Source of the DNA: a virus | Taxonomy: Duplodnaviria > Heunggongvirae > Uroviricota > Caudoviricetes | Strand: one strand, 5' to 3' | Virus record (IMG/VR): IMGVR_UViG_2724679239_000008 | Length of the DNA: 38,640 nt | In this document: positions 1-38,640 of the stretch, piece by piece | How positions within the stretch are numbered: position 1 is the stretch's first letter | How the letters are laid out: every line of letters starts with the position of its first letter | Notes under the pieces: model-generated | Databases searched by the model: none | What the model was told of the DNA's origin: nothing | The model's input: the letters and a program-made list of their open reading frames with translations, nothing else | Program-made: the position numbers and the translations under genes

Positions 1-672
1 TCAGCGACCAATCACCACAACCTGACCACCGTCCCCCTCGTCTGCCGTGCTGATCTCCTGAGAGACCACACGTGACCCCACGCGCATTTCACCGTACAGA
101 ACAGGCAGAACATTGCCCTGGGCAACCATGTTATCCAGTGAGGAGAAATAGGTGTTCTGCTTACCGTTATCCGTTGTTTGTGTGCGGGGAGTTCTGGGTT
201 TAGGGGCCAGCATCTGCGCCACACCACCGAGCACCATACTGGCACCGAGAGAAAACAGGATGCCGGTCATACCACCGGCCCCAATGGCTGCCCCCCATGC
301 TGCAAGGGTGGCTCCGGCGGTAAAGAATGATCCGGCAATGGCGGCTGCTCCCAGGACAATCTGGAATACACCACCTGACTTGGCCCCGGCGACTCTGGGA
401 ACAATATGAATCACAGCGCCATCAGGCAGGGCCTCATGTAACTGCGCCGTTAATCCGGACGTGCTGACATCCTGCCCGGCAATCCGTACCTGATACCAGC
501 CGTCGCTCAGTTTCTGACGAAACGCCGGGAGCTGTGTGGCCAGTGCCCGGATGGCTTCAGCCCCCGTTTTCACACGAAGGTCGATGCGGCGGCCAAATCG
601 TTGTAAATCCCCGTAAAGGCAGATGCGTGCCATGCCCGGTGACGCCAGAGGGAGTGTGTGCGTCGCTGCCAT
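1..672 (-). CDS. I: tail assembly protein I (lambda gpI-like); complete, stop codon at window positions 1-3
   Basis: 223-aa ORF recognised as lambda-type gpI (MAATHTLPLASPGMARICLYGDLQRF...VVVIGR); last gene of the M-L-K-I block. Confidence 0.8.
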   Translation of the reverse strand: MAATHTLPLASPGMARICLYGDLQRFGRRIDLRVKTGAEAIRALATQLPAFRQKLSDGWYQVRIAGQDVSTSGLTAQLHEALPDGAVIHIVPRVAGAKSGGVFQIVLGAAAIAGSFFTAGATLAAWGAAIGAGGMTGILFSLGASMVLGGVAQMLAPKPRTPRTQTTDNGKQNTYFSSLDNMVAQGNVLPVLYGEMRVGSRVVSQEISTADEGDGGQVVVIGR

Positions 673-1313
673 TTGTCGGTATACCTCTCTCGTTTGCTCA
701 GTTGTTCAGGAATATGGTGCAGCAGCTCGCCATCACCACAGTAAATGGCGGCATGATTCGGCACCGATGAACCAAAACAGCACAGCAGCACATCGCCCGG
801 CTGCGCCGCTGACAACGGCACCTGATACAGCCCTGTGGCCTCCAGATTATCCAGATAGAGATTCTGACCGTTACGCCACCAGTCATCCCCGCGGTGAAAA
901 TCCGGCATCTCAATTCCCGCCAGATGGTAAGCGTCCCGGAACAGCGTGTAACAGTCCGTCACCCCGTGCTCAAAGTGCCGCCCGGTGAGATGCGGCACAC
1001 AGCGGAATTTATGAATCTCACCCCGGCAGACCAGCCACCACGGCAAATCACTCTGCACCTGCAGCCGCCTGTCGGCCTCACTCAGCCAGGGCAGACCACC
1101 GGGGTGGCTGTGGACCAGCGCCACAATTTCACCCTGCGTTTCTGCCTGCAGCCAGTCTTCCGGCGACATACGGAAATAATCCTCCGGCTCACCGGAGATA
1201 TTCTCGCAGGGAAAATATCGTTCCCCCTCCGGCGTTCTCACCACGAAGCCGCACGACTCCGCTGGCGCACATCGCCGGGCATGCGCCAGAATCGCTGATT
1301 CTGTCTGTGTCAT
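570..1313 (-). CDS. K: tail assembly protein K (lambda gpK-like; JAMM/NlpC-P60 type)
   Basis: 247-aa ORF starting MTQTESAILAHARRCAPAESCGFVV, HSHPGG metal-binding-like motif, position between L and I; 3' end overlaps I in another frame. Confidence 0.8.
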   Translation of the reverse strand: MTQTESAILAHARRCAPAESCGFVVRTPEGERYFPCENISGEPEDYFRMSPEDWLQAETQGEIVALVHSHPGGLPWLSEADRRLQVQSDLPWWLVCRGEIHKFRCVPHLTGRHFEHGVTDCYTLFRDAYHLAGIEMPDFHRGDDWWRNGQNLYLDNLEATGLYQVPLSAAQPGDVLLCCFGSSVPNHAAIYCGDGELLHHIPEQLSKRERYTDKWQRRTHSLWRHRAWHASAFTGIYNDLAAASTFV

Positions 1314-1318
1314 GAGAT

Positions 1319-2017
1319 TTACTGCGAAAGTTTGTTGATGGACAGAAAACCGCCAAAGTTGGCGACGTTATTACGGAGCTTACAGCCGCTCAGGCATTTG
1401 CTGCATTTATCCTTCGTGATATCGGACGTCGGCTGGTCATATTCATCCGCGACCGCCGGACCGTGATAACCGCACTCATCACCGCGATAGGTCCAGGTGC
1501 AGGTGTTGGCCAGCATGATACGCCCCGGAAAAACAGCGCCATCCGTTTCCGTCGGCGTGGACAGTACAAAAGAGGCGCTCACCGCGCTCAGTTCGCTGCA
1601 CTGCTCGATGCGCCATCGGCTGATCACCTCCTGCTCCGGGTCTGCCTCGATGTTTCCGTTGACGAAGTTCACCGCATCCAGAAAACGGGCGTAAACCTTA
1701 CGCCGGACCACCGTTCCGCCGACCAGACTCTGCATATCTTCCACCATGCCGGTGACCATACCGTACAGGTTAGAAACCGTCAGCGTGGGGCGCGTACTGG
1801 TGCCTTTGCCATTCAGTTCAAAACCACTCCCCTGAATGGGATACGGCTGATACTGTCGCCCCTGCCAGGTGACTGGTTCGCCTTTTTCGTTCTGCTCATT
1901 ACAGAAAAAATAACGCTCTCCGCCGACCTCTGTCAGATCGACTTCCCAGAGCACGACCAGCGCGGATTGCTCCGCTTTTGTACACTCATTCAGTGTTTCC
2001 TGCCGGATATCCTGCAT
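1319..2017 (-). CDS. L: minor tail protein L
   Basis: 232-aa ORF ([28 protein letters not shown]...) recognised as lambda gpL family, Cys-rich C-terminus; synteny. Confidence 0.8.
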   Translation of the reverse strand: MQDIRQETLNECTKAEQSALVVLWEVDLTEVGGERYFFCNEQNEKGEPVTWQGRQYQPYPIQGSGFELNGKGTSTRPTLTVSNLYGMVTGMVEDMQSLVGGTVVRRKVYARFLDAVNFVNGNIEADPEQEVISRWRIEQCSELSAVSASFVLSTPTETDGAVFPGRIMLANTCTWTYRGDECGYHGPAVADEYDQPTSDITKDKCSKCLSGCKLRNNVANFGGFLSINKLSQ

Positions 2018-2349
2018 CAGATCACCACTTCATCAAACTGACACGAAAAATCGGTATAGGTGATATGTTCTGTAGCTGACCACGTTCGACACACCACTCT
2101 GATTTTTCTGTTAACACCCGGTGGACGCCAAAAAAAAGATTTATAGCCTTCATGCCGTGCTAAAAAATTTTCGAATGAATCACGTTCATTCGCCTCAACC
2201 TTGAAATCACAGGTGAAAACACGTAGAGAATGATTAAGTCCATTTGGACTTCGTTGCTCATAACCATCGCCAAATCTTACAGTTTTTATCGATGGTTTAT
2301 TTTCTGTTTTCATTCCATCCTCTGGTAACCAGTGGAATTCTTCAGCCAC
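2017..2349 (-). CDS. M: minor tail protein M
   Basis: 110-aa ORF with [10 protein letters not shown] and KSFFWRPP motifs typical of gpM family; stop/start overlaps L and H. Confidence 0.7.
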
Positions 2350-5300
2350 TTAACATTCCTCCATCACGTCGCATATTTAACAGAGTGCCCTGCACTCGCT
2401 GATCAACCATTCCCATAAGTGTCCTAATTGCCTGAGGGCCAATCTCTCCATTCTGTCCGTCATTTTTGATAGTAATTTGATATACAGGAGAGTAATTAAT
2501 GTCTCCGCCTCCATTACCGTCTTTATTATTAATCGCCCTGACACCAAGAGAACCATCGGAAGTTCGTGTTAATGGCATAATAGCTTCCGGTCCAGCCTCA
2601 CCAAAAACACCAGCACCTTTTGCAAAAGCAAAAAATTGCGGGAAATCATAAATACCGTTTGAATATGTACTCAATGATGGAGACTCATAAATACCGCCCT
2701 TTGCATTAGGAATAAATTTACTAACAGCACTTCCGATAGTTCCTAAAATCCCCCCAGAAGAACTGTTGCTAATGCTGTCGAAAATCCCGGTAATTGAAGC
2801 CTTTAATGCTATTCTGCTAAGATCTGAAATCACGGAGGTAGCGAAAGAACGAAAATTTGCCTTGCCTGTCGTGACAAAATCACCAAGCGCATCTGTCATC
2901 CCATCAAACATCTGAGTCGTGGTTGATTTTATCTGCCCGCTGATATCCTTAGTGTTATCCAACCAGTTATTGAATCCTTGGGACGCCCCACTTACCCAGT
3001 CTCCTGCCTGAATATCGAGCTGCTCATTTTTCTGCCTGATAATTTCTTTTTCCCGCTCCACAGCATCATTCAGGGCCTGTATTTTTTCCTGAAAAACACG
3101 TTCAGACATTCCACGAGATTTATCCGCATAGTCACGTTCAAGTTGCAGACGCTGGTTGTTATATTCACGTTCAATCCGCAGTAACTCCTGCTGACGTTGC
3201 TGATTTTTATCGCCAAGTCCATAACCAGCAATCTGAATGTCATACCCCTGCTGATGATTATCAATAGAAGCCTGCAATGAACTACGCCATGCGGCTATTT
3301 CGGCTGACTCCTTGATTAGCCTGTTATTTTTTTCAATCGCAACATTTTTCTCCATCAACGCGGTTATTTCTTCCCGGTGTAAGAGAAGCGATTTCTGATC
3401 CTTAGTTAATTTTGATGTCGGACGAGATTCAAGATCGACTATTTGCTGGCGCCACTTAACCAGTTCCTGCTCAGAGGAACTTAATTTAACTGTCAATTCA
3501 GCTTGTGAACTTAGTAACGCATTCTGTTGATTCAGATGGTCAATCATTCGTTGGGCGGCATCATCTGAATAATTCCGTGTTTTTGGTGATTTTGGATCTT
3601 TATATAATTCATTAATACGAGAAATATTATTATTATATTGCTCTTCACTAATAGCCCCTGCATCCAAAAACTTCTTCTGCTGCCTGATTGCTTTACTTCT
3701 TTTTTCTGCATTAGTCAGATACTGTTGGTTAACACGATCGGCCTCCTGTTGAGTCTGAATTCGTTCTTGCTCAGCTTTACTTGCTGCAGAAATGGCCCCA
3801 GTAATATCTGCCTGAGCCGCCATAGTTAGCTGAAGAATGTTTAACTCTTGCTCAAGCTCTTTTCGACGTGAGGAAAAAACAGTTTTTCCACCGACAGCGT
3901 TATCAATCCAATCAAGCTCCTTGCGGATTTGAGTGATACGCTCATTTCCACCAGACACACGACCAACATCAAGCATTGCATCCCAAGCTTTTTTCGCTGT
4001 ACCAGCTAAACCATCCCAGGCTTTTTCAAGAAGCCCAAGATTTTGCTGGATTTCTGATGTACGCTGCTGTAAAGCCTGAGAATAAACGTCAGAAGCTACC
4101 CTAGCCGCCTCCTGCTGGTTCCCTTCATCCTGTAGCGCCTTAATCTGGTTATAAGTCGCCAGTGTCAGAAAATGGTACTGATCATTAAGTTTTGATATGG
4201 CACTGACAGGATCCTTTGCAATTTCATTGAAATCATTAACCAGTTGATCGGTCGATATTCCAGTTAATTCGCTCGTTTTTACTATCGCTGTCGTCACCTG
4301 CTCCAGCGAACTGCTCGCGACCTTTCCTGAACGTACAAGCTGGTTTAATACTGCCGCCGCAGCGCCAGTTGTCGAATCAGCAGCATCCCCGGCACGTTGA
4401 GCTATATCGGCTAATTGCCCGCTGGTTGTCCCCAACTGATTTCCGGTAAGAATAAGTGATTTATTAAATTCGTCATGCTCCTGAGAGCCTTTATAGTAAG
4501 CTAGCCCCAAGGCGCCAACGGCTGCTGCGGCCAGGGTAAAAGGATTAATTAATCCCAGCACATAAGAACCAACACCTTTGATCGCCGGACCAATCCCACC
4601 GAACATATCTTTTAGCTGGCCGCCCTGCTGCATTAACACCATAAATGGCGACTGACCAGTGGACAACCCAACAACAATATCCGTCATTTGTGCAGGCAAC
4701 ATGCGCATAGCAAAAGCCGTTTGTTTTGCTGACATTCCTGTTTTGCTGAGTTGCGATTGAGTAGCCTCAAGCTCACTCCGCATAGCACGGAGTTTTCCTG
4801 AAAGCTCCTCATACATTTCAGGAGAAAGCATCCCCTTGGCTTTTGCTTCGCTGAGTTGCTTTTGCTGCTCTGTCAGGCGGTTAAAAGCTGTTCCGACAGG
4901 ATCGAGTTGAGCAATCAGACGTTGCAAAGCAGCAACTTGTTCATCATGCGCTTTTGCAGCTTCCCGTTCTGCCTGAGCCTCTCCTGTTAGCTCTCGCCGC
5001 GTTTCCTGTATTTTTCGGCTGTAATTATCAAACTGAGAGCCATTTATTTTCCCGGAAGAAAGTGCAGCATTAAGTTCATCCTGCTGTTGATCAAGATTTC
5101 TTAGCGCCGCAGTCAGAGGGTCGATCTTGTCCAGCATTCTTTGAAAGGCCTGAGCCTGCGCTTCCTGCTGGGCGGCAGCAAGTTTTCCGGCCTTCTCGGC
5201 TTCTCTCTGCGCTTGCGCAACCCCGCTCAATTCCTCTGTAGTTTCATTAAGTTTACGGGCAAGAAATTCATATTCTTCTTTATCAATAAGCCCTTTATCG

Positions 5301-5551
5301 AAATATTTCTTTAATTCAGAATAGCGTCGACCGACAGTATCAATTGCGGCACCAACTGGATCAATAGCTGCTTTTAATTTTGCGAGCGCGTTCTTCTCAT
5401 CTTCTGTTGCCTTAGTCACTTTCCCTGCGCTATTTGCAGCAGTTTCCCCGGCCTGCGTCATCTTAACTAATGAGGAGGTCAGATTGTCAGCATTATTTTT
5501 TGCTCCAGTGCTATCAATAATTATTGCGAGACGCGAGGTTTGCTCTGCCAT
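2342..5551 (-). CDS. H: tail length tape measure protein
   Basis: 1069-aa ORF, long coiled-coil-rich N-terminal two thirds with repeated IDPVG/IDPLT segments, Gly-rich C-terminus; lies between G/T chaperones and M; AGGAG-like RBS (GGAG 10 nt upstream of ATG at 5551). Confidence 0.85.
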
Positions 5552-5571
5552 TTATTAAAACTCCTTACAAC

Positions 5572-5591
5572 AAAAAACCCACCGAAGTGGG
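5572..5591 (-). terminator. putative rho-independent terminator (minus strand) in the T-H gap
   Basis: minus-sense hairpin CCCAC-UUCG-GUGGG followed by UUUUUU GUUGU; plus strand shows AAAAAA CCCAC CGAA GTGGG. Confidence 0.45.
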
Positions 5592-5714
5592 TTTCAGGCG
5601 ACATAATAGTAGATATAGCGATTACGAAGCCACGCAATGCTTTTCTCCAGGAGCATCATCGATTTAATTAAAGACACTATCACATCTCTGTAACAGAGTG
5701 TACGTAATTAACAA

Positions 5715-5948
5715 CTACACACACTGCTCCTGAAAATACTGGTCATCCAGTGCAAAGATCACTGCTTCAAATTCATCGCGCTCAATCAATACCGGATGAG
5801 TGGCTAAATATTCATTTATCTCTGACAGAGATAAAGGCAAAGGCACCCCAGCCATTCCAGCATAACGCCGGGCACGGGATATCACCGAATAGGCGTACAA
5901 CAATTCCCTAATAACCGGGTCTATTTCTGGCTCCGGGAGCGGCGGCAA
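5715..5948 (-). CDS. tail assembly chaperone, T-like extension frame (expected to be expressed as a G-T fusion by -1 frameshift)
   Basis: 77-codon frame overlapping the 3' end of the G-like ORF in the -1 frame, no own ATG (track start is TTG); position between major tail and tape measure. Confidence 0.5.
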   Translation of the reverse strand: MPPLPEPEIDPVIRELLYAYSVISRARRYAGMAGVPLPLSLSEINEYLATHPVLIERDEFEAVIFALDDQYFQEQCV

Positions 5949-6472
5949 CCTGAGCTTTTCTCGTTTCCACCTTGCCTTTTCACCCTTTTCTCCCCCGAAC
6001 TCCGATATCCACCGCTGGGCGGCAATGGCTTTTTTATCGTATCCTGCTTTTGCTGCTCTTTTCCCTGGGCGATTCTGGCGGCTTCTGCAAGGATTTGCCA
6101 GTACAACTCTGGATTCTGCTTGAGCAGCGCAGCACCTCTTTCTGGTGTATATTCCAGCGCGACCTCAACACCATCTACCAACTCTCCAACCCCTTTCCAG
6201 TCTTTCAGCAGATAACGAGCGGCGTTATCAATGAGTAAATCATCAACAGAGTCCACCTCGACGACCTTTGCAATATCAAACGCCTTCGTTCCGACATGCA
6301 AACTGGCATCCATTTTCTCAATGTGGCGACGGATTAATGCATTACGGGAGCGATACTGATCATTATCACTGCTTGCCACCAACAGTTGTAACCCAGCAAT
6401 AGGTTCTAAGTCCTTCATTGGCGTAAACCAGCGTTCTCCACCGATGATAGTTTTCTGTTCAAGAATAAACAT
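5921..6472 (-). CDS. tail assembly chaperone (lambda gpG-like)
   Basis: 183-aa acidic ORF directly downstream of major tail gene and upstream of tape measure; -1 frame overlap with T-like ORF. Confidence 0.6.
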   Translation of the reverse strand: MFILEQKTIIGGERWFTPMKDLEPIAGLQLLVASSDNDQYRSRNALIRRHIEKMDASLHVGTKAFDIAKVVEVDSVDDLLIDNAARYLLKDWKGVGELVDGVEVALEYTPERGAALLKQNPELYWQILAEAARIAQGKEQQKQDTIKKPLPPSGGYRSSGEKRVKRQGGNEKSSGCRRSRSQK

Positions 6473-6532
6473 CTATAACCTCATTCAAAACGCCACCCTG
6501 TAGCGCAATACCACAGGGGGAATAACGGAAAA

Positions 6533-7495
6533 TCAACTAATCGACTCAGCACTGGCTTTTGCAATCACTGCAGCCGGGGAAGCTTTTTTTCTGGTGATAG
6601 TTGGCGCTTCGTCAGCAGCGGTAATACTCAACTGGACCTGGATAATATCGGTATTACCGCCGTCAGGCCATTCACCTGATATCTGAACCTTCGGGAAACT
6701 GAAAGTATATGCCCCCTCTCCATTCGAAAGCGTGAAGCTGAACGGAACTGTTTCTCCAGTTAATGTTTTACTCCAGATTTCCCACGCGGCTTTAGACCAT
6801 GAAAGCGTCACCGTACCGGACGGTGTAAAAGTAGTCGGAATATTTGCTCCTGCATAAGGAGAACCAGTCCCGACACAACGCTGGGTCTGAAGTTTGTTAT
6901 CGAACTGGATATCAAAGCTGTCGATACAAAAACCGTTACCTCCGGCAACACCATTCAGACTTACTGCTGAAACTTCCTTAAACGAATAACGTAACTTTCC
7001 TGCACTATCTACAGGCTCGCCTTTGATAAAATTTGTATCATCGGCCTTTGATTCCCAGTCCAGCCCGGCAAAAGTGACTGTCGCAGTAATATCACCGTCG
7101 TTAGGAATCTGCATTTTCCACGATCCAACCTGTGCCCCCCTGACGACAGAGGCAATTCCTACATCTGACGCATATGTTGCCAGAGAAAATGTTATTCGCT
7201 CATTCCCCATAGTCAGAGAATCTCCTGACCATTCCGCGCCGAAACAGGATGCAAGGAAATCATCATGTTGGCCCCAGCGAAATTTGGTACCAACATCACC
7301 GCCGACATCCACAGTGCCAGGCGTCGCCCCCTGAGCCATACGAGAACCACCGATCTCATTATTTTCGCCTTTATTCTGGGTTGGTTTTACTCCCCAGCTT
7401 GTGCGCTTTAATAAACTCCAGTCACCACTAGCTGGCGTGGTGCCTGCAATTGTCTCCCGGATAAATGCCGAGATAACCTTTGCACCTGAACTCAC
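6533..7495 (-). CDS. major tail (tube) protein, probably with C-terminal Ig-like domain
   Basis: 320-aa ORF in the position of lambda V; C-terminal region resembles surface Ig-like extension; synteny-based. Confidence 0.6.
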   Translation of the reverse strand: MSSGAKVISAFIRETIAGTTPASGDWSLLKRTSWGVKPTQNKGENNEIGGSRMAQGATPGTVDVGGDVGTKFRWGQHDDFLASCFGAEWSGDSLTMGNERITFSLATYASDVGIASVVRGAQVGSWKMQIPNDGDITATVTFAGLDWESKADDTNFIKGEPVDSAGKLRYSFKEVSAVSLNGVAGGNGFCIDSFDIQFDNKLQTQRCVGTGSPYAGANIPTTFTPSGTVTLSWSKAAWEIWSKTLTGETVPFSFTLSNGEGAYTFSFPKVQISGEWPDGGNTDIIQVQLSITAADEAPTITRKKASPAAVIAKASAESIS

Positions 7496-7521
7496 AGGAG
7501 CCTCCTATGTCATTAATTGCG

Positions 7522-7914
7522 CTAGAGCGCTCGATATGGAATTTGAAGATTAAGCTGGAACCAGCCATTCTTTTCACCAACGGCTATTGAGGAAACAGCC
7601 TGGTAGCTGAGACGATCATCATCCTGAAATTCAAACAATTCTCGCAATTTATCCGCCGTCTCAGTAATAAGTTTTGAGCCAGAGCCTGCGGGAACAAATA
7701 ACTGAATAATAATTATACCCGTGCGATAAACAACCGGACCCGCACCAATTTCATTAGTCCCAGCCAGACCGGGGATATCACTTAACCGCGCCCAGATTAA
7801 CTTACCTGACGGATCGAATGTTGGCCCGTTTGGATATAATACATCTTTTCCATCAATAACCGTCTGTGCCGTCATTCTGGAAATAACAGCATTTCTGATT
7901 TCAGTAAAAGTCAT
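7522..7914 (-). CDS. tail terminator / tail completion protein (synteny-based)
   Basis: 130-aa ORF between head-tail joining genes and major tail gene, 4-nt overlap with upstream gene. Confidence 0.45.
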   Translation of the reverse strand: MTFTEIRNAVISRMTAQTVIDGKDVLYPNGPTFDPSGKLIWARLSDIPGLAGTNEIGAGPVVYRTGIIIIQLFVPAGSGSKLITETADKLRELFEFQDDDRLSYQAVSSIAVGEKNGWFQLNLQIPYRAL

Positions 7915-8291
7915 TTATAAATCTGCGAAACACCATTAAAAGCATTAGCATACACACCTGTTGGCGCTTGTTGAGAATGTCCATCCTCAATAGATTCGGC
8001 ATAAGGCAGGTTATTCTGGATGTAGATGATTCCGTAATTCGCCGCTTTTGAAATAACCCCGATTCCACGTTGAAGTGCAATCGTGCCATTCGGATCCACA
8101 TTATCAGATATACTAAAATCTGGGTGCTGTAACGATACCAGATTATTATTTCTGAAACGCCCGGTATCAACCGGAGCGGCAATATCAATAGCTGTAAGAA
8201 TCTGAATAGCGATGTAGCGAATTTTCAGTCCCACATCTTCCTCAATCATCCCAACAAATATTGACGGTTCCAGATCCCATGCCTTTGCCAT
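7911..8291 (-). CDS. head-tail joining protein (neck; synteny-based)
   Basis: 126-aa ORF in tightly coupled head-tail connector block. Confidence 0.45.
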   Translation of the reverse strand: MAKAWDLEPSIFVGMIEEDVGLKIRYIAIQILTAIDIAAPVDTGRFRNNNLVSLQHPDFSISDNVDPNGTIALQRGIGVISKAANYGIIYIQNNLPYAESIEDGHSQQAPTGVYANAFNGVSQIYK

Positions 8292-8678
8292 TTACTTTCT
8301 CCTTAACTGGATAGAATAAACCGATGCGGAAGGATCTACATGTACTGTAATTATCTCGTATCGTTGTAACTGCCTTGATACAGGATCATAAGTCTCAATA
8401 ATATGTCCGATAGCAGGTTTATCCGTAACCTCACAGGCCAGAGCAGTTAACTTAAGGTCGCCGTGCAAAATATTAATTCCATCAACTCTGCCAAGCTTAT
8501 AGCGTGCCAACACACCTCGTCCGGTATATGTTGTTGTAAGTTCGCGGCCTGTCTCCGTCACAGGCTCCCACCCCTGGTGCGTAACGTAAGAACCAGAAAA
8601 ATTATTCACCGCGTCAGCTAAATCACCATCAAAAGCAGCGGCAACCTCATCCTGAATCTCATCACGAATCCCCATCAT
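8292..8678 (-). CDS. head closure / head-tail adaptor protein (synteny-based)
   Basis: 128-aa ORF, coupled to flanking genes. Confidence 0.45.
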   Translation of the reverse strand: MMGIRDEIQDEVAAAFDGDLADAVNNFSGSYVTHQGWEPVTETGRELTTTYTGRGVLARYKLGRVDGINILHGDLKLTALACEVTDKPAIGHIIETYDPVSRQLQRYEIITVHVDPSASVYSIQLRRK

Positions 8679-9070
8679 CCCCCCCTCACAACCCTGACTT
8701 GTGAGTGACTCAGTCCGTACGGTTTCAGCAGCGCCAGCGCAAGCTGTAAATCGGGCTCAAGCAATGCAGTGCTGTTTGCTGATAATTCAGCAAATGATTT
8801 CGATACACTAACCCCATCAGCCGACACAGTTTTATTTATAACAACACCAGAATCATTTTTCTGCTGAAATAACTTACCTACAGAAGCGACTCTGGCAGCA
8901 TATGCTCCAGCGAGCTTTACCTCGTCAGGAATACTGGATGGATCAACCTTCAGACTAAAGTTATTCAACCAGGCATTGGCCATTAAAACCGCTTTATTTT
9001 TAACATCCTCATTCGCCCAGTTTTTCCCAAGCGTATTATCAACATCATCACAGGTAACGTAAGTGATCAT
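8675..9070 (-). CDS. head-tail connector / DNA packaging protein (gp6-like, synteny-based)
   Basis: 131-aa ORF immediately downstream of capsid gene block. Confidence 0.45.
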   Translation of the reverse strand: MITYVTCDDVDNTLGKNWANEDVKNKAVLMANAWLNNFSLKVDPSSIPDEVKLAGAYAARVASVGKLFQQKNDSGVVINKTVSADGVSVSKSFAELSANSTALLEPDLQLALALLKPYGLSHSQVRVVRGG

Positions 9071-9073
9071 GCG

Positions 9074-9298
9074 CTACTCCTGTGTTTTCCAGCCCAGCGC
9101 CTTCCAATTGTCAACTTCATCAGGATGAACATTAGCGATTGTTGGGGCACCGGGGAATATCTGATTCTCGGTCATCATAACTACCAACTTAATCGGTGTT
9201 TTTTGTGGTTCCCTGGTTTGCGCCGCCTTCCGCTCCGACACTGCATTTTTTTGCGCGGCATCACGCTGTGCTCTTTGATCTTTAGTCAATACAGCCAT
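9074..9298 (-). CDS. small hypothetical head-region protein
   Basis: 74-aa ORF between capsid terminator and connector gene. Confidence 0.4.
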   Translation of the reverse strand: MAVLTKDQRAQRDAAQKNAVSERKAAQTREPQKTPIKLVVMMTENQIFPGAPTIANVHPDEVDNWKALGWKTQE

Positions 9299-9310
9299 AT
9301 ACCCTCCATT

Positions 9311-9335
9311 AAAAAAGGGACCGAAGCCCCTTTTT
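9311..9335 (-). terminator. rho-independent terminator after major capsid gene
   Basis: minus-sense GGGGC-UUCG-GUCCC (UUCG tetraloop, one G-U pair) followed by UUUUUU. Confidence 0.55.
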
Positions 9336-9339
9336 GATT

Positions 9340-10479
9340 TTATCCAATAATCAGGCAGCTATGCGCAGGTTTCACTGACGAAACGCCCCATGCCAGCCCA
9401 ACTTCATAACGTACCTGACGATACTGACGATACAGTGCAATCTGAAATGTAATTCCCGAGATTGGGTCCGTAACATTCATTACATCATCAGCGCTATCGC
9501 CGCCCTCCGGCATTGCCGGGGTACGGGATGCCAACAGAAATGCGTTGCGATCGAACGCCATATTTGCAGTAAATGAGCCGACAACCGTGATTGCAGTATC
9601 ATCAGCCAGATCCTGACGTAGACCTGGTGCAGCAAGGGTAATCAGATTACTGGTTGCAGCAGCCACAACATACTGATTAGGATCGCCATCGAAAGTAACA
9701 ATCTGCCCTGCCGAAATATTCCCCGAACCAGTATCAATGGAAATAAGAACATCACCTTCTTTCTTCTCACCATTCACAAGATAACCAGTTGCAGTGGCTT
9801 TTGGTACTCGTTTTACACCTGCCGAACTGTGAATACTGAATCCCTCCAGGCGCCCCAACACCCCCTCGCGCAGTAGCTGCTCAGTGCCAGATTCATTCAC
9901 TTTAAACAATACGGACTGTTTTCCGCGCAAATTAGCAATAGCGGTGGAGCCAAGTACCATCTGTAAATCGGTTGTCGGTGCCCCGTTATCCTCCAGAATC
10001 TGACGAGCCAGAGCCGCATCAGAAAGATCATCTTTAACACCAAACGGCGTTGTCCCCGCGGTCCCAACAGCACGAGAAGCACCGAAATACAGTGCGCCAA
10101 GATCAGCCTCAACCTCGTTTGCAAGTGCTCGAAAAGCTTGCTTGAACTGATCAGCCAGAATGGTGTTGTAAGTCCCGGAAGGACCAAGCGCCAGTTGTTC
10201 TTCACCATTCCATTTAACTGGCGCCATTTTAGATTTAGTAATTTTTACATCAACAGTGCCAATATTTTGATCTCCAGTATTCGGAGCTGACGGGCCCGGT
10301 ACGATATCTTCAGTTTTCGCATCAGGCGCAACTGGCGCGGTTACCGTTTGATCTTTTGCTGCAGCGTCAGCTTTTGCGTTTTTTGCTACCGCAGGAATAA
10401 AACCTACCTGCTCACGGGATACAACATCCAGGGCGGTGTAAATAGTCGGGATCAACCCGGTCAGGGTATTTCCAGCCAT
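9340..10479 (-). CDS. major capsid protein
   Basis: large ORF downstream of scaffold gene; start chosen at ATG 10479 (MAGNTLTGL...) with AAGGA upstream rather than the RBS-less track start at 10572. Confidence 0.7.
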   Translation of the reverse strand: MAGNTLTGLIPTIYTALDVVSREQVGFIPAVAKNAKADAAAKDQTVTAPVAPDAKTEDIVPGPSAPNTGDQNIGTVDVKITKSKMAPVKWNGEEQLALGPSGTYNTILADQFKQAFRALANEVEADLGALYFGASRAVGTAGTTPFGVKDDLSDAALARQILEDNGAPTTDLQMVLGSTAIANLRGKQSVLFKVNESGTEQLLREGVLGRLEGFSIHSSAGVKRVPKATATGYLVNGEKKEGDVLISIDTGSGNISAGQIVTFDGDPNQYVVAAATSNLITLAAPGLRQDLADDTAITVVGSFTANMAFDRNAFLLASRTPAMPEGGDSADDVMNVTDPISGITFQIALYRQYRQVRYEVGLAWGVSSVKPAHSCLIIG

Positions 10480-10578
10480 AATTAAATATTCCTTAAAATT
10501 TTGCGTAATTGTAAATGAATTGAGTAGTGAGCTATCCAGCCCTGACGCCAGTCCCCATCCAGGAACTGGCAAAATGTG

Positions 10579-11343
10579 TTAGTCAACGATAGTGATACCG
10601 TCTTTCAGTGCGTTTTGCTTACCTGCAACATCCAGTGCATCAAAAGCTGATCGCTTCATCGTTTTCTGACCAATATCATGCTGTGTCGGACGGGAGCCGC
10701 CACCATTGTTGCCACTGGCTTTCAGGATGTAGTCTTTCTGAGGGTAATTTTCGACGAGGAACTCCAGCGCCTCATCAAACTGCGCCAGTTCGCCTGGCTT
10801 CGTGCGGGAGTAAATTTTGTTGCCGGAAGCGTCATAAGCAACGATCTTCCCTTCTTCCACTTTGAATGACTGTCCGAAGCGGGCCTGTAATAAATCTGCC
10901 GGGATCGCAATTTTATCGGCAATATATTTTGAACCAGCAAAACTACCGCCAATCATGGAATCGTAAAGCTGCTTCTCCAGCATCTGAGAGCGTTGCTTTT
11001 CTTCGTCTAATTGCTGCTGAAAATTTTTCGTAATTTCTGCTTTAACCTGGTCAACCTGTCCCGCATCAATCAGTTTTTTCTGGTCAATTTTGGACAGCAT
11101 TTCCAGCGCCTCAATCGCCTTTTTCGGGTCATCGATGGCAGCGAACCTGGCAAGTTTTTCCTCTGCGGCCTCTTTAGCCAGACGATGATTTTTCGCCTCG
11201 CCATTAAGTTCTGTAATTTTTCTGGCTGCCAGCGGTGCATCGAAGCCGATTTCTTTACCATCATCATGCACATAAACTGGCAGACCAGCAGTGTCGATTT
11301 CTGCGTATTTTTTTCCGTTAATCTCTACTGTTTTCAGTTTCAT
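10579..11343 (-). CDS. capsid scaffolding protein
   Basis: charged, coiled-coil-rich ORF upstream of capsid gene; start at ATG 11343 (MKLKTVEINGKKY) with AGGT 6 nt upstream. Confidence 0.6.
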   Translation of the reverse strand: MKLKTVEINGKKYAEIDTAGLPVYVHDDGKEIGFDAPLAARKITELNGEAKNHRLAKEAAEEKLARFAAIDDPKKAIEALEMLSKIDQKKLIDAGQVDQVKAEITKNFQQQLDEEKQRSQMLEKQLYDSMIGGSFAGSKYIADKIAIPADLLQARFGQSFKVEEGKIVAYDASGNKIYSRTKPGELAQFDEALEFLVENYPQKDYILKASGNNGGGSRPTQHDIGQKTMKRSAFDALDVAGKQNALKDGITIVD

Positions 11344-11403
11344 ATTAATACCTGATTTAAGTCTTCCGACTGTTACACTGCTCACTATCCAGATTGCAGC
11401 AAT

Positions 11404-11427
11404 AAAAAAGGCCACCCGAAGGTAGCC
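11404..11427 (-). terminator. rho-independent terminator after head morphogenesis gene
   Basis: minus-sense GGCUACC-UUCG-GGUGGCC followed by UUUUUUAUU. Confidence 0.55.
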
Positions 11428-11447
11428 TGTTGTAATAAATAATTAAT

Positions 11448-12563
11448 TTAAATCCCGGCTTTTCTGAATGCCTGAGCATCACGCTCACGGAGTTGTCCCA
11501 GCGTCAACCATTCACCTTTATCGGTGTAAAATTCATCTGGTGACATACCTCCATCACGAATCAGTTTTGCCCGTGTTTCTCCCACTATTTGTTTTTGCCT
11601 GGCATAAGACTGGCGCAAAAACCATTCCTTGTAAGTCGTATCTCCGGCTACAACCCCATCCATACTTGCCCTCTCGGCAGGAGAAACATCCCGAACATCA
11701 ATCCCCAGTTCCTTCGCAGATTTCAGAATAAACGTTTCTGTTGAACGGCAGCAGAAATGAATTTTTCCCGGCCCCTGTAAATAAGGCACTTTGTGACCAA
11801 TAGGTTTATTATCCAGCGTATATTTGAGGCGATCCCTGATTCGACACTGTGGTGTAGTACGATTATCAAGTGTGGATAACCATTGTTTGCCCTTTATCAA
11901 ATCATTGTTTGCCATGGCGAAACTCTCACGGGCAGTAGCAGCAAGATGCCCAACCGCTGTTTTTGCAATACTGGCCGCATTAGCTCGACTCATCTGCAAT
12001 GCACCATCCTGAAACCCCTTACTGACATGCCCACGAATTTTTCTTGCGATCTGCTCATTGGTATCACCCAGCAAAAAACCCTGACGTACCGTATTTGTAA
12101 TACGCCTGAGCCGATCTGCTTCAAGGTCTGAGGCCCATTCGTTGAGTAGTCTTCCCTGAAATGGACGCGCCATTGCAGCGGCATAAAGGGTGTCAGGTGA
12201 GATACCAATCAGAGGATGAATATCCGCCACAAAATCAGGAAGCAAAGAGTCAAACAGATTTAACTGATAGCTAGCCTCATATATCGCCAGCTCGTTTAAC
12301 TCTCCTGAGAGACGAGCAAACATACTGTTAATAGCAGTGCGGTTAACTTCCCTCACACTCACCAGAAGTGATTCCAGACGCGTAACGGTGAAACTCCCCG
12401 GCCCCAAATTATCCAGAGCCACCAGCAAACGAGCTGTAAGCTCTGCGTCGCTGTCGTTCAGCGTTTTCACCATTCTGGCCGCTACACCTGTGCTATAGCG
12501 AGATATCCAGATAGCATGGGCAATCGATTCATCACGCAGCCGTTCATTCACTGTTTGCATCAT
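11448..12563 (-). CDS. head morphogenesis protein (SPP1 gp7 / Mu F-like minor head protein)
   Basis: 371-aa ORF directly downstream of portal with family-typical conserved region (TTPQCRIRD, GPGKIHFCCRS); overlaps portal by 20 nt. Confidence 0.7.
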   Translation of the reverse strand: MMQTVNERLRDESIAHAIWISRYSTGVAARMVKTLNDSDAELTARLLVALDNLGPGSFTVTRLESLLVSVREVNRTAINSMFARLSGELNELAIYEASYQLNLFDSLLPDFVADIHPLIGISPDTLYAAAMARPFQGRLLNEWASDLEADRLRRITNTVRQGFLLGDTNEQIARKIRGHVSKGFQDGALQMSRANAASIAKTAVGHLAATARESFAMANNDLIKGKQWLSTLDNRTTPQCRIRDRLKYTLDNKPIGHKVPYLQGPGKIHFCCRSTETFILKSAKELGIDVRDVSPAERASMDGVVAGDTTYKEWFLRQSYARQKQIVGETRAKLIRDGGMSPDEFYTDKGEWLTLGQLRERDAQAFRKAGI

Positions 12564-13950
12564 TGATTCCCATCAGCGTTACGCCCTGATTTTTTAATTC
12601 ATCGATCACTTCCTCTGGACGGGAATCCTGATCGATAAATTTCAACGCCTGCAACACCCGAACCGCATCAATCTGACGTATATCACCACCCTGACGCAAT
12701 GACTGAACAGCCAGCGCGGAGGATGAGTCAAACACCTGGGCAGATACATCCAGCTCAGTGCGCACATCCACATTGCCGCCGCAACTCTCTCCGATCCATT
12801 CCGCCATTATCTGGAGAATATTATCGAGGGCATCTTCGAGGGAGTTCGCCATTGTATAAAGCGGCGAGTTTTCCTGCATCCGCTCTTCATTGGTCTGATC
12901 AACAGATTTGGTGGATGTATTTTCAGCCCGCAGAAGTTTAGCGCCGGCATGACGCATCTGATTTTCCAGTTTCTCCAGAGATGTTTCGCCAGACTCTATC
13001 GCGGCACCGCTATGCTCAACATATTCAAGGCCATTTTTTGCCCTGTCATCAAAAATCGTCGCGGTGGATGCGCCAACCGTCAGTTCTTCATTCCTGTCCA
13101 GACCGTAGGCCACCAGCAATGGGACGCGGGCAACATGCAAAATATTGTCCTGCTCACTCTGGCTTTGCCAGTGCTTGATATTCAGCAAACCAAGATTAAG
13201 CAATGGCGGTGTACCACGCATAAACCCTGTTTTCTTCGTATACAGTGTTACCAGAGGAATATCATCACGACTGGTATTCCATGACTCGTGAAGCGTCCAG
13301 ACAGATTCGCCATTAGTACCTTCACTGCGCCGATAAATTTCAACGCGACGGGGCATAATATGGCGGATCTGCTCCACCTTCTTCTGCCAGAAATCATCAC
13401 CATCAATAATGATGACCTCTTTTATACGCAAATCAGTGAGAACAACTTTCCCTTTTTCAACTTTCGATTTCCATCCAATAACCTGGCGTGGATTCAGCAT
13501 CGTAACGTACGGGCGACCACCGGCCGCGTTTTCATCGGCTTTTGTCCGAATCTCTTTCATATCCGTTCGTGGATAGTCTACCAGCGCATGCGCCACACCA
13601 TACTGAAATGCGAGACTGAAAAATTGCTGCGCCCACACATCCAGTCGGCTCCCCTCCATATCGATATTTTCTGCATATTCCCTGATTTTTTCCGGCGTCT
13701 CTTCACTCAGCACTGTCGGCTCTGCAAATATGCGCCCAATATTTTGCTTAATACTTTCTTCATACACAGGAAGTAGCGTAGCCACAGACAAGCGTTTTTT
13801 ATATGTGTCTTCATCTTCATTAGGCCATTTAGGGAGATAATTTTCCCCCTGCCTACGCATTTCAAGCGTGCCACCCATCAGTGCATCGTTAATATCCCAC
13901 GCCTCCAGCATATCGTTATAGTCGAGGTTGGGTGTTGATATATCAGCCAT
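12544..13950 (-). CDS. portal protein
   Basis: 468-aa ORF immediately downstream of terminase large subunit, acidic C-terminus. Confidence 0.8.
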   Translation of the reverse strand: MADISTPNLDYNDMLEAWDINDALMGGTLEMRRQGENYLPKWPNEDEDTYKKRLSVATLLPVYEESIKQNIGRIFAEPTVLSEETPEKIREYAENIDMEGSRLDVWAQQFFSLAFQYGVAHALVDYPRTDMKEIRTKADENAAGGRPYVTMLNPRQVIGWKSKVEKGKVVLTDLRIKEVIIIDGDDFWQKKVEQIRHIMPRRVEIYRRSEGTNGESVWTLHESWNTSRDDIPLVTLYTKKTGFMRGTPPLLNLGLLNIKHWQSQSEQDNILHVARVPLLVAYGLDRNEELTVGASTATIFDDRAKNGLEYVEHSGAAIESGETSLEKLENQMRHAGAKLLRAENTSTKSVDQTNEERMQENSPLYTMANSLEDALDNILQIMAEWIGESCGGNVDVRTELDVSAQVFDSSSALAVQSLRQGGDIRQIDAVRVLQALKFIDQDSRPEEVIDELKNQGVTLMGINDANSE

Positions 13951-13952
13951 AA

Positions 13953-16271
13953 TTAAATCCGAAGTGATGTAACTCTTCCGGTCGGTTTGACAATAGGGAA
14001 TTGCTTAACAATAAAATAACCTCCGGCATCATTCGGGTGATCGTTGCCAGATTTTTTATCAGGCTCACCCTTATCATCCCAAACCTGTTGCTCCAGAGAT
14101 TCGGCATATACCGGACAACGCTTCACATTAACTTTATAGCGACGCTCACCATTGGCATTGCAGAACATTGCATTCATTGAGTTAACGCGATCTTTTACTG
14201 GCGGGTTCGAACTGTTTACAACAACGTTAAAACCAGCCTGTTTAAGCTGAGCAATATCCGTCGCACTTGCGTTATTTGATTTTCTGGAATCCCCGGATGC
14301 ATCAGGATAAATATAAATTTCCCTTACTTTCCGATAATCATTCCCGTCATATAACCAGAAGCGCTCTTTAATAATACGGATCATATCTGGTGTATCGTAA
14401 GCGTTAATGATTTCAGTTACTGCGCATGGAAGCCCAAAACGTAACACATGAACGACTCCAGCCATTTTTCCGACGTTAAAATCCATCCCGATATATATCG
14501 GCTCACCTGGCTGTTCCTCTTCTTCGCAATTATTCAGTTTTCGGTCAAACTGATGGTAAACAGTACCACTTGTCAGGTTAGTAAACTGTCCTCGAAGATA
14601 GGCTTTAATCAGCTCTGGAGGATATGACTCAAGGAGCGAGGGAATGTAATCTGCTGGCAAATTCTTTTCATTATCGAAAGTAGATGCCTGTACCAGACCA
14701 TACAGTGAGACCAGCTCTGTTTTTTCACGTACGGCTTTAACAAACTGCTCGTAGACAAATTTGAATCCTTCCGGCGTGGTTGTAACGTCAATACCGTTGC
14801 GAAGTCCATCAACCTTATAACGCATACGCGCAATTATCTTGCGCCACGCTGTTCTGGCTTTTTCCTTCGGCAAAATGTCCAGTTCATCCACCAGCGCATT
14901 ACCAATTTTGAAACCGACGATCGTTTGCGGCTTCTCCATCGATCTGCAGATAGTGGTTCCCCGATACTGACGTCCGTAATAAAAATGAACTTCTTTATTT
15001 CCCTCGTTAATTTTTACATTTAGCCCCCAGTCGGCAGCAACTTCTTCAACTGTGGGATAAAAAATATCGCGAATTTGTGGATATGTAGGCGCAAAATATC
15101 CCTGATTGATACCCGGATGCTCCCAAATCCCCTTACATATGCCACCACACCCAACCCATGTTTTACCGCTATTGTGATGAATCGTCCCATCAGCAGTTAC
15201 GTAGCAGTTATTATCCAATACCTGGAGGTCATAATATGGCTCGGCCTTCTGCAACAGTGTTACACTCAATATGTTGCAGGTTTCGATTAAGGAGTTTGGT
15301 TTTGACGCCTCTTGACCGTTTAATTTGTGATTTAGCACATCCAGAACGTACCGTTTCAGAAGTTGCTTCTCTGGCAGGTTGTGACCGCAGTCATGTTTAT
15401 CGTTGCATATCTCGTTATGGGTTAACGCTGAAACAACACCAGAAGCCTGTCCCTCGAGAAAGTGCGAAGGACAGAATCCTCGCTCTTGCTGATGGTCACC
15501 GTACGTCGGCAGAGATCGCGGCGGAAGTTGGTTGCACAGAAAAGCACGTTCAAAATATTCTCCGAATTCACAACGCCAACCGGCTACCCTGTGGCGCCAG
15601 AAAGGGTGAGTTGAACCCCAGCTTTCGTGGTGGTCGAATTGTTGATCTGGATGGATATGCCGTTGTTCCAGCGCCTGCTGACCATCCATATATGCGCAGA
15701 ACAGGCATGATGTTTGAACATCGTTTGATCGCTGAAAAGAAGCTGGGGCGTTATCTGCTGCCATCAGAAGTTGTTGACCATATCGACGGGCTTCATCTGC
15801 ATAACACCCCAAGTAATCTGCGAGTTTTTGATTCAAACGTGGATCACCTGCGTGCAACGATTTCGGGACGGCGGCCAAACTGGTCAGAAGAAGGTTTTGC
15901 GAAGATGCAAATACCTTCACCGATTCGTCCAGACTATCCACAGATCGATAGCTACCGTCAGCGCAAAAAACGCGGTGATGTCCGCTTGCTACAAATTCTC
16001 CTCGCTGCGTCACTACTCGGTATAGATTCGCCACACCTTTTGGGTACGCACCACCACTTAGCGAAAGCTCAAATCGATTATTCTCATCCGACCAAGATAA
16101 AACGCGCATTGGTCGAGTTATTTCCTGAATGGGTAGAATCCCATTCTCTGTAACCACAGGCGTACTTCCCCTCAGGCAACCAAAACCAGCAACATAGGCT
16201 TTAAATTTATGAGGCATAGAAAGAAATCGCGCCTGAGGCACATTAAGCGTCGGAGAGATCATCTTCATCAC
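13953..16271 (-). CDS. terminase large subunit precursor containing an intein in the Walker A P-loop
   Basis: 772-aa ORF; N-extein ends KFKAYVAGFG, C-extein starts SGKTWVG (reconstitutes a P-loop); C-extein about 400 aa with nuclease-type C-terminus; coupled to small subunit and portal. Confidence 0.85.
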   Translation of the reverse strand: MMKMISPTLNVPQARFLSMPHKFKAYVAGFGCLRGSTPVVTENGILPIQEITRPMRVLSWSDENNRFELSLSGGAYPKGVANLYRVVTQRGEFVASGHHRVFCADGSYRSVDSLDESVKVFASSQNLLLTSLAAVPKSLHAGDPRLNQKLADYLGCYADEARRYGQQLLMAADNAPASFQRSNDVQTSCLFCAYMDGQQALEQRHIHPDQQFDHHESWGSTHPFWRHRVAGWRCEFGEYFERAFLCNQLPPRSLPTYGDHQQERGFCPSHFLEGQASGVVSALTHNEICNDKHDCGHNLPEKQLLKRYVLDVLNHKLNGQEASKPNSLIETCNILSVTLLQKAEPYYDLQVLDNNCYVTADGTIHHNSGKTWVGCGGICKGIWEHPGINQGYFAPTYPQIRDIFYPTVEEVAADWGLNVKINEGNKEVHFYYGRQYRGTTICRSMEKPQTIVGFKIGNALVDELDILPKEKARTAWRKIIARMRYKVDGLRNGIDVTTTPEGFKFVYEQFVKAVREKTELVSLYGLVQASTFDNEKNLPADYIPSLLESYPPELIKAYLRGQFTNLTSGTVYHQFDRKLNNCEEEEQPGEPIYIGMDFNVGKMAGVVHVLRFGLPCAVTEIINAYDTPDMIRIIKERFWLYDGNDYRKVREIYIYPDASGDSRKSNNASATDIAQLKQAGFNVVVNSSNPPVKDRVNSMNAMFCNANGERRYKVNVKRCPVYAESLEQQVWDDKGEPDKKSGNDHPNDAGGYFIVKQFPIVKPTGRVTSLRI
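15171..16178 (-). other. intein (336 codons) within terminase large subunit
   Basis: starts with Cys (CLRGSTPVVTENGILPIQEI), block B-like GEFVASGHHRVF, ends YDLQVLDNNCYVTADGTIHHN followed by Ser; codon boundaries verified on the sequence (gca at 16176-16178 = Cys, att at 15171-15173 = Asn). Confidence 0.75.
15236..16153 (+). CDS. HNH endonuclease (HNH_3-type with N-terminal HTH segments), encoded antisense inside the intein
   Basis: plus-strand ORF; ATG 15236 preceded by GGAGG (15224-15228); translation verified: GYAVVPAPADHPYMRRTGMMFEHRLIAEKKLGRYLLPSEVVDHIDGLHLHNTPSNLRVF; the track ORF starts further upstream at ATG 15158 without RBS. Confidence 0.65.
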   Translation: MARPSATVLHSICCRFRLRSLVLTPLDRLICDLAHPERTVSEVASLAGCDRSHVYRCISRYGLTLKQHQKPVPRESAKDRILALADGHRTSAEIAAEVGCTEKHVQNILRIHNANRLPCGARKGELNPSFRGGRIVDLDGYAVVPAPADHPYMRRTGMMFEHRLIAEKKLGRYLLPSEVVDHIDGLHLHNTPSNLRVFDSNVDHLRATISGRRPNWSEEGFAKMQIPSPIRPDYPQIDSYRQRKKRGDVRLLQILLAASLLGIDSPHLLGTHHHLAKAQIDYSHPTKIKRALVELFPEWVESHSL

Positions 16272-17196
16272 TCCTCACTCTGGCATCAACCACATTAATA
16301 TTGATCGCCACAGGCTGGGGATGTTCATTACCCTCCACCGTTTCGATCTCTTTGCGCAGTTTCTGGTTTTCCATTCTGCGCCGTTCAATTTCCAGTTCCT
16401 GTAGTCGCTTATCTGCACATAATGCCCCGCCAGCGGAAAGCAAACGCAATAATTCACGCCGGGCGGCAGCTTTATTCTCCAGCAGGATCTCAACGCCGAA
16501 TTTTCCGAGCTTTGCTCCTGCATACAATTGCCGCGCATTTCCATCAAGCAAAGTGGTATCAGCCATATAAAGCTGACCTGTACCTTCTCCACCGCATTTC
16601 GGACAGTCTGGATTTGGTATGGCGCTATCAACGAAACCGAGGCCACCATATTCAGGTTCTGGTTTACCATCTTTGGATGCCTGCGCGGCAGCCCTGTCAA
16701 ATTCTGCTATATCGCGCCACTGATAGAGGTGATTCTCCCCCCAGCAATAGCGACAGTTAACACGGCGAAATTGCGCAAGCTGATTGGGATCAGCCTGCAC
16801 GATGGCCATCAACTGACTCACCAGTAAATCCAGGTCTGCGGTATAGCGTTTCTGGTAATGATTGCGAAAGTAGCTGATGGCACGAAAAACCCTGGCATTT
16901 CTAAGCATACGACTGGCATTGCTGTTTGCTGTCGCACCTTGCCCCTCGTAACCAGCCAGGCGGTATGCCTCTGTCGGCTTTTTCCCCTGAGCAACCAACA
17001 TGGCGAATTTTGCCTGCTGGTCAGAAATACCGAATTCATCGGGGCAGAACGAAATTTCTTCCGTGTCCCCCTCAATCAGGAGTGCATCGGATACAGCCTT
17101 TTTTTTCTGAGATTTTCCGTTTTGCTTTTGCGCAGTCTGCGCAGTTTTTTTTTCGCGCACTTTTTTGCGCAGTTTTGCGCACTTCTGTCTGCGCAT
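16243..17196 (-). CDS. terminase small subunit (Terminase_2-like HTH), start uncertain
   Basis: 317-aa ORF with AKFAMLVAQGKKPTEAYRLAGYEGQGATANSNASRMLRN motif, Cys-rich and coiled-coil C-terminus; overlaps large subunit start; its ATG 17196 has no Shine-Dalgarno. Confidence 0.65.
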   Translation of the reverse strand: MRRQKCAKLRKKVREKKTAQTAQKQNGKSQKKKAVSDALLIEGDTEEISFCPDEFGISDQQAKFAMLVAQGKKPTEAYRLAGYEGQGATANSNASRMLRNARVFRAISYFRNHYQKRYTADLDLLVSQLMAIVQADPNQLAQFRRVNCRYCWGENHLYQWRDIAEFDRAAAQASKDGKPEPEYGGLGFVDSAIPNPDCPKCGGEGTGQLYMADTTLLDGNARQLYAGAKLGKFGVEILLENKAAARRELLRLLSAGGALCADKRLQELEIERRRMENQKLRKEIETVEGNEHPQPVAININVVDARVRSDEDDLSDA

Positions 17197-17338
17197 TTTT
17201 CGGAGGTTTTTTGATGTAACGACGGGCTGTTGCGTAATTCAGTCCCTTTGCTTCACACCACGCCACCGGAGACACACCGGAGCGGGTGTATTCAGCAATA
17301 TATTCCTGCTGCAACGTCCCCCAGTCCGGTCTGCTCAT
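17072..17338 (-). CDS. small HTH protein, or frameshifted N-terminal part of the terminase small subunit
   Basis: 88-aa ORF with AGGA RBS, HTH-like YIAEYTRSGVSPVAWCEAKGLNYATARRYIK, lysine-rich tail; overlaps the next ORF by 125 nt in another frame. Confidence 0.4.
   Translation of the reverse strand: MSRPDWGTLQQEYIAEYTRSGVSPVAWCEAKGLNYATARRYIKKPPKNAQTEVRKTAQKSARKKNCADCAKAKRKISEKKGCIRCTPD
17129..17195. repeat. six spaced TGCGCA/CGCGCA motifs separated by T-runs (candidate pac or terminase-binding repeats)
   Basis: motif starts at 17129, 17138, 17154, 17166, 17176, 17190; T8 at 17099-17106 and T9 at 17145-17153. Confidence 0.35.
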
Positions 17339-17341
17339 CAG

Positions 17342-17593
17342 TTAGTCCTGATTTTTATCCACCCTGAGTAATGCACGCAGAGCAAAGGCATCCCCTTTTC
17401 TGGCAAGCTTAAACAATGCCGCCCGTAGCTCGGCTTCACCTTTCGCTCTGCCCTTACGGATGGACGCATAAAAATTTGTCATTGCTTCCCGATTTTCTTT
17501 CAGTCTGTTCAGATCAACATCCAGAACGTCAGCGATTTGTTGTGCAGTCATCCGGCACGCTGCCAGAGACTCGACTTTCGAATACGGAATCAT
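17342..17593 (-). CDS. hypothetical small DNA-binding protein
   Basis: 83-aa ORF with GGGGGTGA RBS, HTH-like CRMTAQQIADVLDVDLNRL. Confidence 0.45.
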   Translation of the reverse strand: MIPYSKVESLAACRMTAQQIADVLDVDLNRLKENREAMTNFYASIRKGRAKGEAELRAALFKLARKGDAFALRALLRVDKNQD

Positions 17594-17972
17594 TTATCAC
17601 CCCCATTGATATGCAGGGTGTCTTCTTCCTGTATTTTTCGTGAAGGATTTTTACTGCAGCGTTGTTCCAGGTGACCTGATGGTGAATGCGTTTATGGCTG
17701 GCGCCCATCAGTGAGATTTTTACGCACGACGGCGCATACATGACGGAGTAAAAACTTTTAACGTAGGTGCCGGAATCCAGATACAGTTCGGTCATTCCGC
17801 CGCTGTTTTTCTGCGTTTGCTTCTGCCCTAACTGGACAGCGCCAATCGTCAAAAACAATTCACCACGACGACCGAGATTCGTGTATGTATTCACATCCTC
17901 GTTAATACGCCCCATAAATGAGAATGGTCGGTCAACAGAACAAATAAAGCTGTTCATTGCTTTGCGTTTCAC
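17529..17972 (-). CDS. hypothetical protein; probable C-terminal part of a gene split at a G9 tract
   Basis: 147-aa frame starting at GTG with no RBS, continuous with upstream ORF after a 1-nt frame change. Confidence 0.4.
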   Translation of the reverse strand: MKRKAMNSFICSVDRPFSFMGRINEDVNTYTNLGRRGELFLTIGAVQLGQKQTQKNSGGMTELYLDSGTYVKSFYSVMYAPSCVKISLMGASHKRIHHQVTWNNAAVKILHEKYRKKTPCISMGVINDSVFESRVSGSVPDDCTTNR

Positions 17973-17994
17973 CCATGCAGCATGACCACCATTA

Positions 17995-18462
17995 TCACCA
18001 AGAAAGTCCCCCCCCCTGCGCCATAGCGATGGAAAGCGCAGGAATTGATTCGTAATACGCCAGCATTTCAGAAAGGATCGAGTCCAGTTTCCTTATCGGA
18101 AAATAAGCCTGGTCATAGTTGCGATCTACCCGAAACTGAAACTCGTGATAGTCGTCATCAAGCTGGATGTAGTATTTACACCCAACCTTTTTTGCCAGGC
18201 CCAGACAGGCATTCCTGGCATAAAAGATTGAACGTCGATCGCCAAAGTTGTCGGCTTCATCAAAACGACTGGCGATATCGGCTTTGGAAAACACCAGCAC
18301 CTGTTCACCAAATTCTGCTACGTACTGATGCCGGGTTTTATCTTCATCATCAACAACGATAAAAATTTTCCCGGTATAGCCAGCACGACGCAACGTCCGG
18401 TAAGTCAGAACTTTGTCCGGTCGCCCGTGAGTCAGAATAAAGGCGCAAAAATCATCACGCAT
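17995..18462 (-). CDS. hypothetical protein with DxD-like motifs; N-terminal part of split gene
   Basis: start at ATG 18462 (MRDDFCAF) with GAGGAGGA RBS; IVVDDED and QLDDDY motifs; ends three codons after a G9 run. Confidence 0.5.
   Translation of the reverse strand: MRDDFCAFILTHGRPDKVLTYRTLRRAGYTGKIFIVVDDEDKTRHQYVAEFGEQVLVFSKADIASRFDEADNFGDRRSIFYARNACLGLAKKVGCKYYIQLDDDYHEFQFRVDRNYDQAYFPIRKLDSILSEMLAYYESIPALSIAMAQGGGLSW
18008..18016. repeat. homopolymer tract (C9 on plus, G9 in coding sense)
   Basis: counted directly in sequence; lies at the junction of the two ORF fragments. Confidence 0.9.
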
Positions 18463-18463
18463 A

Positions 18464-19243
18464 TTACTCCTCCTCGCCATGCATGATCTCCACCATGCGC
18501 TGCGTCATCCTGACAAACCCATTTTCAATTGCCTGCTGATAATCAATGATCACCAGAGCCGATTCCTCAAAAAAGCTCTGAATTTCAGCGGGGGCGTGAG
18601 CGTAATAGTCCGCGATTCTGCTGAAATTAAACACCGTGTGACGTTCTGCCGCGCACAGAAGGAATTTCTCAATATCAGGATCAAGGGACACCGAACGTAT
18701 CCGGCTGATCAGCTCCTGAGTTTTCGTATCGTCGTACAGTTCACAGATATCCGGTTTATCGCCTGACGGCTCATAAACAGGCGTATCAATTTTCGTCGTA
18801 TACGGCTCCTCCTCATTTCCTGTACCAGGCAAAATATCCGTCAACAGTTCATCAATTTCTGTCGGGCTGAAGCCTGTCAGGGAGACATCAAAATCAGCAT
18901 TAATTAGGTCCGACAGCTCCATCCGTAACAGATCTTCATCCCAGCCAGCATTCATCGGCAGGCGATTATCTGCCAGACGGTACGCCTTTTTCTGATCATC
19001 CGTCAGACCAGACAGAACGATGACCGGAACGAAATCCATTTTGAGCACTTCAGCCGCCATAACGCGACCGTGACCCGCAATAACTTCGCCCTTTTCATCA
19101 ATCAGCACCGGATTAGTCCAGCCAAATTGCTTAATGCTTTCTACCAGTTGCGTCACCTGCTCAGGGCTGTGTGTCCTGGCATTGTGTGCATACAGAGACA
19201 GCTCTTGTAACGGGCGATAGACGATCTTCAATTTCTCGCTCAT
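18464..19243 (-). CDS. ParB-like nuclease domain protein
   Basis: 259-aa ORF with ParB N-terminal-type motifs (YAHNARTH, VIAGHGRVMAA); GAGG RBS. Confidence 0.7.
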   Translation of the reverse strand: MSEKLKIVYRPLQELSLYAHNARTHSPEQVTQLVESIKQFGWTNPVLIDEKGEVIAGHGRVMAAEVLKMDFVPVIVLSGLTDDQKKAYRLADNRLPMNAGWDEDLLRMELSDLINADFDVSLTGFSPTEIDELLTDILPGTGNEEEPYTTKIDTPVYEPSGDKPDICELYDDTKTQELISRIRSVSLDPDIEKFLLCAAERHTVFNFSRIADYYAHAPAEIQSFFEESALVIIDYQQAIENGFVRMTQRMVEIMHGEEE

Positions 19244-19528
19244 ACAGCCTCGCTTTATTAATAAAAAAGCCCGCTATCGGCCAGTGCGCAGGGTGCGCGG
19301 CGGGTGCAGATAACGAGCTTTGACATTATCGAAGCCCCCTATCAAAGGAGCTTCTGTAATGTCAGTCCAGAACGAACGTAACCTTTGTATTTGTCGCTCG
19401 CCGTACAAGACGCGCTGCTTCGCGTTGCATTTCATCGATAACTTTTGGCGTCATCGGCTAATGCGCATATTTACATTCAATCACTGCAAAAAATCCCGTT
19501 CATCGTTTCGCTGTCTGGTGGGATAACT

Positions 19529-19873
19529 TCAACGTTTAATCGTGCCATTGGTTTGTGCTGCCCTGTTTTTCTCAAAAGTCCTGATATCAGCCTTATCCCT
19601 GTTGCACTGTGCTAACGCTGACAACAATGCAACATTCAGGTTAAGGCTTGCCCCCCACGTAAACGGGTCGGGTAAATCTGGCTGGGGTGTTTCAGCCGTC
19701 AGACTGGCTGGTAACGGAACCACCGGCACCGACACGTATACCGTTCGCGTATTCGTGCAACCGCTTAACTGCGCCAGAAGGAACGATACGAACAGCGCAA
19801 TCATCATCCGCAACAGCCACTTTGATATCTTTCTGGATTCTCTGTGACTCCAGTGCGATCTGCTGTTTTGCAT
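19529..19873 (-). CDS. o-spanin (Rz1-like outer membrane lipoprotein); real start probably near 19807
   Basis: lipobox LAQLSGC after hydrophobic stretch, Pro-rich mature part; overlaps Rz 3' end in another frame. Confidence 0.55.
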   Translation of the reverse strand: MQNSRSHWSHRESRKISKWLLRMMIALFVSFLLAQLSGCTNTRTVYVSVPVVPLPASLTAETPQPDLPDPFTWGASLNLNVALLSALAQCNRDKADIRTFEKNRAAQTNGTIKR

Positions 19874-20084
19874 GCTGGTTAGCCTCTATAACTGTGTTGA
19901 TGATTTGCAGTGATTGCAGGACGTTACGGGTAATGGCTGTTGCTGATTCAGCATTTCGTACAGCCTCATCAGCGCGCTCCTTTTCGTGTTGATATTTGCT
20001 GTAGTAATGCCCGGCATACCAGATAAAAGAACCGATGACGGTAACAAAGAAGGCAACAATAACCAGCTTATATCTCAGCTTCAT
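19692..20084 (-). CDS. i-spanin (Rz-like)
   Basis: 130-aa ORF with N-terminal transmembrane helix then coiled-coil, directly after endolysin. Confidence 0.6.
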   Translation of the reverse strand: MKLRYKLVIVAFFVTVIGSFIWYAGHYYSKYQHEKERADEAVRNAESATAITRNVLQSLQIINTVIEANQHAKQQIALESQRIQKDIKVAVADDDCAVRIVPSGAVKRLHEYANGIRVGAGGSVTSQSDG

Positions 20085-20544
20085 TTACCACCCCACCAGC
20101 TTCTTTAAATCGGGCAATCAGGTCACCGATTCTATGTTCATACTGACCGTAACCAGCGCCCGGCAACGAAGCCCAGATATTGCTGCAACGGTCGATTGCC
20201 TGACGAATATCGCCGCGGTCAATCATCGGTAATGCGCCACGCTCTTTAATCTGCTGCAGCGCTACAGCATCCTGACTTTCTGGAGAAAAATCTTTCAGGC
20301 CAAGTTGCTTGCGGTAGGCATCCCACCAGCGTGAAAGAAGCTGGTAACGTCCGGCGGCTGTTGATTTGAGTTTCGGATTTAGCGTGACAAGTTTGCGGGG
20401 GTGATCGGAGTAATCAGTGAACAGTTCGCCACCGACAATAACATCATAACCGTGATTTCTGGTTTTCTGCCGTCCGTTATCCGTTCCTTCTGACCATGCC
20501 ACCATATCAAGGAAAGCTTTACGCTGGGAATTCAGTGTCTGCAT
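20068..20544 (-). CDS. R: endolysin, lambda R-type lytic transglycosylase
   Basis: 158-aa ORF recognised as near-identical to lambda R (QRKAFLDMVAWSEGTDNGRQKTRNHGYDVIVGGELFTDYSDHPRKLVTLNPKLKST). Confidence 0.9.
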   Translation of the reverse strand: MQTLNSQRKAFLDMVAWSEGTDNGRQKTRNHGYDVIVGGELFTDYSDHPRKLVTLNPKLKSTAAGRYQLLSRWWDAYRKQLGLKDFSPESQDAVALQQIKERGALPMIDRGDIRQAIDRCSNIWASLPGAGYGQYEHRIGDLIARFKEAGGVVNEAEI

Positions 20545-20547
20545 TAA

Positions 20548-20883
20548 TTACTCCTTATGGGCACCAAACTTGTTACCGATGACCCTCATTGCCGCACCAC
20601 GAATAGCATCAACACCAATCAGCCCCACCCCACCACCAATGGCAACAGAAAGTGATTTAGGCCATCCGACATACTCAAGCGCGGATGCAAAAGTCAACGT
20701 CAGAGCACCACAGAGCAAAATCTCAAGCGTTTTTCGTTTCCAGCCCCCACCACCGCCAAAATAGGCGATGCGCAAACCAGCCATAACGATCGACATAATC
20801 ACTGCACCCAGCGGTGTATCTCCACGCCACCAGCTCTGAAACAACTCCAGCCAGTCCGGCCAGGTATTTGGGTTATGAGGCAT
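20548..20883 (-). CDS. putative holin
   Basis: three predicted TM segments, charged C-terminus, immediately upstream of endolysin; start at ATG 20883 with GAGGTGA upstream (track start 20907 lacks RBS; dual start possible). Confidence 0.6.
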   Translation of the reverse strand: MPHNPNTWPDWLELFQSWWRGDTPLGAVIMSIVMAGLRIAYFGGGGGWKRKTLEILLCGALTLTFASALEYVGWPKSLSVAIGGGVGLIGVDAIRGAAMRVIGNKFGAHKE

Positions 20884-21004
20884 TTCATCATCTCTCACCT
20901 CGCACATATCGCGGGTGCAAATTGAGGGAATAAAAAATCCCCGAATATTCCGGGAGCGGAAACGGGGAAAGGCGTTGCACTAAATGGGCCTGTCTGCGGC
21001 CTTA

Positions 21005-21031
21005 AATAAAAAACCCCGGCAAATGCCGAGG
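21005..21031 (-). terminator. putative rho-independent terminator in late leader
   Basis: minus-sense CCUCGG-CAUUUG-CCGGGG followed by UUUUUUAUUU. Confidence 0.4.
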
Positions 21032-21252
21032 TCAGTTAATCGTTGCCGCTGTTAGTGCCGCGGTGCACTATCTCTTTATCAGGCTACTTACGCGTTAAAA
21101 CGGGTGCCAACCGTAACTCAGTGATGCTTTACGCTTCCTCTCCTTCACTACGTCGCCATGGGAGCCCGACCAGATTAACGCTGTCGTCACGTTGCCAAAA
21201 TATGGCATCCAATGAATTCTTTTTATTTAGCTATTTCATTTTTCTATCCGTC

Positions 21253-21281
21253 AGAAACAACAAAACCCGCTCGGTGGCGGG
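21253..21281 (-). terminator. tR'-like terminator downstream of Q
   Basis: minus-sense CCCGC-CACCGA-GCGGG followed by UUUUGUUGUUUCU, about 100 nt downstream of Q stop. Confidence 0.5.
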
Positions 21282-21380
21282 TTCTATTAAAGTTCAATTG
21301 CACTTGGTTCGCCTCGCGATACAGCTTTGCGAAGCGTAGCTGAATTGAATCAGTTTATTGGCAAAAATGCAATAACTTTT

Positions 21381-21923
21381 TTATTGGCTTTCTCCGCATA
21401 ACGCTAATTTCATTGGTATATACAGAATGTGCTCAGCAACACTCAACCATGCGTCAATGCGATTTCTGCAAGTTTTCAAGCTCCAGCCAGGGCGATACTC
21501 ATTTAACTGTTGTGCCATTTTCAGCTTACTCATCCCCCGTCCCTCATACCGTTGTCGAAGGACGCTAATCAATCCCGGATGTTCTGTCAGCACCTCACTT
21601 ATAACCCGATCAATACATAACGCCTCTGCATCAGTACAATGCGCCAGCCAGCTCTTTTGCTTCCCGTTGATCATCTCACGTAAAAATGCTTCCAGCTCCG
21701 GCTTCTCTATTCCCGCTTTTTTAATCCTGCGCAGGGCTTCATTGACGGCTGTTTTCGTCAATTTTTTGGATGCCAGCAACTGGTTAAACATATTTCCCAT
21801 CTTACCGCCGCCAATATACGACCAGCGCCCCCACATGCGCAGTTTTCCCTGAATCCAGACACTTTCCAGCGTGGTGAGACGAAGGTGTTCCCCGCTTTTG
21901 CCTGTATTTGTTGGGTAAATCAT
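21381..21923 (-). CDS. Q: late antiterminator Q-like protein
   Basis: 180-aa ORF directly upstream of late leader and lysis genes; Q-family size and position. Confidence 0.65.
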   Translation of the reverse strand: MIYPTNTGKSGEHLRLTTLESVWIQGKLRMWGRWSYIGGGKMGNMFNQLLASKKLTKTAVNEALRRIKKAGIEKPELEAFLREMINGKQKSWLAHCTDAEALCIDRVISEVLTEHPGLISVLRQRYEGRGMSKLKMAQQLNEYRPGWSLKTCRNRIDAWLSVAEHILYIPMKLALCGESQ

Positions 21924-22210
21924 AAATAACCTTCCTTTCTCCAGATTTCTGGTGTGCGAAAAACACCTTCTGCATGCATCAGGCGCAATTCTTCTTTGGT
22001 GTAATCACTGGTTTTTACCCGCCCGTCGATTAAATCGTGGCACGAGCTACAGGCAATCGCTGCCTGCATATCATGTGGCTTTATCGCTGTTCCGCACGTT
22101 CCCGCCAGTCGGTAATGCGCCAGCACAGACGTTTCGGGATTGTGATTGCAGTAGCCAGGGATTCTGACCTGGCACATCTGGCCCCGCGCTGCTTTACGTA
22201 AACTCACCAT
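21920..22210 (-). CDS. nin-region Cys-rich protein (YbcO/DUF1364-like)
   Basis: 96-aa ORF with several Cys/His (CNHNPETSVLAHY, CSSCHDLIDG); TAATG coupling with upstream gene. Confidence 0.45.
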   Translation of the reverse strand: MVSLRKAARGQMCQVRIPGYCNHNPETSVLAHYRLAGTCGTAIKPHDMQAAIACSSCHDLIDGRVKTSDYTKEELRLMHAEGVFRTPEIWRKEGYL

Positions 22211-22809
22211 TACGCAAACTCTAGTAGCTGCGCGGCCACATTTTCGACTTCCTCCAGAGAGGAGAATTTACGGAACAGGATCCAGTTCCACAGGACGTTA
22301 AGTACAGCTTTATAAACCTGTTGAAATTCAGTTTCGTCCATATTCGCAAAAGCAATGGACTTCGCCCGACGCCCGCGGCTACCGTCTGGATAAAAATGCT
22401 CGGTGTAGAAGCCGGCCTGAATGGTCACCCACTCGCGGAAAGCGTCAAATGATTTGAGCAATGCCATATCCTGGGTTCTGCGTGTCGCAACGGTATTCAG
22501 ATATTGTTCCGCGGCATCACTCAGAGCTGGCGTATGTTCCCTGCCTACTGATTCACACAGGTAATCAACGAAGCCGAACACCATTTCTCGTTCGCGAGGT
22601 GTGATCGCCCCACCGACCGGAGTCCAGTAATCGAATCCAAGTTGCAGAAGTTTGAAAAAACGCTTGTGAAATGCATAGTTACGCACACGCTTAAAATCAG
22701 CATGTATCCACTCGCCTATTTTGATTTGATGCAGAAAATCGCAACTCTCCGGCGTCGCCGGAAGAAGTAAACCAGAAGAAGTTTGTTTGACCAGTTGTAT
22801 ATGCGCCAT
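22210..22809 (-). CDS. nin-region hypothetical protein (DUF1367-like)
   Basis: start at ATG 22809 (MAHIQLVKQ) with GGAG upstream. Confidence 0.45.
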   Translation of the reverse strand: MAHIQLVKQTSSGLLLPATPESCDFLHQIKIGEWIHADFKRVRNYAFHKRFFKLLQLGFDYWTPVGGAITPREREMVFGFVDYLCESVGREHTPALSDAAEQYLNTVATRRTQDMALLKSFDAFREWVTIQAGFYTEHFYPDGSRGRRAKSIAFANMDETEFQQVYKAVLNVLWNWILFRKFSSLEEVENVAAQLLEFA

Positions 22810-22868
22810 TGCTATCTCCAATGGCGCTGTAGGTTGCCAGTTGTTCAGGCTGGCTTACGAATTATAAC

Positions 22869-23042
22869 TCATTCCCGAACCACCTTGAAACCGAGCCTTT
22901 CCAGGTATTCAATGAACGCCTCGATAGATAAAATCACATGATCATCAGGAATTAACGTTGTGTAGATAACGTCTCCATTCTCAACGCGCACAGCATAGAG
23001 GCCATTTTCACTAAAAATTTCACGCAATTCTTCGATTTTCAT
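22869..23042 (-). CDS. small hypothetical protein (57 aa), below the ORF-track cutoff
   Basis: hand translation MKIEELREIFSENGLYAVRVENGDVIYTTLIPDDHVILSIEAFIEYLERLGFKVVRE; GGAAGGA 8 nt upstream of ATG. Confidence 0.35.
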   Translation of the reverse strand: MKIEELREIFSENGLYAVRVENGDVIYTTLIPDDHVILSIEAFIEYLERLGFKVVRE

Positions 23043-23188
23043 CTTCAGAATCCTTCCAGATAAATAGCTCTTCCCTTCTCAGGGTCCATCCCTCTTATCC
23101 CTGCGCGCTACTTAAGTGCATCGATTCTAGTCAGGCATACCCGCTTATCAACAAACGAAGGTCGGTTTAATGGAGGAGTCGGCTAAAA

Positions 23189-23214
23189 CTTGATCTGTAA
23201 AAGTAAAAAACCCG
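23189..23214 (-). terminator. rho-independent terminator downstream of hok
   Basis: minus-sense CCCGC-UUCG-GCGGG followed by UUUUUUACUUUU. Confidence 0.55.
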
Positions 23215-23294
23215 CCGAAGCGGGTTAGGTGCGGGTGCGTTGAGGATGCCTGACTCATCAGAGGTGGCGAGGGATTTCTCCCTCGCCTGGTCTC

Positions 23295-23450
23295 TTACTC
23301 CTCAGGTTCGTAAGCTGTGAAGACAGCGACCTCCGTCTGACCGGTTCGGATTCGTACCTCGCAGAGGTCTTTCCTCGTTACCAGTGCCGTAACAATGACG
23401 GTTAAACAGATGACGATCAGGGCGACTAACATCGCCTTTTGCTGCTTCAT
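23295..23450 (-). CDS. hok: Hok-family type I toxin
   Basis: MKQQKAMLVALIVICLTVIVTALVTRKDLCEVRIRTGQTEVAVFTAYEPEE matches Hok/Gef family pattern; AGGAG RBS 9 nt upstream. Confidence 0.8.
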   Translation of the reverse strand: MKQQKAMLVALIVICLTVIVTALVTRKDLCEVRIRTGQTEVAVFTAYEPEE

Positions 23451-23507
23451 AGCCTGCTTCTCCTTGCCTTTCGGCACGTAAGAGGCTAACCTACATGTGT
23501 TCAGCAT
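23295..23507 (-). CDS. mok: Mok-like in-frame N-terminally extended reading frame
   Basis: in-frame ATG 19 codons upstream (MLNTCRLASYVPKGKEKQA...), same arrangement I recall for mokC/hokC. Confidence 0.45.
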   Translation of the reverse strand: MLNTCRLASYVPKGKEKQAMKQQKAMLVALIVICLTVIVTALVTRKDLCEVRIRTGQTEVAVFTAYEPEE

Positions 23508-23575
23508 GGATTGAGCCTCAGATTAATGTTAAGCGTCCTGCAAGACGCGTAATGTTAACTGGGGCTTTTCTCTAT
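23500..23575 (+). ncRNA. sok: possible Sok-like antisense RNA (inferred, boundaries approximate)
   Basis: plus-strand TTGCCT (23464-23469), 17-nt spacer, TAACCT (23487-23492) opposite the mok start; imperfect hairpin 23529-23556; by analogy with hok/sok loci. Confidence 0.25.
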
Positions 23576-23877
23576 CTGCCTTTTGGTGTTCATGCCTGAG
23601 ACAGATAGCCTCAAGCACCCGCAGCGATTTTTACTTAACTCTTCTTTTCACGCAAACCGTTTTTATCCTCAACGTAAATTTTACCAATATCGCCTAACAC
23701 ATCTCCCCTGCCCTGACGATGCTTACCTCTTTACACAGCCCCCTATTTATGTATTATCTTTTACAAACAACCAGTTAAGAGCTATCGGTGGGTGAGTTCG
23801 CCCTGCGGTAGCTTTTCCTTTATACATTGCATCTATTTATGTTCTAGTATATTCCTATATGTTCAAAAGGACTTTTC

Positions 23878-24810
23878 ATGCACAGCGTTAATTTCTATTC
23901 ATTCCGCGTATTGACCCATAAAGGCAGTCGAGCCAGCAAAAAGCTTAATGAATTGGGTTTAAGTAATAAAAAAACGGCATATGAACTTTTTGTTGATTAT
24001 TTTACTCTATATAAAAACACCCCCATCGAGTTTGGCGTATCCAAAACTAAAATATCTCTAGAACAACACGCTAAACTTCACTTTGATAACACAAAGAAAA
24101 TTATATATGGTTATATAAAAGTTGGGAAATATGGAGAAAGTAGTGAAATAAAGGATGTAAAACTCAAAAAAATCCACTACAGGACAACTGCTTATGATGT
24201 AACACTCAAAGAACGTTATATTTTAATATACCTACCAGACACCCTTGAAGAAGGAATTATTGCATTCCATTCTTGCGATAATATTTCTGCTCGAGGTGTC
24301 CTTTCTGATTCTATCACTGAATATCTAAAAAACAAATTTCAACTCGAAGCAAGAATCAATCCATTACATCATAAGAAAATCCCTCAATATATTCTCAATT
24401 CCGAATTAAAACAAATTAAGGCTCAAGGATATAAAGCACCAAAAGACATTGCTGATTCCTTTGGTCAAAACAAAACAAACATCAAGACAGACTTAATAAT
24501 AAAAGCAAACGATGGCATGTTCGGAAGTTTCAGGGATTTAAGAAACAAGAATATAGGAAACATCATTGAGATTATTGAAGATAAATGTGATGCAATAAAA
24601 GTAAGCTTACAGCTCGGCAGTCGGACTGTCGTTTTCAATTATGATACCATACTAAAAAAAGGAATTTCCGCAGAGTTAGATGATAATGATCTAAAAATCG
24701 ACCCATTAACAGGCATACCTGATCTAACAGCACTTCATGACACGATAAAAAACCTTTCTAATGATATATTGTTAGAACTGCATAGCGGAAACAAAGGGGT
24801 GATCATATGA
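23878..24810 (+). CDS. hypothetical soluble protein, first gene of AT-rich two-gene operon (candidate sensor of a Rex-like module)
   Basis: 310-aa ORF, clearly lower GC than flanks, AAGGA RBS; ATGA overlap with downstream gene. Confidence 0.6.
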   Translation: MHSVNFYSFRVLTHKGSRASKKLNELGLSNKKTAYELFVDYFTLYKNTPIEFGVSKTKISLEQHAKLHFDNTKKIIYGYIKVGKYGESSEIKDVKLKKIHYRTTAYDVTLKERYILIYLPDTLEEGIIAFHSCDNISARGVLSDSITEYLKNKFQLEARINPLHHKKIPQYILNSELKQIKAQGYKAPKDIADSFGQNKTNIKTDLIIKANDGMFGSFRDLRNKNIGNIIEIIEDKCDAIKVSLQLGSRTVVFNYDTILKKGISAELDDNDLKIDPLTGIPDLTALHDTIKNLSNDILLELHSGNKGVII

Positions 24811-25361
24811 ATAAAATAAATGTGCTGGGTGTAATAATAAAACACTACAAAACAATGTCAGATCAGCGTGGAACAATGTTGATGAGCGACATTATCGTAC
24901 ATTTTATTGTTCCGCTATCTCTTTCTTTCGTTCTGTGCTGGACATACGGAATAATGAAACCGGCAATTGCTTCCGTCTTCGTTAACTTCGGGGCTATTAC
25001 AACAGCACTATTAATGAGTGCAGTAATAATGATTTATGAACAAAAACAAAAAACCATTACTAAGATATCAGACATAATTGAAGGACACAAATCCCGAGAC
25101 AAATTGATATCATTAAACACTAACAAAACCATATATGAGCAGTTATGCCACAACGTCGCTTATGCAATATTAACTTCAATAGTATTGGTTATATTTTCAG
25201 TGATAATATATTTCCTGCCTGACAATGCAGTGGATTTAATGAAATGGTATTTTCGCGCACCTGCATATATTGTTAGCTTTTTAGCCTATACATCCTTTTT
25301 TATCACTGTTATAACGTTCTTAATGGTAATCAAAAGGTTTAGCACAATTTTAGATAATTGA
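24807..25361 (+). CDS. hypothetical membrane protein with four predicted TM helices (candidate effector)
   Basis: 184-aa ORF, four hydrophobic segments of about 20 aa each, translationally coupled to upstream gene. Confidence 0.6.
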   Translation: MNKINVLGVIIKHYKTMSDQRGTMLMSDIIVHFIVPLSLSFVLCWTYGIMKPAIASVFVNFGAITTALLMSAVIMIYEQKQKTITKISDIIEGHKSRDKLISLNTNKTIYEQLCHNVAYAILTSIVLVIFSVIIYFLPDNAVDLMKWYFRAPAYIVSFLAYTSFFITVITFLMVIKRFSTILDN

Positions 25362-25368
25362 ACAGCGG

Positions 25369-25391
25369 AACAGCCGCCCTTTCGGGCGGCC
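25369..25391. terminator. possible hairpin terminator after the AT-rich operon
   Basis: perfect GCCGCCC-TTTC-GGGCGGC hairpin but weak T-tract. Confidence 0.3.
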
Positions 25392-25494
25392 TCCTGATGT
25401 TTTGAGGGTGCAGGAACCCCTCCGGTTAAGGATTTAATAAAAATCACTTCTGATTTAAATTTTCAGTGTTTTGTTGTCAGGTGATTTATCGCCT

Positions 25495-25806
25495 TTACGC
25501 TTCAGCTTTATTTCGCAACCAGACACAAACCGGGCCATCTTCGGTGTCATGTATTGAACCAATAAACCATCCATCGCCCTCTGGTCGTTCCGGTTCCCAT
25601 GCAGAAATATCAGCATCACAAGCATCAAAGTCAGCACATCCTTCGTCTCTGAAGCAGAGGACGTATTGAAGTTTATTTTCCTCCATCCATGCGTTAAACT
25701 CTTCCGTTGAAATATGTTCTCTACCATCACAGAATTTTTCATATTCAGGATGCGTCCAGCAGCCATATTCATCACGTACTACTGGTATTTCTCTAATTTC
25801 TTTCAT
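25495..25806 (-). CDS. hypothetical acidic Cys-containing phage protein
   Basis: 103-aa ORF with protein-like composition; the overlapping 106-aa frame looks like a shadow ORF. Confidence 0.45.
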   Translation of the reverse strand: MKEIREIPVVRDEYGCWTHPEYEKFCDGREHISTEEFNAWMEENKLQYVLCFRDEGCADFDACDADISAWEPERPEGDGWFIGSIHDTEDGPVCVWLRNKAEA

Positions 25807-26056
25807 TTCTGTTCTCCCACGTTTTCAGACTTTCACCACAGAACGGGCAAAAACACATTGCAACACCACGACCGATATATTGCCCAGAGTGAATTTGAGC
25901 AATATCTATGCCTGACTCGCCGGTGTTTATGTTCACACGTTCCGGGATAAATATGCCTTTACTCTTGAATGTTGGATTTCCATATTCGAGAGATTTTGCC
26001 AAAGCCGCGCACGGTTCTATCTTGTTGCCATTAACCTGACATTTTGATGCGTTCAC
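25793..26056 (-). CDS. hypothetical protein with C-terminal zinc-ribbon-like CFCPFCG
   Basis: start reassigned to GTG 26056 with AGGAGG upstream and GTGA overlap with upstream stop. Confidence 0.4.
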   Translation of the reverse strand: MNASKCQVNGNKIEPCAALAKSLEYGNPTFKSKGIFIPERVNINTGESGIDIAQIHSGQYIGRGVAMCFCPFCGESLKTWENRNERN

Positions 26057-26469
26057 AGTACCACCTCCTGAAAATTTCCCTGATAGAAATCCAGTACACG
26101 CTGCATAGCTTCGCTCTGACGGCACTCGCGACAAATTATGTTCTGTCGTCTGTTGTAACAGCGTATTTCACCATCCGGCAATGAATAAATCAGCTCGGGG
26201 TCTCTCTTCTTTTTCGCTGTACCTTTCGACATCTCTTTACGGGCCTTTATCCAGTCCTTGCGCGCCTGCTCCGAAGGAAATATCCCGTGCCCCGAACCAT
26301 ATACTATGCCACTGCCCACCAGCTCTTTCGCCAGAACTTCTATCAGGTGTCTCGTTGCTCCGGTTTCATCTTCCAGTTGCTTACGCGTTTTCCTCCCGTC
26401 TCTGCGCACCAGTTCCACAATACGCGCCTTCAGTTGCTCCCGATATTCAGGTGTAAAAACGTTTCTCAT
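26053..26469 (-). CDS. hypothetical winged-helix-like protein
   Basis: start at ATG 26469 (MRNVFTPEY) with GTGAGG upstream. Confidence 0.45.
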   Translation of the reverse strand: MRNVFTPEYREQLKARIVELVRRDGRKTRKQLEDETGATRHLIEVLAKELVGSGIVYGSGHGIFPSEQARKDWIKARKEMSKGTAKKKRDPELIYSLPDGEIRCYNRRQNIICRECRQSEAMQRVLDFYQGNFQEVVL

Positions 26470-26476
26470 AAGCGCC

Positions 26477-27238
26477 TCACTTTTCCAACACAACGCGACT
26501 GGTGGAATCGACAATCTGTCGGACAATATCCCGGTGTTTATTCAGTTCCCGCAGTGCTGCGCAGACGCGCTCCCACTTCTGGACATGATTTTTCGCCCGG
26601 CGCAGTTCGCGGTTTGCCAGATGCAGCGATGGTAAAATCAGGTCATCCACCCGCGTTTCGGTGAACGATGGCAGCGACTGCACAATGTCCGCCACAGTTC
26701 CTGTTTTAATTTCTTCCTGTATTGCAGCTTCCTGTGCTGGTAACGCAACACCTGCTGGCTGAGGAAAGGCTTTACCATCAGTTTCCGTTACCAATGCAGC
26801 TTTCGGCTCTGCTGGTAAATTATCGTCCGGCATGCAGTAACGAAATTTACCGTTCTGATTTACGCGAATCAGGCGACCTTTGCTGATTGCCTGAGCCAAC
26901 GTTGAAGCCACTTTGCGTGATGTGATACCGAACAGCGTAGCCAGCTCATCAGCCGTTTGTGGTCCGCGTTGTTCAATCGTCGCGGTTAAATCGCACTCTG
27001 AGATTTTCGCTACTGTTGCCGTGGTAGTTTCTTCATAAAATTCAGCCCGGGATGCTTGTTCCTGCTGAGCATTGCTACCAGCCACACGCCAGGTGTACGC
27101 GGTTTTATCAACGAAACCAGATTTTTTCAGTTCCCACAGCTCATTCAGTACCTCTTCACGACTGATATCAAGTCGCGCAGCAAGTTCTATGGACGTGGCC
27201 TTTCCCATCGCTTTCAGTGCGTCAAAAACAGTCTCCAT
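26477..27238 (-). CDS. hypothetical early-region protein (ydaW/DUF1627-like)
   Basis: start at ATG 27238 (METVFDALK) with GGGAGG upstream; downstream of DnaC-like gene as in Rac. Confidence 0.45.
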
Positions 27239-27260
27239 TAAAATTTCCTCCCGGTAAAAA

Positions 27261-28007
27261 TCACTTCGTGATTCCTGGCTGGACGACATTCGGGCGCCAG
27301 CTTTCCCAGTTAAAATTCACCCAGCGCCCGCCGTTCATGGTCATGCGATCCATAATCCTCTCGCCGAGCAACGTTTTCATGGCCTCATAGTTCAGGTTTG
27401 TCAGCATCCCCATACTGCGCATCGATGCTGTCCGGCGATCAACAATCTGATGCAGCACCACCTGCTCGTTTTTCGTCTCACGCTGAATGCCAATTTCATC
27501 AAGAACCAGCAGATCCACTTCGCACAGTTCCCGCAAAAATTTTTCGCCTGACTGCCCGTCGTCATAGCTGGCGTGCAGGGCACTCATAACATCAGCCACA
27601 GTAACCACTATCACTGTCTGGCCGTCTTTCAGCAGGCGATTCCCGATAGCCGCCGCCAGATGGTTTTTTCCGGTTCCAGGTTTTCCGCTGAACGCGAAAT
27701 TTGTGCATCCGCTCATCAGTTCATCAGCGATGGATTTCGCCTGACTTAACGCGTATCGCTGGCCGTCGTTCTGTACATGGTAATTCGCAAACGAGCATTT
27801 ACGGTGCAACGGCTGGATGCCAGAGCGATTCAGGATTTTTTCCACCCGCAACTGACGATTCAGGCGGTTGATCTCCTCGCAACGTTTCTGGCCTTCTGCA
27901 AGTTGCCACTCGCGCCACTCCGCCACCGTTCTGAATGGGGCGGTTACATGTGGTGGGGTCATTCTGCGGATACGTTCAAGAACGCCGCCTGCCGCAATAT
28001 TTTTCAT
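27261..28007 (-). CDS. ydaV: DnaC-like helicase loader / replication ATPase
   Basis: Walker [16 protein letters not shown] and Walker B LLVLDEIG; 248 aa; follows replication initiator. Confidence 0.75.
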
Positions 28008-28013
28008 GGTTCG

Positions 28014-28790
28014 TTACCCCCTGAAGCCTGGCGGGATCGCACTGTCCGGCAACGAGACGGTGTTAACCTGCCGAGGCAACGTCTCCGGTCGAACGCCTTT
28101 CGGCGCGAACAAGCCCTGGTATTCGTTGGCGATGCTGTGTCGAATCACCTGCTCAGGGGTAAAACCCTGCTGGCGGAATTTTTCCAGTTCCCGTATCGCC
28201 CCGTTAGCGCCCTGCTCCGTTCGAATCGGTTTTCGCAATGCCTGCCTGAACCGAACCCACTCATGCCAGAGTGTTTCCGGCAACCAATCGGGCAACTCAA
28301 TAGCCTCCGGCTCGAATTTTTTAGATGCTCGTTTTTGGCGAGGGGGATTTAGGGGGAGATCAGTATTTATATCTTCCTCTGGTAACGCTTTTTGATCCGT
28401 TTGTGTAACGCTAGCAGCGTTACCTTTTCGTTTCAGTTCGCGTATTTTTGTAACTCTCTCGTTTGTAACCGCCCGTTTTTTAGAGCTTTTTCCGTTATGA
28501 CGTTCAAAGTTAGGTAGAGAAAGCCCACCGTCATTTTCGACCAGCCATCCAACCTGAATTAACGCATCAGCAAAACCAGCCATAAAAGTGATGCGATCTA
28601 TTGCACTTTTTGTAACGCCACGAGCGTTACAATCTGCGTTACCGTCTATCATTTGTTGATCCGCCCATGCCCAGAAGCGAATAACCTTCCCTAATGCGGC
28701 ATCTGGATCAATATTCAGAATCTCAGCAAGCCTGAATATTTCCGGCTTATCCGGCGTAATAACCTCGAGCTTTATCCAGTTTGAAGCCAT
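28014..28790 (-). CDS. ydaU: replication initiation protein (replisome organizer N-terminal domain type)
   Basis: 258-aa ORF with conserved N-terminal domain, basic middle; iteron-like palindromes inside and just upstream. Confidence 0.6.
   Translation of the reverse strand: MASNWIKLEVITPDKPEIFRLAEILNIDPDAALGKVIRFWAWADQQMIDGNADCNARGVTKSAIDRITFMAGFADALIQVGWLVENDGGLSLPNFERHNGKSSKKRAVTNERVTKIRELKRKGNAASVTQTDQKALPEEDINTDLPLNPPRQKRASKKFEPEAIELPDWLPETLWHEWVRFRQALRKPIRTEQGANGAIRELEKFRQQGFTPEQVIRHSIANEYQGLFAPKGVRPETLPRQVNTVSLPDSAIPPGFRG
28405..28423. repeat. 19-bp palindrome GTAACGCT-AGC-AGCGTTAC (iteron-like)
   Basis: read directly; inside replication gene. Confidence 0.8.
28612..28630. repeat. 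19-bp near-palindrome GTAACGCC-ACG-AGCGTTAC (iteron-like)
   Basis: read directly; additional GCGTTAC half-site at about 28637. Confidence 0.75.
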
Positions 28791-28803
28791 TTGTTTTCAC
28801 CTT

Positions 28804-28822
28804 GTAACGCTCGCAGCGTTAC
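28804..28822. repeat. 19-bp palindrome GTAACGCT-CGC-AGCGTTAC (iteron-like)
   Basis: read directly; 14 nt upstream of replication gene start. Confidence 0.8.
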
Positions 28823-28867
28823 ATTTAACTGATACCGAACAAAACAGTCCGGCACGATTAATTTCAA

Positions 28868-29290
28868 TCAATGCACTACGACAGAGTCGCCGGGCGACCC
28901 ACCACCGCTGAAATGTGCTTTCCGGTAAACGGCCTGGACTGCATCATCATGCGCATCAATTGCCGTACTCAACGCTTCCTGCGCCGCCAGTAATGCACGG
29001 CGTTCCAGGGTATCGAAGATGCAGAGTCGGTGACGCAGCTCGCGCGGAAGAATTGCCAGAATCGCAGGGAGCAGTTTCTGAATTTTTTCCCTTTGCGCTT
29101 TTGTTTCACCTTTCAACCAGCGGTGATAGATGTTCTGCTGATTATTCCAGTCCTTGCCTGGTACCAGGGACAATTCGCCGCCCCCCTGGCGCAGATATTC
29201 TTCAGTAATTGCGTTAGCGACCCACGCCTGCCCTTTTTCGGCTGCCAGGGCTAACAGCACTGATTCGATGTGCTCATGCCTGATTTTCAT
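28868..29290 (-). CDS. ydaT: YdaT-like protein (Rac-type cII-position gene)
   Basis: 140-aa ORF, size and sequence pattern I associate with Rac YdaT; follows cro-like gene. Confidence 0.55.
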   Translation of the reverse strand: MKIRHEHIESVLLALAAEKGQAWVANAITEEYLRQGGGELSLVPGKDWNNQQNIYHRWLKGETKAQREKIQKLLPAILAILPRELRHRLCIFDTLERRALLAAQEALSTAIDAHDDAVQAVYRKAHFSGGGSPGDSVVVH

Positions 29291-29555
29291 GAATCAACTC
29301 CGGTGTATTTTGTGTGTTAGCCTTACATCCTACAGGTAAACCGTCGGTTGGATTCGGGTAGATATCAGGCCGGAGTTCATGAGGTGTAACCTCGAAATTC
29401 GTTACTTCAGCAACACGTAATGCTTTTTCAGGGCTGAATCTTTCATAGCCCCCCAGCACTCGACTTACATGCACCTGAGATAAACCCGTTAGCTTCCCAA
29501 ACTGTAACTGGGTGATATGTTTCTCTTTTAAATAGTCTCTTAAGTTCATAGCCAA
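29274..29555 (-). CDS. ydaS: Cro-like HTH regulator (YdaS-like)
   Basis: HTH QLQFGKLTGLSQVHVSRVLGG; divergent from repressor gene; TAATAT -10 and GAAGGT RBS upstream. Confidence 0.65.
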   Translation of the reverse strand: MAMNLRDYLKEKHITQLQFGKLTGLSQVHVSRVLGGYERFSPEKALRVAEVTNFEVTPHELRPDIYPNPTDGLPVGCKANTQNTPELIHENQA

Positions 29556-29657
29556 CCTTCTACGTTATGCCTCGAGCAAAATATTAGCCCCACTAATTTT
29601 AAAGATCAACAGCCAGACTATCTTTGATAATATTGGTAAAACAAATAAACTCTATGT
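29556..29657. promoter_or_regulatory. immunity-region divergent promoter/operator region
   Basis: 102-bp AT-rich intergenic region between back-to-back repressor and cro-like genes; candidate -35/-10 hexamers on both strands. Confidence 0.45.
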
Positions 29658-30119
29658 ATGAAAAAAACACGCGAAGTGATTGCAACTCCAGAAGCGAGCA
29701 AGAATTTAAAAGCCGCATGGAATGCAAGAAAAAAAGAGCTGAAGCTGACTCAAGAGCTGGCGGCTGAGTTGTTGGGATTCGAATCTCAAGGCACCGTTAG
29801 CCAGTATCTGAACGGCAAGATACCGGTAAATACCGACGCTGCGCTAAAATTTGCGGCTCTGTTAAAGGTAAAACCAGAGGACATTCGAGAAGACCTTAAA
29901 GACTTAATGAATTATGTAAGATCATCAGATACTTATGATGATAGTTTTTCAGGCAAAGGATGGAGACTGGTCAATGAAGAACAGGCAGAGTTACTTAACC
30001 TCTTCGAGATTCTACCTGCGTCAGAAAAAGCCAAACTCCTTAACCAGCTACGTGGACTAAACAAGCTCTACGAGGAAGCCTTCGAGAACATGCTGGCACT
30101 AAAGAAACGTAACCAGTAG
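29658..30119 (+). CDS. racR: prophage repressor, RacR-like (HTH XRE family)
   Basis: 153-aa ORF with HTH LTQELAAELLGFESQGTVSQYLNGK; divergent from cro-like gene. Confidence 0.65.
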   Translation: MKKTREVIATPEASKNLKAAWNARKKELKLTQELAAELLGFESQGTVSQYLNGKIPVNTDAALKFAALLKVKPEDIREDLKDLMNYVRSSDTYDDSFSGKGWRLVNEEQAELLNLFEILPASEKAKLLNQLRGLNKLYEEAFENMLALKKRNQ

Positions 30120-30145
30120 CCACCACTCACTACCCCATCCACAAC

Positions 30146-30175
30146 AAAAAAACCGACGTCTTAGTCGGTTTTTTT
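30146..30175. terminator. bidirectional rho-independent terminator
   Basis: A7 - CCGAC - GTCTTA - GTCGG - T7, symmetric. Confidence 0.6.
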
Positions 30176-30272
30176 GTGCCATAACTTCTGCAAATCAGCT
30201 GTATAACTAATATTTTTCCATTGAAAAAACATTTACATAGTTACTAAATCAAAAATATCATACGCCATGCTG

Positions 30273-30301
30273 TTGACTTAAAATATCCGCGTTACTAATA
30301 T
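30273..30301 (+). promoter_or_regulatory. sigma70-like promoter for the small plus-strand genes
   Basis: TTGACT (30273-30278), 17-nt spacer, TAATAT (30296-30301). Confidence 0.5.
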
Positions 30302-30368
30302 TTATATCAAGAACAGCACGGCGCTGTAGGTTTTAGTTCCGCCACCCGGCGTTAAAGGGAGAGATAAA

Positions 30369-30503
30369 ATGGTGCATTACGAAGTAGTTCAGTATTTGAT
30401 GGATTGTTACGGTATCACTTATAGCCAGGCTGTACAGGCTCTACGCAGCAACGACTGGGATCTCTGGCAGGCAGAAGCCGCTATACGCAGCAACAAGATG
30501 TGA
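30369..30503 (+). CDS. small protein (44 aa), YdaG-like by size and position
   Basis: hand translation MVHYEVVQYLMDCYGITYSQAVQALRSNDWDLWQAEAAIRSNKM; GGGAG RBS. Confidence 0.45.
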   Translation: MVHYEVVQYLMDCYGITYSQAVQALRSNDWDLWQAEAAIRSNKM

Positions 30504-30513
30504 GATTCGCAAA

Positions 30514-30669
30514 ATGCAAAAAATCGACCTCGGCAACAACGAATCCCTGGTGTGCGGCATGTTACCCAACCAGGACGGTACGTTCACCGCGATGACGTAT
30601 ACCAAAAGCAAAACATTTAAAACCGAAACTGGTGCGCGCCGATGGTTGGAGAAGCACACAGTAAGCTAA
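30514..30669 (+). CDS. small protein (51 aa), YdaF-like by size and position
   Basis: hand translation MQKIDLGNNESLVCGMLPNQDGTFTAMTYTKSKTFKTETGARRWLEKHTVS. Confidence 0.45.
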   Translation: MQKIDLGNNESLVCGMLPNQDGTFTAMTYTKSKTFKTETGARRWLEKHTVS

Positions 30670-31121
30670 CGATTAAAACGTCTACTCCTGCTGTTCCAGA
30701 ATAACTTCATAAAATGGGAGTATTTTTCGGTGACGAGATAATAAGAACAGTTTGCGCTATCACTCTGATGTTGAATGATGCCCTTCCGTTCTAATTTTTT
30801 CATAACCGGGTTACGGCAAGGAGAAGTGATAATAAGATTTCCTGTTTTAAGGAAATCTTTAAATACAGCGATTTCTTTCTCAGATAAACGAAGCAATACT
30901 CGTTGCTCTGGTAGTAATGAATAATGCTTTTGAATATGTGCTCGCAATCTTGAGAAGGAAATGGCGACCACAAAAGAAAAGGCAAAAACGATAATCTGAA
31001 ACAGCCAGGGTATTTCAGTATAAGTATTGAATGCGACAACAAACTCTTTCGGCATCAACCAGAGAGTGAGGCCAAAAATAATAATCGTGTACATAAGTCT
31101 TTCGATGTGGCTCATTAGCAA
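30666..31121 (-). CDS. sieB: superinfection exclusion protein B-like membrane protein
   Basis: 151-aa ORF with two N-terminal TM segments; position matches sieB in Rac-like early regions. Confidence 0.5.
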   Translation of the reverse strand: MLMSHIERLMYTIIIFGLTLWLMPKEFVVAFNTYTEIPWLFQIIVFAFSFVVAISFSRLRAHIQKHYSLLPEQRVLLRLSEKEIAVFKDFLKTGNLIITSPCRNPVMKKLERKGIIQHQSDSANCSYYLVTEKYSHFMKLFWNSRSRRFNR

Positions 31122-31594
31122 AAAGTTTCAACAATGGAGTAAATACATCCAACATATCAATAACTCTCGACTGTAAGGGTATTGAAATGTTAACACAAGC
31201 TCTTGCTGTAGGGGTATAGCAGAGACCACCGAAGCCCGGAGGTGGTGAAATAAAACCGGGCACAACACGAAGGCGCATTTCCGGTATCCATAAAGAGTCG
31301 GTCTTGTCTGTTAAATTTAAATGGTGGGAGTGCGCCTCCGGTTGTAAATAACGACATTGCTGTGTGTAGTCCTGGCGGCATCAGTTTTTTCTTGAAGTTT
31401 GGCTGATGTCCGCCCTTTTTAAAGTGAATTTTGTGATGCGGTGAATGCGGCTAAGCGCACGCGGAACAGTTAAAGCTAAAAACAGTGTTATGGGTGGATT
31501 CTCTGTATCCGGCGTTAATTGTTAACTGGTTAACGTCACCTGGAGGCACCAGGCACCGCATCGACAAAATTCATTTGTAAAAATGGAGATAATT

Positions 31595-31816
31595 ATGATT
31601 ACTCATCACTTCGGAACTGATGAAATACCACGTCAGTGTGTAACTCCTGGCGATTATGTTCTTCATGAAGGCCGGACATATATCGCCTCGGCAAACAATA
31701 TAAAAAAGCGAAAACTTTATATTCGTAGCCTGACCACAAAAACATGCATTTCTGACTGCATGGTTAAAGTCTTCCTCGGTAGTGATGGTTTACCTGTAAA
31801 AGCGGAGTCATGGTGA
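31595..31816 (+). CDS. kilR: KilR-like small protein (FtsZ-inhibitor family by recollection)
   Basis: 73-aa ORF from ATG 31595 with GGAGAT upstream ([40 protein letters not shown]...). Confidence 0.5.
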
Positions 31817-31986
31817 TGGATAAGAAAATAAAATGTGCTTACCACCTTTGCAAAAAAGACGTTGAAGAAAGCAAAACTATTGAAAGAATGCTTCATTTCA
31901 TGCACGGAACTTTATCAAAAGACGAACCGAGAAAATATTGCAGTGAAACTTGTGCCGAAAAAGACCAGATGGCACACGAACTTTAA
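31816..31986 (+). CDS. small zinc-binding protein (YdaE-like, 56 aa)
   Basis: hand translation [56 protein letters not shown]; start overlaps kilR stop (GTGATGG). Confidence 0.5.
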   Translation: MDKKIKCAYHLCKKDVEESKTIERMLHFMHGTLSKDEPRKYCSETCAEKDQMAHEL

Positions 31987-32060
31987 TTAACTGACTATTC
32001 GAAACTGAATTTATGCCAGCAATGGCAGGGATTCGCTCAACCTTAATTAAGGAGAAAAAC

Positions 32061-32336
32061 ATGATTACCAATTATGAAGCCACTGTTGTAACTACTGATG
32101 ACATTGTTCACGAGGTCAATCTGGACGGAAAGCGTATTGGCTACGTGATTAAAACAGAAAATAAAGAAACCCCATTCACTGTGGTTGATATCGACGGTCC
32201 ATCAGGCAACGTTAAAACACTTCACGAAGGCGTCAAAAAAATGTGCCTGGTGCACATTGGAAATAATCTGCCAGCAGAAAAAAAAGCTGAGTTTCTGGCA
32301 ACTCTGATTGCAATGAAATTAAAAGGTGAAATTTGA
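32061..32336 (+). CDS. racC: RacC-like protein (91 aa)
   Basis: start at ATG 32061 (MITNYEATVV) with AAGGAG upstream; immediately upstream of recE. Confidence 0.45.
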   Translation: MITNYEATVVTTDDIVHEVNLDGKRIGYVIKTENKETPFTVVDIDGPSGNVKTLHEGVKKMCLVHIGNNLPAEKKAEFLATLIAMKLKGEI

Positions 32337-32437
32337 AAAAAAAGAAAGCCTGCACAGTGTACAGGCCTGAGTGAAAAACCTGGGACATTTATTCATCACT
32401 CGCACTAAATTTTAATCTGAGTTGAGGTTAAAAAACA

Positions 32438-35400
32438 ATGAGCACTGACAAACAAAATTTTGCGTTACATTGCGACGCGAAAAATGAGGGCGCAAGAAAA
32501 CGCCTCGGCATCAAAGGCGGCTTCTTCTGGACAGAGGCAAAAAAACTTTCTGTTGCGGTTTCACGCTGCATTGCTGCAATGGACGATGCAGGCTACGACG
32601 AAGATGATTTTAAAAAACCTGTTCGCGTAAATTTGCCCGTTGTTGATGACCTTCCGCCAGAAGGCGTATTTGATACGGAATTCTGCAACCGTTACGAAAA
32701 AGGCGGTGAAGATGGCATTACAATGGTATTTATCGCGCCATCACACTCTGTTCAGGACAAACCAGCCAGCACTGACAACACCAACGTCAACGGCGAAGAT
32801 ATGACTGAGATTGAGGAGAATATGCTACTCCCGATTTCAGGTCAGATTCTGCCTGTTCGCTGGCTGGCACAGCACAGCAGCGAAAAACCGGTAACGCACG
32901 TTTCACGGGAAGAACTGCGCGCATTACATAACGCACAGGATGAAAAACTTCCCGCAGTTACAGCGCTGGCCATCTCAAATAAAGCAGCGCAACTCGAACC
33001 GCTGGAGATTCGCGATCTCCACAAACTGGTTCGTGACACTGACAAAGTTTTCCCTAATCCTGGTAATTCAGATCTGGGACTGATGACTGCTTTTTTCGAA
33101 GCATACCTGGGCACCGACTACACCGATCGAGGTCTGCTGACAAAAGAGTGGATGAAAGGGAATCGTGTTTCACGCATCACCCGCACGCCCTCCGGTGCTA
33201 ATGCTGGCGGCGGGAACAAAACTGATCGCGGTGAAGATTTCGTCCACGATCAGGCTTCGCTGGCACGCGATGTTGCGACTGGCATTCTGGCCCGTTCAAT
33301 GGATGTTGATATTTATAACCTTCATCCGGCACACGCTAAACGTATTGATGAAATCATCGCAGAGAATAAGCCGCCCTTTTCTGTTTTCCGTGACATATTC
33401 ACTGCTATGCCTGGGGGATTGGATTATTCCCGCGCCATCGTGGTTGCATCCGTGAAAGAAGCACCTATCGGTATTGAGGTTATTCACGCGCACGTCACTG
33501 AATATCTGAACAAGGTGCTGATTGAAACCAATCACGCCAATCCTGATCAGGAAATCGTGGATATTGCTTGCGGCCGTTCCTCAGCCCCAATGCCACAGCG
33601 TGATACAGAAGAAGGAAAACAAGGTGAAGAAAAACCACAACCATCTGGCGCAATGGCAAATGAACAGGCAACGCCTGAAACAGTGGAACCGGATACAACT
33701 GAACATCATCAGAACACGCAGTCGATGGATGCTCAGCCACAGGTAAATTCTGTTGATGCGAAATATCAGGAACTGAGGGCAGAACTCCATGAAGCCCGGA
33801 AAAACATTCCGCCCCAAAATCCTGTCGATGCAGACAAATTACTGGCTGCCTATCGCGGAGAATTTGTTGAAGGGATTAGCGACCCGAATGATCCGAAATG
33901 GGTTAAGGGGATCCAGACTCGCGATTCTGTGTACCAGCATCAGCCAGAAACGGAACAGAACGACCAGAAAGCTGAACAGAACAGCCCAAATACGCAACAA
34001 AACGAGCCAGAAACGAAACAGTCTGAGCCAGTAGTGCAACAACAGGAAACGGAGAAAGTTTGCACCGCCTGCGGTCAGGCTGGAGGAAATAGCTGCCCTG
34101 ACTGTGGTGCAGTGATGGGAGACGCAACGTATCAGGAAACCTTTAATGAAGAAAATATGGATGAATCTCAGGAAAAAGATTCGGAGAAAATGGAAGACGA
34201 TAAACATCCGCACAAGGAAAACACTGGCAACCATCCGCATCACAATTGCAGTGATGAAACTGGTGAAGCGTCAGCTCCTGTAGCAACTGAAATCATGTGG
34301 CCGTCATATTTCGAGCCTGGTCGCTATGAAAACCTCCCGAACGAGGTTTATCACGCCGCCAACGGAATAAGCAGCACGATGATGAAGAATGCCCGTATCA
34401 GTTTGATGTATTACCACGGGCGGCACATTGCCGGAACTATTCCGTGTGAAGAAAGTGATGCATTGCTACGTGGGCGGATCATTCACAGCTATGTTCTGGA
34501 AACGGATAAATTCTCTGATGAATATGCCATTCCGGTACCGGTTCCTGAAGATGTGGTTGCCACTTCTCAAGAACTGATCGCCATTATTAAAAAACACAAT
34601 GCCAGTTTGCCAGCACTGATGACGCCAGAGCAGATAAAAGAGTGGATCGAAAACTACAACAGCACTCTTATTCAGCCACTGTCGGTAAGTGCTGGAGCCG
34701 AAGAAACAGGCATTCTTTACGGCTCGCTCCCGGAGGAATTCCGGCGTATTCCAGAAGGAGAAAAACACACTGCATCAGCAATGAAAGCCTGTATTAAAGA
34801 ATACAACGCAAGCCTCCCCTCTCTACTGAAAACCAGTGGAACACGGGAGCAACTTCTGGAGCAAATTGAAACTGTAGATCCAGAACTGGCAAAAAAAGAA
34901 CGGGCTAAATCTTTGCCTTACAACATCAGTGGTACAAAAGAGCAATTAACCGAAATCGCCCGGAAAATTCGCCCGGAACTGGTAACACTGGAGGACTGGC
35001 AAAAACGCCAGCAAGAAGAAAATGCAGGAAAAACGTTTATCAGTCCAGATATGTATGAACAGGCAAAAAATATTCACGCGGCACTGCAAAACAATACTGA
35101 CGCGGCAAGACTACTCAACCACCCGGATCGCAAATCTGAAATCAGCTATTTCGGGTTTGATGAAGAAACCGGGCTGGAAATCAGGGTCCGCCCTGATATC
35201 GAAATCCGACTGCCATACGAAAGCATCTGCGCCGACGTGAAATCAGTAAGCTTCGGTTATGTGCGGCAAGAACGACTAAAAGATCGCTTACACCGTGAAA
35301 TTATTGAACGTGATTATCACCTGAGCGCCGCAATGTACTGCGATGTGGCAAACCTGGATAAATTTTTCTGGGTCTTCGTCAATAAGGATGCTGGCTATCA

Positions 35401-35584
35401 CTGGGTGGCAGTTGTGGAAGCTTCGCAGGAACTCCTTGAACTTGGTCGCCAGGAGTATCGCCGGACGCTACGCCAGATAAACGAAGCTCTGGAGACAAAC
35501 AACTGGCCAGCACCAATTACCGAAAGTTATACCGACGAATTAAACGACTTTGATCTTCGTCGTCTTGAAGCACTGAGCATCTGA
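32438..35584 (+). CDS. recE: exonuclease VIII (RecE), full length
   Basis: 1048-aa ORF; segments recognised as RecE ([76 protein letters not shown]); acidic Q/E-rich linker; C-terminal nuclease region. Confidence 0.8.
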
Positions 35585-35595
35585 GGAAGGACACA

Positions 35596-36648
35596 ATGAA
35601 CGAATTAACTCAACAAGAAAATATTAACTCTAACGTTGCGGTTTTCAGCCCTCAGTCCCTGGCTGCAATTCAGACATTTTCTCAGGTAATGGCTTCCGGC
35701 ATGGCTACTGTACCGGAACACCTCCGGGGAAATCCATCAGACTGTATGGCCATCACCATGCAGGCGATGCAGTGGCAAATGAACCCTTACGCAGTAGCTC
35801 AGAAAACTTTCGTTGTGAATGGTGTGCTCGGATATGAAGCGCAACTGGTTAATGCCGTAATCAGTACCCGTGGACCGCTAACCGGGCGTATTGAATATGA
35901 CTGGTTCGGACCGTGGGAAAAAATTATCGGGAAATTTGAAATCAGGAAGAACGATAAAGGGAAAGAATATCGCGTACCTGGATGGAAGCTGGCCGATGAA
36001 AACGGGATCGGAGTTCGTGTCCAGGCAACGCTACGTGGAGAGAGCAAACCACGCGTGCTTGAGTTACTTCTGGCGCAGGCCAGAACACGTAACTCAACGT
36101 TATGGGCCGATGATCCTCGCCAGCAACTTGCCTATCTGGCACTAAAACGCTGGGCACGCCTTTATTGCCCTGAAGTGATTCTTGGAGTGTACACCCGGGA
36201 CGAACTGGACGAACCACAGGAAAAAATCATTAATCCGGTTCAGGAACATAAAAACACATCCGCCTGCCGTGCGGAACGTGAAACAACAATTATTGAGCAG
36301 GATGCCGGGGAAAACTGGATCGATGCTTTCCGTGAACGTATTGAGCAAGCACAAAGCACCGAAGAAACAACGGCACTTCGCCAGGAAGTAGAAGCTCATA
36401 AAAATACACTTGGTGCTCTCTACACAGAACTTAAAGGAAAAGTGGTTCAGCGTCATCACCGTCTTAATGCTATTGCCCGTATTGAGAAGATGATAAATGA
36501 CCTGCCTTCATCAGGTGATCCAGAAGCAGAACAAAAATTTACGGCTCTGGAAAACACGCTGAATGCTGTACGACCACATTTAGGAGAATTATATGAGGCG
36601 TATAAAACGACACTGACAGACCTGAAACCAGAATATATCGGCTCCTGA
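35596..36648 (+). CDS. putative single-strand annealing recombinase (RecT/Red-beta superfamily-like)
   Basis: 350-aa ORF immediately after recE with AGGAAGG RBS; weak family-like pattern (MNPYAVAQKTF, LWADDPRQQLAYLALKRWARLYCPEV); mainly positional. Confidence 0.45.
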   Translation: MNELTQQENINSNVAVFSPQSLAAIQTFSQVMASGMATVPEHLRGNPSDCMAITMQAMQWQMNPYAVAQKTFVVNGVLGYEAQLVNAVISTRGPLTGRIEYDWFGPWEKIIGKFEIRKNDKGKEYRVPGWKLADENGIGVRVQATLRGESKPRVLELLLAQARTRNSTLWADDPRQQLAYLALKRWARLYCPEVILGVYTRDELDEPQEKIINPVQEHKNTSACRAERETTIIEQDAGENWIDAFRERIEQAQSTEETTALRQEVEAHKNTLGALYTELKGKVVQRHHRLNAIARIEKMINDLPSSGDPEAEQKFTALENTLNAVRPHLGELYEAYKTTLTDLKPEYIGS

Positions 36649-36697
36649 TATTTACCATGGCGGTGTAGCCTCGCCGCCATCGCAAAATTATATATTT

Positions 36698-36907
36698 ATG
36701 AGAGAAAAGACAATGCGATATGAAAAAGTTAAGCCATGTCCGTTTTGTGGTTGTCCATCTGTAACAGTGAAAGCCATTTCAGGGTATTACCGGGCAAAAT
36801 GCAACGGCTGTGAATCCCGAACTGGCTATGGTGGAAGTGAGAAAGAAGCCCTCGAAAGATGGAATAAACGAACCGCTGAAAATATTAATGGAGGCATCTA
36901 TGTATAA
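36698..36907 (+). CDS. lar: Lar/RalR-like restriction alleviation protein (start may be ATG 36713)
   Basis: MRYEKVKPCPFCGCPSVTVKAISGYYRAKCNGCESRTGYGGSEKEALERWNKR zinc-ribbon; position after recombination genes. Confidence 0.55.
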   Translation: MREKTMRYEKVKPCPFCGCPSVTVKAISGYYRAKCNGCESRTGYGGSEKEALERWNKRTAENINGGIYV

Positions 36908-37088
36908 AATTACCGCCACAATTGAAAAGGAAGGTGGTACTCCTACTAACTGGACAAGATATTCAAAATCTAAACTAACGAAATCAGAATGCGAAAAAAT
37001 GCTCTCAGGGAAAAAAGAAGCAGGCGTTTCCAGAGAGCAAAAAGTAAAACTGATGAATTTTAATTGCGAGAAACTTCAGTCCTGGTAA
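36900..37088 (+). CDS. small hypothetical protein (62 aa)
   Basis: ATG 36900 with GGAGG upstream (MYKITATIEKEGGTPTNW...); track ORF 36810..37088 probably starts too early. Confidence 0.4.
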   Translation: MYKITATIEKEGGTPTNWTRYSKSKLTKSECEKMLSGKKEAGVSREQKVKLMNFNCEKLQSW

Positions 37089-37187
37089 GTTGCATTGTAT
37101 TCAAATTAAAACTTCATAGCTGATTATTAATAATCAACGCCGGGCGTCAATTTCTGTCTAATATTGTCGCCCGCCAGAGGTGATGCG

Positions 37188-37403
37188 ATGGCACAAGTGA
37201 TCTTTAATGAAGAGTGGATGGTTGAATACGGTCTGATGCTTCGTACTGGTCTGGGGGCCAGACAAATTGAAGCATATCGCCAGAACTGTTGGGTGGAAGG
37301 CCTCCACTTCAAACGAGTATCTCCTTTAGGTAAGCCAGACAGCAAGCGAGGGATTATCTGGTACAACTATCCGAAGATAAATCAGTTTATCAAAGACTCA
37401 TAA
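37188..37403 (+). CDS. xis: excisionase
   Basis: 71-aa ORF from ATG 37188 with GAGGTGA upstream, immediately upstream of and overlapping integrase. Confidence 0.6.
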
Positions 37404-37404
37404 T

Positions 37405-38640
37405 ATGTCTAAATTACCAACAGGTGTCGAGATTCGAGGTAAATACATTCGCATCTGGTTCATGTTTCGAGGGAAACGATGTCGGGAAACATTGAAAGGC
37501 TGGGAGGTTACTAACAGTAACATTAAAAAGGCCGGGAGTTTAAGAGCATTGATAGTTCACGAAATAAATTCCGGCGAGTTCGAGTATTTAAGACGTTTTC
37601 CCCAGTCCAACACCGGGGCAAAAATGGTGACAACGAGGGTCATAAAAACATTCGGAGAGCTTTGTGATATCTGGACAAAAATTAAAGAGACAGAGTTAAC
37701 AACAAACACAATGAAGAAAACAAAATCACAATTAAAAACCCTCAGGATAATCATTTGCGAGAGTACCCCAATATCACATATTCGTTATAGCGATATCTTA
37801 AGCTACCGAAATGAACTGCTGCATGGAGAAACGCTTTACCAGGATAATCCAAGAGTCAACAAAAAAGGAAGAACCGTGCGCACAGTTGATAACTATATCG
37901 CCCTGCTATGTTCGTTGTTACGTTTTGCGTATCAGTCGGGATTTATATCAACCAAACCATTTGAAGGAGTAAAAAAATTACAGCGAAACAGAATAAAGCC
38001 TGATCCGTTATCTAAAACAGAATTCAATGCATTAATGGAAAGAGAAAAAGGACAGAGTCAAAACTTGTGGAAATTTGCTGTTTACTCCGGGCTTCGTCAC
38101 GGGGAACTGGCAGCCCTGGCGTGGGAGGATGTGGATTTCGAGAAGGGAATTGTGAATGTCAGAAGAAACCTGACGATACTTGATATGTTCGGTCCTCCAA
38201 AAACAAATGCCGGGATCCGAACGGTAACATTACTGCAGCCTGCTCTTGAAGCACTGAAGGAGCAATACAAACTGACCGGACATTATCGCAAAAGCGAAAT
38301 CACCTTTTATCATCGGGAGTATGGCAGAACCGAAAAGCAAAAACTGCATTTTGTTTTCATGCCCAGGATGTGTAACGGAAAACAGAAACCTTATTACTCG
38401 GTAAGCAGTTTGGGGGCGAGATGGAATGCAGCAGTAAAACGTGCTGGTATTCGCCGCCGTAATCCGTACCATACGCGACATACTTTTGCCTGCTGGCTGT
38501 TGACGGCAGGAGCGAACCCGGCATTTATAGCCAGCCAGATGGGGCATGAAACTGCGCAGATGGTGTATGAAATTTACGGTATGTGGATTGATGACATGAA
38601 CGACGAACAGGTAGCCATGTTGAATGCGCGGTTATCGTAG
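37405..38640 (+). CDS. int: tyrosine integrase, complete; stop codon is the last triplet of the window
   Basis: 411-aa ORF; catalytic-domain motifs (R...HTRHTF...Y: NPYHTRHTFACWLLTAGANP, MVYEIYG). Confidence 0.9.
   Translation: MSKLPTGVEIRGKYIRIWFMFRGKRCRETLKGWEVTNSNIKKAGSLRALIVHEINSGEFEYLRRFPQSNTGAKMVTTRVIKTFGELCDIWTKIKETELTTNTMKKTKSQLKTLRIIICESTPISHIRYSDILSYRNELLHGETLYQDNPRVNKKGRTVRTVDNYIALLCSLLRFAYQSGFISTKPFEGVKKLQRNRIKPDPLSKTEFNALMEREKGQSQNLWKFAVYSGLRHGELAALAWEDVDFEKGIVNVRRNLTILDMFGPPKTNAGIRTVTLLQPALEALKEQYKLTGHYRKSEITFYHREYGRTEKQKLHFVFMPRMCNGKQKPYYSVSSLGARWNAAVKRAGIRRRNPYHTRHTFACWLLTAGANPAFIASQMGHETAQMVYEIYGMWIDDMNDEQVAMLNARLS

What the first reader, a model, noticed from the sequence alone, without database searches (positions are those of the whole stretch)
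9300..11430. Intrinsic terminators inside the head operon flanking the scaffold and capsid genes
Hairpin plus U-run terminators with UUCG tetraloops occur after the head morphogenesis gene (11404..11427) and after the major capsid gene (9311..9335), bracketing scaffold and capsid. This is consistent with partial termination setting the high stoichiometry of scaffold and capsid relative to downstream connector and tail genes.
Basis: partly seen in the sequence, partly recalled or inferred. Interest (0 to 1): 0.25.

Follow-up and report, generated by a model that had tools for sequence, protein, structure and literature searches.

The report
Terminator hairpins bracketing scaffold and capsid
Two real, evolutionarily conserved terminator-type RNA hairpins bracket the scaffold and capsid genes of this Rac-like E. 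coli prophage, a feature already annotated in related phages, but they sit in an operon that is read by terminator-resistant polymerase, so they probably do not set protein ratios by stopping transcription; the more unusual thing in the interval is a set of conserved GGAU-loop hairpins in front of both genes.

Summary
Both hairpins exist exactly where stated, on the minus (coding) strand: T1 (11428..11403) after the MuF-like head-morphogenesis gene and T2 (9335..9311) after the P22-type coat gene, each a C(UUCG)G hairpin plus U-run. They are far beyond chance and are conserved across about 130 related loci, T1 with many compensatory stem changes. The same arrangement is already annotated in HK639, HK97, a Mannheimia phage and (as a stem-loop) P22, and is visible in lambda, so it is a new member of a known kind. 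T1 lies upstream of scaffold and coat with no promoter behind it, so termination there would lower their expression. The operon also lies downstream of a Q-type antiterminator. Most likely these are conditional barriers to non-antiterminated transcription whose hairpins persist in the mRNA; T2 may add a small step-down. Inside the same interval I found something not described in Rfam: 2-3 hairpins with invariant GGAU/GGAA tetraloops and covarying stems in the scaffold leader, and two more before coat. They are conserved from E. coli to Caulobacter and Synechococcus phages and track the DUF6651 scaffold family. They look like protein operators; the ligand is unknown.

The parts
11448..12563 (-). 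MuF-like head-morphogenesis (minor head) gene, upstream of T1
   Evidence: PF04233 and PHROG 241
11403..11428 (-). T1: intrinsic-terminator hairpin AGGCUACC-UUCG-GGUGGCCU plus U6
   Evidence: Conserved with compensatory changes. Its homologue is annotated as 'terminator' in HK639.
11377..11400 (-). Scaffold-leader hairpin 1: 5-bp outer stem, internal loop, 2-bp inner stem, GGAU loop; starts 2-4 nt after the U-run of T1
   Evidence: covariation in alignments A2 and A3
11360..11371 (-). Scaffold-leader hairpin 2: AGUC-GGAA-GACU
10579..11343 (-). Scaffolding protein gene (DUF6651 family)
   Evidence: PF20356 E=1.8e-61 and PHROG 206 head scaffolding
10546..10571 (-). Coat-leader hairpin alpha: 10-bp stem with GGAU tetraloop
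   Evidence: 9 of 10 pairs show changes on both sides; the same structure is predicted by RNAalifold
10529..10542 (-). Coat-leader hairpin beta: GGGCU-GGAU-AGCUC
10489..10494 (-). Coat Shine-Dalgarno AAGGAA in an A/U- and C-rich unstructured leader
   Evidence: read; conserved in alignment A1
9340..10479 (-). Major capsid (P22-coat family) gene
   Evidence: PF11651 and PHROG 283
9311..9335 (-). T2: AAAAA-GGGGC-UUCG-GUCCC-UUUUUU; weaker terminator. In this lineage it also reads as a terminator on the plus strand.
   Evidence: The same hairpin lies after P22 gene 5 and is annotated there as a stem_loop.
9074..9298 (-). 74-aa gene (PHROG 1514) with strong SD GGAGGG 3 nt after the U-run of T2
5568..5595 (-). 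T3: third C(UUCG)G terminator, between the tail chaperone genes and the tape-measure gene
   Evidence: retained in the K-12 Rac prophage
21381..21923 (-). Q-family late antiterminator gene that governs the operon
   Evidence: PF06530 and PF06576
21012..21033 (-). Strong terminator in the Q-holin leader (tR'-like); a second lies at 21287..21260

Best explanation
T1 and T2 are genuine, anciently conserved intrinsic terminators embedded in a lambdoid, Q-antiterminated late operon. RNA polymerase that has not been modified by Q is stopped before it reaches the two most efficiently translated head genes (T1) and before the connector/tail genes (T2, T3). Such polymerase could come from prophage-state leak past tR', from genes inserted just upstream of T1, or from spurious promoters. 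During lytic growth Q-modified polymerase reads through, so the terminators do not set the scaffold/coat excess. That excess must come from translation signals and mRNA stability in the two long leaders. After read-through the hairpins still form in the mRNA, where T2 (3' side) and T1 plus the leader hairpins (5' side) can delimit and stabilise a scaffold-coat segment. Shown: anatomy, non-randomness, conservation and covariation, the Q context, and absence of a detectable internal promoter. Inferred: read-through by Q, the barrier role, and any stabilising role.
For: Terminator anatomy and energies. T1 occurs in 52/55 distinct spacers with many different but always paired stems and a U6-7 run. 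Conservation of the U-run argues for termination competence rather than a mere stability hairpin. T1 keeps a fixed distance to the scaffold ATG (53-91 nt), while its distance to the MuF stop varies from -2 to 770 nt. Extra genes are always inserted upstream of T1, and 7 spacers carry tandem terminators. [quoted passage not shown] No promoter-like site follows T1, and there is no room for one in pAEv1818. Late genes are otherwise packed (gaps of at most 5 nt); the only long gaps are those holding these elements. The same layout is annotated in Q-dependent or lambdoid phages: HK97, with putative terminators before the protease/major-head pair, after major head, and before and after major tail; HK639; P22 stem-loop. 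Lambda has hairpin+U elements on both sides of E.
Against: There are no transcript data for this prophage or any close relative, so read-through efficiency is unknown. The Q assignment rests on Pfam matches and gene order; no qut site or PR' was defined, and the promoter scan found no strong match there. A barrier role does not by itself explain why the elements bracket precisely the abundant-protein genes. It also does not explain why T1 is fixed to the first leader hairpin. Some distant relatives have the leader hairpins without a recognisable T1 (Erwinia Gungnir39; Salicola and Synechococcus phages).
Confidence: 0.55

Rival explanations
1. One reading: both terminators are leaky attenuators whose partial termination sets the excess of scaffold and coat over downstream connector and tail proteins.
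For: T2 sits directly after coat, or after the extra small gene that follows coat in phiES15 and pAEv1818. It is intrinsically weak (5 G-C pairs, -8.5 kcal/mol core) and in many relatives has an interrupted U-run (UUUGUUUUU), as expected of a leaky site. T7 Tphi directly after gene 10 lowers downstream RNA, and weak terminators tune phage operons.
Against: T1 is upstream of the genes it is supposed to favour, with no promoter behind it. Q-type antitermination is encoded upstream. The abundant tail tube gene lies downstream of T2. In lambda, HK97 and P22, which have the same hairpins, late transcription is Q-antiterminated (established knowledge).
Confidence: 0.2
2. The hairpins act after transcription only. 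They are processing and stability elements: a 3' stem-loop blocks exonucleases and a 5' stem-loop blocks RNase E entry. Together they make the scaffold-coat mRNA segment longer-lived than its neighbours, and their terminator look is secondary.
For: Bracketing of the abundant-protein genes on both sides is conserved. An A/U-rich single-stranded stretch precedes T1. Extra-stable C(UUCG)G loops are present. T1 is tied to the scaffold leader rather than to the upstream gene. The T2 hairpin persists even where the U-run decays (HK639, Synechococcus phage).
Against: The U-run of T1 is conserved as strictly as the stem, which a pure stability element would not need. No processing sites are known. This partly overlaps the best explanation rather than excluding it.
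Confidence: 0.2
3. They are passive leftovers: terminators brought in with inserted genes (morons), or conserved junction sequences that persist because recombination between phage modules happens there.
For: The MuF-T1 spacer is an insertion hotspot with extra ORFs and tandem terminators in several relatives. The T2 sequence GGGGC-NNCG-GCCCC is nearly invariant even where flanking genes are unrelected at sequence level: P22 coat is 21% identical and the downstream gene is not alignable.
Against: T1 is present whether or not an insert is present, and it shows compensatory evolution, which indicates selection on the structure. T2 has different but paired stems in Acinetobacter, Pseudomonas, Caulobacter and Mannheimia phages.
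Confidence: 0.05

Closest known systems
Putative terminators flanking the head and tail subunit genes of phage HK97 (GenBank NC_002167 annotation) and the terminator annotated in HK639 (NC_016158, 4901..4922)
   Same: A hairpin+U-run sits before the protease/major-head pair and directly after the major head gene, inside a lambdoid late operon. The HK639 site is the direct homologue of T1, in front of a homologous scaffold gene.
   Different: HK97 has a protease and a delta-domain capsid protein instead of a separate DUF6651 scaffold, its stems are unrelated in sequence, and it has no GGAU leader hairpins. None of these annotated sites has a function shown in the records I could read.
Stem-loop after the coat gene of P22 (NC_002371, 6102..6119, annotated 'similar in location to stem-loops in phage HK97 and phage lambda') and the hairpin after lambda gene E
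   Same: Same position, and in P22 the same sequence GGGGC-UGCG-GCCCC followed by UUUCUUUAUGGAG. Lambda has AUGGCCC-UUCG-GGGCCAU plus a U-rich tail before the SD of FI.
   Different: P22 has no gap and no terminator upstream of its scaffold gene 8 (a 13-nt spacer). The P22 scaffold is not DUF6651.
T7 terminator Tphi after major capsid gene 10
   Same: A terminator immediately after the capsid gene with read-through into the tail genes; RNA drops downstream.
   Different: T7 uses its own polymerase, has many internal promoters upstream of gene 10, and has no antiterminator. Here a single Q-dependent transcript is expected, and there is a second terminator upstream of the favoured genes.
CsrA/RsmA-binding hairpins (for example the repeats of CsrB), compared with the GGAU leader hairpins
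   Same: Several short GC-stem hairpins present GGA(U)G in the loop, clustered in a 5' leader, with a GGA-containing SD nearby.
   Different: The base before GGA is A in 14 of 22 CsrB sites but in 1 of 198 phage hairpins (C or U instead), and A at -2 is also absent. The motif also occurs in a Synechococcus phage and a Caulobacter phage and follows the scaffold family rather than the host.
Translational operators of phage structural genes (MS2 coat-replicase hairpin) and the post-transcriptional autoregulation of the P22 scaffolding protein
   Same: These are small hairpins with invariant loops and free-to-vary stems next to, or containing, the ribosome-binding site of an assembly gene. In P22, free scaffold lowers its own synthesis post-transcriptionally (my knowledge of Casjens and co-workers, 1985; not verified here).
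   Different: No binding protein is identified. There are several copies per leader, also in front of coat. The DUF6651 scaffold is unrelated to P22 gp8, and its predicted fold matches no solved structure, so nothing from the fold search points to an RNA-binding fold.

Membership tests
Intrinsic (Rho-independent) terminator | G+C-rich hairpin of about 5-10 bp with a short loop | tested here: met
   T1 has 8 bp (5 G-C) with a UUCG loop and folds at -13.8 kcal/mol. T2 has 5 G/C-type pairs (one G.U) plus an A/U extension and folds at -12.7 kcal/mol.
Intrinsic (Rho-independent) terminator | Run of U immediately 3' of the stem | tested here: met
   T1 UUUUUUAUU; T2 UUUUUUAAU. At least 5-8 T in the 9 nt after the stem in nearly all relatives.
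Intrinsic (Rho-independent) terminator | Co-oriented with, and just downstream of, a stop codon in non-coding DNA | tested here: met
   T1 starts 20 nt after the MuF stop and T2 4 nt after the coat stop, both on the coding strand.
Intrinsic (Rho-independent) terminator | Structure maintained in evolution | tested here: met
   T1 has 3 of 7 pairs with double changes within one sub-lineage and about 10 different stems overall. The T2 stem is mostly invariant but is replaced by other paired stems in distant phages.
Intrinsic (Rho-independent) terminator | Releases transcripts at the U-run | not testable with these tools
   No transcript 3'-end data are available. The K-12 Rac prophage retains only the T3 region.
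Lambdoid Q-antiterminated late operon | Q-family antiterminator gene directly upstream of the late genes, same strand | tested here: met
   The ORF at 21381..21923 matches PF06530 (Phage_antitermQ, 29.3 bits, cut-off 26) and PF06576.
Lambdoid Q-antiterminated late operon | Late promoter with nearby terminator(s) between Q and the lysis genes | tested here: inconclusive
   Strong terminators lie at 21287..21260 and 21033..21012 in a 473-nt non-coding stretch ahead of the holin. No strong sigma-70 match was called, and only a weak TTGCAT-17-TTCAAT was seen by eye.
Lambdoid Q-antiterminated late operon | Q-modified polymerase reads through downstream terminators | not testable with these tools
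   Established for lambda, 82 and 21 Q (my knowledge); not measured for this Q.
T7 Tphi-type attenuator after the capsid gene | Terminator immediately after the capsid gene | tested here: met
   T2.
T7 Tphi-type attenuator after the capsid gene | Polymerase is not antiterminated, so the site is partly effective during late growth | tested here: not met
   A Q antiterminator is encoded upstream.
CsrA-binding site (for the GGAU leader hairpins) | GGA in the loop of a short hairpin, in several copies per leader | tested here: met
CsrA-binding site (for the GGAU leader hairpins) | A at -1 or -2 of GGA (AGGA / ANGGA) | tested here: not met
   A at -1 in 1 of 198 hairpins and at -2 in 1 of 198, against A at -1 in 14 of 22 sites of E. 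coli CsrB.
Known RNA family (Rfam 15) | Match to a curated covariance model | tested here: not met
   No family reaches threshold in the window except RalA and sok elsewhere. Only chance-level hits (E > 1) fall in the two leaders and in the HK639 leader.

The most novel reading that the evidence does not exclude
T1 and T2 are the outer borders of a conserved post-transcriptional control cassette. The 2-3 GGAU/GGAA-tetraloop hairpins in the scaffold leader and the two in the coat leader would be operators for a phage-encoded RNA-binding factor, most economically the DUF6651 scaffolding protein itself. That factor would feed back on translation or stability of scaffold and coat mRNA and so set their stoichiometry. 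This would be an undescribed cis-regulatory RNA motif shared by phages of Gamma- and Alphaproteobacteria and cyanobacteria.
Probability: 0.3. Interest if true: 0.65.

Novelty: new member of a known kind. Interest (0 to 1): 0.38.

Why it matters
As terminators these elements are ordinary: they add one more example to a pattern that phage annotators have marked for over twenty years. What is useful here is the correction. In a Q-dependent operon, a terminator upstream of the abundant genes cannot be what raises their level, so the control must lie in the leaders. Those leaders carry a strongly covarying, deeply conserved hairpin motif that is absent from Rfam and follows one scaffold family. If it is an operator, it gives a concrete, testable handle on how scaffold and coat output is matched during capsid assembly. 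That question has stayed mechanistically open since autoregulation of the P22 scaffold was described.

Tried and rejected
- **Rfam.** A gathering search of the whole window and E-value searches of 9200..11500 and of the HK639 leader gave nothing for the terminators or leaders.
- **Internal promoter behind T1.** None was called. The scan only covers sigma-70 consensus.
- **CsrA as ligand of the GGAU hairpins.** I compared them with the real CsrB sequence of MG1655. The 3' half (GGAUG) matches, but the preceding A is systematically absent, and the motif occurs in hosts as distant as cyanobacteria, so I rejected this as the leading idea.
- **K-12 datasets.** The K-12 Rac prophage keeps only window 6374..4617 (the T3 region), not T1 or T2. 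A literature search on ydaY/ynaK gave nothing relevant.
- **Scaffold fold.** The single-sequence model was poor (pLDDT 50). A 26-sequence alignment gave pLDDT 77, but Foldseek against the PDB found nothing below E = 1, so the fold search gives no support for RNA binding.
- **Distant scaffold relatives.** The search for related loci with a scaffold alignment returned only close relatives. Distant ones were reached with tblastn on the phage collection instead.
- **Papers.** Those on HK639 antitermination and the P22 sequence correction are not held. Searches for CsrA plus prophage, and for stem-loops after capsid genes, gave nothing specific.
- **DNA-level operator reading of the hairpins.** Rejected, because the many G.U pairs would be A.C mismatches on the other strand, and hits are on the coding strand only.
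Full report
**What the window is.**
The 38.6-kb window is a complete Rac-family lambdoid prophage of E. coli. The region around the finding is 99.6% identical to strain MEI003, and the head module occurs at about 89% identity in roughly 800 of 5,426 complete E. coli genomes. The window carries recE, recT, an integrase, RalA and sok.

The late genes run on the minus strand in this order: Q-type antiterminator (21381..21923), a 473-nt leader with strong terminators, holin and lysis genes, small and large terminase, portal (12544..13950), MuF-like head-morphogenesis gene (11448..12563), DUF6651 scaffold (10579..11343), P22-type coat (9340..10479), a 74-aa gene, head-tail adaptors, tail tube, chaperones and tape measure.

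- On the coding strand, T1 reads AGGCUACC-UUCG-GGUGGCCU followed by UUUUUAUU (11428..11403).
- T2 reads AAAAA-GGGGC-UUCG-GUCCC-UUUUUU (9335..9311).
- Both loops are the extra-stable C(UUCG)G type.
- T1 folds at -13.8 kcal/mol (z = -4.35) and T2 at -12.7 (z = -3.81).
- The consensus scan ranks T1 first in the first 20 kb.
- With a stricter definition of my own the window holds 34 nested hits (about 14 distinct sites) against 2.4 +/- 1.7 in dinucleotide shuffles.
- T2 is the weakest of these, partly because this lineage has a G.U where almost all relatives have G-C.
- A third C(UUCG)G terminator (T3, 5595..5574) precedes the tape-measure gene.

From terminase to tail the genes overlap or are at most 5 nt apart, except at five places: MuF-scaffold (104 nt), scaffold-coat (99 nt), coat-next gene (41 nt), the gaps on either side of the tail tube gene (26 and 60 nt), and chaperone-tape measure (163 nt). 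The terminators therefore occupy nearly all the non-coding space that exists.

**Conservation.**
I collected about 130 loci with a related coat or scaffold gene from phage records, viral contigs and one genome per bacterial species, spanning Escherichia to Photorhabdus, Yersinia, Gilliamella and Tolumonas.

*T1.* A T1-type terminator is present in 52 of 55 distinct MuF-scaffold spacers. About ten different stems occur (GGCUACC/GGUGGCC, GGCUGCC/GGCGGCC, GGUCGC/GCGGCC, GGGUCAC/GUGACC, AACCUGC/GCAGGUU and others), always followed by six or seven U. Within one sub-lineage, 3 of 7 pairs show changes on both sides. This is selection on a structure plus a U-run, the signature of an intrinsic terminator.

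*T2.* The hairpin is present in 55 of 57 distinct post-coat sequences. It is almost always GGGGC-UUCG-GCCCC, with a U-rich tail of variable quality that ends 3-12 nt before the SD of the next gene. In more distant phages (Acinetobacter TCUAN1, Pseudomonas PS-1, Caulobacter DMCA, Mannheimia 1152AP2, Salicola CGphi29) both positions are again occupied by hairpin+U elements with unrelated stems.

In Cronobacter phiES15 and Aeromonas pAEv1818 the GGGGC-UUCG-GCCCC hairpin lies after an extra small gene that follows coat (annotated as an Ig-domain protein in phiES15). If that gene encodes a high-copy decoration protein, which I infer but did not test, the hairpin marks the end of the block of abundant head proteins.

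**This is a known kind of feature.**
- The GenBank record of HK639 marks the T1 homologue as 'terminator'.
- The HK97 record marks putative terminators before the protease/major-head pair, after the major head gene, and before and after the major tail subunit.
- The Mannheimia phage record marks three terminators around its scaffold and coat genes.
- The P22 record marks a stem-loop right after coat gene 5, 'similar in location to stem-loops in phage HK97 and phage lambda'. Its sequence, GGGGCUGCGGCCCCUUUCUUUAUGGAG, is essentially T2, although the two coat proteins share only 21% identity over 160 residues and the downstream genes do not align.
- Lambda has AUGGCCC-UUCG-GGGCCAU after gene E and a hairpin+U7 between D and E.

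The bracket is real and conserved, and a leaky terminator after a capsid gene has a well-studied precedent in T7 Tphi. Three things argue against termination as the device that sets stoichiometry here.

1. T1 is upstream of scaffold and coat. No promoter-like site lies between T1 and either gene, the conserved positions there fit RNA hairpins rather than promoter hexamers, and in pAEv1818 the U-run of T1 runs directly into the annotated scaffold start codon. Every scaffold and coat transcript must therefore pass T1. Termination at T1 would give these genes less RNA than terminase, portal and MuF, which are needed in far smaller amounts.
2. The operon lies behind a Q-family antiterminator with the typical terminator-containing leader. 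Lambdoid late operons are switched on by Q antitermination, and Q-modified polymerase is known to ignore downstream terminators (established knowledge, not tested here).
3. The abundant tail tube gene is downstream of T2.

**Most likely mechanism.**
I therefore read T1, T2 and T3 as conditional barriers.
- They stop polymerase that has not been modified by Q.
- They are read through in lytic growth.

Several details fit this reading. The U-run is conserved as strictly as the stem. T1 keeps a fixed distance to the scaffold start (53-91 nt), whereas its distance to the MuF stop ranges from -2 to 770 nt. Extra genes are always inserted upstream of T1, and seven spacers carry two terminators in tandem. 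Because the hairpins still form in the read-through RNA, they may also protect the ends of a scaffold-coat mRNA segment. I cannot separate this from the barrier role without transcript data, and a small residual step-down at the weak T2 is possible. My confidence in this reading is about 0.55.

**What else is in the interval.**
- Two to four nucleotides after the U-run of T1 comes hairpin 1 (11400..11377): a five-pair outer stem, an internal loop, two pairs and a GGAU loop.
- Hairpin 2 follows (11371..11360): AGUC-GGAA-GACU.
- The scaffold-coat gap holds hairpin alpha (10571..10546, ten pairs, GGAU loop) and hairpin beta (10542..10529, GGGCU-GGAU-AGCUC). An unstructured A/U- and C-rich stretch and the SD AAGGAA follow.

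*Covariation.* Across 29 distinct coat leaders, 96% of cells pair and 11 of 15 pairs show changes on both sides. None of the 500 shuffles reaches the observed values, and the shifted-register controls fall to 35-49% of cells paired. RNAalifold predicts the same structure on its own. The scaffold leaders behave the same way in both of their architectures: two hairpins in the E. coli/Klebsiella type, and three in the HK639 type, where the third, GGCC-GGAA-GGCY, abuts the SD.

*Loop, strand and position.* The loop is invariant, GGAU in about 80% and GGAA in about 20% of cases, closed mostly by C-G. The many G.U pairs place the structure on the sense RNA. In 47 diverse loci, 89 of 140 coding-strand hits fall in the two leaders, against 17 hits on the whole opposite strand.

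*Depth of conservation.* The motif reaches well beyond Enterobacterales: Acinetobacter, Pseudomonas, Moraxella, Mannheimia, Salicola, Caulobacter and Synechococcus phages all have it in front of their scaffold gene, and several also before coat. All of these scaffolds are DUF6651. The two phages that share portal and MuF but have a different scaffold (phiES15, pAEv1818) lack the motif, as do P22, lambda and HK97. In several phages the last hairpin abuts or contains the ribosome-binding site.

*Candidate ligands.* Nothing in Rfam matches. The hairpins resemble CsrA sites in presenting GGAUG in a loop. However, the A that precedes GGA in 14 of 22 sites of E. coli CsrB occurs in only 1 of 198 phage hairpins, and the host range argues against a host factor. 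A phage-encoded ligand is the better guess, and the scaffold itself is the only gene I found to co-occur with the motif. That evidence is circumstantial: the predicted scaffold structure (pLDDT 77) matches no solved fold.

**Verdict.**
- The terminators are real, conserved and already known in kind.
- The stoichiometry-by-termination reading fails for T1 and is unproven for T2.
- The leader hairpins are the part of this interval that deserves an experiment.

Noticed in passing
window 11400..11360 and 10571..10529 (minus strand); also L216, L219-L224: Hairpins with invariant GGAU/GGAA tetraloops and covarying GC-rich stems lie in the 5' leaders of the scaffold gene (2-3 copies) and the coat gene (2 copies). 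They are not in Rfam. They are conserved from E. coli to Caulobacter and Synechococcus phages and are found only with DUF6651-type scaffolds.
   Followed up: yes
window 15158..16153 (+) inside the 772-aa ORF 13953..16271 (-): An ORF with HTH and HNH_3 domains lies on the opposite strand between the small and large terminase genes. The terminase domains start only at residue 368 of the long minus-strand ORF. PGAP calls the terminase in MEI003 'partial', and relatives without the insert have a large terminase of about 434 aa. It looks like a free-standing homing-type endonuclease insertion.
   Followed up: partly
window 17529..18480 and 18464..19243 (minus strand): Between the lysis and terminase genes lie a ParB_N-domain gene (like ynaK of Rac) and a TET-associated glycosyltransferase (PF20691). 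The glycosyltransferase is split over two ORFs (N-terminal part 17995..18480, C-terminal part 17529..17972), which suggests a frameshifted DNA-modification gene.
   Followed up: no
window 5595..5568 (minus strand); MG1655 about 1426400: A third C(UUCG)G terminator sits in a 163-nt gap before the tape-measure gene. It is the only one of the three retained in the defective Rac prophage of K-12, upstream of ynaA, with a one-base loop insertion. Published K-12 3'-end maps could therefore test it.
   Followed up: partly
L002 2608..3143, L004 2633..3059, L071, L111 and others: The spacer between MuF and T1 is an insertion hotspot. Extra small ORFs (morons) of up to about 750 nt sit there, several with their own terminator, giving two tandem terminators before the scaffold leader.
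   Followed up: partly
L212 (P22) 6102..6119 compared with window 9330..9317: The hairpin after the coat gene has the same sequence (GGGGC-NNCG-GCCCC plus a U-rich tail and GGAG) in P22 and in this phage family, although the coat proteins are 21% identical and the next genes are unrelated. This is either deep conservation or convergence.
   Followed up: partly
window 9311..9335, both strands: In this lineage only, an A5 run precedes the T2 stem, so the element also reads as a terminator on the plus strand (the scan reports it there). The stem also carries a G.U that weakens it relative to almost all relatives.
   Followed up: partly
window 6473..6532 (minus strand): The 60-nt gap after the tail tube gene holds a hairpin (CCCUGUGG-UAUUGCG-CUACAGGG) with a poor U-run. 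HK97 and HK639 have annotated terminators on both sides of their major tail genes.
   Followed up: no
window 36906..37084 (-) and 23445..23620 (-): Rfam gathering-level matches to the RalA antitoxin RNA and to sok. Together with recE/recT and the integrase, these mark the window as a full-length Rac-type prophage.
   Followed up: no
L006 2706..2717, L104 1581..1592 and other HK639-type loci: A further hairpin, GCGU-GGAU-GCGU, recurs inside the 3' end of the MuF coding region in the HK639-type lineage. It may be an additional copy of the leader motif.
   Followed up: no

What the first reader, a model, noticed from the sequence alone, without database searches (positions are those of the whole stretch)
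15156..16181. Intein in the terminase large-subunit P-loop with an HNH endonuclease gene encoded on its antisense strand
The 772-aa TerL ORF (minus strand) is interrupted in frame, inside its Walker A motif (AYVAGFG | SGKTW), by a 336-codon insert at 15171..16178. The insert has intein hallmarks: first residue Cys (CLRGSTPVVTENG), a block-B-like GEFVASGHHRVF, and a C-terminus YDLQVLDNNCYVTADGTIHHN followed by Ser. The middle roughly 230 codons carry no endonuclease motif in the sense frame and have an antisense-like composition (H/Q/R/W/C rich), yet contain no stop. On the opposite strand the same DNA encodes a 305-aa ORF (15236..16153) with GGAGG 7 nt before its ATG, two HTH-like segments and a clear HNH_3-type motif (EHRLIAEKKLGRYLLPSEVVDHIDGLHLHNTPSNLRVF), which I verified by translating the plus strand. 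Intein homing endonucleases are normally an in-frame domain of the intein; here the nuclease appears to be a separate antisense gene, so both strands must stay stop-free over about 0.9 kb. A terminase-associated HNH nuclease could also be relevant to packaging.
Basis: partly seen in the sequence, partly recalled or inferred. Interest (0 to 1): 0.9.

Follow-up and report, generated by a model that had tools for sequence, protein, structure and literature searches.

The report
Terminase intein carrying an antisense HNH gene
A self-splicing protein insert (intein) sits in the ATP-binding loop of a prophage DNA-packaging enzyme, and its mobility nuclease is a separate gene on the opposite DNA strand; this rare layout turns out to be shared by a large, mostly mis-annotated family of phage terminase genes.

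Summary
TerL (13953..16271, minus strand, 772 aa) carries an exact 1008-nt in-frame insert (15171..16178) between the G and S of its Walker A motif. 785 of 786 E. coli genomes with this terminase lack the insert and read AYVAGFGSGKTW. The insert has class-1 intein features: Cys1, SGHH block B, HHN|Ser, and a predicted HINT fold matching solved mini-inteins. Residues 94-296 are unstructured filler.

The plus strand encodes a protein with two HTH domains and an HNH_3 domain; its best structural match is I-HmuI. In 88 of 88 related loci, down to 43% identity, the same antisense frame is fully open, against about 8 stops expected. Codon-position diversity maps four zones:
- intein-only selection at both ends;
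- HNH-only selection at 15293-15892;
- joint constraint at about 15893-16130.

New here: the conserved HNH start is TTG 15302 (SD AAGGAG), not ATG 15236. The family carries a sigma-70-type promoter inside the intein, which is weak in this copy. Truncated-HNH and mini-intein relatives exist.

Antisense homing-endonuclease genes in inteins are already known (LAGLIDADG, VSR-like), so this is a new variant. A packaging role for the HNH is not supported. Splicing, expression and cleavage are untested.

The parts
13953..16271 (-). TerL precursor ORF, 772 aa. The predicted spliced product is 436 aa and the excised intein 336 aa.
   Evidence: Pfam Terminase_6N (E 6e-31) and Terminase_6C (E 4.7e-10).
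16179..16271 (-). N-extein, 31 codons ending ...AYVAGFG. This is the first half of Walker A.
13953..15170 (-). C-extein, starting SGKTW... The +1 nucleophile is Ser, codon AGC (intein-less alleles use TCG).
15171..16178 (-). Intein, 336 codons, class-1 type: Cys1, block B S65-G-H-H68, block F D317, terminal H335-N336.
15900..16178 (-). Intein N-terminal splicing domain, residues 1-93 (blocks A and B).
   Evidence: pLDDT 75-91 and beta-rich. Matches solved inteins. Invariant C1, T10, G13, I17, L52, G60, H68.
15291..15899 (-). Sense-frame filler, intein residues 94-296. It is translated and removed with the intein, is not a folded domain, and is only kept free of stop codons.
   Evidence: pLDDT below 50. 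Variation concentrates at intein codon position 2. 42% of filler residues differ between the window and L008, against 8% in the N-domain.
15171..15290 (-). Intein C-terminal splicing domain, residues 297-336 (blocks F and G, ...YYDLQVLDNNCYVTADGTIHHN).
   Evidence: pLDDT 83-93. Intein-type codon-position pattern. Conserved in every locus where the junction was found.
15302..16153 (+). HNH homing-endonuclease gene, 283 codons from the conserved start TTG 15302. The longer reading from ATG 15236 gives 305 aa; PGAP aa from ATG 15158.
15289..15294 (+). Shine-Dalgarno AAGGAG, 7 nt before TTG 15302.
   Evidence: A GGAG-like motif is seen upstream of the start in most of the 62 starts listed (by eye, not counted).
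15248..15275 (+). Position of the family's internal sigma-70-type promoter. Here it is degenerate: TCTGCA-16 nt-TATGTT, 7 of 12. An alternative extended -10 is TG (15258-9) n TACACT (15261-6).
   Evidence: The window scan found nothing above threshold.
15326..15586 (+). Two helix-turn-helix DNA-binding modules of the HNH protein.
   Evidence: Pfam HTH_29, HTH_28 and HTH_23, two stretches each. pLDDT 87-97.
15719..15829 (+). HNH_3 catalytic core (EHRLIAEKKLGRYLLPSEVVDHIDGLHLHNTPSNLRVF).
15893..16153 (.). Dual-coding zone. The HNH C-terminal helical domain lies antisense to intein residues 9-95 (blocks A-B). Joint constraint was measured over 15893-16130.
   Evidence: All three codon positions show depressed diversity here (0.15-0.51). 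Free positions elsewhere run at about 0.6-0.7. The close clade has no variable site at HNH position 3 in this zone.

Best explanation
This is a class-1 (Cys1 / His-Asn / Ser+1) HINT intein inserted between the G and S of the TerL Walker A motif (GxxG|SGKT).

TerL is translated as a 772-aa precursor. The two halves of the splicing domain (residues 1-93 and 297-336) fold together. They excise the whole 336-aa insert and ligate the exteins, restoring the P-loop and giving a 436-aa terminase.

The roughly 200 codons between the splicing halves are not a domain in the sense frame. They are the reverse complement of a separately expressed gene. That gene has its own Shine-Dalgarno sequence and start (TTG 15302). 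In most relatives it also has its own near-consensus sigma-70 promoter inside the intein. Its product has two N-terminal HTH modules, an I-HmuI-like HNH_3 nuclease core and a C-terminal helical domain.

Selection on TerL function forces the antisense frame of this gene to stay free of stop codons. The last 85 or so HNH codons also overlap the intein's N-terminal splicing domain, so that stretch is constrained by both proteins.

Inferred, not shown: the HNH nicks or cuts intein-less terminase alleles at or near the P-loop coding sequence. Repair from the intein-bearing copy then copies the whole cassette (intein plus nuclease gene) into the empty site, which is homing.

Shown here: the anatomy, the fold predictions, the selection pattern, the conservation of the arrangement and the sporadic distribution.

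Inferred: splicing, transcription, nuclease specificity and homing.
For: Empty site. 785 of 786 E. coli genomes with this TerL lack the 1008 nt and read GFGSGKTW.

Intein identity.
- C1, T10, G13, H68, D317 and HHN are invariant in 36 diverse relatives.
- A profile of these hits the Spl DnaX, Ssp DnaB, gp41-1 and Pho RadA inteins in the PDB.
- 29 of 36 hit Pfam Intein_splicing.
- The AF2 model is confident only for residues 1-93 and 297-336. It matches the Ssp DnaE intein (target-normalised TM-score 0.77) and many mini-inteins at E about 1e-6.

HNH identity.
- Pfam HNH_3 plus HTH.
- PHROG 10730, E 4e-49.
- Model pLDDT 81.5.
- Catalytic residues invariant.

Arrangement conserved. In 88 of 88 loci one antisense frame, always the same phase, is open, with junctions GxxG|C...HN|S/T-x-K-S/T. 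About 8 stops are expected by chance.

Selection map. The pattern runs intein-only, HNH-only, both, intein-only.

Own expression signals.
- The start is conserved: 47 ATG, 13 TTG, 2 GTG, most with a GGAG-like motif upstream.
- A sigma-70-like promoter lies at -58/-55 in 31 of 47 sequences, against 2.3% of background windows.

Splicing must work. Plaque-isolated phages carry the same interrupted TerL: Pectobacterium phage Ymer, where the architecture was checked directly, and six related Pectobacterium/Dickeya phages that hold the same HNH by tblastn. Pseudoalteromonas phage PHS3 was also checked directly.

Mobility. About 980 sequence pairs have TerL exteins only 15-30% identical while their HNH proteins are 41-60% identical. 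The junction codons GGT|AGC differ from GGC TCG in the inspected empty allele.

Decay series. A 5'-truncated HNH sits in a still-open 224-aa intein (L079). A homologous 135-aa mini-intein occupies the same site (L085).
Against: - There are no experimental data for splicing, transcription of the plus strand or nuclease activity.
- The window's own intein scores below the Pfam and TIGRFAM thresholds (17.1 against 35.8 bits; 12.8 against 24.5).
- The window's copy of the internal promoter is a poor match (7 of 12), and the scan found no promoter.
- Among the closest copies, such as window versus MEI003 or L005, 8-9 of 11 HNH substitutions change the amino acid. The window's TerS is split by a 1-nt indel. 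This particular prophage may therefore be decaying.
- Intein and extein identities correlate (r 0.82) and no strongly discordant close pairs were found. Recent homing is therefore not demonstrated.
Confidence: 0.85

Rival explanations
1. TerL is a pseudogene disrupted by insertion of a free-standing HNH endonuclease gene. This is how NCBI's pipeline annotates the MEI003 copy. On this view the long minus-strand ORF is an accident.
For: PGAP calls the MEI003 copy 'incomplete; missing N-terminus' plus a separate 'HNH endonuclease'. The phage PHS3 record splits the gene the same way. The window's TerS carries a frameshift.
Against: The frame is open in 88 of 88 loci against about 8 expected stops. 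The insert is an exact multiple of three at one fixed P-loop position, with Cys1 and HN|S. Intein codon position 3 shows the diversity expected under purifying selection in the splicing blocks. The predicted fold is HINT. Plaque-forming phages carry it.
Confidence: 0.03
2. It is an in-frame insertion that is tolerated without splicing and hides an HNH gene, like the ShiLan domain of mycobacteriophage methylases. It would then not be a true intein.
For: The HNH core is 43-44% identical over about 80 aa to the ShiLan hidden HNH. ShiLan also keeps the host frame open (PMC11855218). The window's own Pfam intein score is below threshold.
Against: ShiLan has no splicing blocks, whereas this insert has invariant Cys1, TxxH, D and HN plus Ser+1, and a HINT fold. 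A 336-residue loop between the G and S of GxxGSGKT would destroy the Walker A loop unless removed (inference from P-loop NTPase structure). The ShiLan HNH is out of frame on the same strand, not antisense.
Confidence: 0.03
3. The architecture is as described, but in this particular prophage the nuclease gene is an inactive, decaying passenger and the intein persists only because TerL needs it removed. This would be the late stage of the homing cycle.
For: The internal promoter matches only 7 of 12 here, against 9 or more in 31 of 47 relatives. 8-9 of 11 recent HNH substitutions are non-synonymous. TerS is frameshifted in the window, and MEI003 has an 87-nt duplication in TerL. Only 1 of 5426 complete E. 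coli genomes holds the element. Decay intermediates exist (L079, L085).
Against: All invariant catalytic residues and the SD are intact in the window. Across the enterobacterial clade, HNH position 3 carries 89 of 139 variable sites in the HNH-only zone, which indicates purifying selection. The counts among the closest copies are too small to decide.
Confidence: 0.2
4. The HNH is a packaging accessory nuclease working with terminase, like the HNH proteins of HK97-like cos phages. It would then not be a homing endonuclease.
For: Its location inside the terminase gene; the known HNH-terminase partnerships (PMC3592412, abstract listed).
Against: 785 E. coli genomes carry this terminase with neither insert nor HNH in the gene; in the one inspected, TerS abuts TerL directly. 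The nuclease is an HNH_3 / I-HmuI-like protein with two HTH modules, not the small zinc-binding HNH of packaging systems. The TerL is Terminase_6 type with its own RNaseH-like nuclease domain. The HNH can be lost while the intein and TerL stay intact.
Confidence: 0.02

Closest known systems
Inteins with an antisense-encoded homing endonuclease: Ssp DnaX intein (Gorbalenya 1998), Chloroflexus SpoVR-like intein, and actinophage inteins with antisense LAGLIDADG or VSR-like genes (Gosselin, Arsenault & Gogarten, bioRxiv 10.1101/2025.01.02.630785)
   Same: The splicing domain is in frame with the extein. The region where an in-frame endonuclease would sit is unstructured in the sense frame. The endonuclease is a separate ORF on the opposite strand. 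Some examples are in terminase large subunits. The proposed origin is invasion of an intein by a free-standing endonuclease gene.
   Different: - The nuclease here is an HNH_3 / I-HmuI-like enzyme with two HTH modules; that survey lists HNH only as an in-frame domain.
- The hosts are phages of Proteobacteria and metagenomic relatives, not actinophages.
[quoted passage not shown]
- A conserved internal sigma-70 promoter and SD were found here; these were not among the passages of that paper that I read.
P-loop inteins of mycobacteriophage terminases (Kelley et al. 2016, PMC5050341)
   Same: An intein in the Walker A motif of the TerL ATPase domain, at a conserved functional site of an essential late gene.
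   Different: Those TerL1-a and TerL1-b inteins sit at or next to GK|T, in Terminase_1 proteins. Terminase_6 inteins there are in the C-motif. This one sits three residues earlier (G|SGKT) in a Terminase_6-type TerL.
I-HmuI and related phage HNH homing (nicking) endonucleases
   Different: I-HmuI is encoded in a group I intron on the sense strand. Here there is no intron (no Rfam hit) and the gene is antisense inside an intein. Nicking versus double-strand cutting is untested.
ShiLan 'hidden HNH' insertion in mycobacteriophage DNA methylases (Arsenault et al. 2025, PMC11855218)
   Same: An HNH_3-type gene is hidden in an in-frame, stop-free insertion of a phage gene. The HNH cores are 43-44% identical over about 80 residues.
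   Different: ShiLan has no detectable splicing domain, and its HNH is in another frame of the same strand. Here a full intein is present and the HNH is antisense.
Fractured genes: split inteins with a free-standing endonuclease gene between the halves (Dassa et al. 2009, PMC2677866)
   Same: An independent endonuclease gene lies between the N- and C-terminal intein halves.
   Different: In fractured genes the host gene is broken into two ORFs and splicing is in trans. Here the sense frame is kept open and splicing would be in cis.

Membership tests
Class-1 intein (HINT protein-splicing element) | In-frame insertion that is absent from otherwise collinear homologous alleles. | tested here: met
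   Exact 1008-nt difference. 785 of 786 E. coli alleles are empty and read GFGSGKTW.
Class-1 intein (HINT protein-splicing element) | Cys/Ser at position 1, block B TxxH, C-terminal His-Asn, and a Ser/Thr/Cys at +1. | tested here: met
   C1, S65-G-H-H68, H335-N336 and S+1. These are invariant in 36 relatives, and +1 is Ser or Thr throughout.
Class-1 intein (HINT protein-splicing element) | HINT fold. | tested here: met
   AF2 residues 1-93 plus 297-336 have pLDDT 75-93. Foldseek matches the Ssp DnaE (target-normalised TM-score 0.77), Spl DnaX, Ssp/Npu DnaB and Mtu RecA inteins at E 3e-6 to 1e-4. This is a prediction, not a solved structure.
Class-1 intein (HINT protein-splicing element) | Reaches the curated profile thresholds (Pfam Intein_splicing, TIGR01445). 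| tested here: not met
   The window scores 17.1 bits against a cut-off of 35.8, and 12.8 against 24.5. 29 of 36 relatives match at E < 0.01, the best at 6.8e-9. The long filler splits the match.
Class-1 intein (HINT protein-splicing element) | Autocatalytic protein splicing. | not testable with these tools
   Indirect only: isolated, plaque-forming phages carry the interrupted TerL.
HNH_3 / I-HmuI-like homing endonuclease | HNH beta-beta-alpha-metal motif with conserved catalytic His and Asn residues. | tested here: met
HNH_3 / I-HmuI-like homing endonuclease | Site-specific cleavage or nicking of the element-free allele. | not testable with these tools
   The predicted target is the empty P-loop coding site.
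HNH_3 / I-HmuI-like homing endonuclease | Evolutionary signature of mobility: sporadic distribution, and an element younger than its host gene. | tested here: inconclusive
   For mobility: 1 of 786 E. coli alleles is occupied; the HNH is 41-60% identical where exteins are 15-30% identical; the junction codons differ from the inspected empty allele. Against: overall intein/extein correlation is r 0.82 with no sharply discordant close pairs.
Inteins with an antisense-encoded homing endonuclease gene (Ssp DnaX type) | A complete endonuclease ORF on the strand opposite the intein, with a sense frame that is open but holds no endonuclease domain. | tested here: met
Inteins with an antisense-encoded homing endonuclease gene (Ssp DnaX type) | Endonuclease of the LAGLIDADG or VSR-like type, as in all cases described so far. 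| tested here: not met
   The nuclease is HNH_3. The published list has HNH only as an in-frame domain. Hence a variant, not a member of the described subtypes.
Group I intron with a homing endonuclease gene | A ribozyme core recognisable by covariance models. | tested here: not met
   No Rfam match at E <= 1 in 14900..16500 on either strand.
Terminase-associated packaging HNH (HK97-like cos phages) | An HNH gene next to the terminase genes that is kept in related phages, as expected if packaging needs it. | tested here: not met
   Absent from the TerL gene in 785 of 786 E. coli genomes carrying it; in the one inspected, TerS abuts TerL. The domain type also differs.

The most novel reading that the evidence does not exclude
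The C-terminal helical domain of this HNH protein (about 85 residues, 15893..16153) may have arisen by overprinting. On this reading, a nuclease gene that invaded a mini-intein extended its reading frame into the antisense of the intein's N-terminal splicing domain. That created a stretch in which two unrelated proteins are co-constrained, and it locked nuclease and intein into one inseparable mobile unit.

A further possibility follows from the cassette having its own host-type promoter. It could be expressed from the prophage and cut the terminase gene of superinfecting intein-less relatives, so it would act as a competition weapon as well as a homing device.
Probability: 0.3. Interest if true: 0.8.

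Novelty: new variant of a known kind. Interest (0 to 1): 0.62.

Why it matters
1. It adds HNH to the short list of endonuclease types known to sit antisense inside an intein. The arrangement is not a curiosity here: the nuclease family has 458 protein clusters, 301 IMG/VR stretches and 365 representatives at E <= 1e-30. All 88 loci inspected have the nested layout.

2. It exposes an annotation blind spot. Only 6 proteins among 5.8 billion match the intein frame, and no PHROG does. Gene callers keep the HNH and truncate TerL or flag it as a pseudogene. Intein surveys based on predicted proteins will therefore miss this class, and such prophages may be wrongly scored as defective.

3. It offers a clean natural system for studying long antisense overlaps:
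- about 600 nt where one frame is selected only for being open;
- about 240 nt of true dual coding;
- a promoter and SD embedded in coding sequence.

4. The series from full-length to truncated-HNH to mini-intein supports the model in which free-standing endonuclease genes invade splicing-only inteins.

5. The intein tolerates about 200 unstructured residues at its insertion loop, which is of practical interest for intein engineering.

Tried and rejected
- A profile of the HNH family against PDB sequences matched only HTH repeat proteins.
- The top PDB sequence hit of the intein profile, a designed 'circular tendon repeat protein', is spurious. It consists of eight stretches of about 4 bits each in the filler region.
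- The sigma-70 scan of the window found no promoter. The family-level promoter appeared only after aligning sequences on the HNH start.
- The search for discordant pairs (HNH >= 80% with extein < 50%, or extein >= 85% with HNH < 65%) found none. Only the broad comparison was informative.
- The reverse shuffle test asked whether the HNH frame is open across the intein N-domain by chance. It gave only a modest effect: about 2.3 stops expected and P(0) about 0.08 per sequence.
- Co-conversion from mismatch density was suggestive but not conclusive: 25 mismatches in the first 300 nt, none in 300-500, then rising again.
- No intein-less E. coli allele closer than about 94% over the full length was listed for a sharper test.
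- The group I intron reading is rejected. The packaging-HNH reading is rejected.
- Literature searches found no report of an antisense HNH in an intein. The library lacks most subscription journals and InBase, so prior description cannot be excluded.


Full report
**Observation**

The minus strand holds a 772-aa ORF (13953..16271) whose ends match Terminase_6N and Terminase_6C. It is interrupted after ...AYVAGFG by 336 codons (15171..16178), which begin CLRGSTPVVT and end TIHHN, followed by SGKTW.

The plus strand holds an ORF ending at 16153, with possible starts at 15158, 15236 and 15302.

A megablast of the TerL region against 5426 complete E. coli genomes found the terminase in 786 of them. 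In 785 the match consists of two pieces that abut in the subject, spanning exactly 1311 nt. One of these (WP8-S18-CRE-02) translates to a 436-aa TerL reading AYVAGFGSGKTW. The window's exteins, joined, align to that allele without gaps.

Only strain MEI003 has the insert (98.7% identical). There PGAP annotates a TerL pseudogene plus an 'HNH endonuclease'.

**The insert is an intein**

Thirty-six diverse intein-frame sequences from related loci share invariant C1, T10, G13, I17, L52, G60, H68, D317, V320 and H334-H335-N336. Block B reads S-G-H-H, the TxxH pattern.

- A profile of these sequences finds the Spl DnaX mini-intein, Ssp DnaB, gp41-1 and Pho RadA inteins among PDB sequences.
- 29 of 36 match Pfam Intein_splicing at E < 0.01. 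The window's own score (17.1 bits) is below the curated cut-off.
- An AlphaFold2 model is confident only for residues 1-93 and 297-336 (pLDDT 75-93, all beta strand). Residues 94-296 are below 50.
- Foldseek matches the model to the Ssp DnaE intein (target-normalised TM-score 0.77) and to many mini-inteins at E about 1e-6 to 1e-4.
- No Rfam family, and hence no group I intron, is detectable.

**The plus-strand ORF is a real nuclease gene**

- Pfam gives two HTH modules above threshold and HNH_3 just above its cut-off. PHROG 10730 'HNH endonuclease' matches at E 4e-49.
- The protein database holds 458 homologous clusters, from Yersinia, Pseudomonas aeruginosa, Acinetobacter, Phycisphaerae and many metagenomes.
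- An alignment of 26 of them has invariant EH-R, DHIDGL, HN, N-L-R, N and H residues.
- The AF2 model has mean pLDDT 81.5, with only the first 20 residues of the 305-aa form disordered.

**The nested arrangement is conserved and is not chance**

Eighty IMG/VR loci encoding relatives of the HNH (43-100% identity) were fetched. In every one of them, and in the window and MEI003, exactly one antisense frame has no stop across the HNH gene. The other two antisense frames have 2-26 stops.

The phase is always the same: HNH codon position 1 faces intein position 1, position 2 faces 3, and position 3 faces 2. In every complete locus the open frame is a 666-942-aa ORF.

The junctions are uniform: GxxG|C[LVIM]xxxTx[VI]xT ... 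NNYVTxDGxIHHN|S[GST]K[ST]. The exteins, in contrast, are very diverse.

Shuffling synonymous codons of the HNH gene gives a mean of 8.7 stops in the intein frame for the window (0 stop-free in 2000 shuffles). The mean is 7.7 across 48 sequences that are less than 90% identical to each other; all 48 have zero observed.

Six further loci show the same layout:
- the isolated phages Pectobacterium phage Ymer and Pseudoalteromonas phage PHS3;
- four distant metagenomic relatives found by an exhaustive HMM search.

**Which frame is selected where**

Codon-position diversity was measured across the 48 sequences.

| Window coordinates | Where variation falls | Reading |
|---|---|---|
| 15173-15290 | Intein position 3 (about 0.46-0.62); about 0.15 elsewhere across blocks F-G (15173-15232) | Intein-only selection (blocks F, G) |
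| 15293-15892 | HNH position 3 (about 0.65; 0.33-0.53 over the HNH motif itself) | HNH-only selection; intein frame merely kept open |
| 15893-16130 | All three positions depressed (0.15-0.51) | Both proteins constrain the DNA |
| 16133-16178 | Intein position 3 | Intein-only selection (block A) |

The same holds within the enterobacterial clade. In the HNH-only zone, variable sites fall 29 / 21 / 89 at HNH positions 1 / 2 / 3.

Between the window and L008, amino-acid differences are as follows:
- filler: 42%;
- HNH: 16%;
- intein N-domain: 8%;
- intein C-domain: 12%.

**Expression signals**

Homologues start at the column of window TTG 15302 (47 ATG, 13 TTG, 2 GTG). Most have a GGAG-type Shine-Dalgarno motif a few nucleotides upstream, judged by eye from the listed sequences; the window has AAGGAG at 15289-15294.

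Aligning sequences on this start revealed a sigma-70-type promoter inside the intein. The -35 box lies at -58 or -55, with a 17-nt spacer.
- 31 of 47 sequences match at least 9 of 12 consensus positions, against 2.3% of same-size background windows.
- 14 of 47 match at least 10, against 0.3% of background windows.
- One locus has a perfect TTGACA-17-TATAAT.

The window's copy is weak (TCTGCA-16-TATGTT, 7 of 12) or uses an extended -10 (TGnTACACT). Either would put the transcription start downstream of ATG 15236, which favours TTG 15302 as the true start. The standard scan of the window found no promoter.

**Mobility and life cycle**

- The element is rare among E. coli alleles (1 of 786).
- Its junction codons are GGT|AGC, where the inspected empty allele has GGC TCG.
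- About 980 pairs of loci have TerL exteins only 15-30% identical while their HNH proteins are 41-60% identical. The cassette is therefore younger than the divergence of its host genes.
- Intein and extein identities nevertheless correlate overall (r 0.82), and no sharply discordant close pairs were found. Recent homing is therefore inferred, not shown.
- L079 has lost the promoter, start and HTH modules of the HNH but keeps a 224-aa open intein.
- L085 carries a homologous 135-aa mini-intein at the same site, with no HNH and a closed antisense frame.

**The overlap with the splicing domain**

In the window's subfamily the HNH ORF runs to within 25 nt of the intein's first codon. Its last 85 or so codons are therefore antisense to intein residues 9-93.

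In the exhaustive search, only the top 45 or so representatives cover this C-terminal domain. Other strong hits end near profile position 205-215. In four such relatives, where the intein N-domain could be read, the HNH stop lies near its end.

This suggests, but does not prove, that the C-terminal domain is an extension that grew over the antisense of the splicing domain.

**Comparison with what is known**

- Antisense homing-endonuclease genes in inteins are documented for LAGLIDADG (Ssp DnaX, Gorbalenya 1998). A recent actinophage survey adds antisense LAGLIDADG and VSR-like nucleases, some in TerL. That survey lists HNH only as an in-frame domain.
- Mycobacteriophage TerL P-loop inteins sit at or next to GK|T in Terminase_1 proteins. 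This one is at G|SGKT in a Terminase_6 protein.
- No paper in the searchable library describes an antisense HNH in an intein. The library is incomplete, however.

I therefore rate this a new variant of a known kind.

**Annotation blind spot**

Only 6 proteins among 5.8 billion match the intein frame. Gene callers keep the HNH and truncate TerL.

**Caveats**

- Splicing, plus-strand transcription and nuclease specificity are untested.
- This prophage copy may be decaying. Its promoter is weak, and 8-9 of 11 recent HNH substitutions are non-synonymous. Its TerS is split by a 1-nt indel in a poly-A run.
- The suggested packaging role for the HNH is not supported.

Noticed in passing
window about 17145-17154 (TerS gene, minus strand; ORFs 16243..17196 and 17072..17338): The small terminase subunit is split into two overlapping ORFs by one extra A in a poly-A run, relative to the intact 364-aa TerS of E. 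coli MEI003. This could be a sequencing error, a real inactivating frameshift or a slippery site.
   Followed up: partly
L001 (E. coli MEI003 NZ_CP071263) 3001..5406: The only complete E. coli genome with the intein also has an 87-nt tandem duplication near the 3' end of TerL (29 residues, VVVNSSNPPVKDRVNSMNAMFCNANGERR, repeated). Its precursor is therefore 801 aa.
   Followed up: no
window 15248..15275, and the equivalent position in L008-L082: The -35 box TTGACA of the internal promoter lies opposite the intein codons for the conserved V-K-R just before block F (rc of GTC AAG CG). Part of the apparent conservation of the intein sequence there may therefore come from the promoter on the other strand.
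   Followed up: partly
L079:3876-4547: This is a shortened element. The HNH gene has lost its promoter, SD, start and both HTH modules, yet the 224-aa intein frame remains open. It looks like a nuclease in decay.
   Followed up: partly
L085:1998-2402 (protein P0126): A homologous 135-aa mini-intein sits at the same P-loop position (GGLG|CMRDSTPV...TIHHN|SGKS). It has no HNH gene, and the HNH-equivalent antisense frame contains many stops.
   Followed up: yes
window 15590..15830 (HNH core) versus Mycobacterium phage ShiLan NC_041988 44692..44913: The HNH core is 43-44% identical over about 80 residues to the 'hidden', out-of-frame HNH inside the ShiLan insertion of mycobacteriophage DNA methylases. 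The same nuclease lineage may therefore hide in several in-frame insertions.
   Followed up: no
L087:3-494 (minus strand; C-extein after ...GLIHHN|SGKSVSMANR...): A distant relative of the cassette sits in a P-loop protein whose 148-residue C-extein fragment matches no Pfam family, so it could not be confirmed as a terminase. This may be a switch to a different host gene.
   Followed up: partly
window 15171..16178, minus-strand translation: The intein-frame protein is nearly absent from predicted-protein databases: 6 hits among 5.8 billion and no PHROG family. Records annotate the locus as 'hypothetical protein', as a truncated terminase plus HNH, or as a pseudogene.
   Followed up: yes
window 1..22800: By ORF layout, the long ORFs of this head/tail-type region lie almost all on the minus strand, and the HNH gene is the one well-supported plus-strand gene there. 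Its transcript would be fully complementary to the TerL mRNA. Only TerL, the HNH and TerS were actually checked; the rest is read from ORF layout.
   Followed up: no

What the first reader, a model, noticed from the sequence alone, without database searches (positions are those of the whole stretch)
17072..17200. Terminase small-subunit start region: two open lysine-rich frames over 125 nt, A8/A9 runs and periodic TGCGCA repeats
The 317-codon TerS frame begins at an ATG (17196) with no Shine-Dalgarno, while the upstream 88-codon ORF (with RBS and an HTH) runs through the same 125 nt in another frame; both frames encode Lys-rich peptide here. The region contains A/T homopolymers (T8 at 17099-17106, T9 at 17145-17153 on plus) and six TGCGCA/CGCGCA motifs spaced 9 to 16 bp apart. 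Runs of nine A or T are known sites of transcriptional slippage in bacteria, so a fraction of transcripts could fuse the two frames; the two frames differ by +1, so standard -1 ribosomal slippage would not join them. Pac sites of headful phages often lie inside the small terminase gene as short spaced repeats, and the TGCGCA array fits that description.
Basis: partly seen in the sequence, partly recalled or inferred. Interest (0 to 1): 0.5.

Follow-up and report, generated by a model that had tools for sequence, protein, structure and literature searches.

The report
Frameshifted terminase gene with conserved hexamer array
The two overlapping reading frames are one prophage small-terminase gene broken by a single extra A in a run of eight, which is ordinary, but the TGCGCA repeats beside the break are conserved as DNA across prophages of about 30 bacterial species and are a good candidate for the site where this terminase recognises phage DNA for packaging.

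Summary
The two frames are halves of one terS gene. Deleting one A from the A9 run gives a 364-aa protein identical to an annotated Escherichia albertii small terminase. A phage TerS profile covers that protein end to end.

Close relatives carry A8 in frame: 191 of 194 E. coli complete genomes with this allele, 22 of 22 IMG/VR contigs, and the nearest relative at 99.6% identity. More distant alleles have no long run. So A9 is a non-programmed +1 indel, either a mutation or an assembly error. The neighbouring gene has the same defect at a G9 run. Transcriptional slippage could leak some full-length TerS, but nothing suggests it is selected.

The TGCGCA array is the more interesting part. Every terS gene that encodes the same N-terminal helix-turn-helix (31 loci from one-genome-per-species contigs, about 30 species) carries 3-6 copies at gene nt 138-205. 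The copies sit in three codon phases and are eight times more frequent than synonymous-codon resampling allows. Genes with other N-terminal domains lack the motif, and some carry different repeats in the same place.

The array is therefore under selection as DNA or RNA. Its most likely role is the TerS recognition (pac) site, but that role is inferred and was not tested.

The parts
16243..17338 (-). terS (small terminase) gene. It would encode 364 aa with an A8 run. Here an extra A splits it into an 88-codon ORF and a 317-codon ORF.
   Evidence: Removing one A gives a protein identical to WP_119047799.1. phrog_51 TerS covers it at 1-364 against profile 1-261/261, E 4.5e-74. Homologues have a single 1095-nt ORF.
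17072..17338 (-). 5' fragment ORF (88 aa). It holds the N-terminal HTH and part of the linker, then 24 out-of-frame codons and a stop.
   Evidence: It matches positions 1-77 of phrog_51, E 1.4e-26. ORF listed.
16243..17196 (-). 3' fragment ORF (317 aa) holding the Terminase_2 core. Its ATG at 17196 is an out-of-frame triplet with no Shine-Dalgarno sequence, not a real start.
   Evidence: Pfam Terminase_2 at aa 75-274, E 6.5e-7. Sequence read.
17207..17338 (-). Coding region of the extra N-terminal three-helix (HTH-like) domain, aa 1-44, with the invariant motif SP..WCE..GLNYATARRYIKK.
   Evidence: Alignment A3. AF2 helices at aa 6-20, 24-31 and 35-38, block-mean pLDDT 78-87. The weak Foldseek matches are nearly all HTH domains.
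17145..17153 (-). A9 run on the coding strand (T9 on plus). This is the frameshift site, one A longer than the in-frame A8.
   Evidence: Alignments with L006, L017, L010 and L025. Run-length counts.
17099..17106 (-). Second A8 run in the Lys-rich linker. It is in frame here and shortened to A7, which breaks the frame, in two IMG/VR relatives.
   Evidence: L107, L108.
17129..17195 (.). Array of five TGCGCA and one TGCGCG (CGCGCA on plus). It is the candidate TerS recognition (pac) array.
   Evidence: for positions. Conserved at gene nt 138-205 in 31 species-level loci, about 30 species. Eight-fold above the synonymous-codon null and present in three codon phases. Copy number varies by 9-nt units.
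17346..17349 (-). Shine-Dalgarno AGGA serving the true terS start at 17338.
   Evidence: Read directly from the sequence.
13953..16271 (-). terL (large terminase), overlapping the terS stop. Included as context. It carries an intein (see the passing notes).
   Evidence: Pfam Terminase_6N and Terminase_6C. Intein boundaries.

Best explanation
This is the 5' third of a prophage small-terminase gene (terS) from an Escherichia albertii-type lambdoid prophage.

The intact gene encodes:
- a 44-aa N-terminal three-helix (HTH-like) domain;
- a disordered, Lys-rich linker of about 50 aa;
- a Terminase_2 core.

In this assembly one extra A has turned the A8 tract in the linker into A9. That shifts the frame by +1 and splits the gene into an 88-codon ORF and a 317-codon ORF. 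The change is a non-programmed homopolymer indel, caused either by replication slippage or by an assembly error.

RNA polymerase slippage on the A9 run, or ribosome sliding on it, could restore the frame in a minority of products. That would be incidental leakiness, not a conserved mechanism.

The TGCGCA hexamers written into the linker codons are a separate feature and are under selection at the nucleic-acid level. The most likely mechanism is that the N-terminal HTH domains of the TerS oligomer bind this array on concatemeric phage DNA. That would mark the pac region where TerL makes the first cut of a headful packaging series.

Shown: the gene identity, the +1 indel, its rarity, and conservation of the array beyond what the protein sequence requires.
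Inferred: TerS binding, pac function and headful packaging.
For: The frameshift:
- The fused protein equals WP_119047799.1 exactly. Its 90%-identity cluster has 1423 members, and nearly all those listed are 364 aa.
- phrog_51 covers the fused protein end to end. The 88-aa ORF matches the first 77 positions of that profile.
- Related phages and E. coli prophages have one 1095-nt ORF.
- A8 versus A9 is 191 to 3 in E. coli complete genomes with this allele. The three A9 copies are annotated 'frameshifted' by PGAP.
- All 22 IMG/VR contigs with this allele have A8.
- The nearest relative, L017 (99.58% over 6.2 kb), differs by only two indels. They are this A run and a C9 run in the next gene.
- Other alleles read AGAAAAAAT at this position.
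- Other A-runs of the same linker are frameshifted in L075, L107 and L108, and in dozens of truncated database proteins with varied junctions.

The array:
- There are 3-6 TGCGCA at gene nt 138-205 in all 31 species-level terS genes with this HTH. There are none in genes with other N-terminal domains.
- I counted 144 motifs, against a synonymous-codon null with mean 17.7 and maximum 33.
- The motifs fall in three codon phases: 106, 28 and 10.
- In the linker, the Ala codon of A-[QH] dipeptides is GCG in 109 of 113 cases and follows a T in 109 of 113.
- Third-position identity in the adjacent HTH region is only 0.59.
- 73 of the first 120 triple-TGCGCA clusters found in IMG/VR lie directly 3' of this HTH.
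- The ParB, TAGT and orf83 neighbours are absent from 27 of the 31 loci.
- Yersinia-type genes, whose helix reads AKRYIKI instead of ARRYIKK, carry TGCGAAT x4 instead. Dinucleotide shuffles reached that count 0-2 times in 1000.

Background: pac sites lie inside terS in P22, and SPP1 TerS contacts multiple sites (review PMC9611059).
Against: - No experimental data were available: no packaging ends, no TerS-DNA binding, no transcript data.
- Raw reads were not available, so a real mutation cannot be told apart from an assembly error.
- The array and the HTH are only about 10-70 nt apart. They would be inherited together even without a functional link.
- The motif never varies within the HTH type, so there is no fine-scale covariation to test.
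- The hexamer is palindromic, so adjacent copies also form RNA hairpins. Selection at the RNA level is therefore not excluded.
- Repeats in some of the other HTH classes are not significant against shuffles (L110 and L121).
- Hexamer spacing is not conserved between subfamilies and does not follow the helical repeat.
- TerL gave no significant sequence match to any solved terminase, so headful packaging rests only on family resemblance.
Confidence: 0.7

Rival explanations
1. Programmed transcriptional slippage. The gene is deliberately kept in two frames. RNA polymerase slippage on the A9 run makes a regulated fraction of full-length TerS alongside an 88-aa HTH peptide.
For: - An A9 run is a known slippage length (Baranov 2005, PMC1088944). 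An A11 tract rescues tssM1 at about 20% (PMC4256274).
- A predicted hairpin ends 1-2 nt 5' of the run and another starts 1 nt 3' of it.
- One deleted A would restore the frame exactly.
Against: - The arrangement is not conserved. A8 in frame occurs in 191 of 194 E. coli genomes and 22 of 22 IMG/VR contigs.
- The nearest relative has A8.
- Other alleles have AGAAAAAAT, and Klebsiella-type genes have no run at all.
- Database frameshifts hit several different runs with different junctions.
- The neighbouring gene has an equivalent +1 at a G9 run.
Confidence: 0.04
2. Assembly or sequencing artefact. The real genome has A8, and G8 in the next gene. The extra bases are homopolymer miscalls in the draft assembly GCA_001515005.1.
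For: - Two +1 errors sit within 900 bp, both in 9-nt homopolymers. They are the only indels against a 99.6%-identical relative.
- The exact 317-aa ORF product is on record from one contig only.
- Many truncated database versions carry multiple frameshifts in the same linker, which is typical of noisy assemblies.
Against: - The same A9 allele is present in three different E. coli complete genomes.
- Some truncated variants recur on 62-73 contigs, so real frameshift alleles of this linker do exist.
- If the assembly is one of the Illumina MiSeq drafts described in PMC4700944 (the link to this accession was not confirmed), miscalls at 8-9-nt runs would be uncommon.
Confidence: 0.3
3. The TGCGCA array is only a by-product of a repeated peptide ([TS]-A-Q-K) in a low-complexity linker that grows and shrinks by 9-nt duplications. 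It has no function as DNA.
For: - Most copies (106 of 144) sit in one codon phase and encode x-Ala-Gln.
- L025 has one extra ACTGCGCAG unit.
- Tandem Repeats Finder reports 10-24-nt periods in the region.
Against: - 38 of 144 copies are in the other two phases and encode [LVM]-R-x or C-A-x.
- The degenerate positions of the motif are 96% fixed, while third positions next door are 59% identical.
- The count is eight-fold above the synonymous-codon null.
- The motif is kept between genes whose proteins are only 38-45% identical.
Confidence: 0.08
4. The hexamers act as RNA or as a transcription signal. The palindromes would form hairpins that control terS mRNA stability or translation. On the other strand, hairpin plus T9 would terminate antisense transcription.
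For: - The RNA fold gives three hairpins from adjacent hexamer pairs, with z = -3.0 against shuffles.
- The plus-strand hairpin 17128-17144 followed by T9 scores as terminator-like.
Against: - Hairpins follow automatically from any pair of palindromic hexamers.
- Spacing, and therefore loop sizes and pairing partners, differs between subfamilies.
- The T/A run that completes the terminator is absent from most homologues.
- There is no Rfam match.
Confidence: 0.12
5. The array binds a different protein, such as a neighbouring ParB-like protein, the 83-aa upstream ORF product or a host regulator, rather than TerS.
For: - A ParB_N protein and a small HTH-like ORF lie just upstream in this window.
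- Other phages have unrelated operator-like TGCGCA clusters in intergenic DNA.
Against: ParB, TAGT and orf83 homologues are absent from the 1.5-kb flanks of 27 of the 31 loci that carry the array. The only constant partner is the terS N-terminal domain.
Confidence: 0.06

Closest known systems
P22 pac site inside gene 3 (terS)
   Same: A cis-acting packaging recognition sequence embedded in the coding sequence of the small terminase gene of a headful phage (review PMC9611059).
   Different: P22 uses one asymmetric 22-bp sequence. Here there are 3-6 copies of a 6-bp palindrome, placed in a disordered linker immediately after an extra N-terminal HTH. TerS here belongs to the Terminase_2/phrog_51 family, not the P22 gp3 family.
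P1 pac site (TGATCA/G hexamers, 4 + 3 copies, inside pacA). From my own knowledge, not checked here.
   Same: Repeated near-palindromic hexamers of the form TG..CA inside the small-terminase gene. The Klebsiella-type subfamily even shows a bipartite layout, with six copies at about nt 138-196 and two or three at about nt 348-398.
   Different: The P1 hexamers contain Dam sites and packaging is controlled by methylation. TGCGCA has no GATC. There is no homology to PacA.
SPP1/SF6 TerS (Terminase_2 family) with pacL/pacR boxes
   Same: Same Pfam family for the core. Multiple TerS contact points flank the cut site.
   Different: The SPP1 sites lie largely upstream of and at the start of gene 1, and specific binding is weak or disputed in vitro. 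This TerS has an additional N-terminal HTH and a zinc-ribbon-like CxxC...CxxC insertion.
Rescue of frameshift mutations in A/T runs by transcriptional slippage (E. coli genes in Baranov 2005; C. rodentium tssM1, A11; Shigella mxiE; T. thermophilus dnaX, A9)
   Same: An A9 run sits exactly at the junction of two frames of one gene. Losing one templated A in the mRNA would restore the ORF.
   Different: In mxiE, dnaX and tssM1 the arrangement is conserved or was shown to be needed. Here the out-of-frame state is a rare variant of an in-frame A8.
PGAP-annotated 'terminase small subunit, frameshifted' pseudogenes in E. coli NCTC11129, NCTC11476 and E29
   Same: The same gene with the same G-A9-C run and the same split.
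   Different: The sequences are 96% identical and come from a different host species. The window also carries a terL intein that those loci lack.

Membership tests
Terminase small subunit (PHROG phrog_51 / Pfam Terminase_2) | Full-length match to the family profile | tested here: met
   The fused protein matches at 1-364 against profile 1-261/261, E 4.5e-74. The 88-aa ORF matches profile positions 1-77. Terminase_2 scores E 6.5e-7, above the gathering cut-off.
Terminase small subunit (PHROG phrog_51 / Pfam Terminase_2) | Gene lies immediately upstream of terL and overlaps it | tested here: met
   terS ends at 16243 and terL starts at 16271 on the same strand. Homologues have the same layout.
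Programmed transcriptional-slippage recoding site | Run of 9 or more A/T at the junction of two overlapping frames that a 1-nt change would fuse | tested here: met
   A9 at 17145-17153. Removing one A gives an uninterrupted 364-aa ORF.
Programmed transcriptional-slippage recoding site | The out-of-frame arrangement and the run are conserved among homologues | tested here: not met
   A8 in frame in 191 of 194 E. coli genomes, in 22 of 22 IMG/VR contigs and in the nearest relatives. The run is interrupted or absent in other alleles.
Programmed transcriptional-slippage recoding site | Heterogeneous A-run lengths in transcripts and a trans-frame protein | not testable with these tools
   Needs RNA sequencing with a synthetic-RNA control, and mass spectrometry.
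Homopolymer frameshift (pseudogene or assembly error) | Close relatives have the intact gene and differ by one base in the homopolymer | tested here: met
   L017, L010, L025 and L006. The corrected protein is identical to WP_119047799.1.
Homopolymer frameshift (pseudogene or assembly error) | Sporadic distribution and varied junctions | tested here: met
   Three E. coli genomes share this one. L075, L107 and L108 are shifted at other runs. Dozens of truncated proteins have different junctions.
Homopolymer frameshift (pseudogene or assembly error) | Run length confirmed in raw reads | not testable with these tools
   No read data were accessible.
pac site of a headful-packaging phage | Located in or next to terS | tested here: met
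   The array lies at gene nt 144-210 of terS.
pac site of a headful-packaging phage | Sequence conserved as DNA beyond coding requirements | tested here: met
   Codon-resampling test, three codon phases, and fixed degenerate positions.
pac site of a headful-packaging phage | Specificity changes together with the TerS DNA-binding domain | tested here: inconclusive
   TGCGCA occurs only with the ARRYIKK-type HTH. AKRYIKI-type genes have TGCGAAT. Other N-terminal domains have GTGGAAAC or CGAACCA repeats, but some classes are not significant against shuffles, and array and HTH are physically adjacent.
pac site of a headful-packaging phage | TerS binds it, and the first packaging cut and the packaging series start nearby | not testable with these tools
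   Needs EMSA or footprinting, and end mapping of virion DNA.
pac site of a headful-packaging phage | The phage packages by the headful mechanism | not tested
   Inferred only from the Terminase_2 family and from relatives such as the generalized transducing phage F116 (the F116 property is from my own knowledge). TerL gave no informative PDB sequence match.

The most novel reading that the evidence does not exclude
The N-terminal HTH of this TerS family and the hexamer array that follows it may form a self-contained, portable packaging-specificity module.

On this reading the protein recognises an array of 6-bp palindromes written, in three reading phases, into the codons of its own disordered Lys-rich linker. 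Variants of the HTH carry different repeats in the same place: TGCGAAT, GTGGAAAC and CGAACCA.

If this is right, the family would give a TerS-pac pair with a simple, multi-copy, perfectly conserved site. Sequence-specific TerS-DNA recognition could then be measured directly. That has been hard to do for P22, Sf6 and SPP1.
Probability: 0.5. Interest if true: 0.6.

Novelty: new member of a known kind. Interest (0 to 1): 0.4.

Why it matters
The frameshift matters mainly for annotation. The 88-aa and 317-aa ORFs should be merged as one frameshifted terS gene. The prophage should be treated as possibly unable to package, or as mis-assembled.

The A-rich linker is a recurrent indel hot spot across public assemblies. 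The same mis-annotation will therefore recur.

The hexamer array matters more. How small terminases recognise pac DNA is still unclear and disputed (review PMC9611059). Here a whole family of enterobacterial prophages shows a short motif in 3-6 copies, directly beside a dedicated HTH, with clear evidence of selection on the DNA.

That makes a testable prediction for binding, packaging and transduction experiments. It could also help predict packaging specificity, and therefore transduction potential, for prophages of Escherichia, Klebsiella, Enterobacter, Citrobacter and their relatives.

Tried and rejected
- **Programmed slippage or recoding.** Rejected on conservation.
- **ATG 17196 as a true TerS start.** Rejected: there is no Shine-Dalgarno sequence, and homologues read straight through from the upstream ATG.
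- **Peptide-repeat-only explanation of the array.** Rejected by codon resampling and the three codon phases.
- **A parS-like site for the neighbouring ParB-like protein, or a site for orf83.** Rejected because these neighbours are absent from 27 of the 31 array-bearing loci.
- **Known RNA element.** No Rfam match.
- **Structural identification of the N-terminal domain.** The AF2 model is moderately confident. Foldseek against the PDB found nothing significant, only weak HTH-type matches.
- **Sequence search of TerS and the spliced TerL against the PDB.** No informative hits.
- **Literature search for TGCGCA with terminase or pac.** Nothing found.
- **Packaging mode of related Yersinia phages.** The paper reports no termini.
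- **Linking accession BBWA01 to the E. albertii MiSeq draft study.** Not confirmed in the text.
- **The same array detached from terS, for example in satellites.** None was seen among the first 120 triple-TGCGCA clusters in IMG/VR. The non-terS clusters were unrelated tandem repeats or operator-like arrays.
- **dN/dS on the intein and antisense ORF.** Too few substitutions to judge.
- **Fetching DNA for the exact in-frame E. albertii protein.** The equivalent locus was obtained from IMG/VR instead (L017 and L035).
Full report
**1. Observation**

All genes discussed here are on the minus strand. Searches show two ORFs:
- an 88-codon ORF at 17338..17072;
- a 317-codon ORF at 17196..16243.

They overlap by 125 nt. 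The second frame is +1 relative to the first. Both frames are Lys-rich across the overlap.

The ATG at 17196 has no Shine-Dalgarno sequence. The ATG at 17338 has AGGA seven bases upstream and lies 3 nt after the stop of the preceding ORF.

T8 (17099-17106) and T9 (17145-17153) on the plus strand are confirmed. Six YGCGCA motifs start at 17129, 17138, 17154, 17166, 17176 and 17190. Five are the palindrome TGCGCA.

The window has only 24 TGCGCA sites in 38.6 kb. Five within 70 nt was never reached in 20,000 random placements.

**2. The two ORFs are one terS gene**

- Pfam finds Terminase_2 in the 317-aa ORF.
- The PHROG family phrog_51 (small terminase) matches the 88-aa ORF over its first 77 profile positions (E 1.4e-26).
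- The same profile covers the protein obtained by removing one A from end to end (E 4.5e-74).
- That corrected 364-aa protein is identical, residue for residue, to WP_119047799.1, annotated as an Escherichia albertii terminase small subunit. It belongs to a 90%-identity cluster of 1423 members. Nearly all the members listed are 364 aa.
- The 317-aa product is on record from a single 127-kb contig, BBWA01000011.1 of GCA_001515005.1. That contig is evidently the source of the window.
- Related phages (vB_EcoS-473R12, SPF_0923) and E. coli prophages have one 1095-nt terS ORF. It starts at the ATG equivalent to 17338.

**3. The A9 run is a +1 indel, not a recoding site**

- The closest E. coli allele reads G-A8-C in frame. 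Three complete genomes (NCTC11129, NCTC11476, E29) read G-A9-C. PGAP annotates all three as 'terminase small subunit, frameshifted'.
- A 79-nt probe found 194 genomes with this allele. Three matched the A9 probe exactly, and the other 191 fell in the 95-99% identity band. All 27 of those listed matched over 78 nt, which means A8.
- In IMG/VR, all 22 contigs with this allele have A8.
- The nearest relative, L017, is 99.58% identical over 6.2 kb. It differs from the window by exactly two indels: T9 versus T8 at 17145, and C9 versus CTCCCCCC at 18008.
- The 92%-identity allele reads AGAAAAAAT. Klebsiella-type genes have no run at all.
- Among 79 IMG/VR relatives, three others are frameshifted, and at different A-runs of the same linker (L075, L107, L108).
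- A protein search with the 88-aa ORF returned dozens of truncated N-terminal fragments with many different junctions, sometimes several in one sequence. Most are on 1-5 contigs, and a few are on 62-73 contigs.
- The adjacent TAGT/GREB1-like gene is split in the same way by a G9 run. Homologues have eight bases there and a single 310-aa ORF.

Together these results point to non-programmed homopolymer indels in a hypermutable, or error-prone, Lys-rich linker. I cannot tell a real mutation from an assembly error without the reads.

Transcriptional slippage at A9 is well documented and could restore the frame in a fraction of transcripts. A predicted hairpin ends 1-2 nt before the run. From my own knowledge, that layout resembles stem-loop-stimulated slippage. 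Nothing indicates that such leakiness is selected here.

**4. The TGCGCA array is conserved as DNA**

In the corrected frame the motifs read N-A-Q, V-R-K, T-A-Q, S-A-R, T-A-Q and T-A-Q. L025 has one extra 9-nt ACTGCGCAG unit. So the array partly behaves as a coding repeat.

It is also kept in genes whose proteins are only 38-45% identical. A scan of one genome per species found 31 terS genes, from about 30 species, that encode the same N-terminal domain (M[AS][KR]PDWG...WCEAQGLNYATARRYIKK). The genera include:
- Shigella, Escherichia, Superficieibacter, Serratia and Buttiauxella;
- Yokenella, Citrobacter, Leclercia, Raoultella and Providencia;
- Enterobacter, Lelliottia and Pantoea.

All 31 carry 3-6 TGCGCA at gene nt 138-205, with few copies elsewhere in the 4-kb loci.

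Evidence that this is more than the protein sequence requires:
- Resampling synonymous codons gives a mean of 17.7 motifs across the set (maximum 33 in 2000 trials), against 144 observed.
- The motif occurs in all three codon phases (106, 28 and 10 copies). It encodes x-A-Q/H, [LVM]-R-x or C-A-x.
- In the linker, the Ala codon of A-[QH] dipeptides is GCG in 109 of 113 cases and is preceded by T in 109 of 113. Elsewhere in the genes the figures are 89 of 130 and 63 of 130.
- Third-position identity in the adjacent HTH region is only 0.59.
- In IMG/VR, 73 of the first 120 triple-TGCGCA clusters lie directly 3' of this HTH, and three more are cut by contig ends.

**5. Association with the N-terminal domain**

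Genes with other N-terminal domains lack TGCGCA. Some carry their own repeats in the same linker:

| N-terminal type | Repeat | Significance against shuffles |
|---|---|---|
| Yersinia type, helix AKRYIKI instead of ARRYIKK | TGCGAAT x4 | 0-2 of 1000 shuffles reach it |
| L120, L123, L004 | GTGGAAAC / GTTTCCAC | 6-mer TGGAAA x4 reached by 5-12 of 1000 shuffles; 7-mers not significant |
| L147, L148 | CGAACCA x3 | 9 of 1000 shuffles reach it |
| L110, L121 | A-rich repeats | not significant |

The ParB-like, TAGT and orf83 genes that lie upstream in this window are absent from 27 of the 31 array-bearing loci. The only constant partner of the array is the terS N-terminal domain.

AlphaFold2 predicts that domain as three helices at aa 6-38, with block-mean pLDDT of 78-87, followed by a disordered tail. 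Foldseek found no significant PDB match. The weak matches are almost all HTH DNA-binding domains.

**6. Mechanism**

The best-supported reading is that the N-terminal HTH domains of the TerS oligomer bind the hexamer array on concatemeric DNA. That would define the pac region where TerL makes the first cut. Comparable cases are the pac site inside P22 gene 3 and the multi-site contacts of SPP1 TerS. From my own knowledge, the TGATCA/G hexamers inside P1 pacA are another comparable case.

Steps shown: gene identity, domain layout, DNA-level conservation of the array, and its exclusive association with one HTH type.
Steps inferred: binding by TerS, the pac function, and headful packaging.

Rival readings:
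- RNA hairpins or an antisense terminator. Hairpins follow automatically from palindromes. Spacing and the T-run are not conserved.
- A site for another protein. This is weakened.
- A pure peptide repeat. This is rejected.

**7. Comparison and novelty**

The frameshift is ordinary and of a known kind. The identical defect is already flagged in E. coli annotations.

The array is a new member of a known kind, namely a pac-like recognition site inside terS. I found no paper that links TGCGCA to terminase or pac, and there is no Rfam family for it.

Its interest lies in being simple, multi-copy and sharply conserved, in a field where specific TerS-pac binding has been hard to demonstrate.

**8. 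Verdict**

| Item | Result |
|---|---|
| Observation | confirmed |
| Interest | 0.4 |
| Most novel reading not excluded | a portable HTH-plus-array packaging-specificity module |
| Its probability | about 0.5 |
| Interest if true | 0.6 |

Noticed in passing
window 13953-16271 (-); intein 15171-16178; antisense ORF 15302-16153 (+): terL encodes 772 aa, against 433 aa in homologues. A 336-aa intein-like insertion (C1 ... HN|S+1) splits the Walker A loop (GFG|SGKT). The sense frame gives only weak intein-model hits and no endonuclease domain. The opposite strand carries a near-full-length HNH endonuclease ORF (phrog_10730, E 4e-49, plus HTH and HNH_3 Pfam hits). That ORF overlaps the coding region of the intein's N-terminal splicing block. 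Both strands are open for about 1 kb. L025, L010 and L017 carry the same element.
   Followed up: partly
window 18008-18016 (C9 on plus), gene 17529-18480 (-): The TAGT/GREB1-like glycosyltransferase gene next to terS is split into 161-aa and 147-aa ORFs by a G9 run. Relatives have eight bases there (GGGCGGGG, GGGGGGAG or G8) and a single 310-aa ORF. This is the second +1 homopolymer frameshift within 900 bp in this assembly.
   Followed up: yes
window 17342-17593 (-): The 83-aa ORF directly upstream of terS, separated from the terS ATG by only 3 nt, matches part of a different small-terminase family (phrog_309 positions 145-215 of 319, E 8e-22). It is absent from most loci that carry the TGCGCA array.
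   Followed up: partly
window 17128-17153 (+): On the strand antisense to terS, hexamers 1 and 2 form a 7-bp hairpin followed by T9. It scores as an intrinsic-terminator-like site. This is probably a by-product of the palindromes and the A-run, because the run is missing in most homologues.
   Followed up: partly
L127, L124, L137, L031 and similar loci, terS nt ~348-398: The Klebsiella/Enterobacter-type subfamily has a second cluster of two or three TGCGCA about 150 nt downstream of the first. It lies in two codon phases inside the Terminase_2 HTH region (V-A-Q-A-I-A-Q...I-V-R-T). That gives a bipartite layout. The window's subfamily lacks it.
   Followed up: partly
L113, L114 (IMG/VR), terS nt 155-163: These Yersinia-type terS genes carry an A9 run that is in frame (347-aa ORF intact). 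Long A-runs are therefore tolerated in this linker without disrupting the gene.
   Followed up: no
L003 (phage Rac-SA53) 1412-2440; L004 (Actinobacillus phage vB_Apl-pPE4) 1208-2299: In Rac-SA53, terS is annotated 'gpOterS; fusion of two genes by deletion'. It keeps only two of the hexamers. A phage recorded from Actinobacillus shares 86% nucleotide identity with the 3' part of this enterobacterial terS but has a different N-terminal domain, which shows modular exchange of the 5' specificity part.
   Followed up: no

What the first reader, a model, noticed from the sequence alone, without database searches (positions are those of the whole stretch)
17995..18480. G9 homopolymer tract splits a roughly 315-codon gene downstream of the ParB-like nuclease gene
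The ORF starting at 18462 ends three codons after a run of nine G (plus-strand C9 at 18008..18016). Reading past the tract with one nucleotide removed continues without stop into the 147-codon frame 17529..17972, which itself has only a GTG start and no RBS. This is the signature of either a phase-variable gene switched by slipped-strand mispairing, a recent pseudogene, or a homopolymer sequencing error. The N-terminal part has DxD-like motifs (IVVDDED, QLDDDY) that could indicate a nucleotide-sugar or nucleotide transferase.
Basis: seen in the sequence. Interest (0 to 1): 0.5.

Follow-up and report, generated by a model that had tools for sequence, protein, structure and literature searches.

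The report
Frameshifted prophage glycosyltransferase gene (G9 slip)
A run of nine G's has knocked a prophage sugar-transferase gene out of frame by one base; the extra G is a real, inherited slippage mutation at an accidental hot spot, not an evolved on/off switch and probably not a sequencing error, so the finding is largely ordinary.

Summary
A G9 run (minus strand, 18016..18008) splits one gene (18462..17529). Removing one G gives a 310-aa protein that matches, residue for residue, a protein found on 104 public contigs. It belongs to the TAGT / "GREB1-related" GT-A glycosyltransferase family (Pfam PF20691, E 2.8e-35, aligned across the tract). The tract encodes a conserved Q-G-G-D motif (CAG GGN GGN GAY). 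In 105 of 123 relatives it is interrupted (GGGCGGGG), and only this sub-lineage has a pure G8. G9 is not a one-off error: its exact truncated product occurs in three other independent read sets, and a G7 product occurs in one. G8 still dominates, with OFF alleles at roughly 4-7%. The gene lies in the silent, Q-dependent late operon of a Rac-type prophage at ttcA in a non-E. coli Escherichia, probably E. albertii. The neighbouring small-terminase gene carries a second +1 homopolymer frameshift (A9), seen only in this assembly. Best reading: neutral slippage decay of a dispensable late gene. An evolved phase switch is not supported, but it cannot be excluded without reads. The more interesting lead is a ParB-like + glycosyltransferase pair conserved next to terminase genes from archaeal viruses to coliphages, with no TET partner and no known substrate.

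The parts
17529..18462 (-). Whole frameshifted gene for a TAGT-family (GREB1-related) GT-A glycosyltransferase. It is 310 aa when the tract is G8.
   Evidence: Pfam PF20691 E 2.8e-35 over residues 8-222; PHROG 842 E 1.9e-99 over residues 1-295. The repaired product is identical to P0016, found on 104 contigs. The model has a GT-A fold and all top PDB matches are GT-A enzymes.
17995..18462 (-). N-terminal fragment as actually encoded: 155 aa ending ...AMAQGGGLSW*. It holds R14 and the DDD (102-104) motif.
   Evidence: The exact product P0001 is in NCBI and Logan data.
18008..18016 (-). G9 homopolymer, one base longer than the in-frame G8. It overlies the codons of the conserved Q149-G150-G151-D152 motif.
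   Evidence: Conservation of the motif. Relatives carry GGGCGGGG, GGGGGGAG or G8.
17529..18007 (-). C-terminal part of the gene, now out of frame. It holds the conserved N187-E188-D189 motif, R166/K167 and H261/W265. The listed ORF 17972..17529 (GTG start, no Shine-Dalgarno) is its open remainder.
   Evidence: Its last ~65 nt overlap the next ORF, and distant homologues end at about residue 280.
18464..19243 (-). ParB/Srx-like protein (259 aa), the conserved upstream partner of the glycosyltransferase.
   Evidence: PHROG 620 E 1e-86; Pfam ParB_N 24.7 bits; 32% identity over 257 aa to Nocardia phage NTR1 Orf1, which sits in the same position. The pairing recurs.
17342..17593 (-). Small conserved ORF (83 aa as listed) between the glycosyltransferase and terS.
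   Evidence: PHROG 309 (small terminase) E 8e-22, partial match. Annotated as a hypothetical protein in the relatives.
16243..17338 (-). Small terminase gene, 1096 nt and also frameshifted (88-aa and 317-aa ORFs). With A8 it encodes 364 aa, collinear with the SPF_0923 protein.
   Evidence: The 317-aa product P0031 is on a single NCBI contig only.
17145..17153 (-). A9 run on the coding strand (T9 on plus), one base longer than in the close relatives L127, L129, L089, L046 and L026, which have A8.
21012..21033 (-). Terminator-like hairpin downstream of the Q-like antiterminator gene (21923..21381). It marks the start of the late transcript that runs through the lysis genes, ParB, the GT and the terminase genes.
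   Evidence: terminator scan, and no sigma-70-like promoter in 16000-21500 against 6.6 expected. DUF1133 / Phage_antitermQ. That this is one late operon is an inference from lambdoid gene organisation.

Best explanation
The window carries a Rac-type lambdoid prophage integrated at ttcA in a non-E. coli Escherichia, probably E. albertii. Its late operon encodes a ParB-like protein followed by a TAGT-family GT-A glycosyltransferase, just upstream of the terminase genes. The enzyme has a conserved Q-G-G-D motif whose codons (CAG GGN GGN GAY) are G-rich of necessity. In this sub-lineage a synonymous GGC-to-GGG change produced an uninterrupted G8, which is prone to replication slippage. In this prophage the run gained one G, so translation stops after 155 residues, ahead of the conserved N-E-D motif and the whole C-terminal half. 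The enzyme is therefore predicted to be inactive. Late genes are silent in a lysogen, so such a slip is neutral while the prophage is resident, and it is inherited. Shown here: the tract, the fusion, the family assignment, the in-frame state of relatives, recurrence of G9 in independent data sets, and G7/G8/G9 polymorphism. Inferred: loss of activity, neutrality, late-operon expression, and slippage as the mutational mechanism.
For: Tract and frames. Family and single-gene status. The motif under the tract is conserved (Q149, G151, D152 invariant; G150 at 90% or more), and N187/D189 lie downstream of the shift. Of 123 relatives, all are in frame and 105 are interrupted. The only viral-contig hits with G7 or longer are three G8 loci. 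The E. coli genomes listed span 150 nt for the 151-nt query. The closest relatives, L016 and L089 (99.6-99.7% identical), differ in this gene by the single extra G plus 2-3 SNPs. The exact G9 product occurs in GCA_001515005.1 and in Logan SRR29118730, SRR35649717 and ERR12370681, with G9 read directly in each. A G7 product occurs on one contig and the G8 product on 104. The source assembly has no small indels against a sister genome over 16 kb. The gene looks dispensable: homologues are split or reduced to remnants in isolated L. delbrueckii phages, and another frameshift allele, P0002, exists in E. coli-type sequences. Two G9 carriers also have terS broken at A-runs, which fits prophage decay.
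Against: G9 sits on three different flank haplotypes, each resembling a different G8 locus. Together with the G7 allele, this means the tract mutates repeatedly or the allele has persisted through recombination, and either is also what a low-rate switch would look like. One G9 carrier (L127) has an otherwise intact packaging module, so the prophage is not obviously decaying there. No read-level data were available. Loss of activity is inferred from motif positions, not measured.
Confidence: 0.65

Rival explanations
1. The G8/G9 tract is a functional contingency switch. Slipped-strand mispairing turns the ParB-partnered glycosyltransferase ON (G8, G11) or OFF (G7, G9, G10), so a lysogen population releases a mixture of modified and unmodified progeny. 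This would be bet-hedging against modification-dependent and modification-sensitive host defences.
For: Tract lengths G7, G8 and G9 all occur on one protein haplotype. G9 is found on three flank backgrounds. G9 alleles show no further decay, differing from G8 alleles by only 0-2 SNPs. Phase-variable DNA-modification genes and poly-G tracts linked to phage-host conflict are known in other bacteria (PMC4889913, PMC6625227).
Against: The tract is not conserved: 105 of 123 relatives carry an interrupted GGGCGGGG and others carry GGGAGGGG or GGGGGGAG. The G-richness is explained by the conserved QGGD motif. OFF alleles are only about 4-7% of this haplotype, and none were seen among about 120 viral contigs or the E. 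coli genomes examined. The neighbouring essential terS gene shows the same kind of homopolymer slips, which argues for generic slippage rather than a dedicated switch. The E. coli examples in the phase-variation review are recombinase- or methylation-based, and evolved localised hypermutation is the defining criterion (PMC11868660). From my own knowledge, G8 runs in mismatch-repair-proficient Escherichia slip at rates near or below the usual phase-variation range.
Confidence: 0.12
2. G9 is a homopolymer sequencing or assembly error, and the real sequence is G8 with an intact gene.
For: The only two 9-nt homopolymers in the window are both one base longer than in relatives and both break genes. 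The terS A9 is found in this assembly alone, while the near-identical L127 has A8. Long G runs are error-prone on several platforms (my own knowledge).
Against: The exact G9 product and G9 DNA are present in three independent Logan assemblies of other runs. Many assemblies of the same haplotype give G8 (104 contigs), so the error would have to be sporadic yet reach consensus four times. The source assembly has no small indels over 16 kb compared with a 99.5-99.6% identical sister genome, and its A8/T8 runs at 2130 and 17099 agree with MEI003.
Confidence: 0.08
3. The frameshift is leaky by design or by accident. RNA polymerase slippage on the G9 run, or +1 ribosomal slippage of tRNA-Gly on GGG-G before the rare GGA codon, restores the frame in a fraction of products, so the G9 allele still makes a low level of full-length enzyme.
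For: The frame needed after the run is +1, and the run is followed by GGA, which I recall as a rare Gly codon in Escherichia. This is read from the sequence. The G9 allele persists without further mutations. From my own knowledge, rescue of homopolymer frameshifts by transcriptional slippage is established for long A/T runs in bacteria.
Against: No stimulatory element was identified: there is no internal Shine-Dalgarno or stop-codon context like that of prfB. Most relatives need no recoding. From my own knowledge, slippage on G/C runs of 9 by E. coli RNA polymerase is poorly documented. Nothing here measures expression.
Confidence: 0.05

Closest known systems
TAGT (TET/JBP-associated glycosyltransferase, Pfam PF20691), the clade that also contains kinetoplastid base-J glucosyltransferase and the GREB1 GT domain
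   Same: Strong profile match (122.5 bits against a 27.5 cut-off). GT-A fold. Candidate R...DDD...ED signature at R14, D102-104 and E188-D189, matching the motif described for phage GT-A DNA glycosyltransferases (10.1101/2023.12.21.572611). A ParB-like neighbour, as reported for many such clusters.
   Different: There is no TET/5mYOX, cytosine-C5 methyltransferase or thymidylate-synthase-type hydroxymethylase in the prophage or in any sampled homologous neighbourhood. So the usual acceptor (5hmC or 5hmU) has no evident source. In this window the gene is also frameshifted.
T2/T6 beta-glucosyl-HMC alpha-glucosyltransferase, which gives PHROG 842 its label
   Same: Placed in the same PHROG by remote-homology clustering. 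T6-like phages encode a PF20691 protein thought to add the second glucose to glucosyl-hmC (PMC13390438).
   Different: No T-even phage appears among the tblastn hits at E<=1e-3; the nearest T4-like hits (Aeromonas phage 65) are about 23% identical. The host phage is a temperate lambdoid with, as far as the window shows, ordinary cytosine. Transferring the functional name is not justified.
ParB-dependent phage DNA-modifying enzymes (ParB-activated thymine dioxygenases, PNAS 2026, PMC13229309)
   Same: A short ParB-like protein (N-terminal NTP-binding-type domain plus a conserved C-terminal region, no recognisable HTH domain in Pfam) is encoded immediately upstream of a DNA-modification-family enzyme and is inherited with it.
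   Different: The partner here is a glycosyltransferase, not a dioxygenase. In that paper, GT-associated dioxygenases belonged to the ParB-independent subclass. No interaction or activation has been tested for ParB and GT.
Simple-sequence-repeat contingency loci, such as poly-G phase-variable restriction-modification and surface genes of Campylobacter, Neisseria and Haemophilus
   Same: An intragenic G homopolymer whose length sets the reading frame, with one-base length variants among close relatives.
   Different: The tract is short (8), not conserved across orthologues, explained by an amino-acid motif, and overwhelmingly ON. The host genus has mismatch repair (my own knowledge), and its classical phase variation uses other mechanisms.

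Membership tests
TAGT / GREB1-related GT-A glycosyltransferase (PF20691) | Profile HMM match above the curated threshold | tested here: met
   122.5 bits against a 27.5-bit cut-off, residues 8-222 of the repaired protein. All 120 listed homologues carry PF20691.
TAGT / GREB1-related GT-A glycosyltransferase (PF20691) | GT-A fold | tested here: met
   AlphaFold2 model of the 96%-identical representative P0017: pTM 0.71, with residues 1-150 at high confidence and the C-terminal half at low confidence. All 30 PDB matches with E<=1e-3 are nucleotide-sugar-dependent enzymes of the GT-A type (nearly all glycosyltransferases, plus ADP-glucose pyrophosphorylase), but the matches are weak, TM 0.3-0.45.
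TAGT / GREB1-related GT-A glycosyltransferase (PF20691) | Conserved active-site signature R...DDD...ED(Y/F) | tested here: inconclusive
   R14, D102-D104/Y105 and N187-E188-D189 are invariant or nearly so in 34 homologues. Their equivalence to the published motif is by order and spacing only, because I had no characterised enzyme to align. In the window as sequenced, the ED motif is out of frame.
TAGT / GREB1-related GT-A glycosyltransferase (PF20691) | Genomic association with a TET/JBP (5mYOX) dioxygenase or another source of hydroxymethyl-pyrimidine | tested here: not met
   None is found in the 38.6-kb prophage window or in phi jlb1, HHTV-2, phiLdb, NTR1 or the metagenome contigs L134-L138.
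TAGT / GREB1-related GT-A glycosyltransferase (PF20691) | Transfers a sugar to 5hmC or 5hmU in DNA | not testable with these tools
   Requires nucleoside LC-MS of phage or co-expression DNA.
Phase-variable (contingency) locus by slipped-strand mispairing | Intragenic repeat whose length changes switch the reading frame | tested here: met
   G8 and G11 are in frame; G7, G9, G10 and G12 truncate.
Phase-variable (contingency) locus by slipped-strand mispairing | Tract-length polymorphism among otherwise near-identical alleles | tested here: met
   G7 (1 contig), G8 (up to 104 contigs) and G9 (3-6 contigs) occur on one protein haplotype; the G10, G11 and G12 products are absent.
Phase-variable (contingency) locus by slipped-strand mispairing | Repeat maintained uninterrupted across orthologues (evolved localised hypermutability) | tested here: not met
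   105 of 123 relatives have GGGCGGGG, others have GGGAGGGG, GGGTGGTG or GGGGGGAG, and only 3 have a pure G8. The criterion is taken from PMC11868660.
Phase-variable (contingency) locus by slipped-strand mispairing | High-frequency reversible switching within a clonal population | not testable with these tools
   Needs raw reads, amplicon sequencing or fluctuation assays.
Sequencing or assembly artefact | Variant not reproducible in independent data sets | tested here: not met
   G9 was read directly in three Logan assemblies of unrelated runs besides the NCBI assembly.
Frameshift pseudogene in a resident prophage | Orthologues intact and collinear, with the lesion a single indel | tested here: met
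   A single 1-nt insertion relative to L016, L089, SPF_0923 and MEI003. The repaired product is identical to a widespread protein.

The most novel reading that the evidence does not exclude
The ParB-like + TAGT-like pair, conserved immediately upstream of the terminase genes from an archaeal halovirus to Lactobacillus, Nocardia and Escherichia phages and never accompanied by a TET or hydroxymethylase, may be a self-contained late-acting module. In it, ParB would activate a glycosyltransferase on an acceptor other than hydroxymethyl-pyrimidines, such as canonical DNA, DNA at the packaging site, or a packaging protein. In the Escherichia sub-lineage with a pure G8 tract, the module would be toggled at low rate by slippage, giving mixed progeny.
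Probability: 0.1. Interest if true: 0.7.

Novelty: new member of a known kind. Interest (0 to 1): 0.3.

Why it matters
The frameshift itself matters little. It is a textbook case of a conserved Gly-Gly motif plus synonymous drift creating a mutational hot spot, and of silent prophage late genes breaking first at their longest homopolymers. It is useful as an annotation warning: the two "hypothetical" ORFs should be annotated as one pseudogene, and the PHROG name "beta-glucosyl-HMC-alpha-glucosyltransferase" should not be transferred. The wider value is the lead it exposes. A ParB-like/GT-A glycosyltransferase pair is present in roughly a fifth of complete E. coli genomes (1005 of 5426) and in very distant viruses, always next to the packaging genes, without the enzymes that normally make its substrate. 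ParB-like proteins have just been shown to activate phage DNA-modifying dioxygenases. Naturally occurring ON (G8) and OFF (G9) alleles of near-identical prophages would be ready-made isogenic material for finding out what this module modifies.

Tried and rejected
1. I recalled that K-12 ydaY, next to ynaK in Rac, was a remnant of this gene. tblastn of the 310-aa protein against MG1655 1421000-1431000 found nothing, so the idea was dropped.

2. A sequence search of the PDB gave no hit at E<=1.

3. A metagenome-contig scan for tracts of G7 or longer with these flanks gave 0 hits. The genome-contig scan found only two species representatives, both with the interrupted tract.

So I could not directly sample the nucleotide tract in the 104 contigs; that they are mostly pure G8 is inferred from the one exact coder held, L089.

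5. The original family paper (Iyer et al. 2013) is not in the library. Three literature queries failed on term syntax.

6. Haplotype analysis within the gene could not separate a single origin of G9 from recurrence, because only 0-3 SNPs are available. The first print-out of that analysis was spoiled by a partial sequence, so only the pairwise counts were used.

7. I considered independent translation of the C-terminal ORF from GTG 17972 and rejected it. There is no Shine-Dalgarno sequence, and the fragment would lack the nucleotide-binding half of the fold.

8. A mutator or error-prone source assembly was tested and not supported.

Full report
**Observation.** On the minus strand the sequence reads GCG CAG GGG GGG GGA CTT TCT TGG TGA. 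The nine G's occupy 18016..18008. The ORF that starts at ATG 18462, preceded by GGAGGAG, ends at 17995. Shortening the run to G8, or lengthening it to G11, reads through into the frame listed as ORF 17972..17529 and gives a 310-aa protein. G7, G9, G10 and G12 all truncate. One G9 run is not in itself improbable in this window, since 12 of 100 shuffles contain at least one. Its meaning comes from comparison with relatives.

**What the gene is.** The repaired protein matches Pfam PF20691 (TAGT, TET-associated glycosyltransferase) at E 2.8e-35 over residues 8-222, which spans the tract at residues 149-152. It matches PHROG 842 at E 1.9e-99 over residues 1-295. PGAP names the E. coli orthologues "GREB1-related protein". 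The orthologue in Salmonella phage SPF_0923 is a single 310-aa CDS, and in E. coli MEI003 a single 933-nt CDS. The repaired protein is identical to a protein seen on 104 contigs and labelled Escherichia albertii / Escherichia MULTISPECIES.
- An alignment of 34 homologues (60-96% identity) shows invariant R14, D102-D103-D104-Y105, Q149/G151/D152 (G150 at 90% or more), N187/D189 (E188 at 90% or more), H261 and W265.
- An AlphaFold2 model (pTM 0.71, confident for residues 1-150) finds essentially only GT-A glycosyltransferases in the PDB, all weakly. No PDB entry matches by sequence.
- The truncated 155-aa product lacks the conserved N-E-D motif and the whole C-terminal half, so I infer it is inactive.

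**Where the tract comes from.** The run overlies the conserved Q-G-G-D motif, whose codons are CAG GGN GGN GAY. All 123 relatives recovered with a flank-anchored gapped pattern have the in-frame length. Of these, 105 read GGGCGGGG, and others read GGGAGGGG, GGGTGGTG, GGGCGGAG or GGGGGGAG. Only three have a pure G8. The window's closest relatives, L016 and L089 (99.6-99.7% identical over the gene), have G8 and differ by the single extra G plus 2-3 SNPs. The hot spot is therefore a by-product of an amino-acid motif plus one synonymous GGC-to-GGG change in a sub-lineage. It is not a feature of the family.

**Real mutation or artefact?** Exact-sequence look-ups gave the following.
- The 155-aa G9 product occurs in NCBI assembly GCA_001515005.1. 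Its contig BBWA01000011.1 is 100% identical to the window over 12.5 kb, so it is the source or an identical genome.
- The same product occurs in three Logan re-assemblies of unrelated runs. SRR29118730 differs from the window by 2 SNPs in 11 kb, SRR35649717 by 100 mismatches in 8.2 kb, and ERR12370681 by 13 mismatches in 2.3 kb. I read G9 directly in each.
- The product expected for G7 also exists, on one Logan contig. The products for G10, G11, G12 and G5 do not.
- The only held locus that encodes the exact G8 protein has a pure G8 tract. OFF alleles are therefore roughly 4-7% of this haplotype.
- The source assembly shows no small indels over 16 kb compared with a 99.5-99.6% identical sister genome.

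A one-off sequencing error is therefore unlikely. G9 is a heritable allele.

**Switch or decay?** G9 lies on three flank haplotypes, each resembling a different G8 locus: L128 resembles L016, L129 resembles L089, and the window and L127 form a third. So the slip either recurred or survived recombination. The gene itself has too few SNPs to decide. The following points argue against an evolved switch.
- The tract is not conserved.
- Every E. coli genome examined is in frame: the listed full-length matches to the 151-nt query each span 150 nt.
- OFF alleles are a small minority.
- The neighbouring small-terminase gene, which is essential, shows the same kind of event. In the window its A8 run is A9 (17153..17145), which splits a 364-aa gene into 88-aa and 317-aa ORFs. 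In L128 a different A8 run is A7. The terS A9 product is found only on the NCBI contig, and the near-identical L127 has A8 and an intact terS. That lesion is therefore either very recent or an assembly error.
- The region has no sigma-70-like promoter, and it lies downstream of a Q-like antiterminator gene and a terminator-like hairpin. By lambdoid analogy these are late genes, silent in the lysogen, so slips there are neutral until induction.
- Homologues of the glycosyltransferase are split or reduced to remnants in several isolated L. delbrueckii phages, which points to dispensability.

I therefore favour neutral slippage decay (0.65) over a functional switch (0.12), an artefact (0.08) or programmed leaky recoding (0.05).

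**Context and the more interesting lead.** The window is a Rac-type prophage with recE/recT, sieB, kilR and ydaT homologues and an integrase. It is integrated next to ttcA-dbpA-zntB. Those host genes are only about 87% identical to all 5,404 E. coli genomes, so the host is another Escherichia, probably E. albertii.

The prophage has no TET/JBP dioxygenase, cytosine methyltransferase or hydroxymethylase. Yet the order ParB-like, TAGT-like GT, terminase recurs in the following:
- L. gasseri phage phi jlb1;
- L. delbrueckii phage phiLdb;
- Nocardia phage NTR1;
- the archaeal virus HHTV-2, where the ParB-GT pair is adjacent and TerL lies about 3 kb further on;
- metagenomic contigs with three different terminase families.

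GT identity across these is 40-48%. The ParB partners are homologous over their full length (32% identity, E 6e-36). No T2/T6 enzyme is detectable by tblastn, so the PHROG label should not be read as a function.

[quoted passage not shown] By analogy, ParB may partner the GT here, but that is a hypothesis. The acceptor substrate is unknown. The GREB1 GT domain, for comparison, glycosylates a protein (PMC7968844).

**Verdict.** The gene is a new, inactivated member of a known family, and the event is ordinary. Interest is 0.3, mostly for the TET-less ParB-GT module and the natural ON/OFF allele pairs that could be used to study it.

Noticed in passing
window 16243..17338 (minus strand); A9 run at 17145..17153: The small-terminase gene is also split by a +1 homopolymer insertion (A9 against A8 in close relatives). 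The repaired gene encodes 364 aa, collinear with the SPF_0923 protein. The lesion is seen only in the source NCBI contig. Another G9 carrier (L128) has terS broken at a different A-run, A8 to A7 at window 17099..17106.
   Followed up: yes
window 13953..16271 (minus) and 15158..16153 (plus): The large terminase ORF is 772 aa against 433 aa in SPF_0923. It carries an intein-like insert in the Walker A region (AGFG|CLRGSTPVV...TIHHN|SGKTW), with a sub-threshold Pfam Intein_splicing hit at E 0.005. Inside the insert, on the opposite strand, is a 331-aa HTH+HNH_3 endonuclease ORF, which PGAP annotates as a gene in E. coli MEI003 while calling the terminase a pseudogene. Both strands stay open for about 1 kb. 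The 22 variable sites there are spread evenly over codon positions (9/7/6), whereas 19 of 23 fall on third positions in the TerL-only part.
   Followed up: partly
window 17529..19243 and loci L130-L138: The ParB-like + TAGT-like gene pair, often with overlapping stop and start codons, is conserved immediately upstream of terminase genes in very distant bacterial and archaeal viruses, without any TET or hydroxymethylase. Its substrate and role are unknown.
   Followed up: partly
window 17149..17176 (terS N-terminal K/R-rich region): This is a repeat-rich stretch (TGCGCA(A)n units) that varies in length between relatives: a 28-bp deletion in L016 and L128 and an 8-bp duplication in L089. All of these variants preserve the terS frame, unlike the window's A9.
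   Followed up: partly
L140 17225..18364 (host DNA beyond the window's right end): The host GGDEF gene (dgcM-like) carries an in-frame 93-bp deletion relative to sister genomes (379 aa against 410 aa). The abg genes found between smrA and ogt in L139 are absent from L140 and L141.
   Followed up: no
window 19243..19529: trkG, which lies between the lysis genes and the ParB-like gene in E. coli Rac, MEI003 and SPF_0923, is absent from this prophage.
   Followed up: no
homologues P0040-P0096: Many E. coli-type clusters are 330-470 aa proteins in which the first ~75% of this glycosyltransferase is fused to tail-fibre, NlpC/P60 or tail-assembly domains. This suggests recurrent deletions in defective Rac-type prophages with one end inside this gene.
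   Followed up: no

Follow-up and report, generated by a model that had tools for sequence, protein, structure and literature searches.

The question raised by this locus is what occupies the gap between a hok gene and the gene that follows it in the window, i.e., the whole stretch of 38,640 nucleotides from a Caudoviricetes record that was analysed. An earlier note had placed an unannotated ORF of 57 codons in this gap, on the minus strand and behind a GGAAGGA ribosome-binding site, and had suggested that its product could be a regulator or an antitoxin-like protein. The ORF list contains the ORF exactly as it had been given: it occupies 22869..23042 (minus strand, stop codon included), starts with ATG and encodes the 57-aa protein MKIEELREIFSENGLYAVRVENGDVIYTTLIPDDHVILSIEAFIEYLERLGFKVVRE. 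The Shine–Dalgarno-like GGAAGGA is present at 23057..23051, 8 nt before the ATG, and differs by at most one base in all relatives from E. coli and E. albertii, in the Salmonella relative L006 and in the rem gene of K-12. The gap that the ORF fills is bounded by the terminator of hok on one side and by a DUF1367 gene (ATG at 22809) on the other, and all of these elements lie on the same strand. Another ATG is found at 23089, 47 nt upstream of the start at 23042, and in the window does not share the frame of the ORF; since insertions and deletions in the relatives move this upstream ATG in and out of frame, 23042 is the true start.

The earlier note had proposed looking for stops that interrupt the frame in close relatives: the frame is open throughout in each of the relatives examined, including all eight of the diverged alleles and the full-length versions (54–58 aa) from E. 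albertii and Salmonella. The protein keeps a length of 57–58 aa in E. coli, E. albertii and Salmonella alike (54–58 aa if all full-length versions are counted). In most well-diverged pairs dN/dS is 0.1–0.3 over the whole ORF, and the variable columns of the alignment are distributed over codon positions 1, 2 and 3 as 30, 16 and 47. The best-conserved region of the protein is that which follows residue 26, where D34, H35 and S39 are invariant and P32, F43, E45, Y46, R49 and G51 are nearly so. Distant homologues of 57–73 aa, which are only 37–42% identical, have retained the PDDH and ERxG motifs and the same length. Thus, the gene is real and conserved, and is under purifying selection; the earlier note was right to regard it as a gene for a small protein with a ribosome-binding site.

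With regard to distribution, a profile search of 1.84 billion representative sequences returned few relatives (40 at E ≤ 0.001), and a scan of one genome per species found four loci only, which implies that the family does not extend beyond Escherichia, Shigella and Salmonella. At least 80% of the ORF is carried by 292 of 5426 complete E. coli genomes, and public databases contain the identical 57-aa protein from 1000 contigs or more, under the names “hypothetical protein” or “Phage protein”. The description of the ORF as unannotated was therefore correct in one respect and incorrect in another: RefSeq (PGAP) has only a pseudogene over the first 25–26 codons, whereas GenBank and UniRef hold the identical protein. 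A literature search with the peptide sequence gave no match, nor did searches of NCBIfam and PADLOC. The allele is an ordinary one in the sense that it belongs to a known prophage gene, its protein is already in the databases, and at least one phage record gives it that gene's name.

That known gene is rem. The Pfam family PF27490 (“Rem”) has precomputed matches on all 69 of the homologues, including P0001, which is 98% identical to the window protein; the assignment of the window protein to PF27490 is made via these precomputed matches, as the local Pfam set used to scan the protein itself did not contain the family and gave nothing above noise. For three homologues of 57–58 aa (P0031, P0013 and P0040) the PF27490 matches are unmarked, i.e., have E values of 1e-5 or better. 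The phage protein profile phrog_340 matches the window protein over aa 1–56 with an E value of 1.2e-17 and the 86-aa long form of Rem with 2.2e-21, and tblastn against phage records gave matches to genes annotated as rem. Comparison with Rem from the Qin prophage of K-12 (b1561, 83 aa), which belongs to the same PF27490/PHROG 340 family, gave a BLASTP alignment limited to residues 1–26 (69% identity, 9e-12) and an hhalign alignment of 32 columns with 99% probability. Together with the conservation of the frame, these results indicate that the 57-aa ORF is almost certainly a protein-coding gene of the Rem family.

One of these homologues, P0031, has been named by JGI as “predicted RNA binding protein YcfA (HicA-like)”. 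A HicA-like RNA-binding toxin could also be argued for from a weak match to the Pfam HicA_toxin profile at aa 43–56, and from a predicted helix-hairpin-helix topology which is loosely similar. This identity was rejected, as the score against PF07927 lies below threshold, there is no HicB partner gene, and the predicted fold is not that of HicA (dsRBD-like); a HicA toxin is very unlikely.

The window has a short form of Rem, and K-12 a longer one. At the level of DNA, short-form and long-form loci are near-identical from the −10 element of the promoter, through the leader, to about codon 25, after which they are unrelated until the next gene. At the level of protein, the C-terminal halves of the short form and of K-12 Rem are collinear and can be aligned without gaps, but hhalign gives this alignment an E value of only 0.03. 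On the phrog_340 profile, residues 31–85 of the long form and residues 1–56 of the short form fall on the same positions, so that the long form resembles the short domain with an additional helix-hairpin in front of it. When given a broader alignment, AlphaFold2 predicts for the short form one compact domain (pLDDT 82) comprising a helix at residues 3–9, a hairpin formed by residues 15–21 and 24–31, and a helix at residues 40–49; a structure search with this predicted fold yielded no significant match among solved structures or viral predicted structures, and the fold thus lends no support to an antirepressor function. The short form is a complete domain and not a truncation.

The annotation of RefSeq implies the opposite. 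In seven of seven genomes inspected, PGAP has called the first 25–26 codons of the short allele as an incomplete pseudogene of 75–78 nt (“hypothetical protein, missing C-terminus”); in the RefSeq relatives these calls are at 3147..3224 in L001, 2147..2224 in L002, 11089..11166 in L026, 11147..11224 in L027, 12001..12075 in L030 and 12001..12078 in L031. Apparently, this is because the short allele was compared with the long form. If the call were right, the ORF would be the decaying remnant of a longer rem, in which 26 codons at the N-terminus have been kept and are followed by unrelated sequence; such a remnant would account for the point at which BLASTP similarity to K-12 Rem ends, i.e., residue 26. 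However, conservation is greatest beyond residue 26, the low dN/dS extends over the whole ORF, the length has remained fixed in three groups of bacteria and is shared by the distant homologues together with their motifs, and the structure predicted with AlphaFold2 is a single compact domain. Decay is thus very unlikely, and the conservation data contradict the RefSeq call, which to judge from them is wrong. As the call was made in every genome inspected, the same error is probably present in about 5% of complete E. coli genomes. The practical value of this observation is modest: a systematic miscall of a pseudogene in RefSeq, and a natural pair of short and long forms that have their promoter, leader and N-terminus in common.

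The position of the gene is conserved. Downstream of rem lies the DUF1367 gene, a homologue of irsA (22210..22809, minus strand; Pfam PF07105, 5.6e-97), followed by a YbcO/DUF1364 gene and then a DUF1133/Q-like gene. In the prophages compared, rem is always directly upstream of a late-control block, either DUF1367/irsA–YbcO–Q or DUF968–RusA–Q, whatever precedes it. What precedes it is variable: hok, a doc/Fic pair, an HsdR-like gene, an ORC/CDC6-like gene or a LysR gene. In the window it is hok (Pfam HOK_GEF, 1.8e-23), and the ORF follows at a distance of about 250 nt on the strand of hok.

This proximity is what suggests that the ORF could encode a protein partner of hok, either an antitoxin, as the earlier note had also considered, or a modulator, and one phage record does call the long form “Antitoxin Rem”. 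However, the antitoxin of hok is already in place in the form of the Sok RNA (Rfam RF01794, 118.9 bits, 23445..23620), a terminator and a separate candidate promoter stand between hok and the ORF, the ORF is found without hok in L016–L018, and in other prophages different cargo has come to lie between the two genes, namely a doc/Fic pair or two other genes. The linkage of rem is to the late-control genes downstream. A partnership with hok is therefore very unlikely, and the antitoxin-like role can be set aside.

Among the prophages compared, the interval between hok and rem behaves as a hot spot for insertion. A 59-aa gene together with a gene for a doc/Fic-family toxin is found there in three of the relatives (L002, 1263..1946; L013, 2088..2771; L031, 11089..11772), two other genes are found there in L030 (10109..11843), and in further prophages hok itself has been replaced by HsdR-like or ORC/CDC6-like genes.

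The boundary between hok and rem is formed by the intrinsic terminator of the hok transcript (23199..23226, minus strand), which was identified with a terminator scan: it consists of AACCCGCTTCGGCGGGTT, a stem-loop at 23226..23209, followed by TTTTACTTTT, which contains the T run. The hairpin of this terminator also precedes rem in K-12 and at other loci, and marks the upstream boundary of the rem unit. The same region gave a match below threshold to the Rfam family isrK (23205..23286, minus strand; 31.2 bits compared with a gathering score of 50; E 2e-5 for this short stretch), made up of two hairpins at the 3′ end of the hok mRNA, the terminator included, and without overlap with the ORF. 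In Gifsy-1, read-through of the IsrK sRNA controls the translation of an antirepressor-like gene (PMC4825925); since the IsrK locus lies downstream of Q (PMC4825925), the match in the window is not its equivalent.

Downstream of the hok terminator there is a candidate promoter of the σ70 type, TTGATA–16 nt–TAGAAT (23124..23151, minus strand), with 10 of 12 positions in agreement with the consensus. By the scan alone it does not exceed chance (1 found where 1.2 are expected in the region), and it gains its support from conservation: the −10 element, as TAGAAT or TAAAAT, is retained in all relatives except the most divergent one (L009), although the upstream neighbours differ. A TTGNNN −35 element is retained in most relatives, and farther upstream the sequences are unrelated. 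No LexA box (CTGT-N8-ACAG with one mismatch or fewer) was found anywhere near 23043..23230, so LexA control of the kind known from Gifsy was rejected for the rem promoter. The immunity intergenic region of the prophage and the rem promoter and leader have no 8-mer in common, and control of rem by the prophage's own repressor was likewise rejected.

The 5′ untranslated leader of rem (23043..23117, minus strand) is near-identical in short-form and long-form loci, including that of K-12. It contains the invariant GTAGCGCGCAGGGA at 23111..23098 and a small hairpin, CCCT-GAGA-AGGG, at 23084..23073; over the loci compared this hairpin has the form CCCY-loop-RGGG, and its closing pair is T-A, C-G or T-G depending on the locus. 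In some loci the loops (GAACA, GAAAA and GAGAA) resemble the GNRA-type pentaloops of boxB. An interpretation of this hairpin as boxB/nut was rejected, given that the loop in K-12 differs, boxA is missing, and co-variation is limited to one pair.

The spacer between the stop codon of rem and the start of the DUF1367 gene (22836..22866, minus strand) is also conserved in the alignment. It includes TATAAT at 22866..22861 and the hairpin GCCAG-N9-CTGGC at 22854..22836, which the Salmonella locus L009 has retained by means of changes on both sides (GTTGG...CCGAC). These elements could serve the DUF1367 gene as a promoter or at the level of RNA.

Two experimental precedents bear on what a protein encoded in this position does. 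The first is K-12 Rem itself. Ectopic expression of K-12 Rem increased dicBp-lacZ 165-fold and caused filamentation dependent on DicB/DicF (Ragunathan et al. 2023, PMC10448788), and Rem was concluded to act as an antirepressor of DicA, a repressor of 135 aa without a RecA cleavage site (PMC10448788). The gene order in K-12 is hokD–rem–ydfU–ydfT, and the window ORF lies in the same slot, i.e., after the hok terminator and before a ydfU/irsA-type gene and Q. Near-identity extends over the −10 element, the leader and roughly the first 25 codons (69% amino acid identity over 26 residues), and the resident repressors of both prophages fall into one class, that of short repressors which are not cleavable. 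The two proteins differ in length (83 aa in K-12, 57 aa in the window), and after residue ~26 they are unrelated in DNA, the profile comparison giving an E value of 0.03. As a member of a family in which the K-12 protein has been shown by experiment to be an antirepressor (PMC10448788), the ORF probably encodes a regulator, as had originally been suggested.

The second precedent is provided by the Gifsy prophages, in which small antirepressors bring about induction by binding repressors that are short and not cleaved, and in some cases non-cognate (Lemire et al. 2011, PMC3121763); DicA and RacR have been listed in the same class of repressors (PMC3121763). The Gifsy antirepressors GftA, GfoA and GfhA (~70 aa) are encoded directly upstream of an irsA/DUF1367 gene and downstream of replication genes, and their genes, like the window ORF, lie behind a terminator-like hairpin. 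In Gifsy-2, the irsA homologue STM1020 is 54% identical to the DUF1367 protein of the window (E 3e-75), and the small GTG-initiated ORF STM1020.1n, between dinI and STM1020, lies in the place that was given for gftA (PMC3121763). As the small ORF is directly upstream of the 54%-identical DUF1367 homologue in Gifsy-2, the window ORF holds the gftA position. The cognate repressors of Gifsy are uncleaved proteins of ~140–150 aa that have a C-terminal motif in common with the repressor of the window. There are also differences: the Gifsy genes form part of an operon under LexA control, the first gene of which is a dinI homologue, whereas the window has no LexA box and it is hok, not dinI, that precedes the ORF. 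A direct link in sequence between the ORF and GftA was considered and rejected because the similarity is at the level of noise (BLASTP E 0.047 with three subjects in the search; profile–profile E 0.12 local and 0.055 global), and PF27490 had no match in homologues of GftA.

A further parallel to the window is found in phage Rac-SA53 (KU052037.1), the Rem protein of which (ALP46928.1, 58 aa) is a short-form homologue with 72% identity over aa 4–57. Its gene order, mok/hok–rem–irsA–ybcO–Q, together with a 153-aa “dicA” repressor, is that of the window. The annotation, “Rem, similar to Rem of Qin prophage”, was made by similarity, and the allele differs from that of the window.

The prophage in the window has a repressor of the type which these precedents call for. 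It is a 153-aa protein encoded at 29658..30119 (plus strand; Pfam HTH_3, 1.1e-09), divergently from YdaS-like and YdaT-like genes, and Pfam detected no Peptidase_S24 or other cleavage domain in it. The C-terminal motif LLxLFxxLPxSEK is common to this repressor, to DicA and to Gifsy-2 GtgR. The window repressor belongs to the short, non-cleavable class (GfoR/GtgR/DicA), and this is the class controlled by antirepressors. The repressors that bear the motif are the 153-aa one of the window, one of 139 aa, DicA and GtgR (29658..30119 on the plus strand of the window; 12560..12979 in L004; 7935..8342 in L003; 6864..7280 in L021); K-12 RacR does not have it. In the four repressors that bear it, the helix-turn-helix domains of which are unrelated or only weakly related, the motif in full is L-x-x-x-x-x-LL-x-LF-x-x-LP-x-SE-K/Q.

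Taken together, the precedents of K-12 Rem and Gifsy, the gftA position and the short-repressor class make binding and inactivation of the resident repressor the best-supported mechanism for the 57-aa protein. The short rem gene would be transcribed from its own candidate promoter, just downstream of the hok terminator and without a LexA box; the small protein would bind the short, non-cleavable helix-turn-helix repressor of 153 aa and remove it from its operators; and the early operons would then be switched on, in the manner of K-12 Rem acting on DicA and of GftA/GfoA acting on GtgR/GfoR. The C-terminal halves, which differ between short and long Rem, may determine which repressor is recognised. 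By analogy with these systems, we put the probability of the reading as a whole, in which an antirepressor made from its own promoter binds and inactivates the 153-aa repressor, at roughly 0.55. Considered by itself, antirepressor activity of the 57-aa protein has, on the same analogy, about an even chance of being correct. We infer the activity, its target and the part played by the C-terminal half in specificity from relatives: the case for homology between the short form and proven antirepressors is made by its N-terminal third, by PF27490 and phrog_340, and by its position, and the C-terminal half, which is more than half of short Rem, is only marginally similar to its counterparts in K-12 Rem and GftA.

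The main rival to an antirepressor is a real and conserved protein with a different function, tied to the genes that rem always precedes: it could act with or on the downstream genes, in late-gene control or DNA processing, or it could target a host protein. The tightest linkage of rem is to the downstream block, from which it is separated by the conserved spacer with its hairpin and TATAAT; the C-terminal half is unlike that of the only Rem to have been tested, i.e., that of K-12; and the same short allele is found together with unrelated repressors. Furthermore, deletion of rem in K-12 had no phenotype with respect to accumulation of DicF or to spontaneous, urea or heat induction (PMC10448788). 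However, the block that follows can switch between DUF1367 and DUF968 with rem staying where it is, the proteins encoded in the same slot in K-12 and Gifsy (Rem and GftA) are antirepressors, and non-polar deletions of irsA had no significant effect on the induction of Gifsy reporter fusions (PMC3121763). Such a function is thus possible but not probable, and an antirepressor of the resident repressor remains the preferred reading.

The form of Rem was compared with the type of immunity in 11 prophages, with no correction for shared ancestry among them. All eight of the short-form prophages inspected have Rac-type immunity, with a short helix-turn-helix repressor (153/154, 139 or 158 aa) beside a ydaT-family gene and, in most of them, a YdaS-like regulator between the two; all three of the long-form prophages inspected have the 135-aa DicA with DicC. 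It counts against the antirepressor reading that near-identical short alleles occur with very different repressors, of which that of 139 aa is 26% identical to the repressor of the window, and that the class of short alleles with 90% identity occurs with a K-12-type RacR that does not have the shared C-terminal motif.

Perhaps, Rem is an antirepressor in two parts, in which the promoter, leader and N-terminal helix-hairpin are constant and the C-terminal half is exchangeable and sets the specificity. The short form would then be the antirepressor for Rac-type immunity (i.e., for repressors of 139–158 aa beside YdaS/YdaT, possibly including RacR), and the invariant leader, with its small hairpin, would be the site at which an inducing signal acts. 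This extended scheme is speculative and is rather unlikely to be correct in all its parts. Even in its simpler form, an antirepressor function for the short allele would explain how prophages with non-cleavable repressors of the Rac type are induced, and would make short and long Rem a natural pair of specificity variants with which the recognition of repressors could be mapped. Prophages with Rac-type repressors are frequent in pathogenic E. coli, O157 and ETEC among them, and toxins are often part of their cargo.

Two further features of the window were noted. A SieB superinfection-exclusion gene (30666..31121, minus strand; Pfam, 1.8e-31) adjoins the immunity region, as it does in Rac. At 23878..25361, on the opposite strand to rem and hok (plus), there is an AT-rich island with a GC content of 0.32–0.35 compared with ~0.5 around it. 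It contains two overlapping ORFs, of 310 aa and 184 aa, neither of which had a match in Pfam or PADLOC, and the 184-aa product is rich in hydrophobic stretches. The island is absent from an otherwise similar prophage in strain 2013C-3342, and has the look of cargo that was inserted, perhaps a pair of genes for defence or exclusion.

Follow-up and report, generated by a model that had tools for sequence, protein, structure and literature searches.

A hok/mok/sok toxin–antitoxin locus of the hokD/hokW subtype in the nin-equivalent region of a Rac-like lambdoid prophage

The window analyzed here, a stretch of 38,640 nucleotides of caudoviral DNA (IMG/VR record IMGVR_UViG_2724679239_000008), contains a short open reading frame that a first-pass annotation had assigned to the Hok family of type I toxins; the same annotation noted an in-frame Mok-like extension, a 3' UTR hairpin, an intrinsic terminator and candidate promoter elements for an antisense Sok RNA. 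The question raised by this locus is whether it is a complete toxin–antitoxin module or the remnant of one, and what role it may have in a prophage. The core of the first reading was upheld, as Pfam comparison, RNA folding and the search for a Sok homologue were all positive. In our view, positions 23205..23655 (minus strand) very probably make up a type I toxin–antitoxin module, hok/mok/sok, that is complete and belongs to the hokD/hokW subtype. The module lies in the nin-equivalent part of a lambdoid prophage resembling Rac, and its mode of action is probably that of hok/sok of plasmid R1 and hokW-sokW of Sp5. The unit is of an already known kind: its family, mechanism and occurrence in lambdoid prophages are well documented.

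Identity and extent of the locus

The Hok peptide matched Pfam PF01848 (HOK_GEF) along the entire profile (positions 1-42 of 42) with 83.6 bits and an E value of 7.2e-24, the cut-off being 22 bits. Retrieval by a family model had been proposed as a check of the initial reading, and the coordinates originally given for a 51-residue Hok were exact. PHROG 251 ('MokW-like host killing') was also matched (E 7e-33). The peptide fits the family pattern, made of an N-terminal hydrophobic helix and the residues C..T...TR(K/Q).L.E..R...EV, and carries all nine columns that are invariant across HokW/C/B, R1-type and P1-type proteins (C15, T17, T25, R26, L29, E31, R35, E40 and V41). With the subfamily model NCBIfam NF007279 ('type I TA system Hok family toxin') it scored 49.1 bits (E 3.8e-13), below the cut-off of 73; this shortfall bears on that single HMM and not on membership of the Hok family. 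A PDB sequence search with Hok gave nothing meaningful, and PADLOC returned no match for Hok or its neighbors. As a side observation, close relatives of the peptide are named HokD in RefSeq records despite the NF007279 shortfall of the window protein.

The exact Hok peptide is present in 6905 blocks of a public collection. An exact 70-mer over the I9V codon found no match in species-representative genomes; hence, the exact nucleotide variant is absent from that set, though the exact peptide is very common.

The hok and mok frames are both uninterrupted, and the in-frame Mok-like extension of the first annotation was recovered as an open reading frame that shares its stop codon with hok (Table 1). 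Residues 1-28 of Mok are identical to those of MokW of phage 933W, and the in-frame architecture is that of K-12 mokC. The core of the hok Shine-Dalgarno (SD) sequence, CAAGGA, is invariant in 48 aligned loci. As an overlapping upstream frame with its own SD, mok is predicted to be the frame through which hok translation is driven.

At the RNA level, Rfam RF01794 matched 23620..23445 (minus strand, mRNA sense) over the full model (1-157) with 118.9 bits and an E value of 1e-26, the gathering score being 59. The locus shows 93-97% nucleotide identity to hundreds of annotated hokD/hokW loci, and PGAP names the related E. coli hokD copies 'type I toxin-antitoxin system toxin HokD'. The combination of hok, mok and sok features is far beyond chance.

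Table 1. Features of the hok/mok/sok unit (window coordinates; mRNA positions are counted from the predicted 5' end)
Feature	Position	Strand	Description	Basis
Putative hok promoter	23627..23655	-	-35 TTGCGT 23655..23650; -10 region TAAAAAT 23633..23627	Read from sequence
Predicted full-length hok mRNA	23205..23620	-	416 nt	5' end, RF01794 model position 1; 3' end, terminator
tac (translational activator element)	23609..23620	-	GGGUGCUUGAGG; mRNA 5' end	Folding and conservation
5' leader hairpin	23572..23608	-	mRNA 13-22 with 40-49	Present in MFE
ucb (anti-SD box)	23559..23567	-	AAGCCCCAG; mRNA 54-62	Folding
mok Shine-Dalgarno	23516..23519	-	GAGG; mRNA 102-105; 8 nt upstream of mok AUG	Seen in sequence
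mok ORF	23295..23507	-	70 aa; ATG at 23507; in frame with hok, common stop codon	ORF list
Candidate dcb (downstream complementary box)	23482..23487	-	AGCCUC; mRNA 134-139; perfect 6-nt complement of mok SD stretch GAGGCU	Seen in sequence
hok Shine-Dalgarno	23460..23465	-	AAGGAG; 9 nt upstream of hok AUG	Seen in sequence
hok ORF	23295..23450	-	51-aa membrane toxin, MKQQKAMLVALIVICLTVIVTALVTRKDLCEVRIRTGQTEVAVFTAYEPEE	Pfam and PHROG matches
3' UTR hairpin	23266..23287	-	Perfect 9-bp GGCGAGGGA-GAAA-TCCCTCGCC; predicted terminal stem-loop of processed (truncated) mRNA	
fbi (fold-back inhibitory element)	23233..23245	-	CCUCAACGCACCC	Pairs with tac
Intrinsic terminator	23205..23226	-	7-bp stem AACCCGC-TTCG-GCGGGTT at 23226..23209, TTCG loop, T run ending at 23205	
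Sok promoter	23464..23492	+	-35 TTGCCT 23464..23469, 17-nt spacer, -10 TAACCT 23487..23492	Same sequence upstream of 933W sokW
Sok antisense RNA	23499..23569	+	71 nt	Positional homologue of annotated sokW of 933W

Homology blocks shared with other prophages stop at about 23641 and 23205, matching the transcription unit. The terminator is the only terminator-like site in 23050..23950, and its hairpin forms in the minimum free energy (MFE) structure. A strong intrinsic terminator had been placed at 23189..23214: the terminator exists, but those coordinates take in only its 3' arm and tail. Likewise, the span first assigned to the locus (23189-23575) does contain the toxin locus but stops short of the hok promoter and of 45 nt at the mRNA 5' end, where tac lies. 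The -10 region of this promoter is some 7 nt before the predicted +1 (23620), and aligns with TAGAAT of 933W and E. coli hokD loci, with an extra A in the window. A consensus promoter scan picked up neither the hok nor the Sok promoter, and neither is a good match to the sigma-70 consensus; both were placed by homology.

RNA elements and the predicted switch

The full-length hok mRNA has a predicted MFE of -167.3 kcal/mol (z = -7.1 against shuffled sequences), and in this fold tac (mRNA 1-12) pairs with fbi (376-388) through 12 pairs with probabilities of 0.97-1.0. The long-range 5'/3' pairing that the first-pass annotation had suggested looking for is thus present in the folded mRNA. The tac/fbi duplex reaches -21.5 kcal/mol, compared with -14.7 for shuffled 3' UTRs (z = -3.1; 1 of 200 shuffles was as good). 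The tac motif is conserved in 49 loci, and compensatory variants of tac and fbi are found in the hokB, Enterobacter and R1 groups. Conservation of the pairing was judged by per-sequence duplex energies with shuffled controls; a column-wise pair count in a 48-sequence alignment gave only 64% of cells paired, because MAFFT shifts the R1-type rows by one base.

The first 30 nt of the mRNA form a hairpin of -16.9 kcal/mol upon folding, and the 5' leader hairpin is 92% paired over 48 hok loci, with 5 of its 10 pairs changed on both sides. The ucb element, which was assigned after PMC9841398 as was the candidate dcb, has an invariant GCCCC core (alignment A4). In the complete RNA, ucb (55-62) is predicted to bind the mok SD region (100-107), with probabilities of 0.84-0.99. 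If the RNA is shortened to exclude fbi, the MFE state instead joins tac (1-8) to ucb (54-60), but with a probability of only 0.14-0.58. The mok SD is masked in the complete RNA but free in the MFE structures of RNAs that stop at position 375 or 372. Hence, the predicted full-length and 3'-shortened folds reproduce the switch published for hok of plasmid R1. A stem between the mok SD and the candidate dcb was not formed in MFE folds; a dcb inside the Sok promoter has also been described for R1 (PMC9841398).

Downstream of hok, the perfect 9-bp stem with a GAAA loop of the initial annotation does exist, about 10 nt away from the coordinates initially given (23256..23277). Its position is conserved across 48 hok loci, with 78% pairing and 6 of 9 pairs changed on both sides. 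Hairpins of this kind occur nine times in the window (seven distinct), compared with 0.8 expected in Markov shuffles; therefore, the weight of the 3' UTR hairpin comes from position and conservation rather than rarity. In R1, the equivalent stem-loop shields the truncated mRNA from 3'-5' exonucleases (PMC9841398). An isrK identity for the hok 3' UTR was considered and discarded: the Rfam match was below threshold (31 bits, cut-off 50) and was judged to be a generic two-hairpin-plus-terminator resemblance, and a distant search in phages found no Gifsy-type link.

On the opposite strand, the antisense RNA that the earlier reading anticipated was found as a Sok homologue that shares 68 of 71 bases with SokW of 933W/Sp5; no difference falls in the promoter region or the 5' tail. 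It folds into a single-stranded 5' tail of 13-14 nt, a long hairpin and a U run (-28.9 kcal/mol, z = -4.3), and can base-pair with the mok SD and start codon. Judged from its sequence and fold, this stretch would specify a cis-encoded antisense RNA with its own promoter and complementarity to the mok start region, as expected of a Sok. Promoter elements had been proposed on the plus strand opposite the mok start; a promoter is indeed found on that strand, but it lies just inside mok, and it is the Sok transcript itself that covers the mok start. A mutation in the sokW promoter abolished antitoxin activity (PMC8621323).

Assembled on the R1 model, these elements would operate as follows. A weak promoter would yield a stable hok mRNA of about 416 nt, whose nascent 5' end would fold as a metastable hairpin. 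Once the mRNA is complete, tac would pair with the 3' fbi and ucb would mask the mok ribosome-binding site, so that the full-length RNA would be neither translated nor bound by Sok. Slow 3' trimming to the 9-bp GAAA hairpin would remove fbi, allowing tac to move to ucb and the mok ribosome-binding site to open; ribosomes entering at mok would continue into hok, which is in the same frame in the window. In healthy lysogens, the short-lived 71-nt Sok, produced constitutively from the opposite strand, would pair over the mok start region, block translation and mark the duplex for RNase III. If the Sok supply ended, because the element is lost or the prophage induced, Hok would be made from the stored mRNA, insert in the inner membrane and depolarize or kill the cell.

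Comparison with known hok loci

Whereas homology, RNA elements and the predicted structural switch were established on the window locus itself, we infer its transcription, RNA processing, toxicity and biological role from relatives. The hokW-mokW-sokW locus of Stx2 phage 933W and Sakai prophage Sp5 (AF125520; Takada et al. 2021, PMC8621323) shows 93.5-93.6% nucleotide identity over the unit. HokW, 90% identical to the window Hok, has been shown experimentally to be toxic and to be neutralized by Sok (PMC8621323). The two proteins share 46 of 51 residues, differing by four C-terminal substitutions and at position 9 (V rather than I). In both loci mok is in frame with hok, Sok is 71 nt long, and tac and fbi are identical; the three differences between SokW and the window Sok are all in the apical loop. 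However, 933W lacks the CCCGC-TTCG-GCGGG terminator sequence found in the window, and its locus lies outside the nin region, towards the right end of the genome.

Intact hokD copies, with 93-97% nucleotide identity to the window locus, are found in lambdoid prophages of many E. coli strains, and E. coli hokD occupies the same position as in the window, upstream of DUF1367-YbcO-Q-like genes. K-12 HokD (RelF) matches the window Hok in 50 of 51 residues (I9V). For hokC (gef)/mokC/sokC of the E. coli chromosome, 42 of 50 Hok residues match, mok is likewise in frame, and the sokC 5' tail GUUCAGCAU and the hokC tac are identical to those of the window; however, SokC is shorter (59 nt annotated), as is its hairpin. 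In K-12, IS186 lies 20 bp past the hokC stop codon, and a predicted hokC fbi was discarded as it fell inside this IS186.

The R1 (parB) locus has a like set and order of elements (tac, ucb, mok SD, Sok target, dcb, hok, 3' stem-loop, fbi and terminator), an mRNA of similar length (about 400 nt) and a like predicted switch between full-length and truncated forms, and the R1 model fits the window element by element (PMC9841398). Divergence is nonetheless considerable: identity between the window Hok and R1-type relatives is only 35-37%, the tac/fbi pair is GGCGCUUGAGGC / GCCUGAAGCGCC in R1 and GGGUGCUUGAGG / CCUCAACGCACCC in the window, the Sok hairpin is longer in the window, and the setting is a plasmid in one case and a prophage in the other.

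Integrity, biological role and neighborhood

Many chromosomal hok loci are inactivated, and the window locus could in principle be a decayed, non-functional remnant like most K-12 chromosomal copies. An example is hokD of prophage Qin, which has lost the leader, the mok start and sok: it is homologous to the window only from 23464 downstream (23464..23206), retains only the SD, the open reading frame and the 3' UTR, lacks tac, ucb, the mok start and Sok, and is fused downstream of relBE. The 1-nt insertion by which the hok -10 region of the window differs from its relatives might be viewed as a first sign of decay. We consider this highly improbable: none of the regulatory elements is missing or damaged in the window copy, the hok and mok frames are uninterrupted, Sok and its promoter are essentially identical to those of functional sokW, and no insertion sequence adjoins the locus. 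If the module is functional, as its intactness suggests, the question is then what its main role may be. The role described for hokW-sokW, namely assistance to lysis and phage release once the prophage is induced, is quite possible. When hokW-sokW is absent, Sp5 needs about 40 min longer to lyse and its phage release is halved, and SokW disappears after induction in a RecA-dependent manner (PMC8621323). The window has hok in the same orientation as the YdaS-YdaT-replication-Q early operon, whereas Sok is made in the opposite direction; here, Sok might be lost by collision with early-right read-through. Such a collision mechanism is, however, pure inference, for 933W/Sp5 as well, where the locus lies elsewhere in the genome.

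Prophage stabilization and phage exclusion had been the roles first suggested; both appear weaker, as the role demonstrated in the closest studied relative is help with lysis and phage release after induction, and not stabilization or exclusion (PMC8621323). A stronger version of the exclusion proposal would make abortive infection the main role of a functional module, within one defense island formed with the adjacent AT-rich two-gene operon at 23878..25361. T4 exclusion is indeed on record, with a reduction of 42% in plating efficiency, but only for R1 hok/sok on a high-copy plasmid (cited in PMC8621323); in addition, a Ren-like exclusion gene is nearby, and the slot between the DUF977 gene and hok has the variable, low-GC cargo typical of accessory genes. 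This cargo is, however, unrelated in different prophages, and the stretches shared with other prophages end precisely where the hok unit does. Thus, hok recombines as its own module of about 440 bp, independently of the AT-rich operon, and such independence weakens the accessory island that had been proposed. Furthermore, the proteins of the AT-rich operon match no PADLOC, Pfam, NCBIfam or PDB entry and no defense family, and the measured effect of hokW-sokW is faster lysis with a two-fold higher phage yield after induction, not defense (PMC8621323). An exclusion island is therefore quite unlikely.

A broader speculation, rather unlikely, is that the hok/sok unit marks the constant right-hand edge of a nin-region recombination hotspot of Rac/lambdoid prophages, where unrelated low-GC cargo operons, possibly for defense, are swapped. 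As hok points the same way as the early-right operon, antitermination after induction might also let transcription run through the unit and shut down the opposing Sok promoter by collision. If so, read-through would explain the loss of SokW upon induction and tie the release of Hok to the lytic switch.

The locus implies no new biology. Its practical value lies in annotation: automated pipelines usually omit Sok RNA genes and mok frames, and this full and, as far as its sequence indicates, probably active type I toxin–antitoxin unit includes both. The unit is also a precisely bounded landmark beside a variable cargo slot, and may aid in the assessment of the adjacent AT-rich operon.

The hok unit and its antisense RNA

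Read from its sequence, the minus strand at 23205..23655 is a textbook hok locus. The first-pass annotation had proposed a hok/mok toxin locus here; the observation is confirmed with corrections to its coordinates, and the interpretation as a hok-type locus is supported. The Pfam HOK_GEF model retrieves the 51-aa peptide assigned to the Hok family, matching along its entire length (83.6 bits, cut-off 22, E 7.2e-24), and PHROG 251, 'MokW-like host killing', is matched as well (E 7e-33). Relative to K-12 HokD the peptide carries the change I9V, and it differs at five positions from HokW, the toxin of the closest studied relative (hokW-mokW-sokW of phage 933W and prophage Sp5). The in-frame Mok-like extension that had been described is also present.

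Features of the hok unit and its surroundings
Feature	Coordinates	Strand	Remarks
RF01794 match	23620..23445	-	hok mRNA leader up to the hok AUG
ucb (anti-SD box)	23567..23559	-	AAGCCCCAG
mok Shine-Dalgarno	23519..23516	-	GAGG
mok ORF	ATG at 23507	-	70 aa; frame and stop codon common to hok
hok ORF	23450..23295	-	51 aa
3' hairpin	23266..23287		perfect 9-bp stem, GAAA loop; 3' UTR of hok mRNA
fbi (fold-back inhibitory element)	23245..23233	-	CCUCAACGCACCC
Terminator	23226..23209, T run to 23205	-	7-bp stem, TTCG loop
isrK-like match	23205..23286	-	hok 3' UTR; sub-threshold
Sok RNA	23499..23569	+	placed by alignment to annotated sokW of 933W
Promoter-like site	23730..23757		at the AT-rich operon
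AT-rich operon	23878..25361	+	two genes (310 and 184 aa), divergent from hok
PHROG 142/DUF977 ORF	26053..26526	-	~2.4 kb upstream of the hok unit
Promoter-like site	23151..23124		TTGATA-16-TAGAAT; precedes the 57-aa ORF
57-aa ORF	22869..23042	-	PHROG 340 (unknown function); just downstream of the hok terminator
RalR/RalA pair	36698..36907 and 36906..37084	+ and -	type I toxin–antitoxin pair

In an Rfam scan of the whole window, two matches exceeded the gathering score, RF01794, 'sok' (118.9 bits, cut-off 59, full model covered), among them. This match is to the minus strand and reaches as far as the start codon of hok, and what the model captures is therefore the leader of the hok mRNA. Despite its Rfam name, 'sok antitoxin', RF01794 matches the sense strand of that mRNA, and automatic annotation based on it would misplace the Sok gene in both strand and extent.

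The antisense element suspected on the plus strand turned out to be a sokW homologue that covers both the mok start codon and the mok Shine-Dalgarno (SD) sequence. Compared with sokW it has 3 differences in 71 positions, which all fall in the apical portion of the hairpin. Its 5' tail and the 35 nt upstream, with a -35 TTGCCT, a 17-nt spacer and a -10 TAACCT, are identical to 933W. The predicted fold (-28.9 kcal/mol, z = -4.3) has a single-stranded tail of 13-14 nt followed by a long hairpin and a U run, a shape shared with SokC and SokB of K-12. Neither the Sok nor the hok promoter passes a consensus promoter scan; their placement is based on homology.

Predicted states of the hok mRNA

Placing +1 at the first position of the Rfam model and the 3' end at the terminator gives a predicted mRNA of 416 nt; the span ending at 23575 that had been annotated leaves out its first 45 nt and the promoter. 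The RNA folds with -167.3 kcal/mol (z = -7.1 against dinucleotide shuffles). In the full-length fold, the long-range 5'/3' pairing anticipated by the first-pass annotation is found: the first 12 nt, GGGUGCUUGAGG (tac, the 5'-end element), pair with fbi at a probability of 0.97-1.0, and ucb pairs with the mok SD region at 0.84-0.99. When the RNA is cut upstream of fbi, tac pairs with ucb in the MFE state, a pairing with a probability of only 0.14-0.58. In folds ending at mRNA positions 375 and 372, the MFE leaves the mok SD unpaired. The first 30 nt alone, a nascent-RNA fold, form a hairpin of -16.9 kcal/mol. The states known for hok mRNA of plasmid R1 are a metastable 5' hairpin, a closed full-length form in which tac pairs with fbi and ucb masks the SD, and a truncated form that is open and has a tac/ucb stem (PMC9841398); the folds predicted here follow the same sequence of states. 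A stem between the mok SD and dcb (the downstream complementary box) is absent from our folds despite a perfect 6-nt complement at 23487..23482.

The 9-bp GAAA hairpin reported earlier does exist, although it had been placed ten bases off (23256..23277). Perfect 9-bp hairpins are not rare in the window (9 hits, 0.8 expected), so that its weight comes from position and conservation: it sits where R1 carries the last stem-loop, which guards the truncated RNA against 3'-5' exonucleases (PMC9841398). The terminator is also real, but the range 23189..23214 takes in its 3' half only. The hok 3' UTR additionally resembles isrK, a Salmonella Gifsy-1 sRNA, over the full model length (31.2 bits, cut-off 50), which probably reflects merely a common hairpin-spacer-terminator layout.

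Conservation across the hok family

The comparison included 70 loci with Hok relatives from species-representative genomes, plus K-12, plasmid and phage copies. Among the distinct loci listed (49 with a recognisable tac), the 5' 13-mer has a partner 42-58 nt past the stop codon in all but one, an IS186-flanked hokC copy. The tac/fbi duplexes have a median energy of -21.5 kcal/mol, compared with -14.7 for shuffled 3' UTRs (median z = -3.5). The window itself has a z of -3.1, with 1 of 200 shuffles equally good. Between subfamilies, tac and fbi vary together through compensatory changes.

Paired elements by subfamily
Subfamily	tac	fbi
hokD/hokW (window)	GGGUGCUUGAGG	CCUCAACGCACCC
hokB	GGGUGCCUGAGA	UCUCAUGGCACCC
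hokB variant	GGGCGCCUGAGA	UCUCAUGGCGCCC
R1 type	GGCGCUUGAGGC	GCCUGAAGCGCC

In a 48-sequence alignment, the cells paired and the pairs with changes on both sides were 92% and 5/10 for the 5' hairpin, 84% and 1/6 for the ucb/SD helix, 78% and 6/9 for the 3' hairpin, and 64% and 1/12 for tac/fbi, where the 64% is spoiled because R1-type rows are one base out of register.

It is accepted that mok works by being translated and not via its product. The window, 933W and hokC have mok in frame 0 relative to hok; in hokB, a Klebsiella F-type plasmid and a hokD-type copy on a P1-like plasmid that is 87% identical to the window (L009, p160070-MCR), it is in frame +1. In the last of these, one extra base between dcb and the hok SD (cf. 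window 23460..23480) shifts the frame. The C-terminal sequence of Mok is evidently not conserved, and the frame switch fits an action through translation.

Elements of this kind are already known, and this one has their usual host range and position. Of 5426 complete E. coli genomes, 4935 have a match to the 551-bp region, and in 2227 of these a single match covers at least 80% of the query; among the matches listed, identity is 90-96% and nearly all are annotated hokD. The region also matches 1478 plasmids and 109 phage records (best, phage Evi, 97.1%), and the exact peptide is recorded in 6905 blocks of a public collection. In contrast to this intact form, K-12 hokD is a 5'-truncated remnant behind relBE, whose homology to the window is confined to the part downstream of 23464. 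Hok loci of enterobacterial type were also seen on short contigs labelled as Veillonella, Acinetobacter, Xanthomonas, Streptomyces, Ferruginibacter, Oscillibacter, Dysgonomonas and Vagococcus (L025, L033, L038, L040-L042, L061, L072). In some of them, Hok is 93-98% identical to the query; contamination or mis-binned plasmid or phage DNA is the most likely source.

Genomic setting and role

The proposal that hok and the neighbouring AT-rich operon make up a small accessory island finds little support here. In pairwise comparisons with eight other prophages, the hok homology block ends at ~23641-23674 and ~23204-23213, and these limits coincide with those of the transcription unit. Between DUF977 and hok lies a slot whose cargo is unrelated from one prophage to another; hok and the genes on both sides are conserved (L001, L002, L010-L015 compared). 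Besides the 310/184-aa pair of the window, the slot contains a 376/104/172-aa trio, a 140/231-aa pair, a 257-aa protein with a faint esterase match, DUF551 fragments or IS1; it resembles a hotspot for the recombination of accessory genes. The window cargo has a GC content of 0.31-0.36, against about 0.50 nearby. Its proteins match PHROGs 15676 and 15250 over their full length, both of unknown function; searches of Pfam, PADLOC, NCBIfam and PDB sequences gave no match for them. In E. coli F9792, this pair of genes also adjoins hokD (97.7% nucleotide identity). Hence, hok adjoins a variable slot and is tied to no particular cargo.

Beyond the AT-rich operon, an ORF matches PHROG 142, 'Ren-like exclusion protein' (E 3e-39), and Pfam DUF977. 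Another type I pair of this prophage adjoins the integrase, as in prophage Rac: RalR (NCBIfam equivalog, 150 bits, cut-off 113) and the antisense sRNA RalA (Rfam RF02694, 209 bits, cut-off 170).

We are highly confident that the molecular mechanism of the locus is the classical hok/sok one. In Sp5, HokW expression arrests growth, SokW made from its own promoter prevents the arrest, and a sokW promoter mutation abolishes protection, with RNase III and Hfq contributing partially (PMC8621323). The loss of SokW upon mitomycin C treatment depends on RecA, and HokW is present in the inner membrane ~1 h ahead of endolysin; deletion of hokW-sokW delays lysis by ~40 min and halves phage yield (PMC8621323). 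As to defence, R1 hok/sok on a high-copy plasmid lowers T4 plating (cited in PMC8621323). Here, hok is co-directional with a Rac-type early-right operon (YdaS, YdaT, IstB-like loader, DUF1627, DUF977, hok, DUF1367, YbcO, Q-like antiterminator). Sok is transcribed against this operon, and read-through after induction could therefore hinder Sok synthesis. The locus probably serves post-segregational killing or assists lysis; dedicated defence is the less likely role.

Follow-up and report, generated by a model that had tools for sequence, protein, structure and literature searches.

What is the function of a pair of AT-rich genes that runs against all of its annotated neighbours in an Escherichia coli prophage? 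The window analysed here (the whole stretch of DNA, 38,640 nucleotides) contains two ORFs on the plus strand, each opening with ATG: gene A (23878..24810), encoding a protein of 310 aa, and gene B (24807..25361), encoding a protein of 184 aa. A sequence-only reading had placed the two ORFs at these positions with an ATGA overlap. It had described them as AT-rich, transcribed against their flanks, adjacent to a hok toxin gene in the nin region, and encoding a soluble protein of about 300 aa and a membrane protein with four transmembrane (TM) segments. Every part of this description held, and the location could be refined to the nin-equivalent slot of a Rac-type prophage. The coordinates give an overlap of 4 bases, which by itself suggests that translation of A and B may be coupled. 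GC content is 0.332 in gene A and also in gene B vs 0.466 for the whole window; in 500-base windows it is 0.316-0.364 over the pair vs ~0.47-0.52 in the flanks. Protein A has no hydrophobic segment, and protein B has four. The annotated neighbours on one side are ydaV, DUF1627, DUF977, and two small genes, and those on the other side are hok, DUF1367, DUF1364, and DUF1133/Q-like; all are on the opposite strand.

The window matches E. coli MEI003 at 99.9% identity. The prophage is of the Rac type and occupies the usual Rac place; it carries intR, xisR, ralR, recT/recE, kilR, sieB, racR, ydaS/T/U/V, lysis genes, and trkG, together with a complete head and tail module. The slot that holds the A/B pair, ~10 kb away from racR, has the replication module on one side and the Q-like antiterminator on the other (the nin-equivalent position). 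Alignment with phage Rac (MN652886) showed homology that continues through hok/sok, ends at window position 23638, and resumes at 25374-25438. The counterpart interval of phage Rac is unrelated to A/B and contains five small hypothetical genes. The swapped interval that includes A/B extends from about 23639 to 25373 (~1.7 kb) and has sharp borders. Because Rac homology is broken at 23638 and resumed at 25374, the pair is, on the evidence of this alignment, a discrete cargo cassette swapped into a variable slot of Rac.

The left flank of the slot is the conserved locus of the hok toxin gene and sok antisense RNA (23295..23620, minus strand). Within it, sok (23445..23620, minus strand) was recognised by Rfam RF01794 with 118.9 bits (gathering score 59), and the MEI003 record annotates a Hok/Gef CDS there. 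In strains E24377A and EC11 the same hok flank adjoins A/B, although the lambdoid prophages concerned differ otherwise. Since phage Rac has this flank next to unrelated cargo, adjacency to hok is evidently a property of the variable slot, and hok/sok lies outside the A/B system. At the right border of the cassette is a terminator-like, GC-rich hairpin (GCCGCCC-UUUC-GGGCGGC; 25373..25390) that starts 12 nt past the stop of gene B and sits in the 65-bp element (25374-25438) common to the window and phage Rac. Its fold energy is -21.9 kcal/mol on the plus strand (z -1.8) and -23.0 on the minus strand (z -2.8), and its U-tract is weak. The region upstream of gene A (23639..23877, plus strand) is counted as a cassette-specific leader because Rac homology stops at 23638. 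It contains a candidate sigma-70-like promoter at 23730-23757 (TTTACA, a 16-nt spacer, and TATTAT; 10 of 12 matches to consensus) and an AAGGA ribosome-binding site ~9 nt 5′ of the gene A ATG. Scans for promoters and terminators found such sites no more commonly than in shuffled sequences; these regulatory signals are therefore candidates only.

Copies of A/B were present in 37 of 5,426 complete E. coli genomes (0.7%). One of these is ETEC E24377A, whose copy lies in a different lambdoid prophage and again adjoins hokD. Strain EC11 has a variant 78% identical to the window copy. Comparison of the two gave pN of 0.12-0.15 and pS of 0.77-0.81, with synonymous sites saturated. Saturated pS combined with low pN indicates strong purifying selection on both genes, and A and B were about equally constrained in this comparison. 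Close homologues formed 33 clusters for A and 60 for B, all of them unannotated and restricted to Enterobacterales. The nearest clusters (96-98% identity; 361 and 398 member sequences) bore Salmonella enterica names, and so did the largest. In view of these homologue clusters and of pN far below pS relative to EC11, A and B are real genes and not chance ORFs. The sequence-only reading had recognised neither protein as a member of a known family, and our searches agreed: PADLOC v2, Pfam, and NCBIfam gave no match for A or B, and PDB sequence search with each was empty. In PHROGs the pair matched two families only, phrog_15676 and phrog_15250, both of unknown function.

When 1.84 billion representatives were searched exhaustively with a profile, A proved to belong to a large superfamily, with at least 581 clusters (defined at 50% identity) at E<=1e-3 and 117 at E<=1e-10. 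Nearly all members are 300-315 aa in length, and many start with MHS-x-x-x-Y-x-[IVL]-R; ten sampled members had no Pfam or PADLOC match. Outside the window, 25 loci offered enough sequence to judge gene order, and each had a homologue of B directly 3′ of A on the same strand; the only two exceptions to the A-then-B order were contig ends. Spacing between the two genes ranged from -16 to +12 over the inspected loci. The inspected paired loci came from Enterobacterales, Halomonadaceae, a freshwater metagenome, Pseudomonas, and the alphaproteobacterium Xanthobacter. Scanning genome contigs with the B family yielded 7 loci, of which none was from Vibrio. Identities of A and B co-varied (Spearman 0.84), and B was better conserved than A. 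Rex-like systems are not mentioned in the DefensePredictor paper.

Protein A is basic (pI 9.1). The sequence-only reading had proposed a structural search against RexA; in a model of moderate confidence (pLDDT 76.5; residues 190-270 poor; shallow underlying alignment), the predicted fold of A matched the RexA crystal structure best and shared the published structural neighbours of RexA. The two-domain, RdgC-like fold of RexA is present in the model. By sequence, A is not a member of the RexA family: Pfam RexA (PF15969) did not match A or 65 diverse relatives at E<=1, HMMER comparison of a broad profile with lambda RexA gave no match, and hhalign of the narrow A family (A1) against lambda RexA gave no signal. 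We also compared a 132-sequence alignment of the A superfamily with a 33-sequence alignment of the RexA family (PF15969 members) using hhalign. One column setting yielded a collinear local alignment of 98 columns (E 0.019), and another an alignment of 127 columns with a score of 28.9 (E 0.003). For this score, the reversed control gave 15.2, and 30 column shuffles gave a median of ~14.5 and a maximum of 26.1. The signal is weak; it is consistent with remote homology of A and RexA and does not prove it.

Hydrophobic segments of protein B are located at about 28-48, 55-77, 115-136, and 151-175. Lysine and arginine residues are concentrated at the N-terminus, in the 78-114 loop, and at the C-terminus; by the positive-inside distribution, B is predicted to have N-in/C-in topology. 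The topology prediction suggested by the sequence-only reading thus describes a small four-TM inner-membrane partner with both termini cytoplasmic. The AF2 model of B is a helical bundle (pLDDT 85.9). In the family alignment, TM2 contains an invariant motif, VNFGAITTALLMS, followed by YDQK; residues N60, T65/T66, and N116 of B are invariant. B could not be placed in the RexB family by sequence or structure. No specific sequence similarity to RexB was detected (narrow-family hhalign, A2 alignment), and Pfam RexB (PF15968) did not match B or 17 diverse relatives at E<=1. Fold search with B retrieved only generic helical bundles from PDB and no match from BFVD at E<=1e-3.

Relatives of A/B occur on several kinds of mobile element. 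Several different lambdoid prophages carry the pair in their nin-equivalent slot, a myovirus-type prophage has it within the tail/baseplate module, and in the filamentous phage PfAC16 of Pseudomonas it adjoins the repressor. In Col-type mobilizable plasmids of 5.4-5.7 kb, A/B is essentially the sole cargo besides a RelE/ParE pair. Copies in islands, chromosomal or integrative, directly adjoin known defence genes: IetA/IetS (E 3e-78 and 2e-22), a gene for an AbiJ_NTD4 protein, an Mrr-like type IV nuclease accompanied by HipA, a C5-methylase next to a nuclease-like gene, and DUF4365. These genomic contexts point to A/B as a mobile conflict system.

One parallel in gene arrangement is offered by phage lambda. 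Lambda RexAB brings about T4 rII exclusion via membrane depolarisation, and the RexA dimer binds DNA. Like A/B, rexA/rexB is a two-gene prophage unit in which the gene for the soluble protein precedes that for the membrane protein. RexA is also basic (pI 8.6 vs 9.1 for A), and RexB, like B, has four TM segments by the same hydropathy method. There are differences: A is 31 residues longer than RexA and B is 40 longer than RexB; A and B overlap by 4 nt, whereas rexA and rexB are 15 nt apart; and lambda rexAB adjoins the immunity repressor and is co-transcribed with it, whereas the window pair is not adjacent to the immunity repressor and lies outside any PRM-type operon. Among relatives of the pair, the PfAC16 copy has the repressor-adjacent location.

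Two experimentally validated systems also resemble A/B. Sucellos (sclA/sclB) is a cassette of the chromosomal integron of V. cholerae described by Darracq et al. (bioRxiv 10.1101/2024.07.02.601686; Science 388, eads0768). It is structurally similar to RexAB yet has no Rex Pfam domain match; it has its own promoter and needs both genes; SclB is a predicted pore, and the phenotype is abortive, with early death of infected cells (bioRxiv 10.1101/2024.07.02.601686). Its homologues (BLASTP, E<1e-5, coverage >=50%) are preferentially in prophages, "often in Salmonella" (bioRxiv 10.1101/2024.07.02.601686). Judging from primer names, SclA and SclB appear to be VCA0367 and VCA0368. A/B shares the RexAB-like predicted structure without Rex Pfam match. 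It also shares the bias to prophages and Salmonella, being located in Rac, with nearest clusters named from Salmonella enterica and other copies in lambdoid, myovirus-type, and Pf prophages. The contexts differ, an integron cassette for Sucellos and a Rac prophage slot for A/B. On matching description rather than sequence, A/B is likely a member of Sucellos.

The second system, RexABpp, is PP_5643/PP_5644 of prophage P1 of Pseudomonas putida, and its RexApp was linked to RexA by HHpred with 98% probability (PMC12894663), whereas A gave a weak profile-profile signal with RexA. The comparison of sequences covered primer-derived termini only: the N-terminus of RexApp fits the A signature, and the termini of RexBpp (MLIGQLANP.../...LYYLGYKLQE) are unlike those of the B family (MNKINV.../...KRFSxILDN). 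Sucellos and RexABpp were both assigned to the Rex type on evidence of the same kind as that presented here for A/B.

Rex-like pairs are also known from actinobacteriophages: Sbash gp30/gp31, CarolAnn gp44/gp43, and Butters gp30/gp31. They resemble A/B, as we read it, in being prophage-encoded pairs of a cytosolic and a membrane protein; they exclude heterotypic phages, and their RexA-like proteins are dimeric, non-specific DNA binders. The likeness is one of description; they come from a different phylum, and their soluble proteins (337-372 aa) are larger than A. Butters has the roles reversed, with the cytosolic, RexA-like gp30 acting as effector and being sequestered by the membrane protein gp31. 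RdgC, a recombination-associated DNA-binding protein, is a stand-alone housekeeping protein with no membrane partner, whereas A is mobile and, in the inspected loci, invariably accompanied by B.

We conclude that A/B is probably a two-component abortive-infection (phage exclusion) module of the RexAB type, carried as lysogen-expressed cargo of the Rac prophage. The Rex-like reading proposed earlier is thus supported; it draws here on gene anatomy, conservation, strict A-then-B pairing, the predicted fold of A, the topology of B, and contexts in mobile elements and defence islands. The pair probably works like RexAB and is probably a remote relation of it. In the mechanism that we propose, A/B would have a promoter of its own, with transcription running antisense to the early-right operon of the prophage, and A and B would be translated as a coupled unit. 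Protein A would be a cytoplasmic protein of RexA/RdgC fold, probably a dimer, that binds DNA non-specifically. A superinfecting phage would supply a trigger, either a phage protein or a DNA-protein intermediate of replication or recombination, by which A is activated. Activated A would then switch on B, whose oligomers may form a channel or pore in the inner membrane. Loss of membrane potential or integrity would arrest or kill the infected cell before phage progeny are produced. Four elements of this scheme are proposals modelled on lambda RexAB, Sucellos, and RexABpp: that A binds DNA, that it activates B, that B forms a pore, and that infection aborts as a result.

Other explanations of the pair were weighed against this one. 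A/B could be an addiction or stabilisation module with reversed roles, in which B (or A) is a toxin curbed by its partner and defence is a by-product, as in Butters. The gp30/gp31 precedent favours such a module, as do the RelE/ParE toxin-antitoxin pair carried by the tiny Col plasmids that have A/B as main cargo and the position of A/B beside hok/sok in three different lambdoid prophages. We nevertheless regard it as unlikely: the hok neighbour belongs to the conserved slot, as phage Rac shows; Sucellos and RexABpp each need their two genes for defence and have the membrane protein as effector; and A and B are about equally constrained. A part in the lysis-lysogeny decision of the prophage, comparable to that of lambda RexA, which biases the CI/Cro switch toward lytic growth, is less likely again. 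It would suit the PfAC16 pair with its adjoining phage repressor, but not the window pair, given its distance from racR, nor the copies in the tail-gene module, Col plasmids, and non-prophage islands, where there is no switch to regulate. The strictly conserved membrane partner would also be needless for a switch alone.

Another alternative is a Sie/Imm-like device that leaves the cell alive and stops DNA from entering at the membrane, in line with B being a membrane protein that a prophage encodes and expresses in opposition to its lytic genes. Because Rac also carries sieB, exclusion functions are typical cargo of this prophage. Entry blockers, however, need no obligatory cytoplasmic partner of 310 aa with a RexA/RdgC DNA-binding fold, and the validated relatives take effect once infection has occurred, through growth arrest or lysis; an entry block is accordingly very improbable. 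The chance is slighter still that A/B has no part in defence and is a housekeeping or transport accessory pair carried by coincidence on mobile elements. B has no recognisable effector domain, which would be compatible with such a role. Homology to transporter accessory proteins, which the sequence-only reading had named as evidence against a defence function, was looked for, and neither A nor B matched any transporter family. Low GC content, rarity among E. coli genomes, varied mobile contexts, and defence-gene neighbours are instead the signature of a conflict system. Kiwa, which the sequence-only reading had offered for comparison, consists of a four-TM protein of ~190 aa and a soluble protein of ~310 aa, sizes that resemble those of B and A. 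We rejected a divergent Kiwa system (four-TM KwaA with ~310-aa KwaB), to which we give almost no credence, since A/B has neither the DUF4868 domain of KwaB nor a match to the KwaA family, and its membrane gene does not come first. All of these explanations rank below a RexAB-type module because of the strict pairing, the fold of A, the varied contexts, and the behaviour of validated relatives.

Within the Rex type, A/B most likely belongs with the Sucellos/RexABpp-type systems, with which it was compared by description. If so, the kind is already known and A/B adds another member to it. It is conceivable, but in our view doubtful, that the A/B superfamily, for which Pfam, NCBIfam, and PADLOC v2 have no model, is instead a distinct clade of RexA-fold sensors, far larger than canonical RexAB and separate from Sucellos and RexABpp, whose B partner (with VNFGAITTALLMS...YDQK) is unrelated to RexB. 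This doubtful reading also comprises an ancestral RdgC/RexA-like DNA sensor that recruited a different membrane effector. Such a clade would range from Alpha- to Gammaproteobacteria, spread over SGI1/AGI1-like islands, Col plasmids, and prophages of lambdoid, myovirus, and filamentous type.

Rex-type exclusion is the oldest known abortive-infection system. The diversity of A/B, together with the invariant motif of B, provides comparative material on how a RexA-fold sensor activates a membrane effector. The A and B families merit HMMs in annotation and defence-finder resources, and the pair is relevant to predicting phage-therapy host range in Enterobacterales. If the RexAB-type reading is confirmed, it would assign a function to two "hypothetical" genes of the Rac and lambdoid prophages of ETEC and other E. 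coli and of many Salmonella prophages, and Rex-type exclusion would be far more widely distributed than one would judge from Pfam RexA and RexB.

Relatives of the pair formed by gene A (predicted RexA/RdgC-like fold) and gene B (four TM helices) were found as cargo of a filamentous phage and of small plasmids. In Pseudomonas phage PfAC16 (OR863247), a Pf filamentous phage, the A+B pair (412-1883 of locus L029) is the leftmost cargo and adjoins the phage repressor. Col(Ye4449)/MOBP plasmids of 5.4-5.7 kb in Serratia, Klebsiella, and Kluyvera likewise carry the pair as their main cargo, as in Serratia plasmid NZ_OX461107 (3690-5143 of locus L028). The 4-nt overlap between the A and B genes is present in both PfAC16 and NZ_OX461107 too.

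A sister subfamily ~40% identical to A/B was found at loci L022-L027 (example, L022:6001-7469; neighbours, 7765-11318), as a "MULTISPECIES Gammaproteobacteria" protein; the hosts are Enterobacter, Proteus, Salmonella, Acinetobacter ("A023"), V. cholerae, and Cronobacter. It is flanked by an integrase on one side, and by the IetA/IetS defence pair and a resolvase on the other. Our guess that this context is an SGI1/AGI1-type integrative island draws solely on the name of the ORF and the range of hosts.

The A+B pair in CP179928 (5066-6561 of locus L008; the A-like protein that matches it carries a Zymobacter sp. name) interrupts a tail morphogenesis operon midway. It has the gene for an SLT-domain protein on one side and a Dit-like baseplate gene on the other, and shares its strand with the structural genes. 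The SLT-domain protein is possibly the tape measure. A position within a tail operon is unusual for lysogen-expressed cargo. In P0110, a distant relative of A, residues 212-257 gave a marginal PADLOC match to Cas2_II (E 0.003). The match is intriguing in that E. coli Cas2 is among the structural relatives of RexA in the RexA paper, but it is probably noise.

At the right edge of the A/B cassette in the window, a 65-bp element (25374-25438) with an internal GC-rich hairpin aligned with phage Rac at 94% identity, whereas the flanking sequence on either side differed. This element may be a bidirectional terminator acting as a recombination boundary for cargo exchange. Two small genes follow on the minus strand, at 25495-25806 (103 aa) and about 25793-26056 (87 aa), within 25439-26064, and they too showed no homology to phage Rac, E24377A, or EC11 at this position. 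Together they make up another variable segment, next to the A/B slot.

Elsewhere in the window, an HNH endonuclease gene (13119-14114, plus strand, 331 aa; J0G23_RS25835 in the MEI003 annotation) lies between the terminase small-subunit and large-subunit genes, on the opposite strand. The adjacent large-subunit gene is annotated as truncated, with its N-terminus missing. The HNH gene could be a homing-endonuclease insertion that split or displaced terL. In the Rac ralR/ralA type I toxin-antitoxin pair, the RalA antitoxin sRNA is intact (36906-37084, minus strand; Rfam RF02694, 209 bits). Type I toxin-antitoxin loci thus number at least two in this prophage, hok/sok and ralRA, and sieB and kilR are also present.
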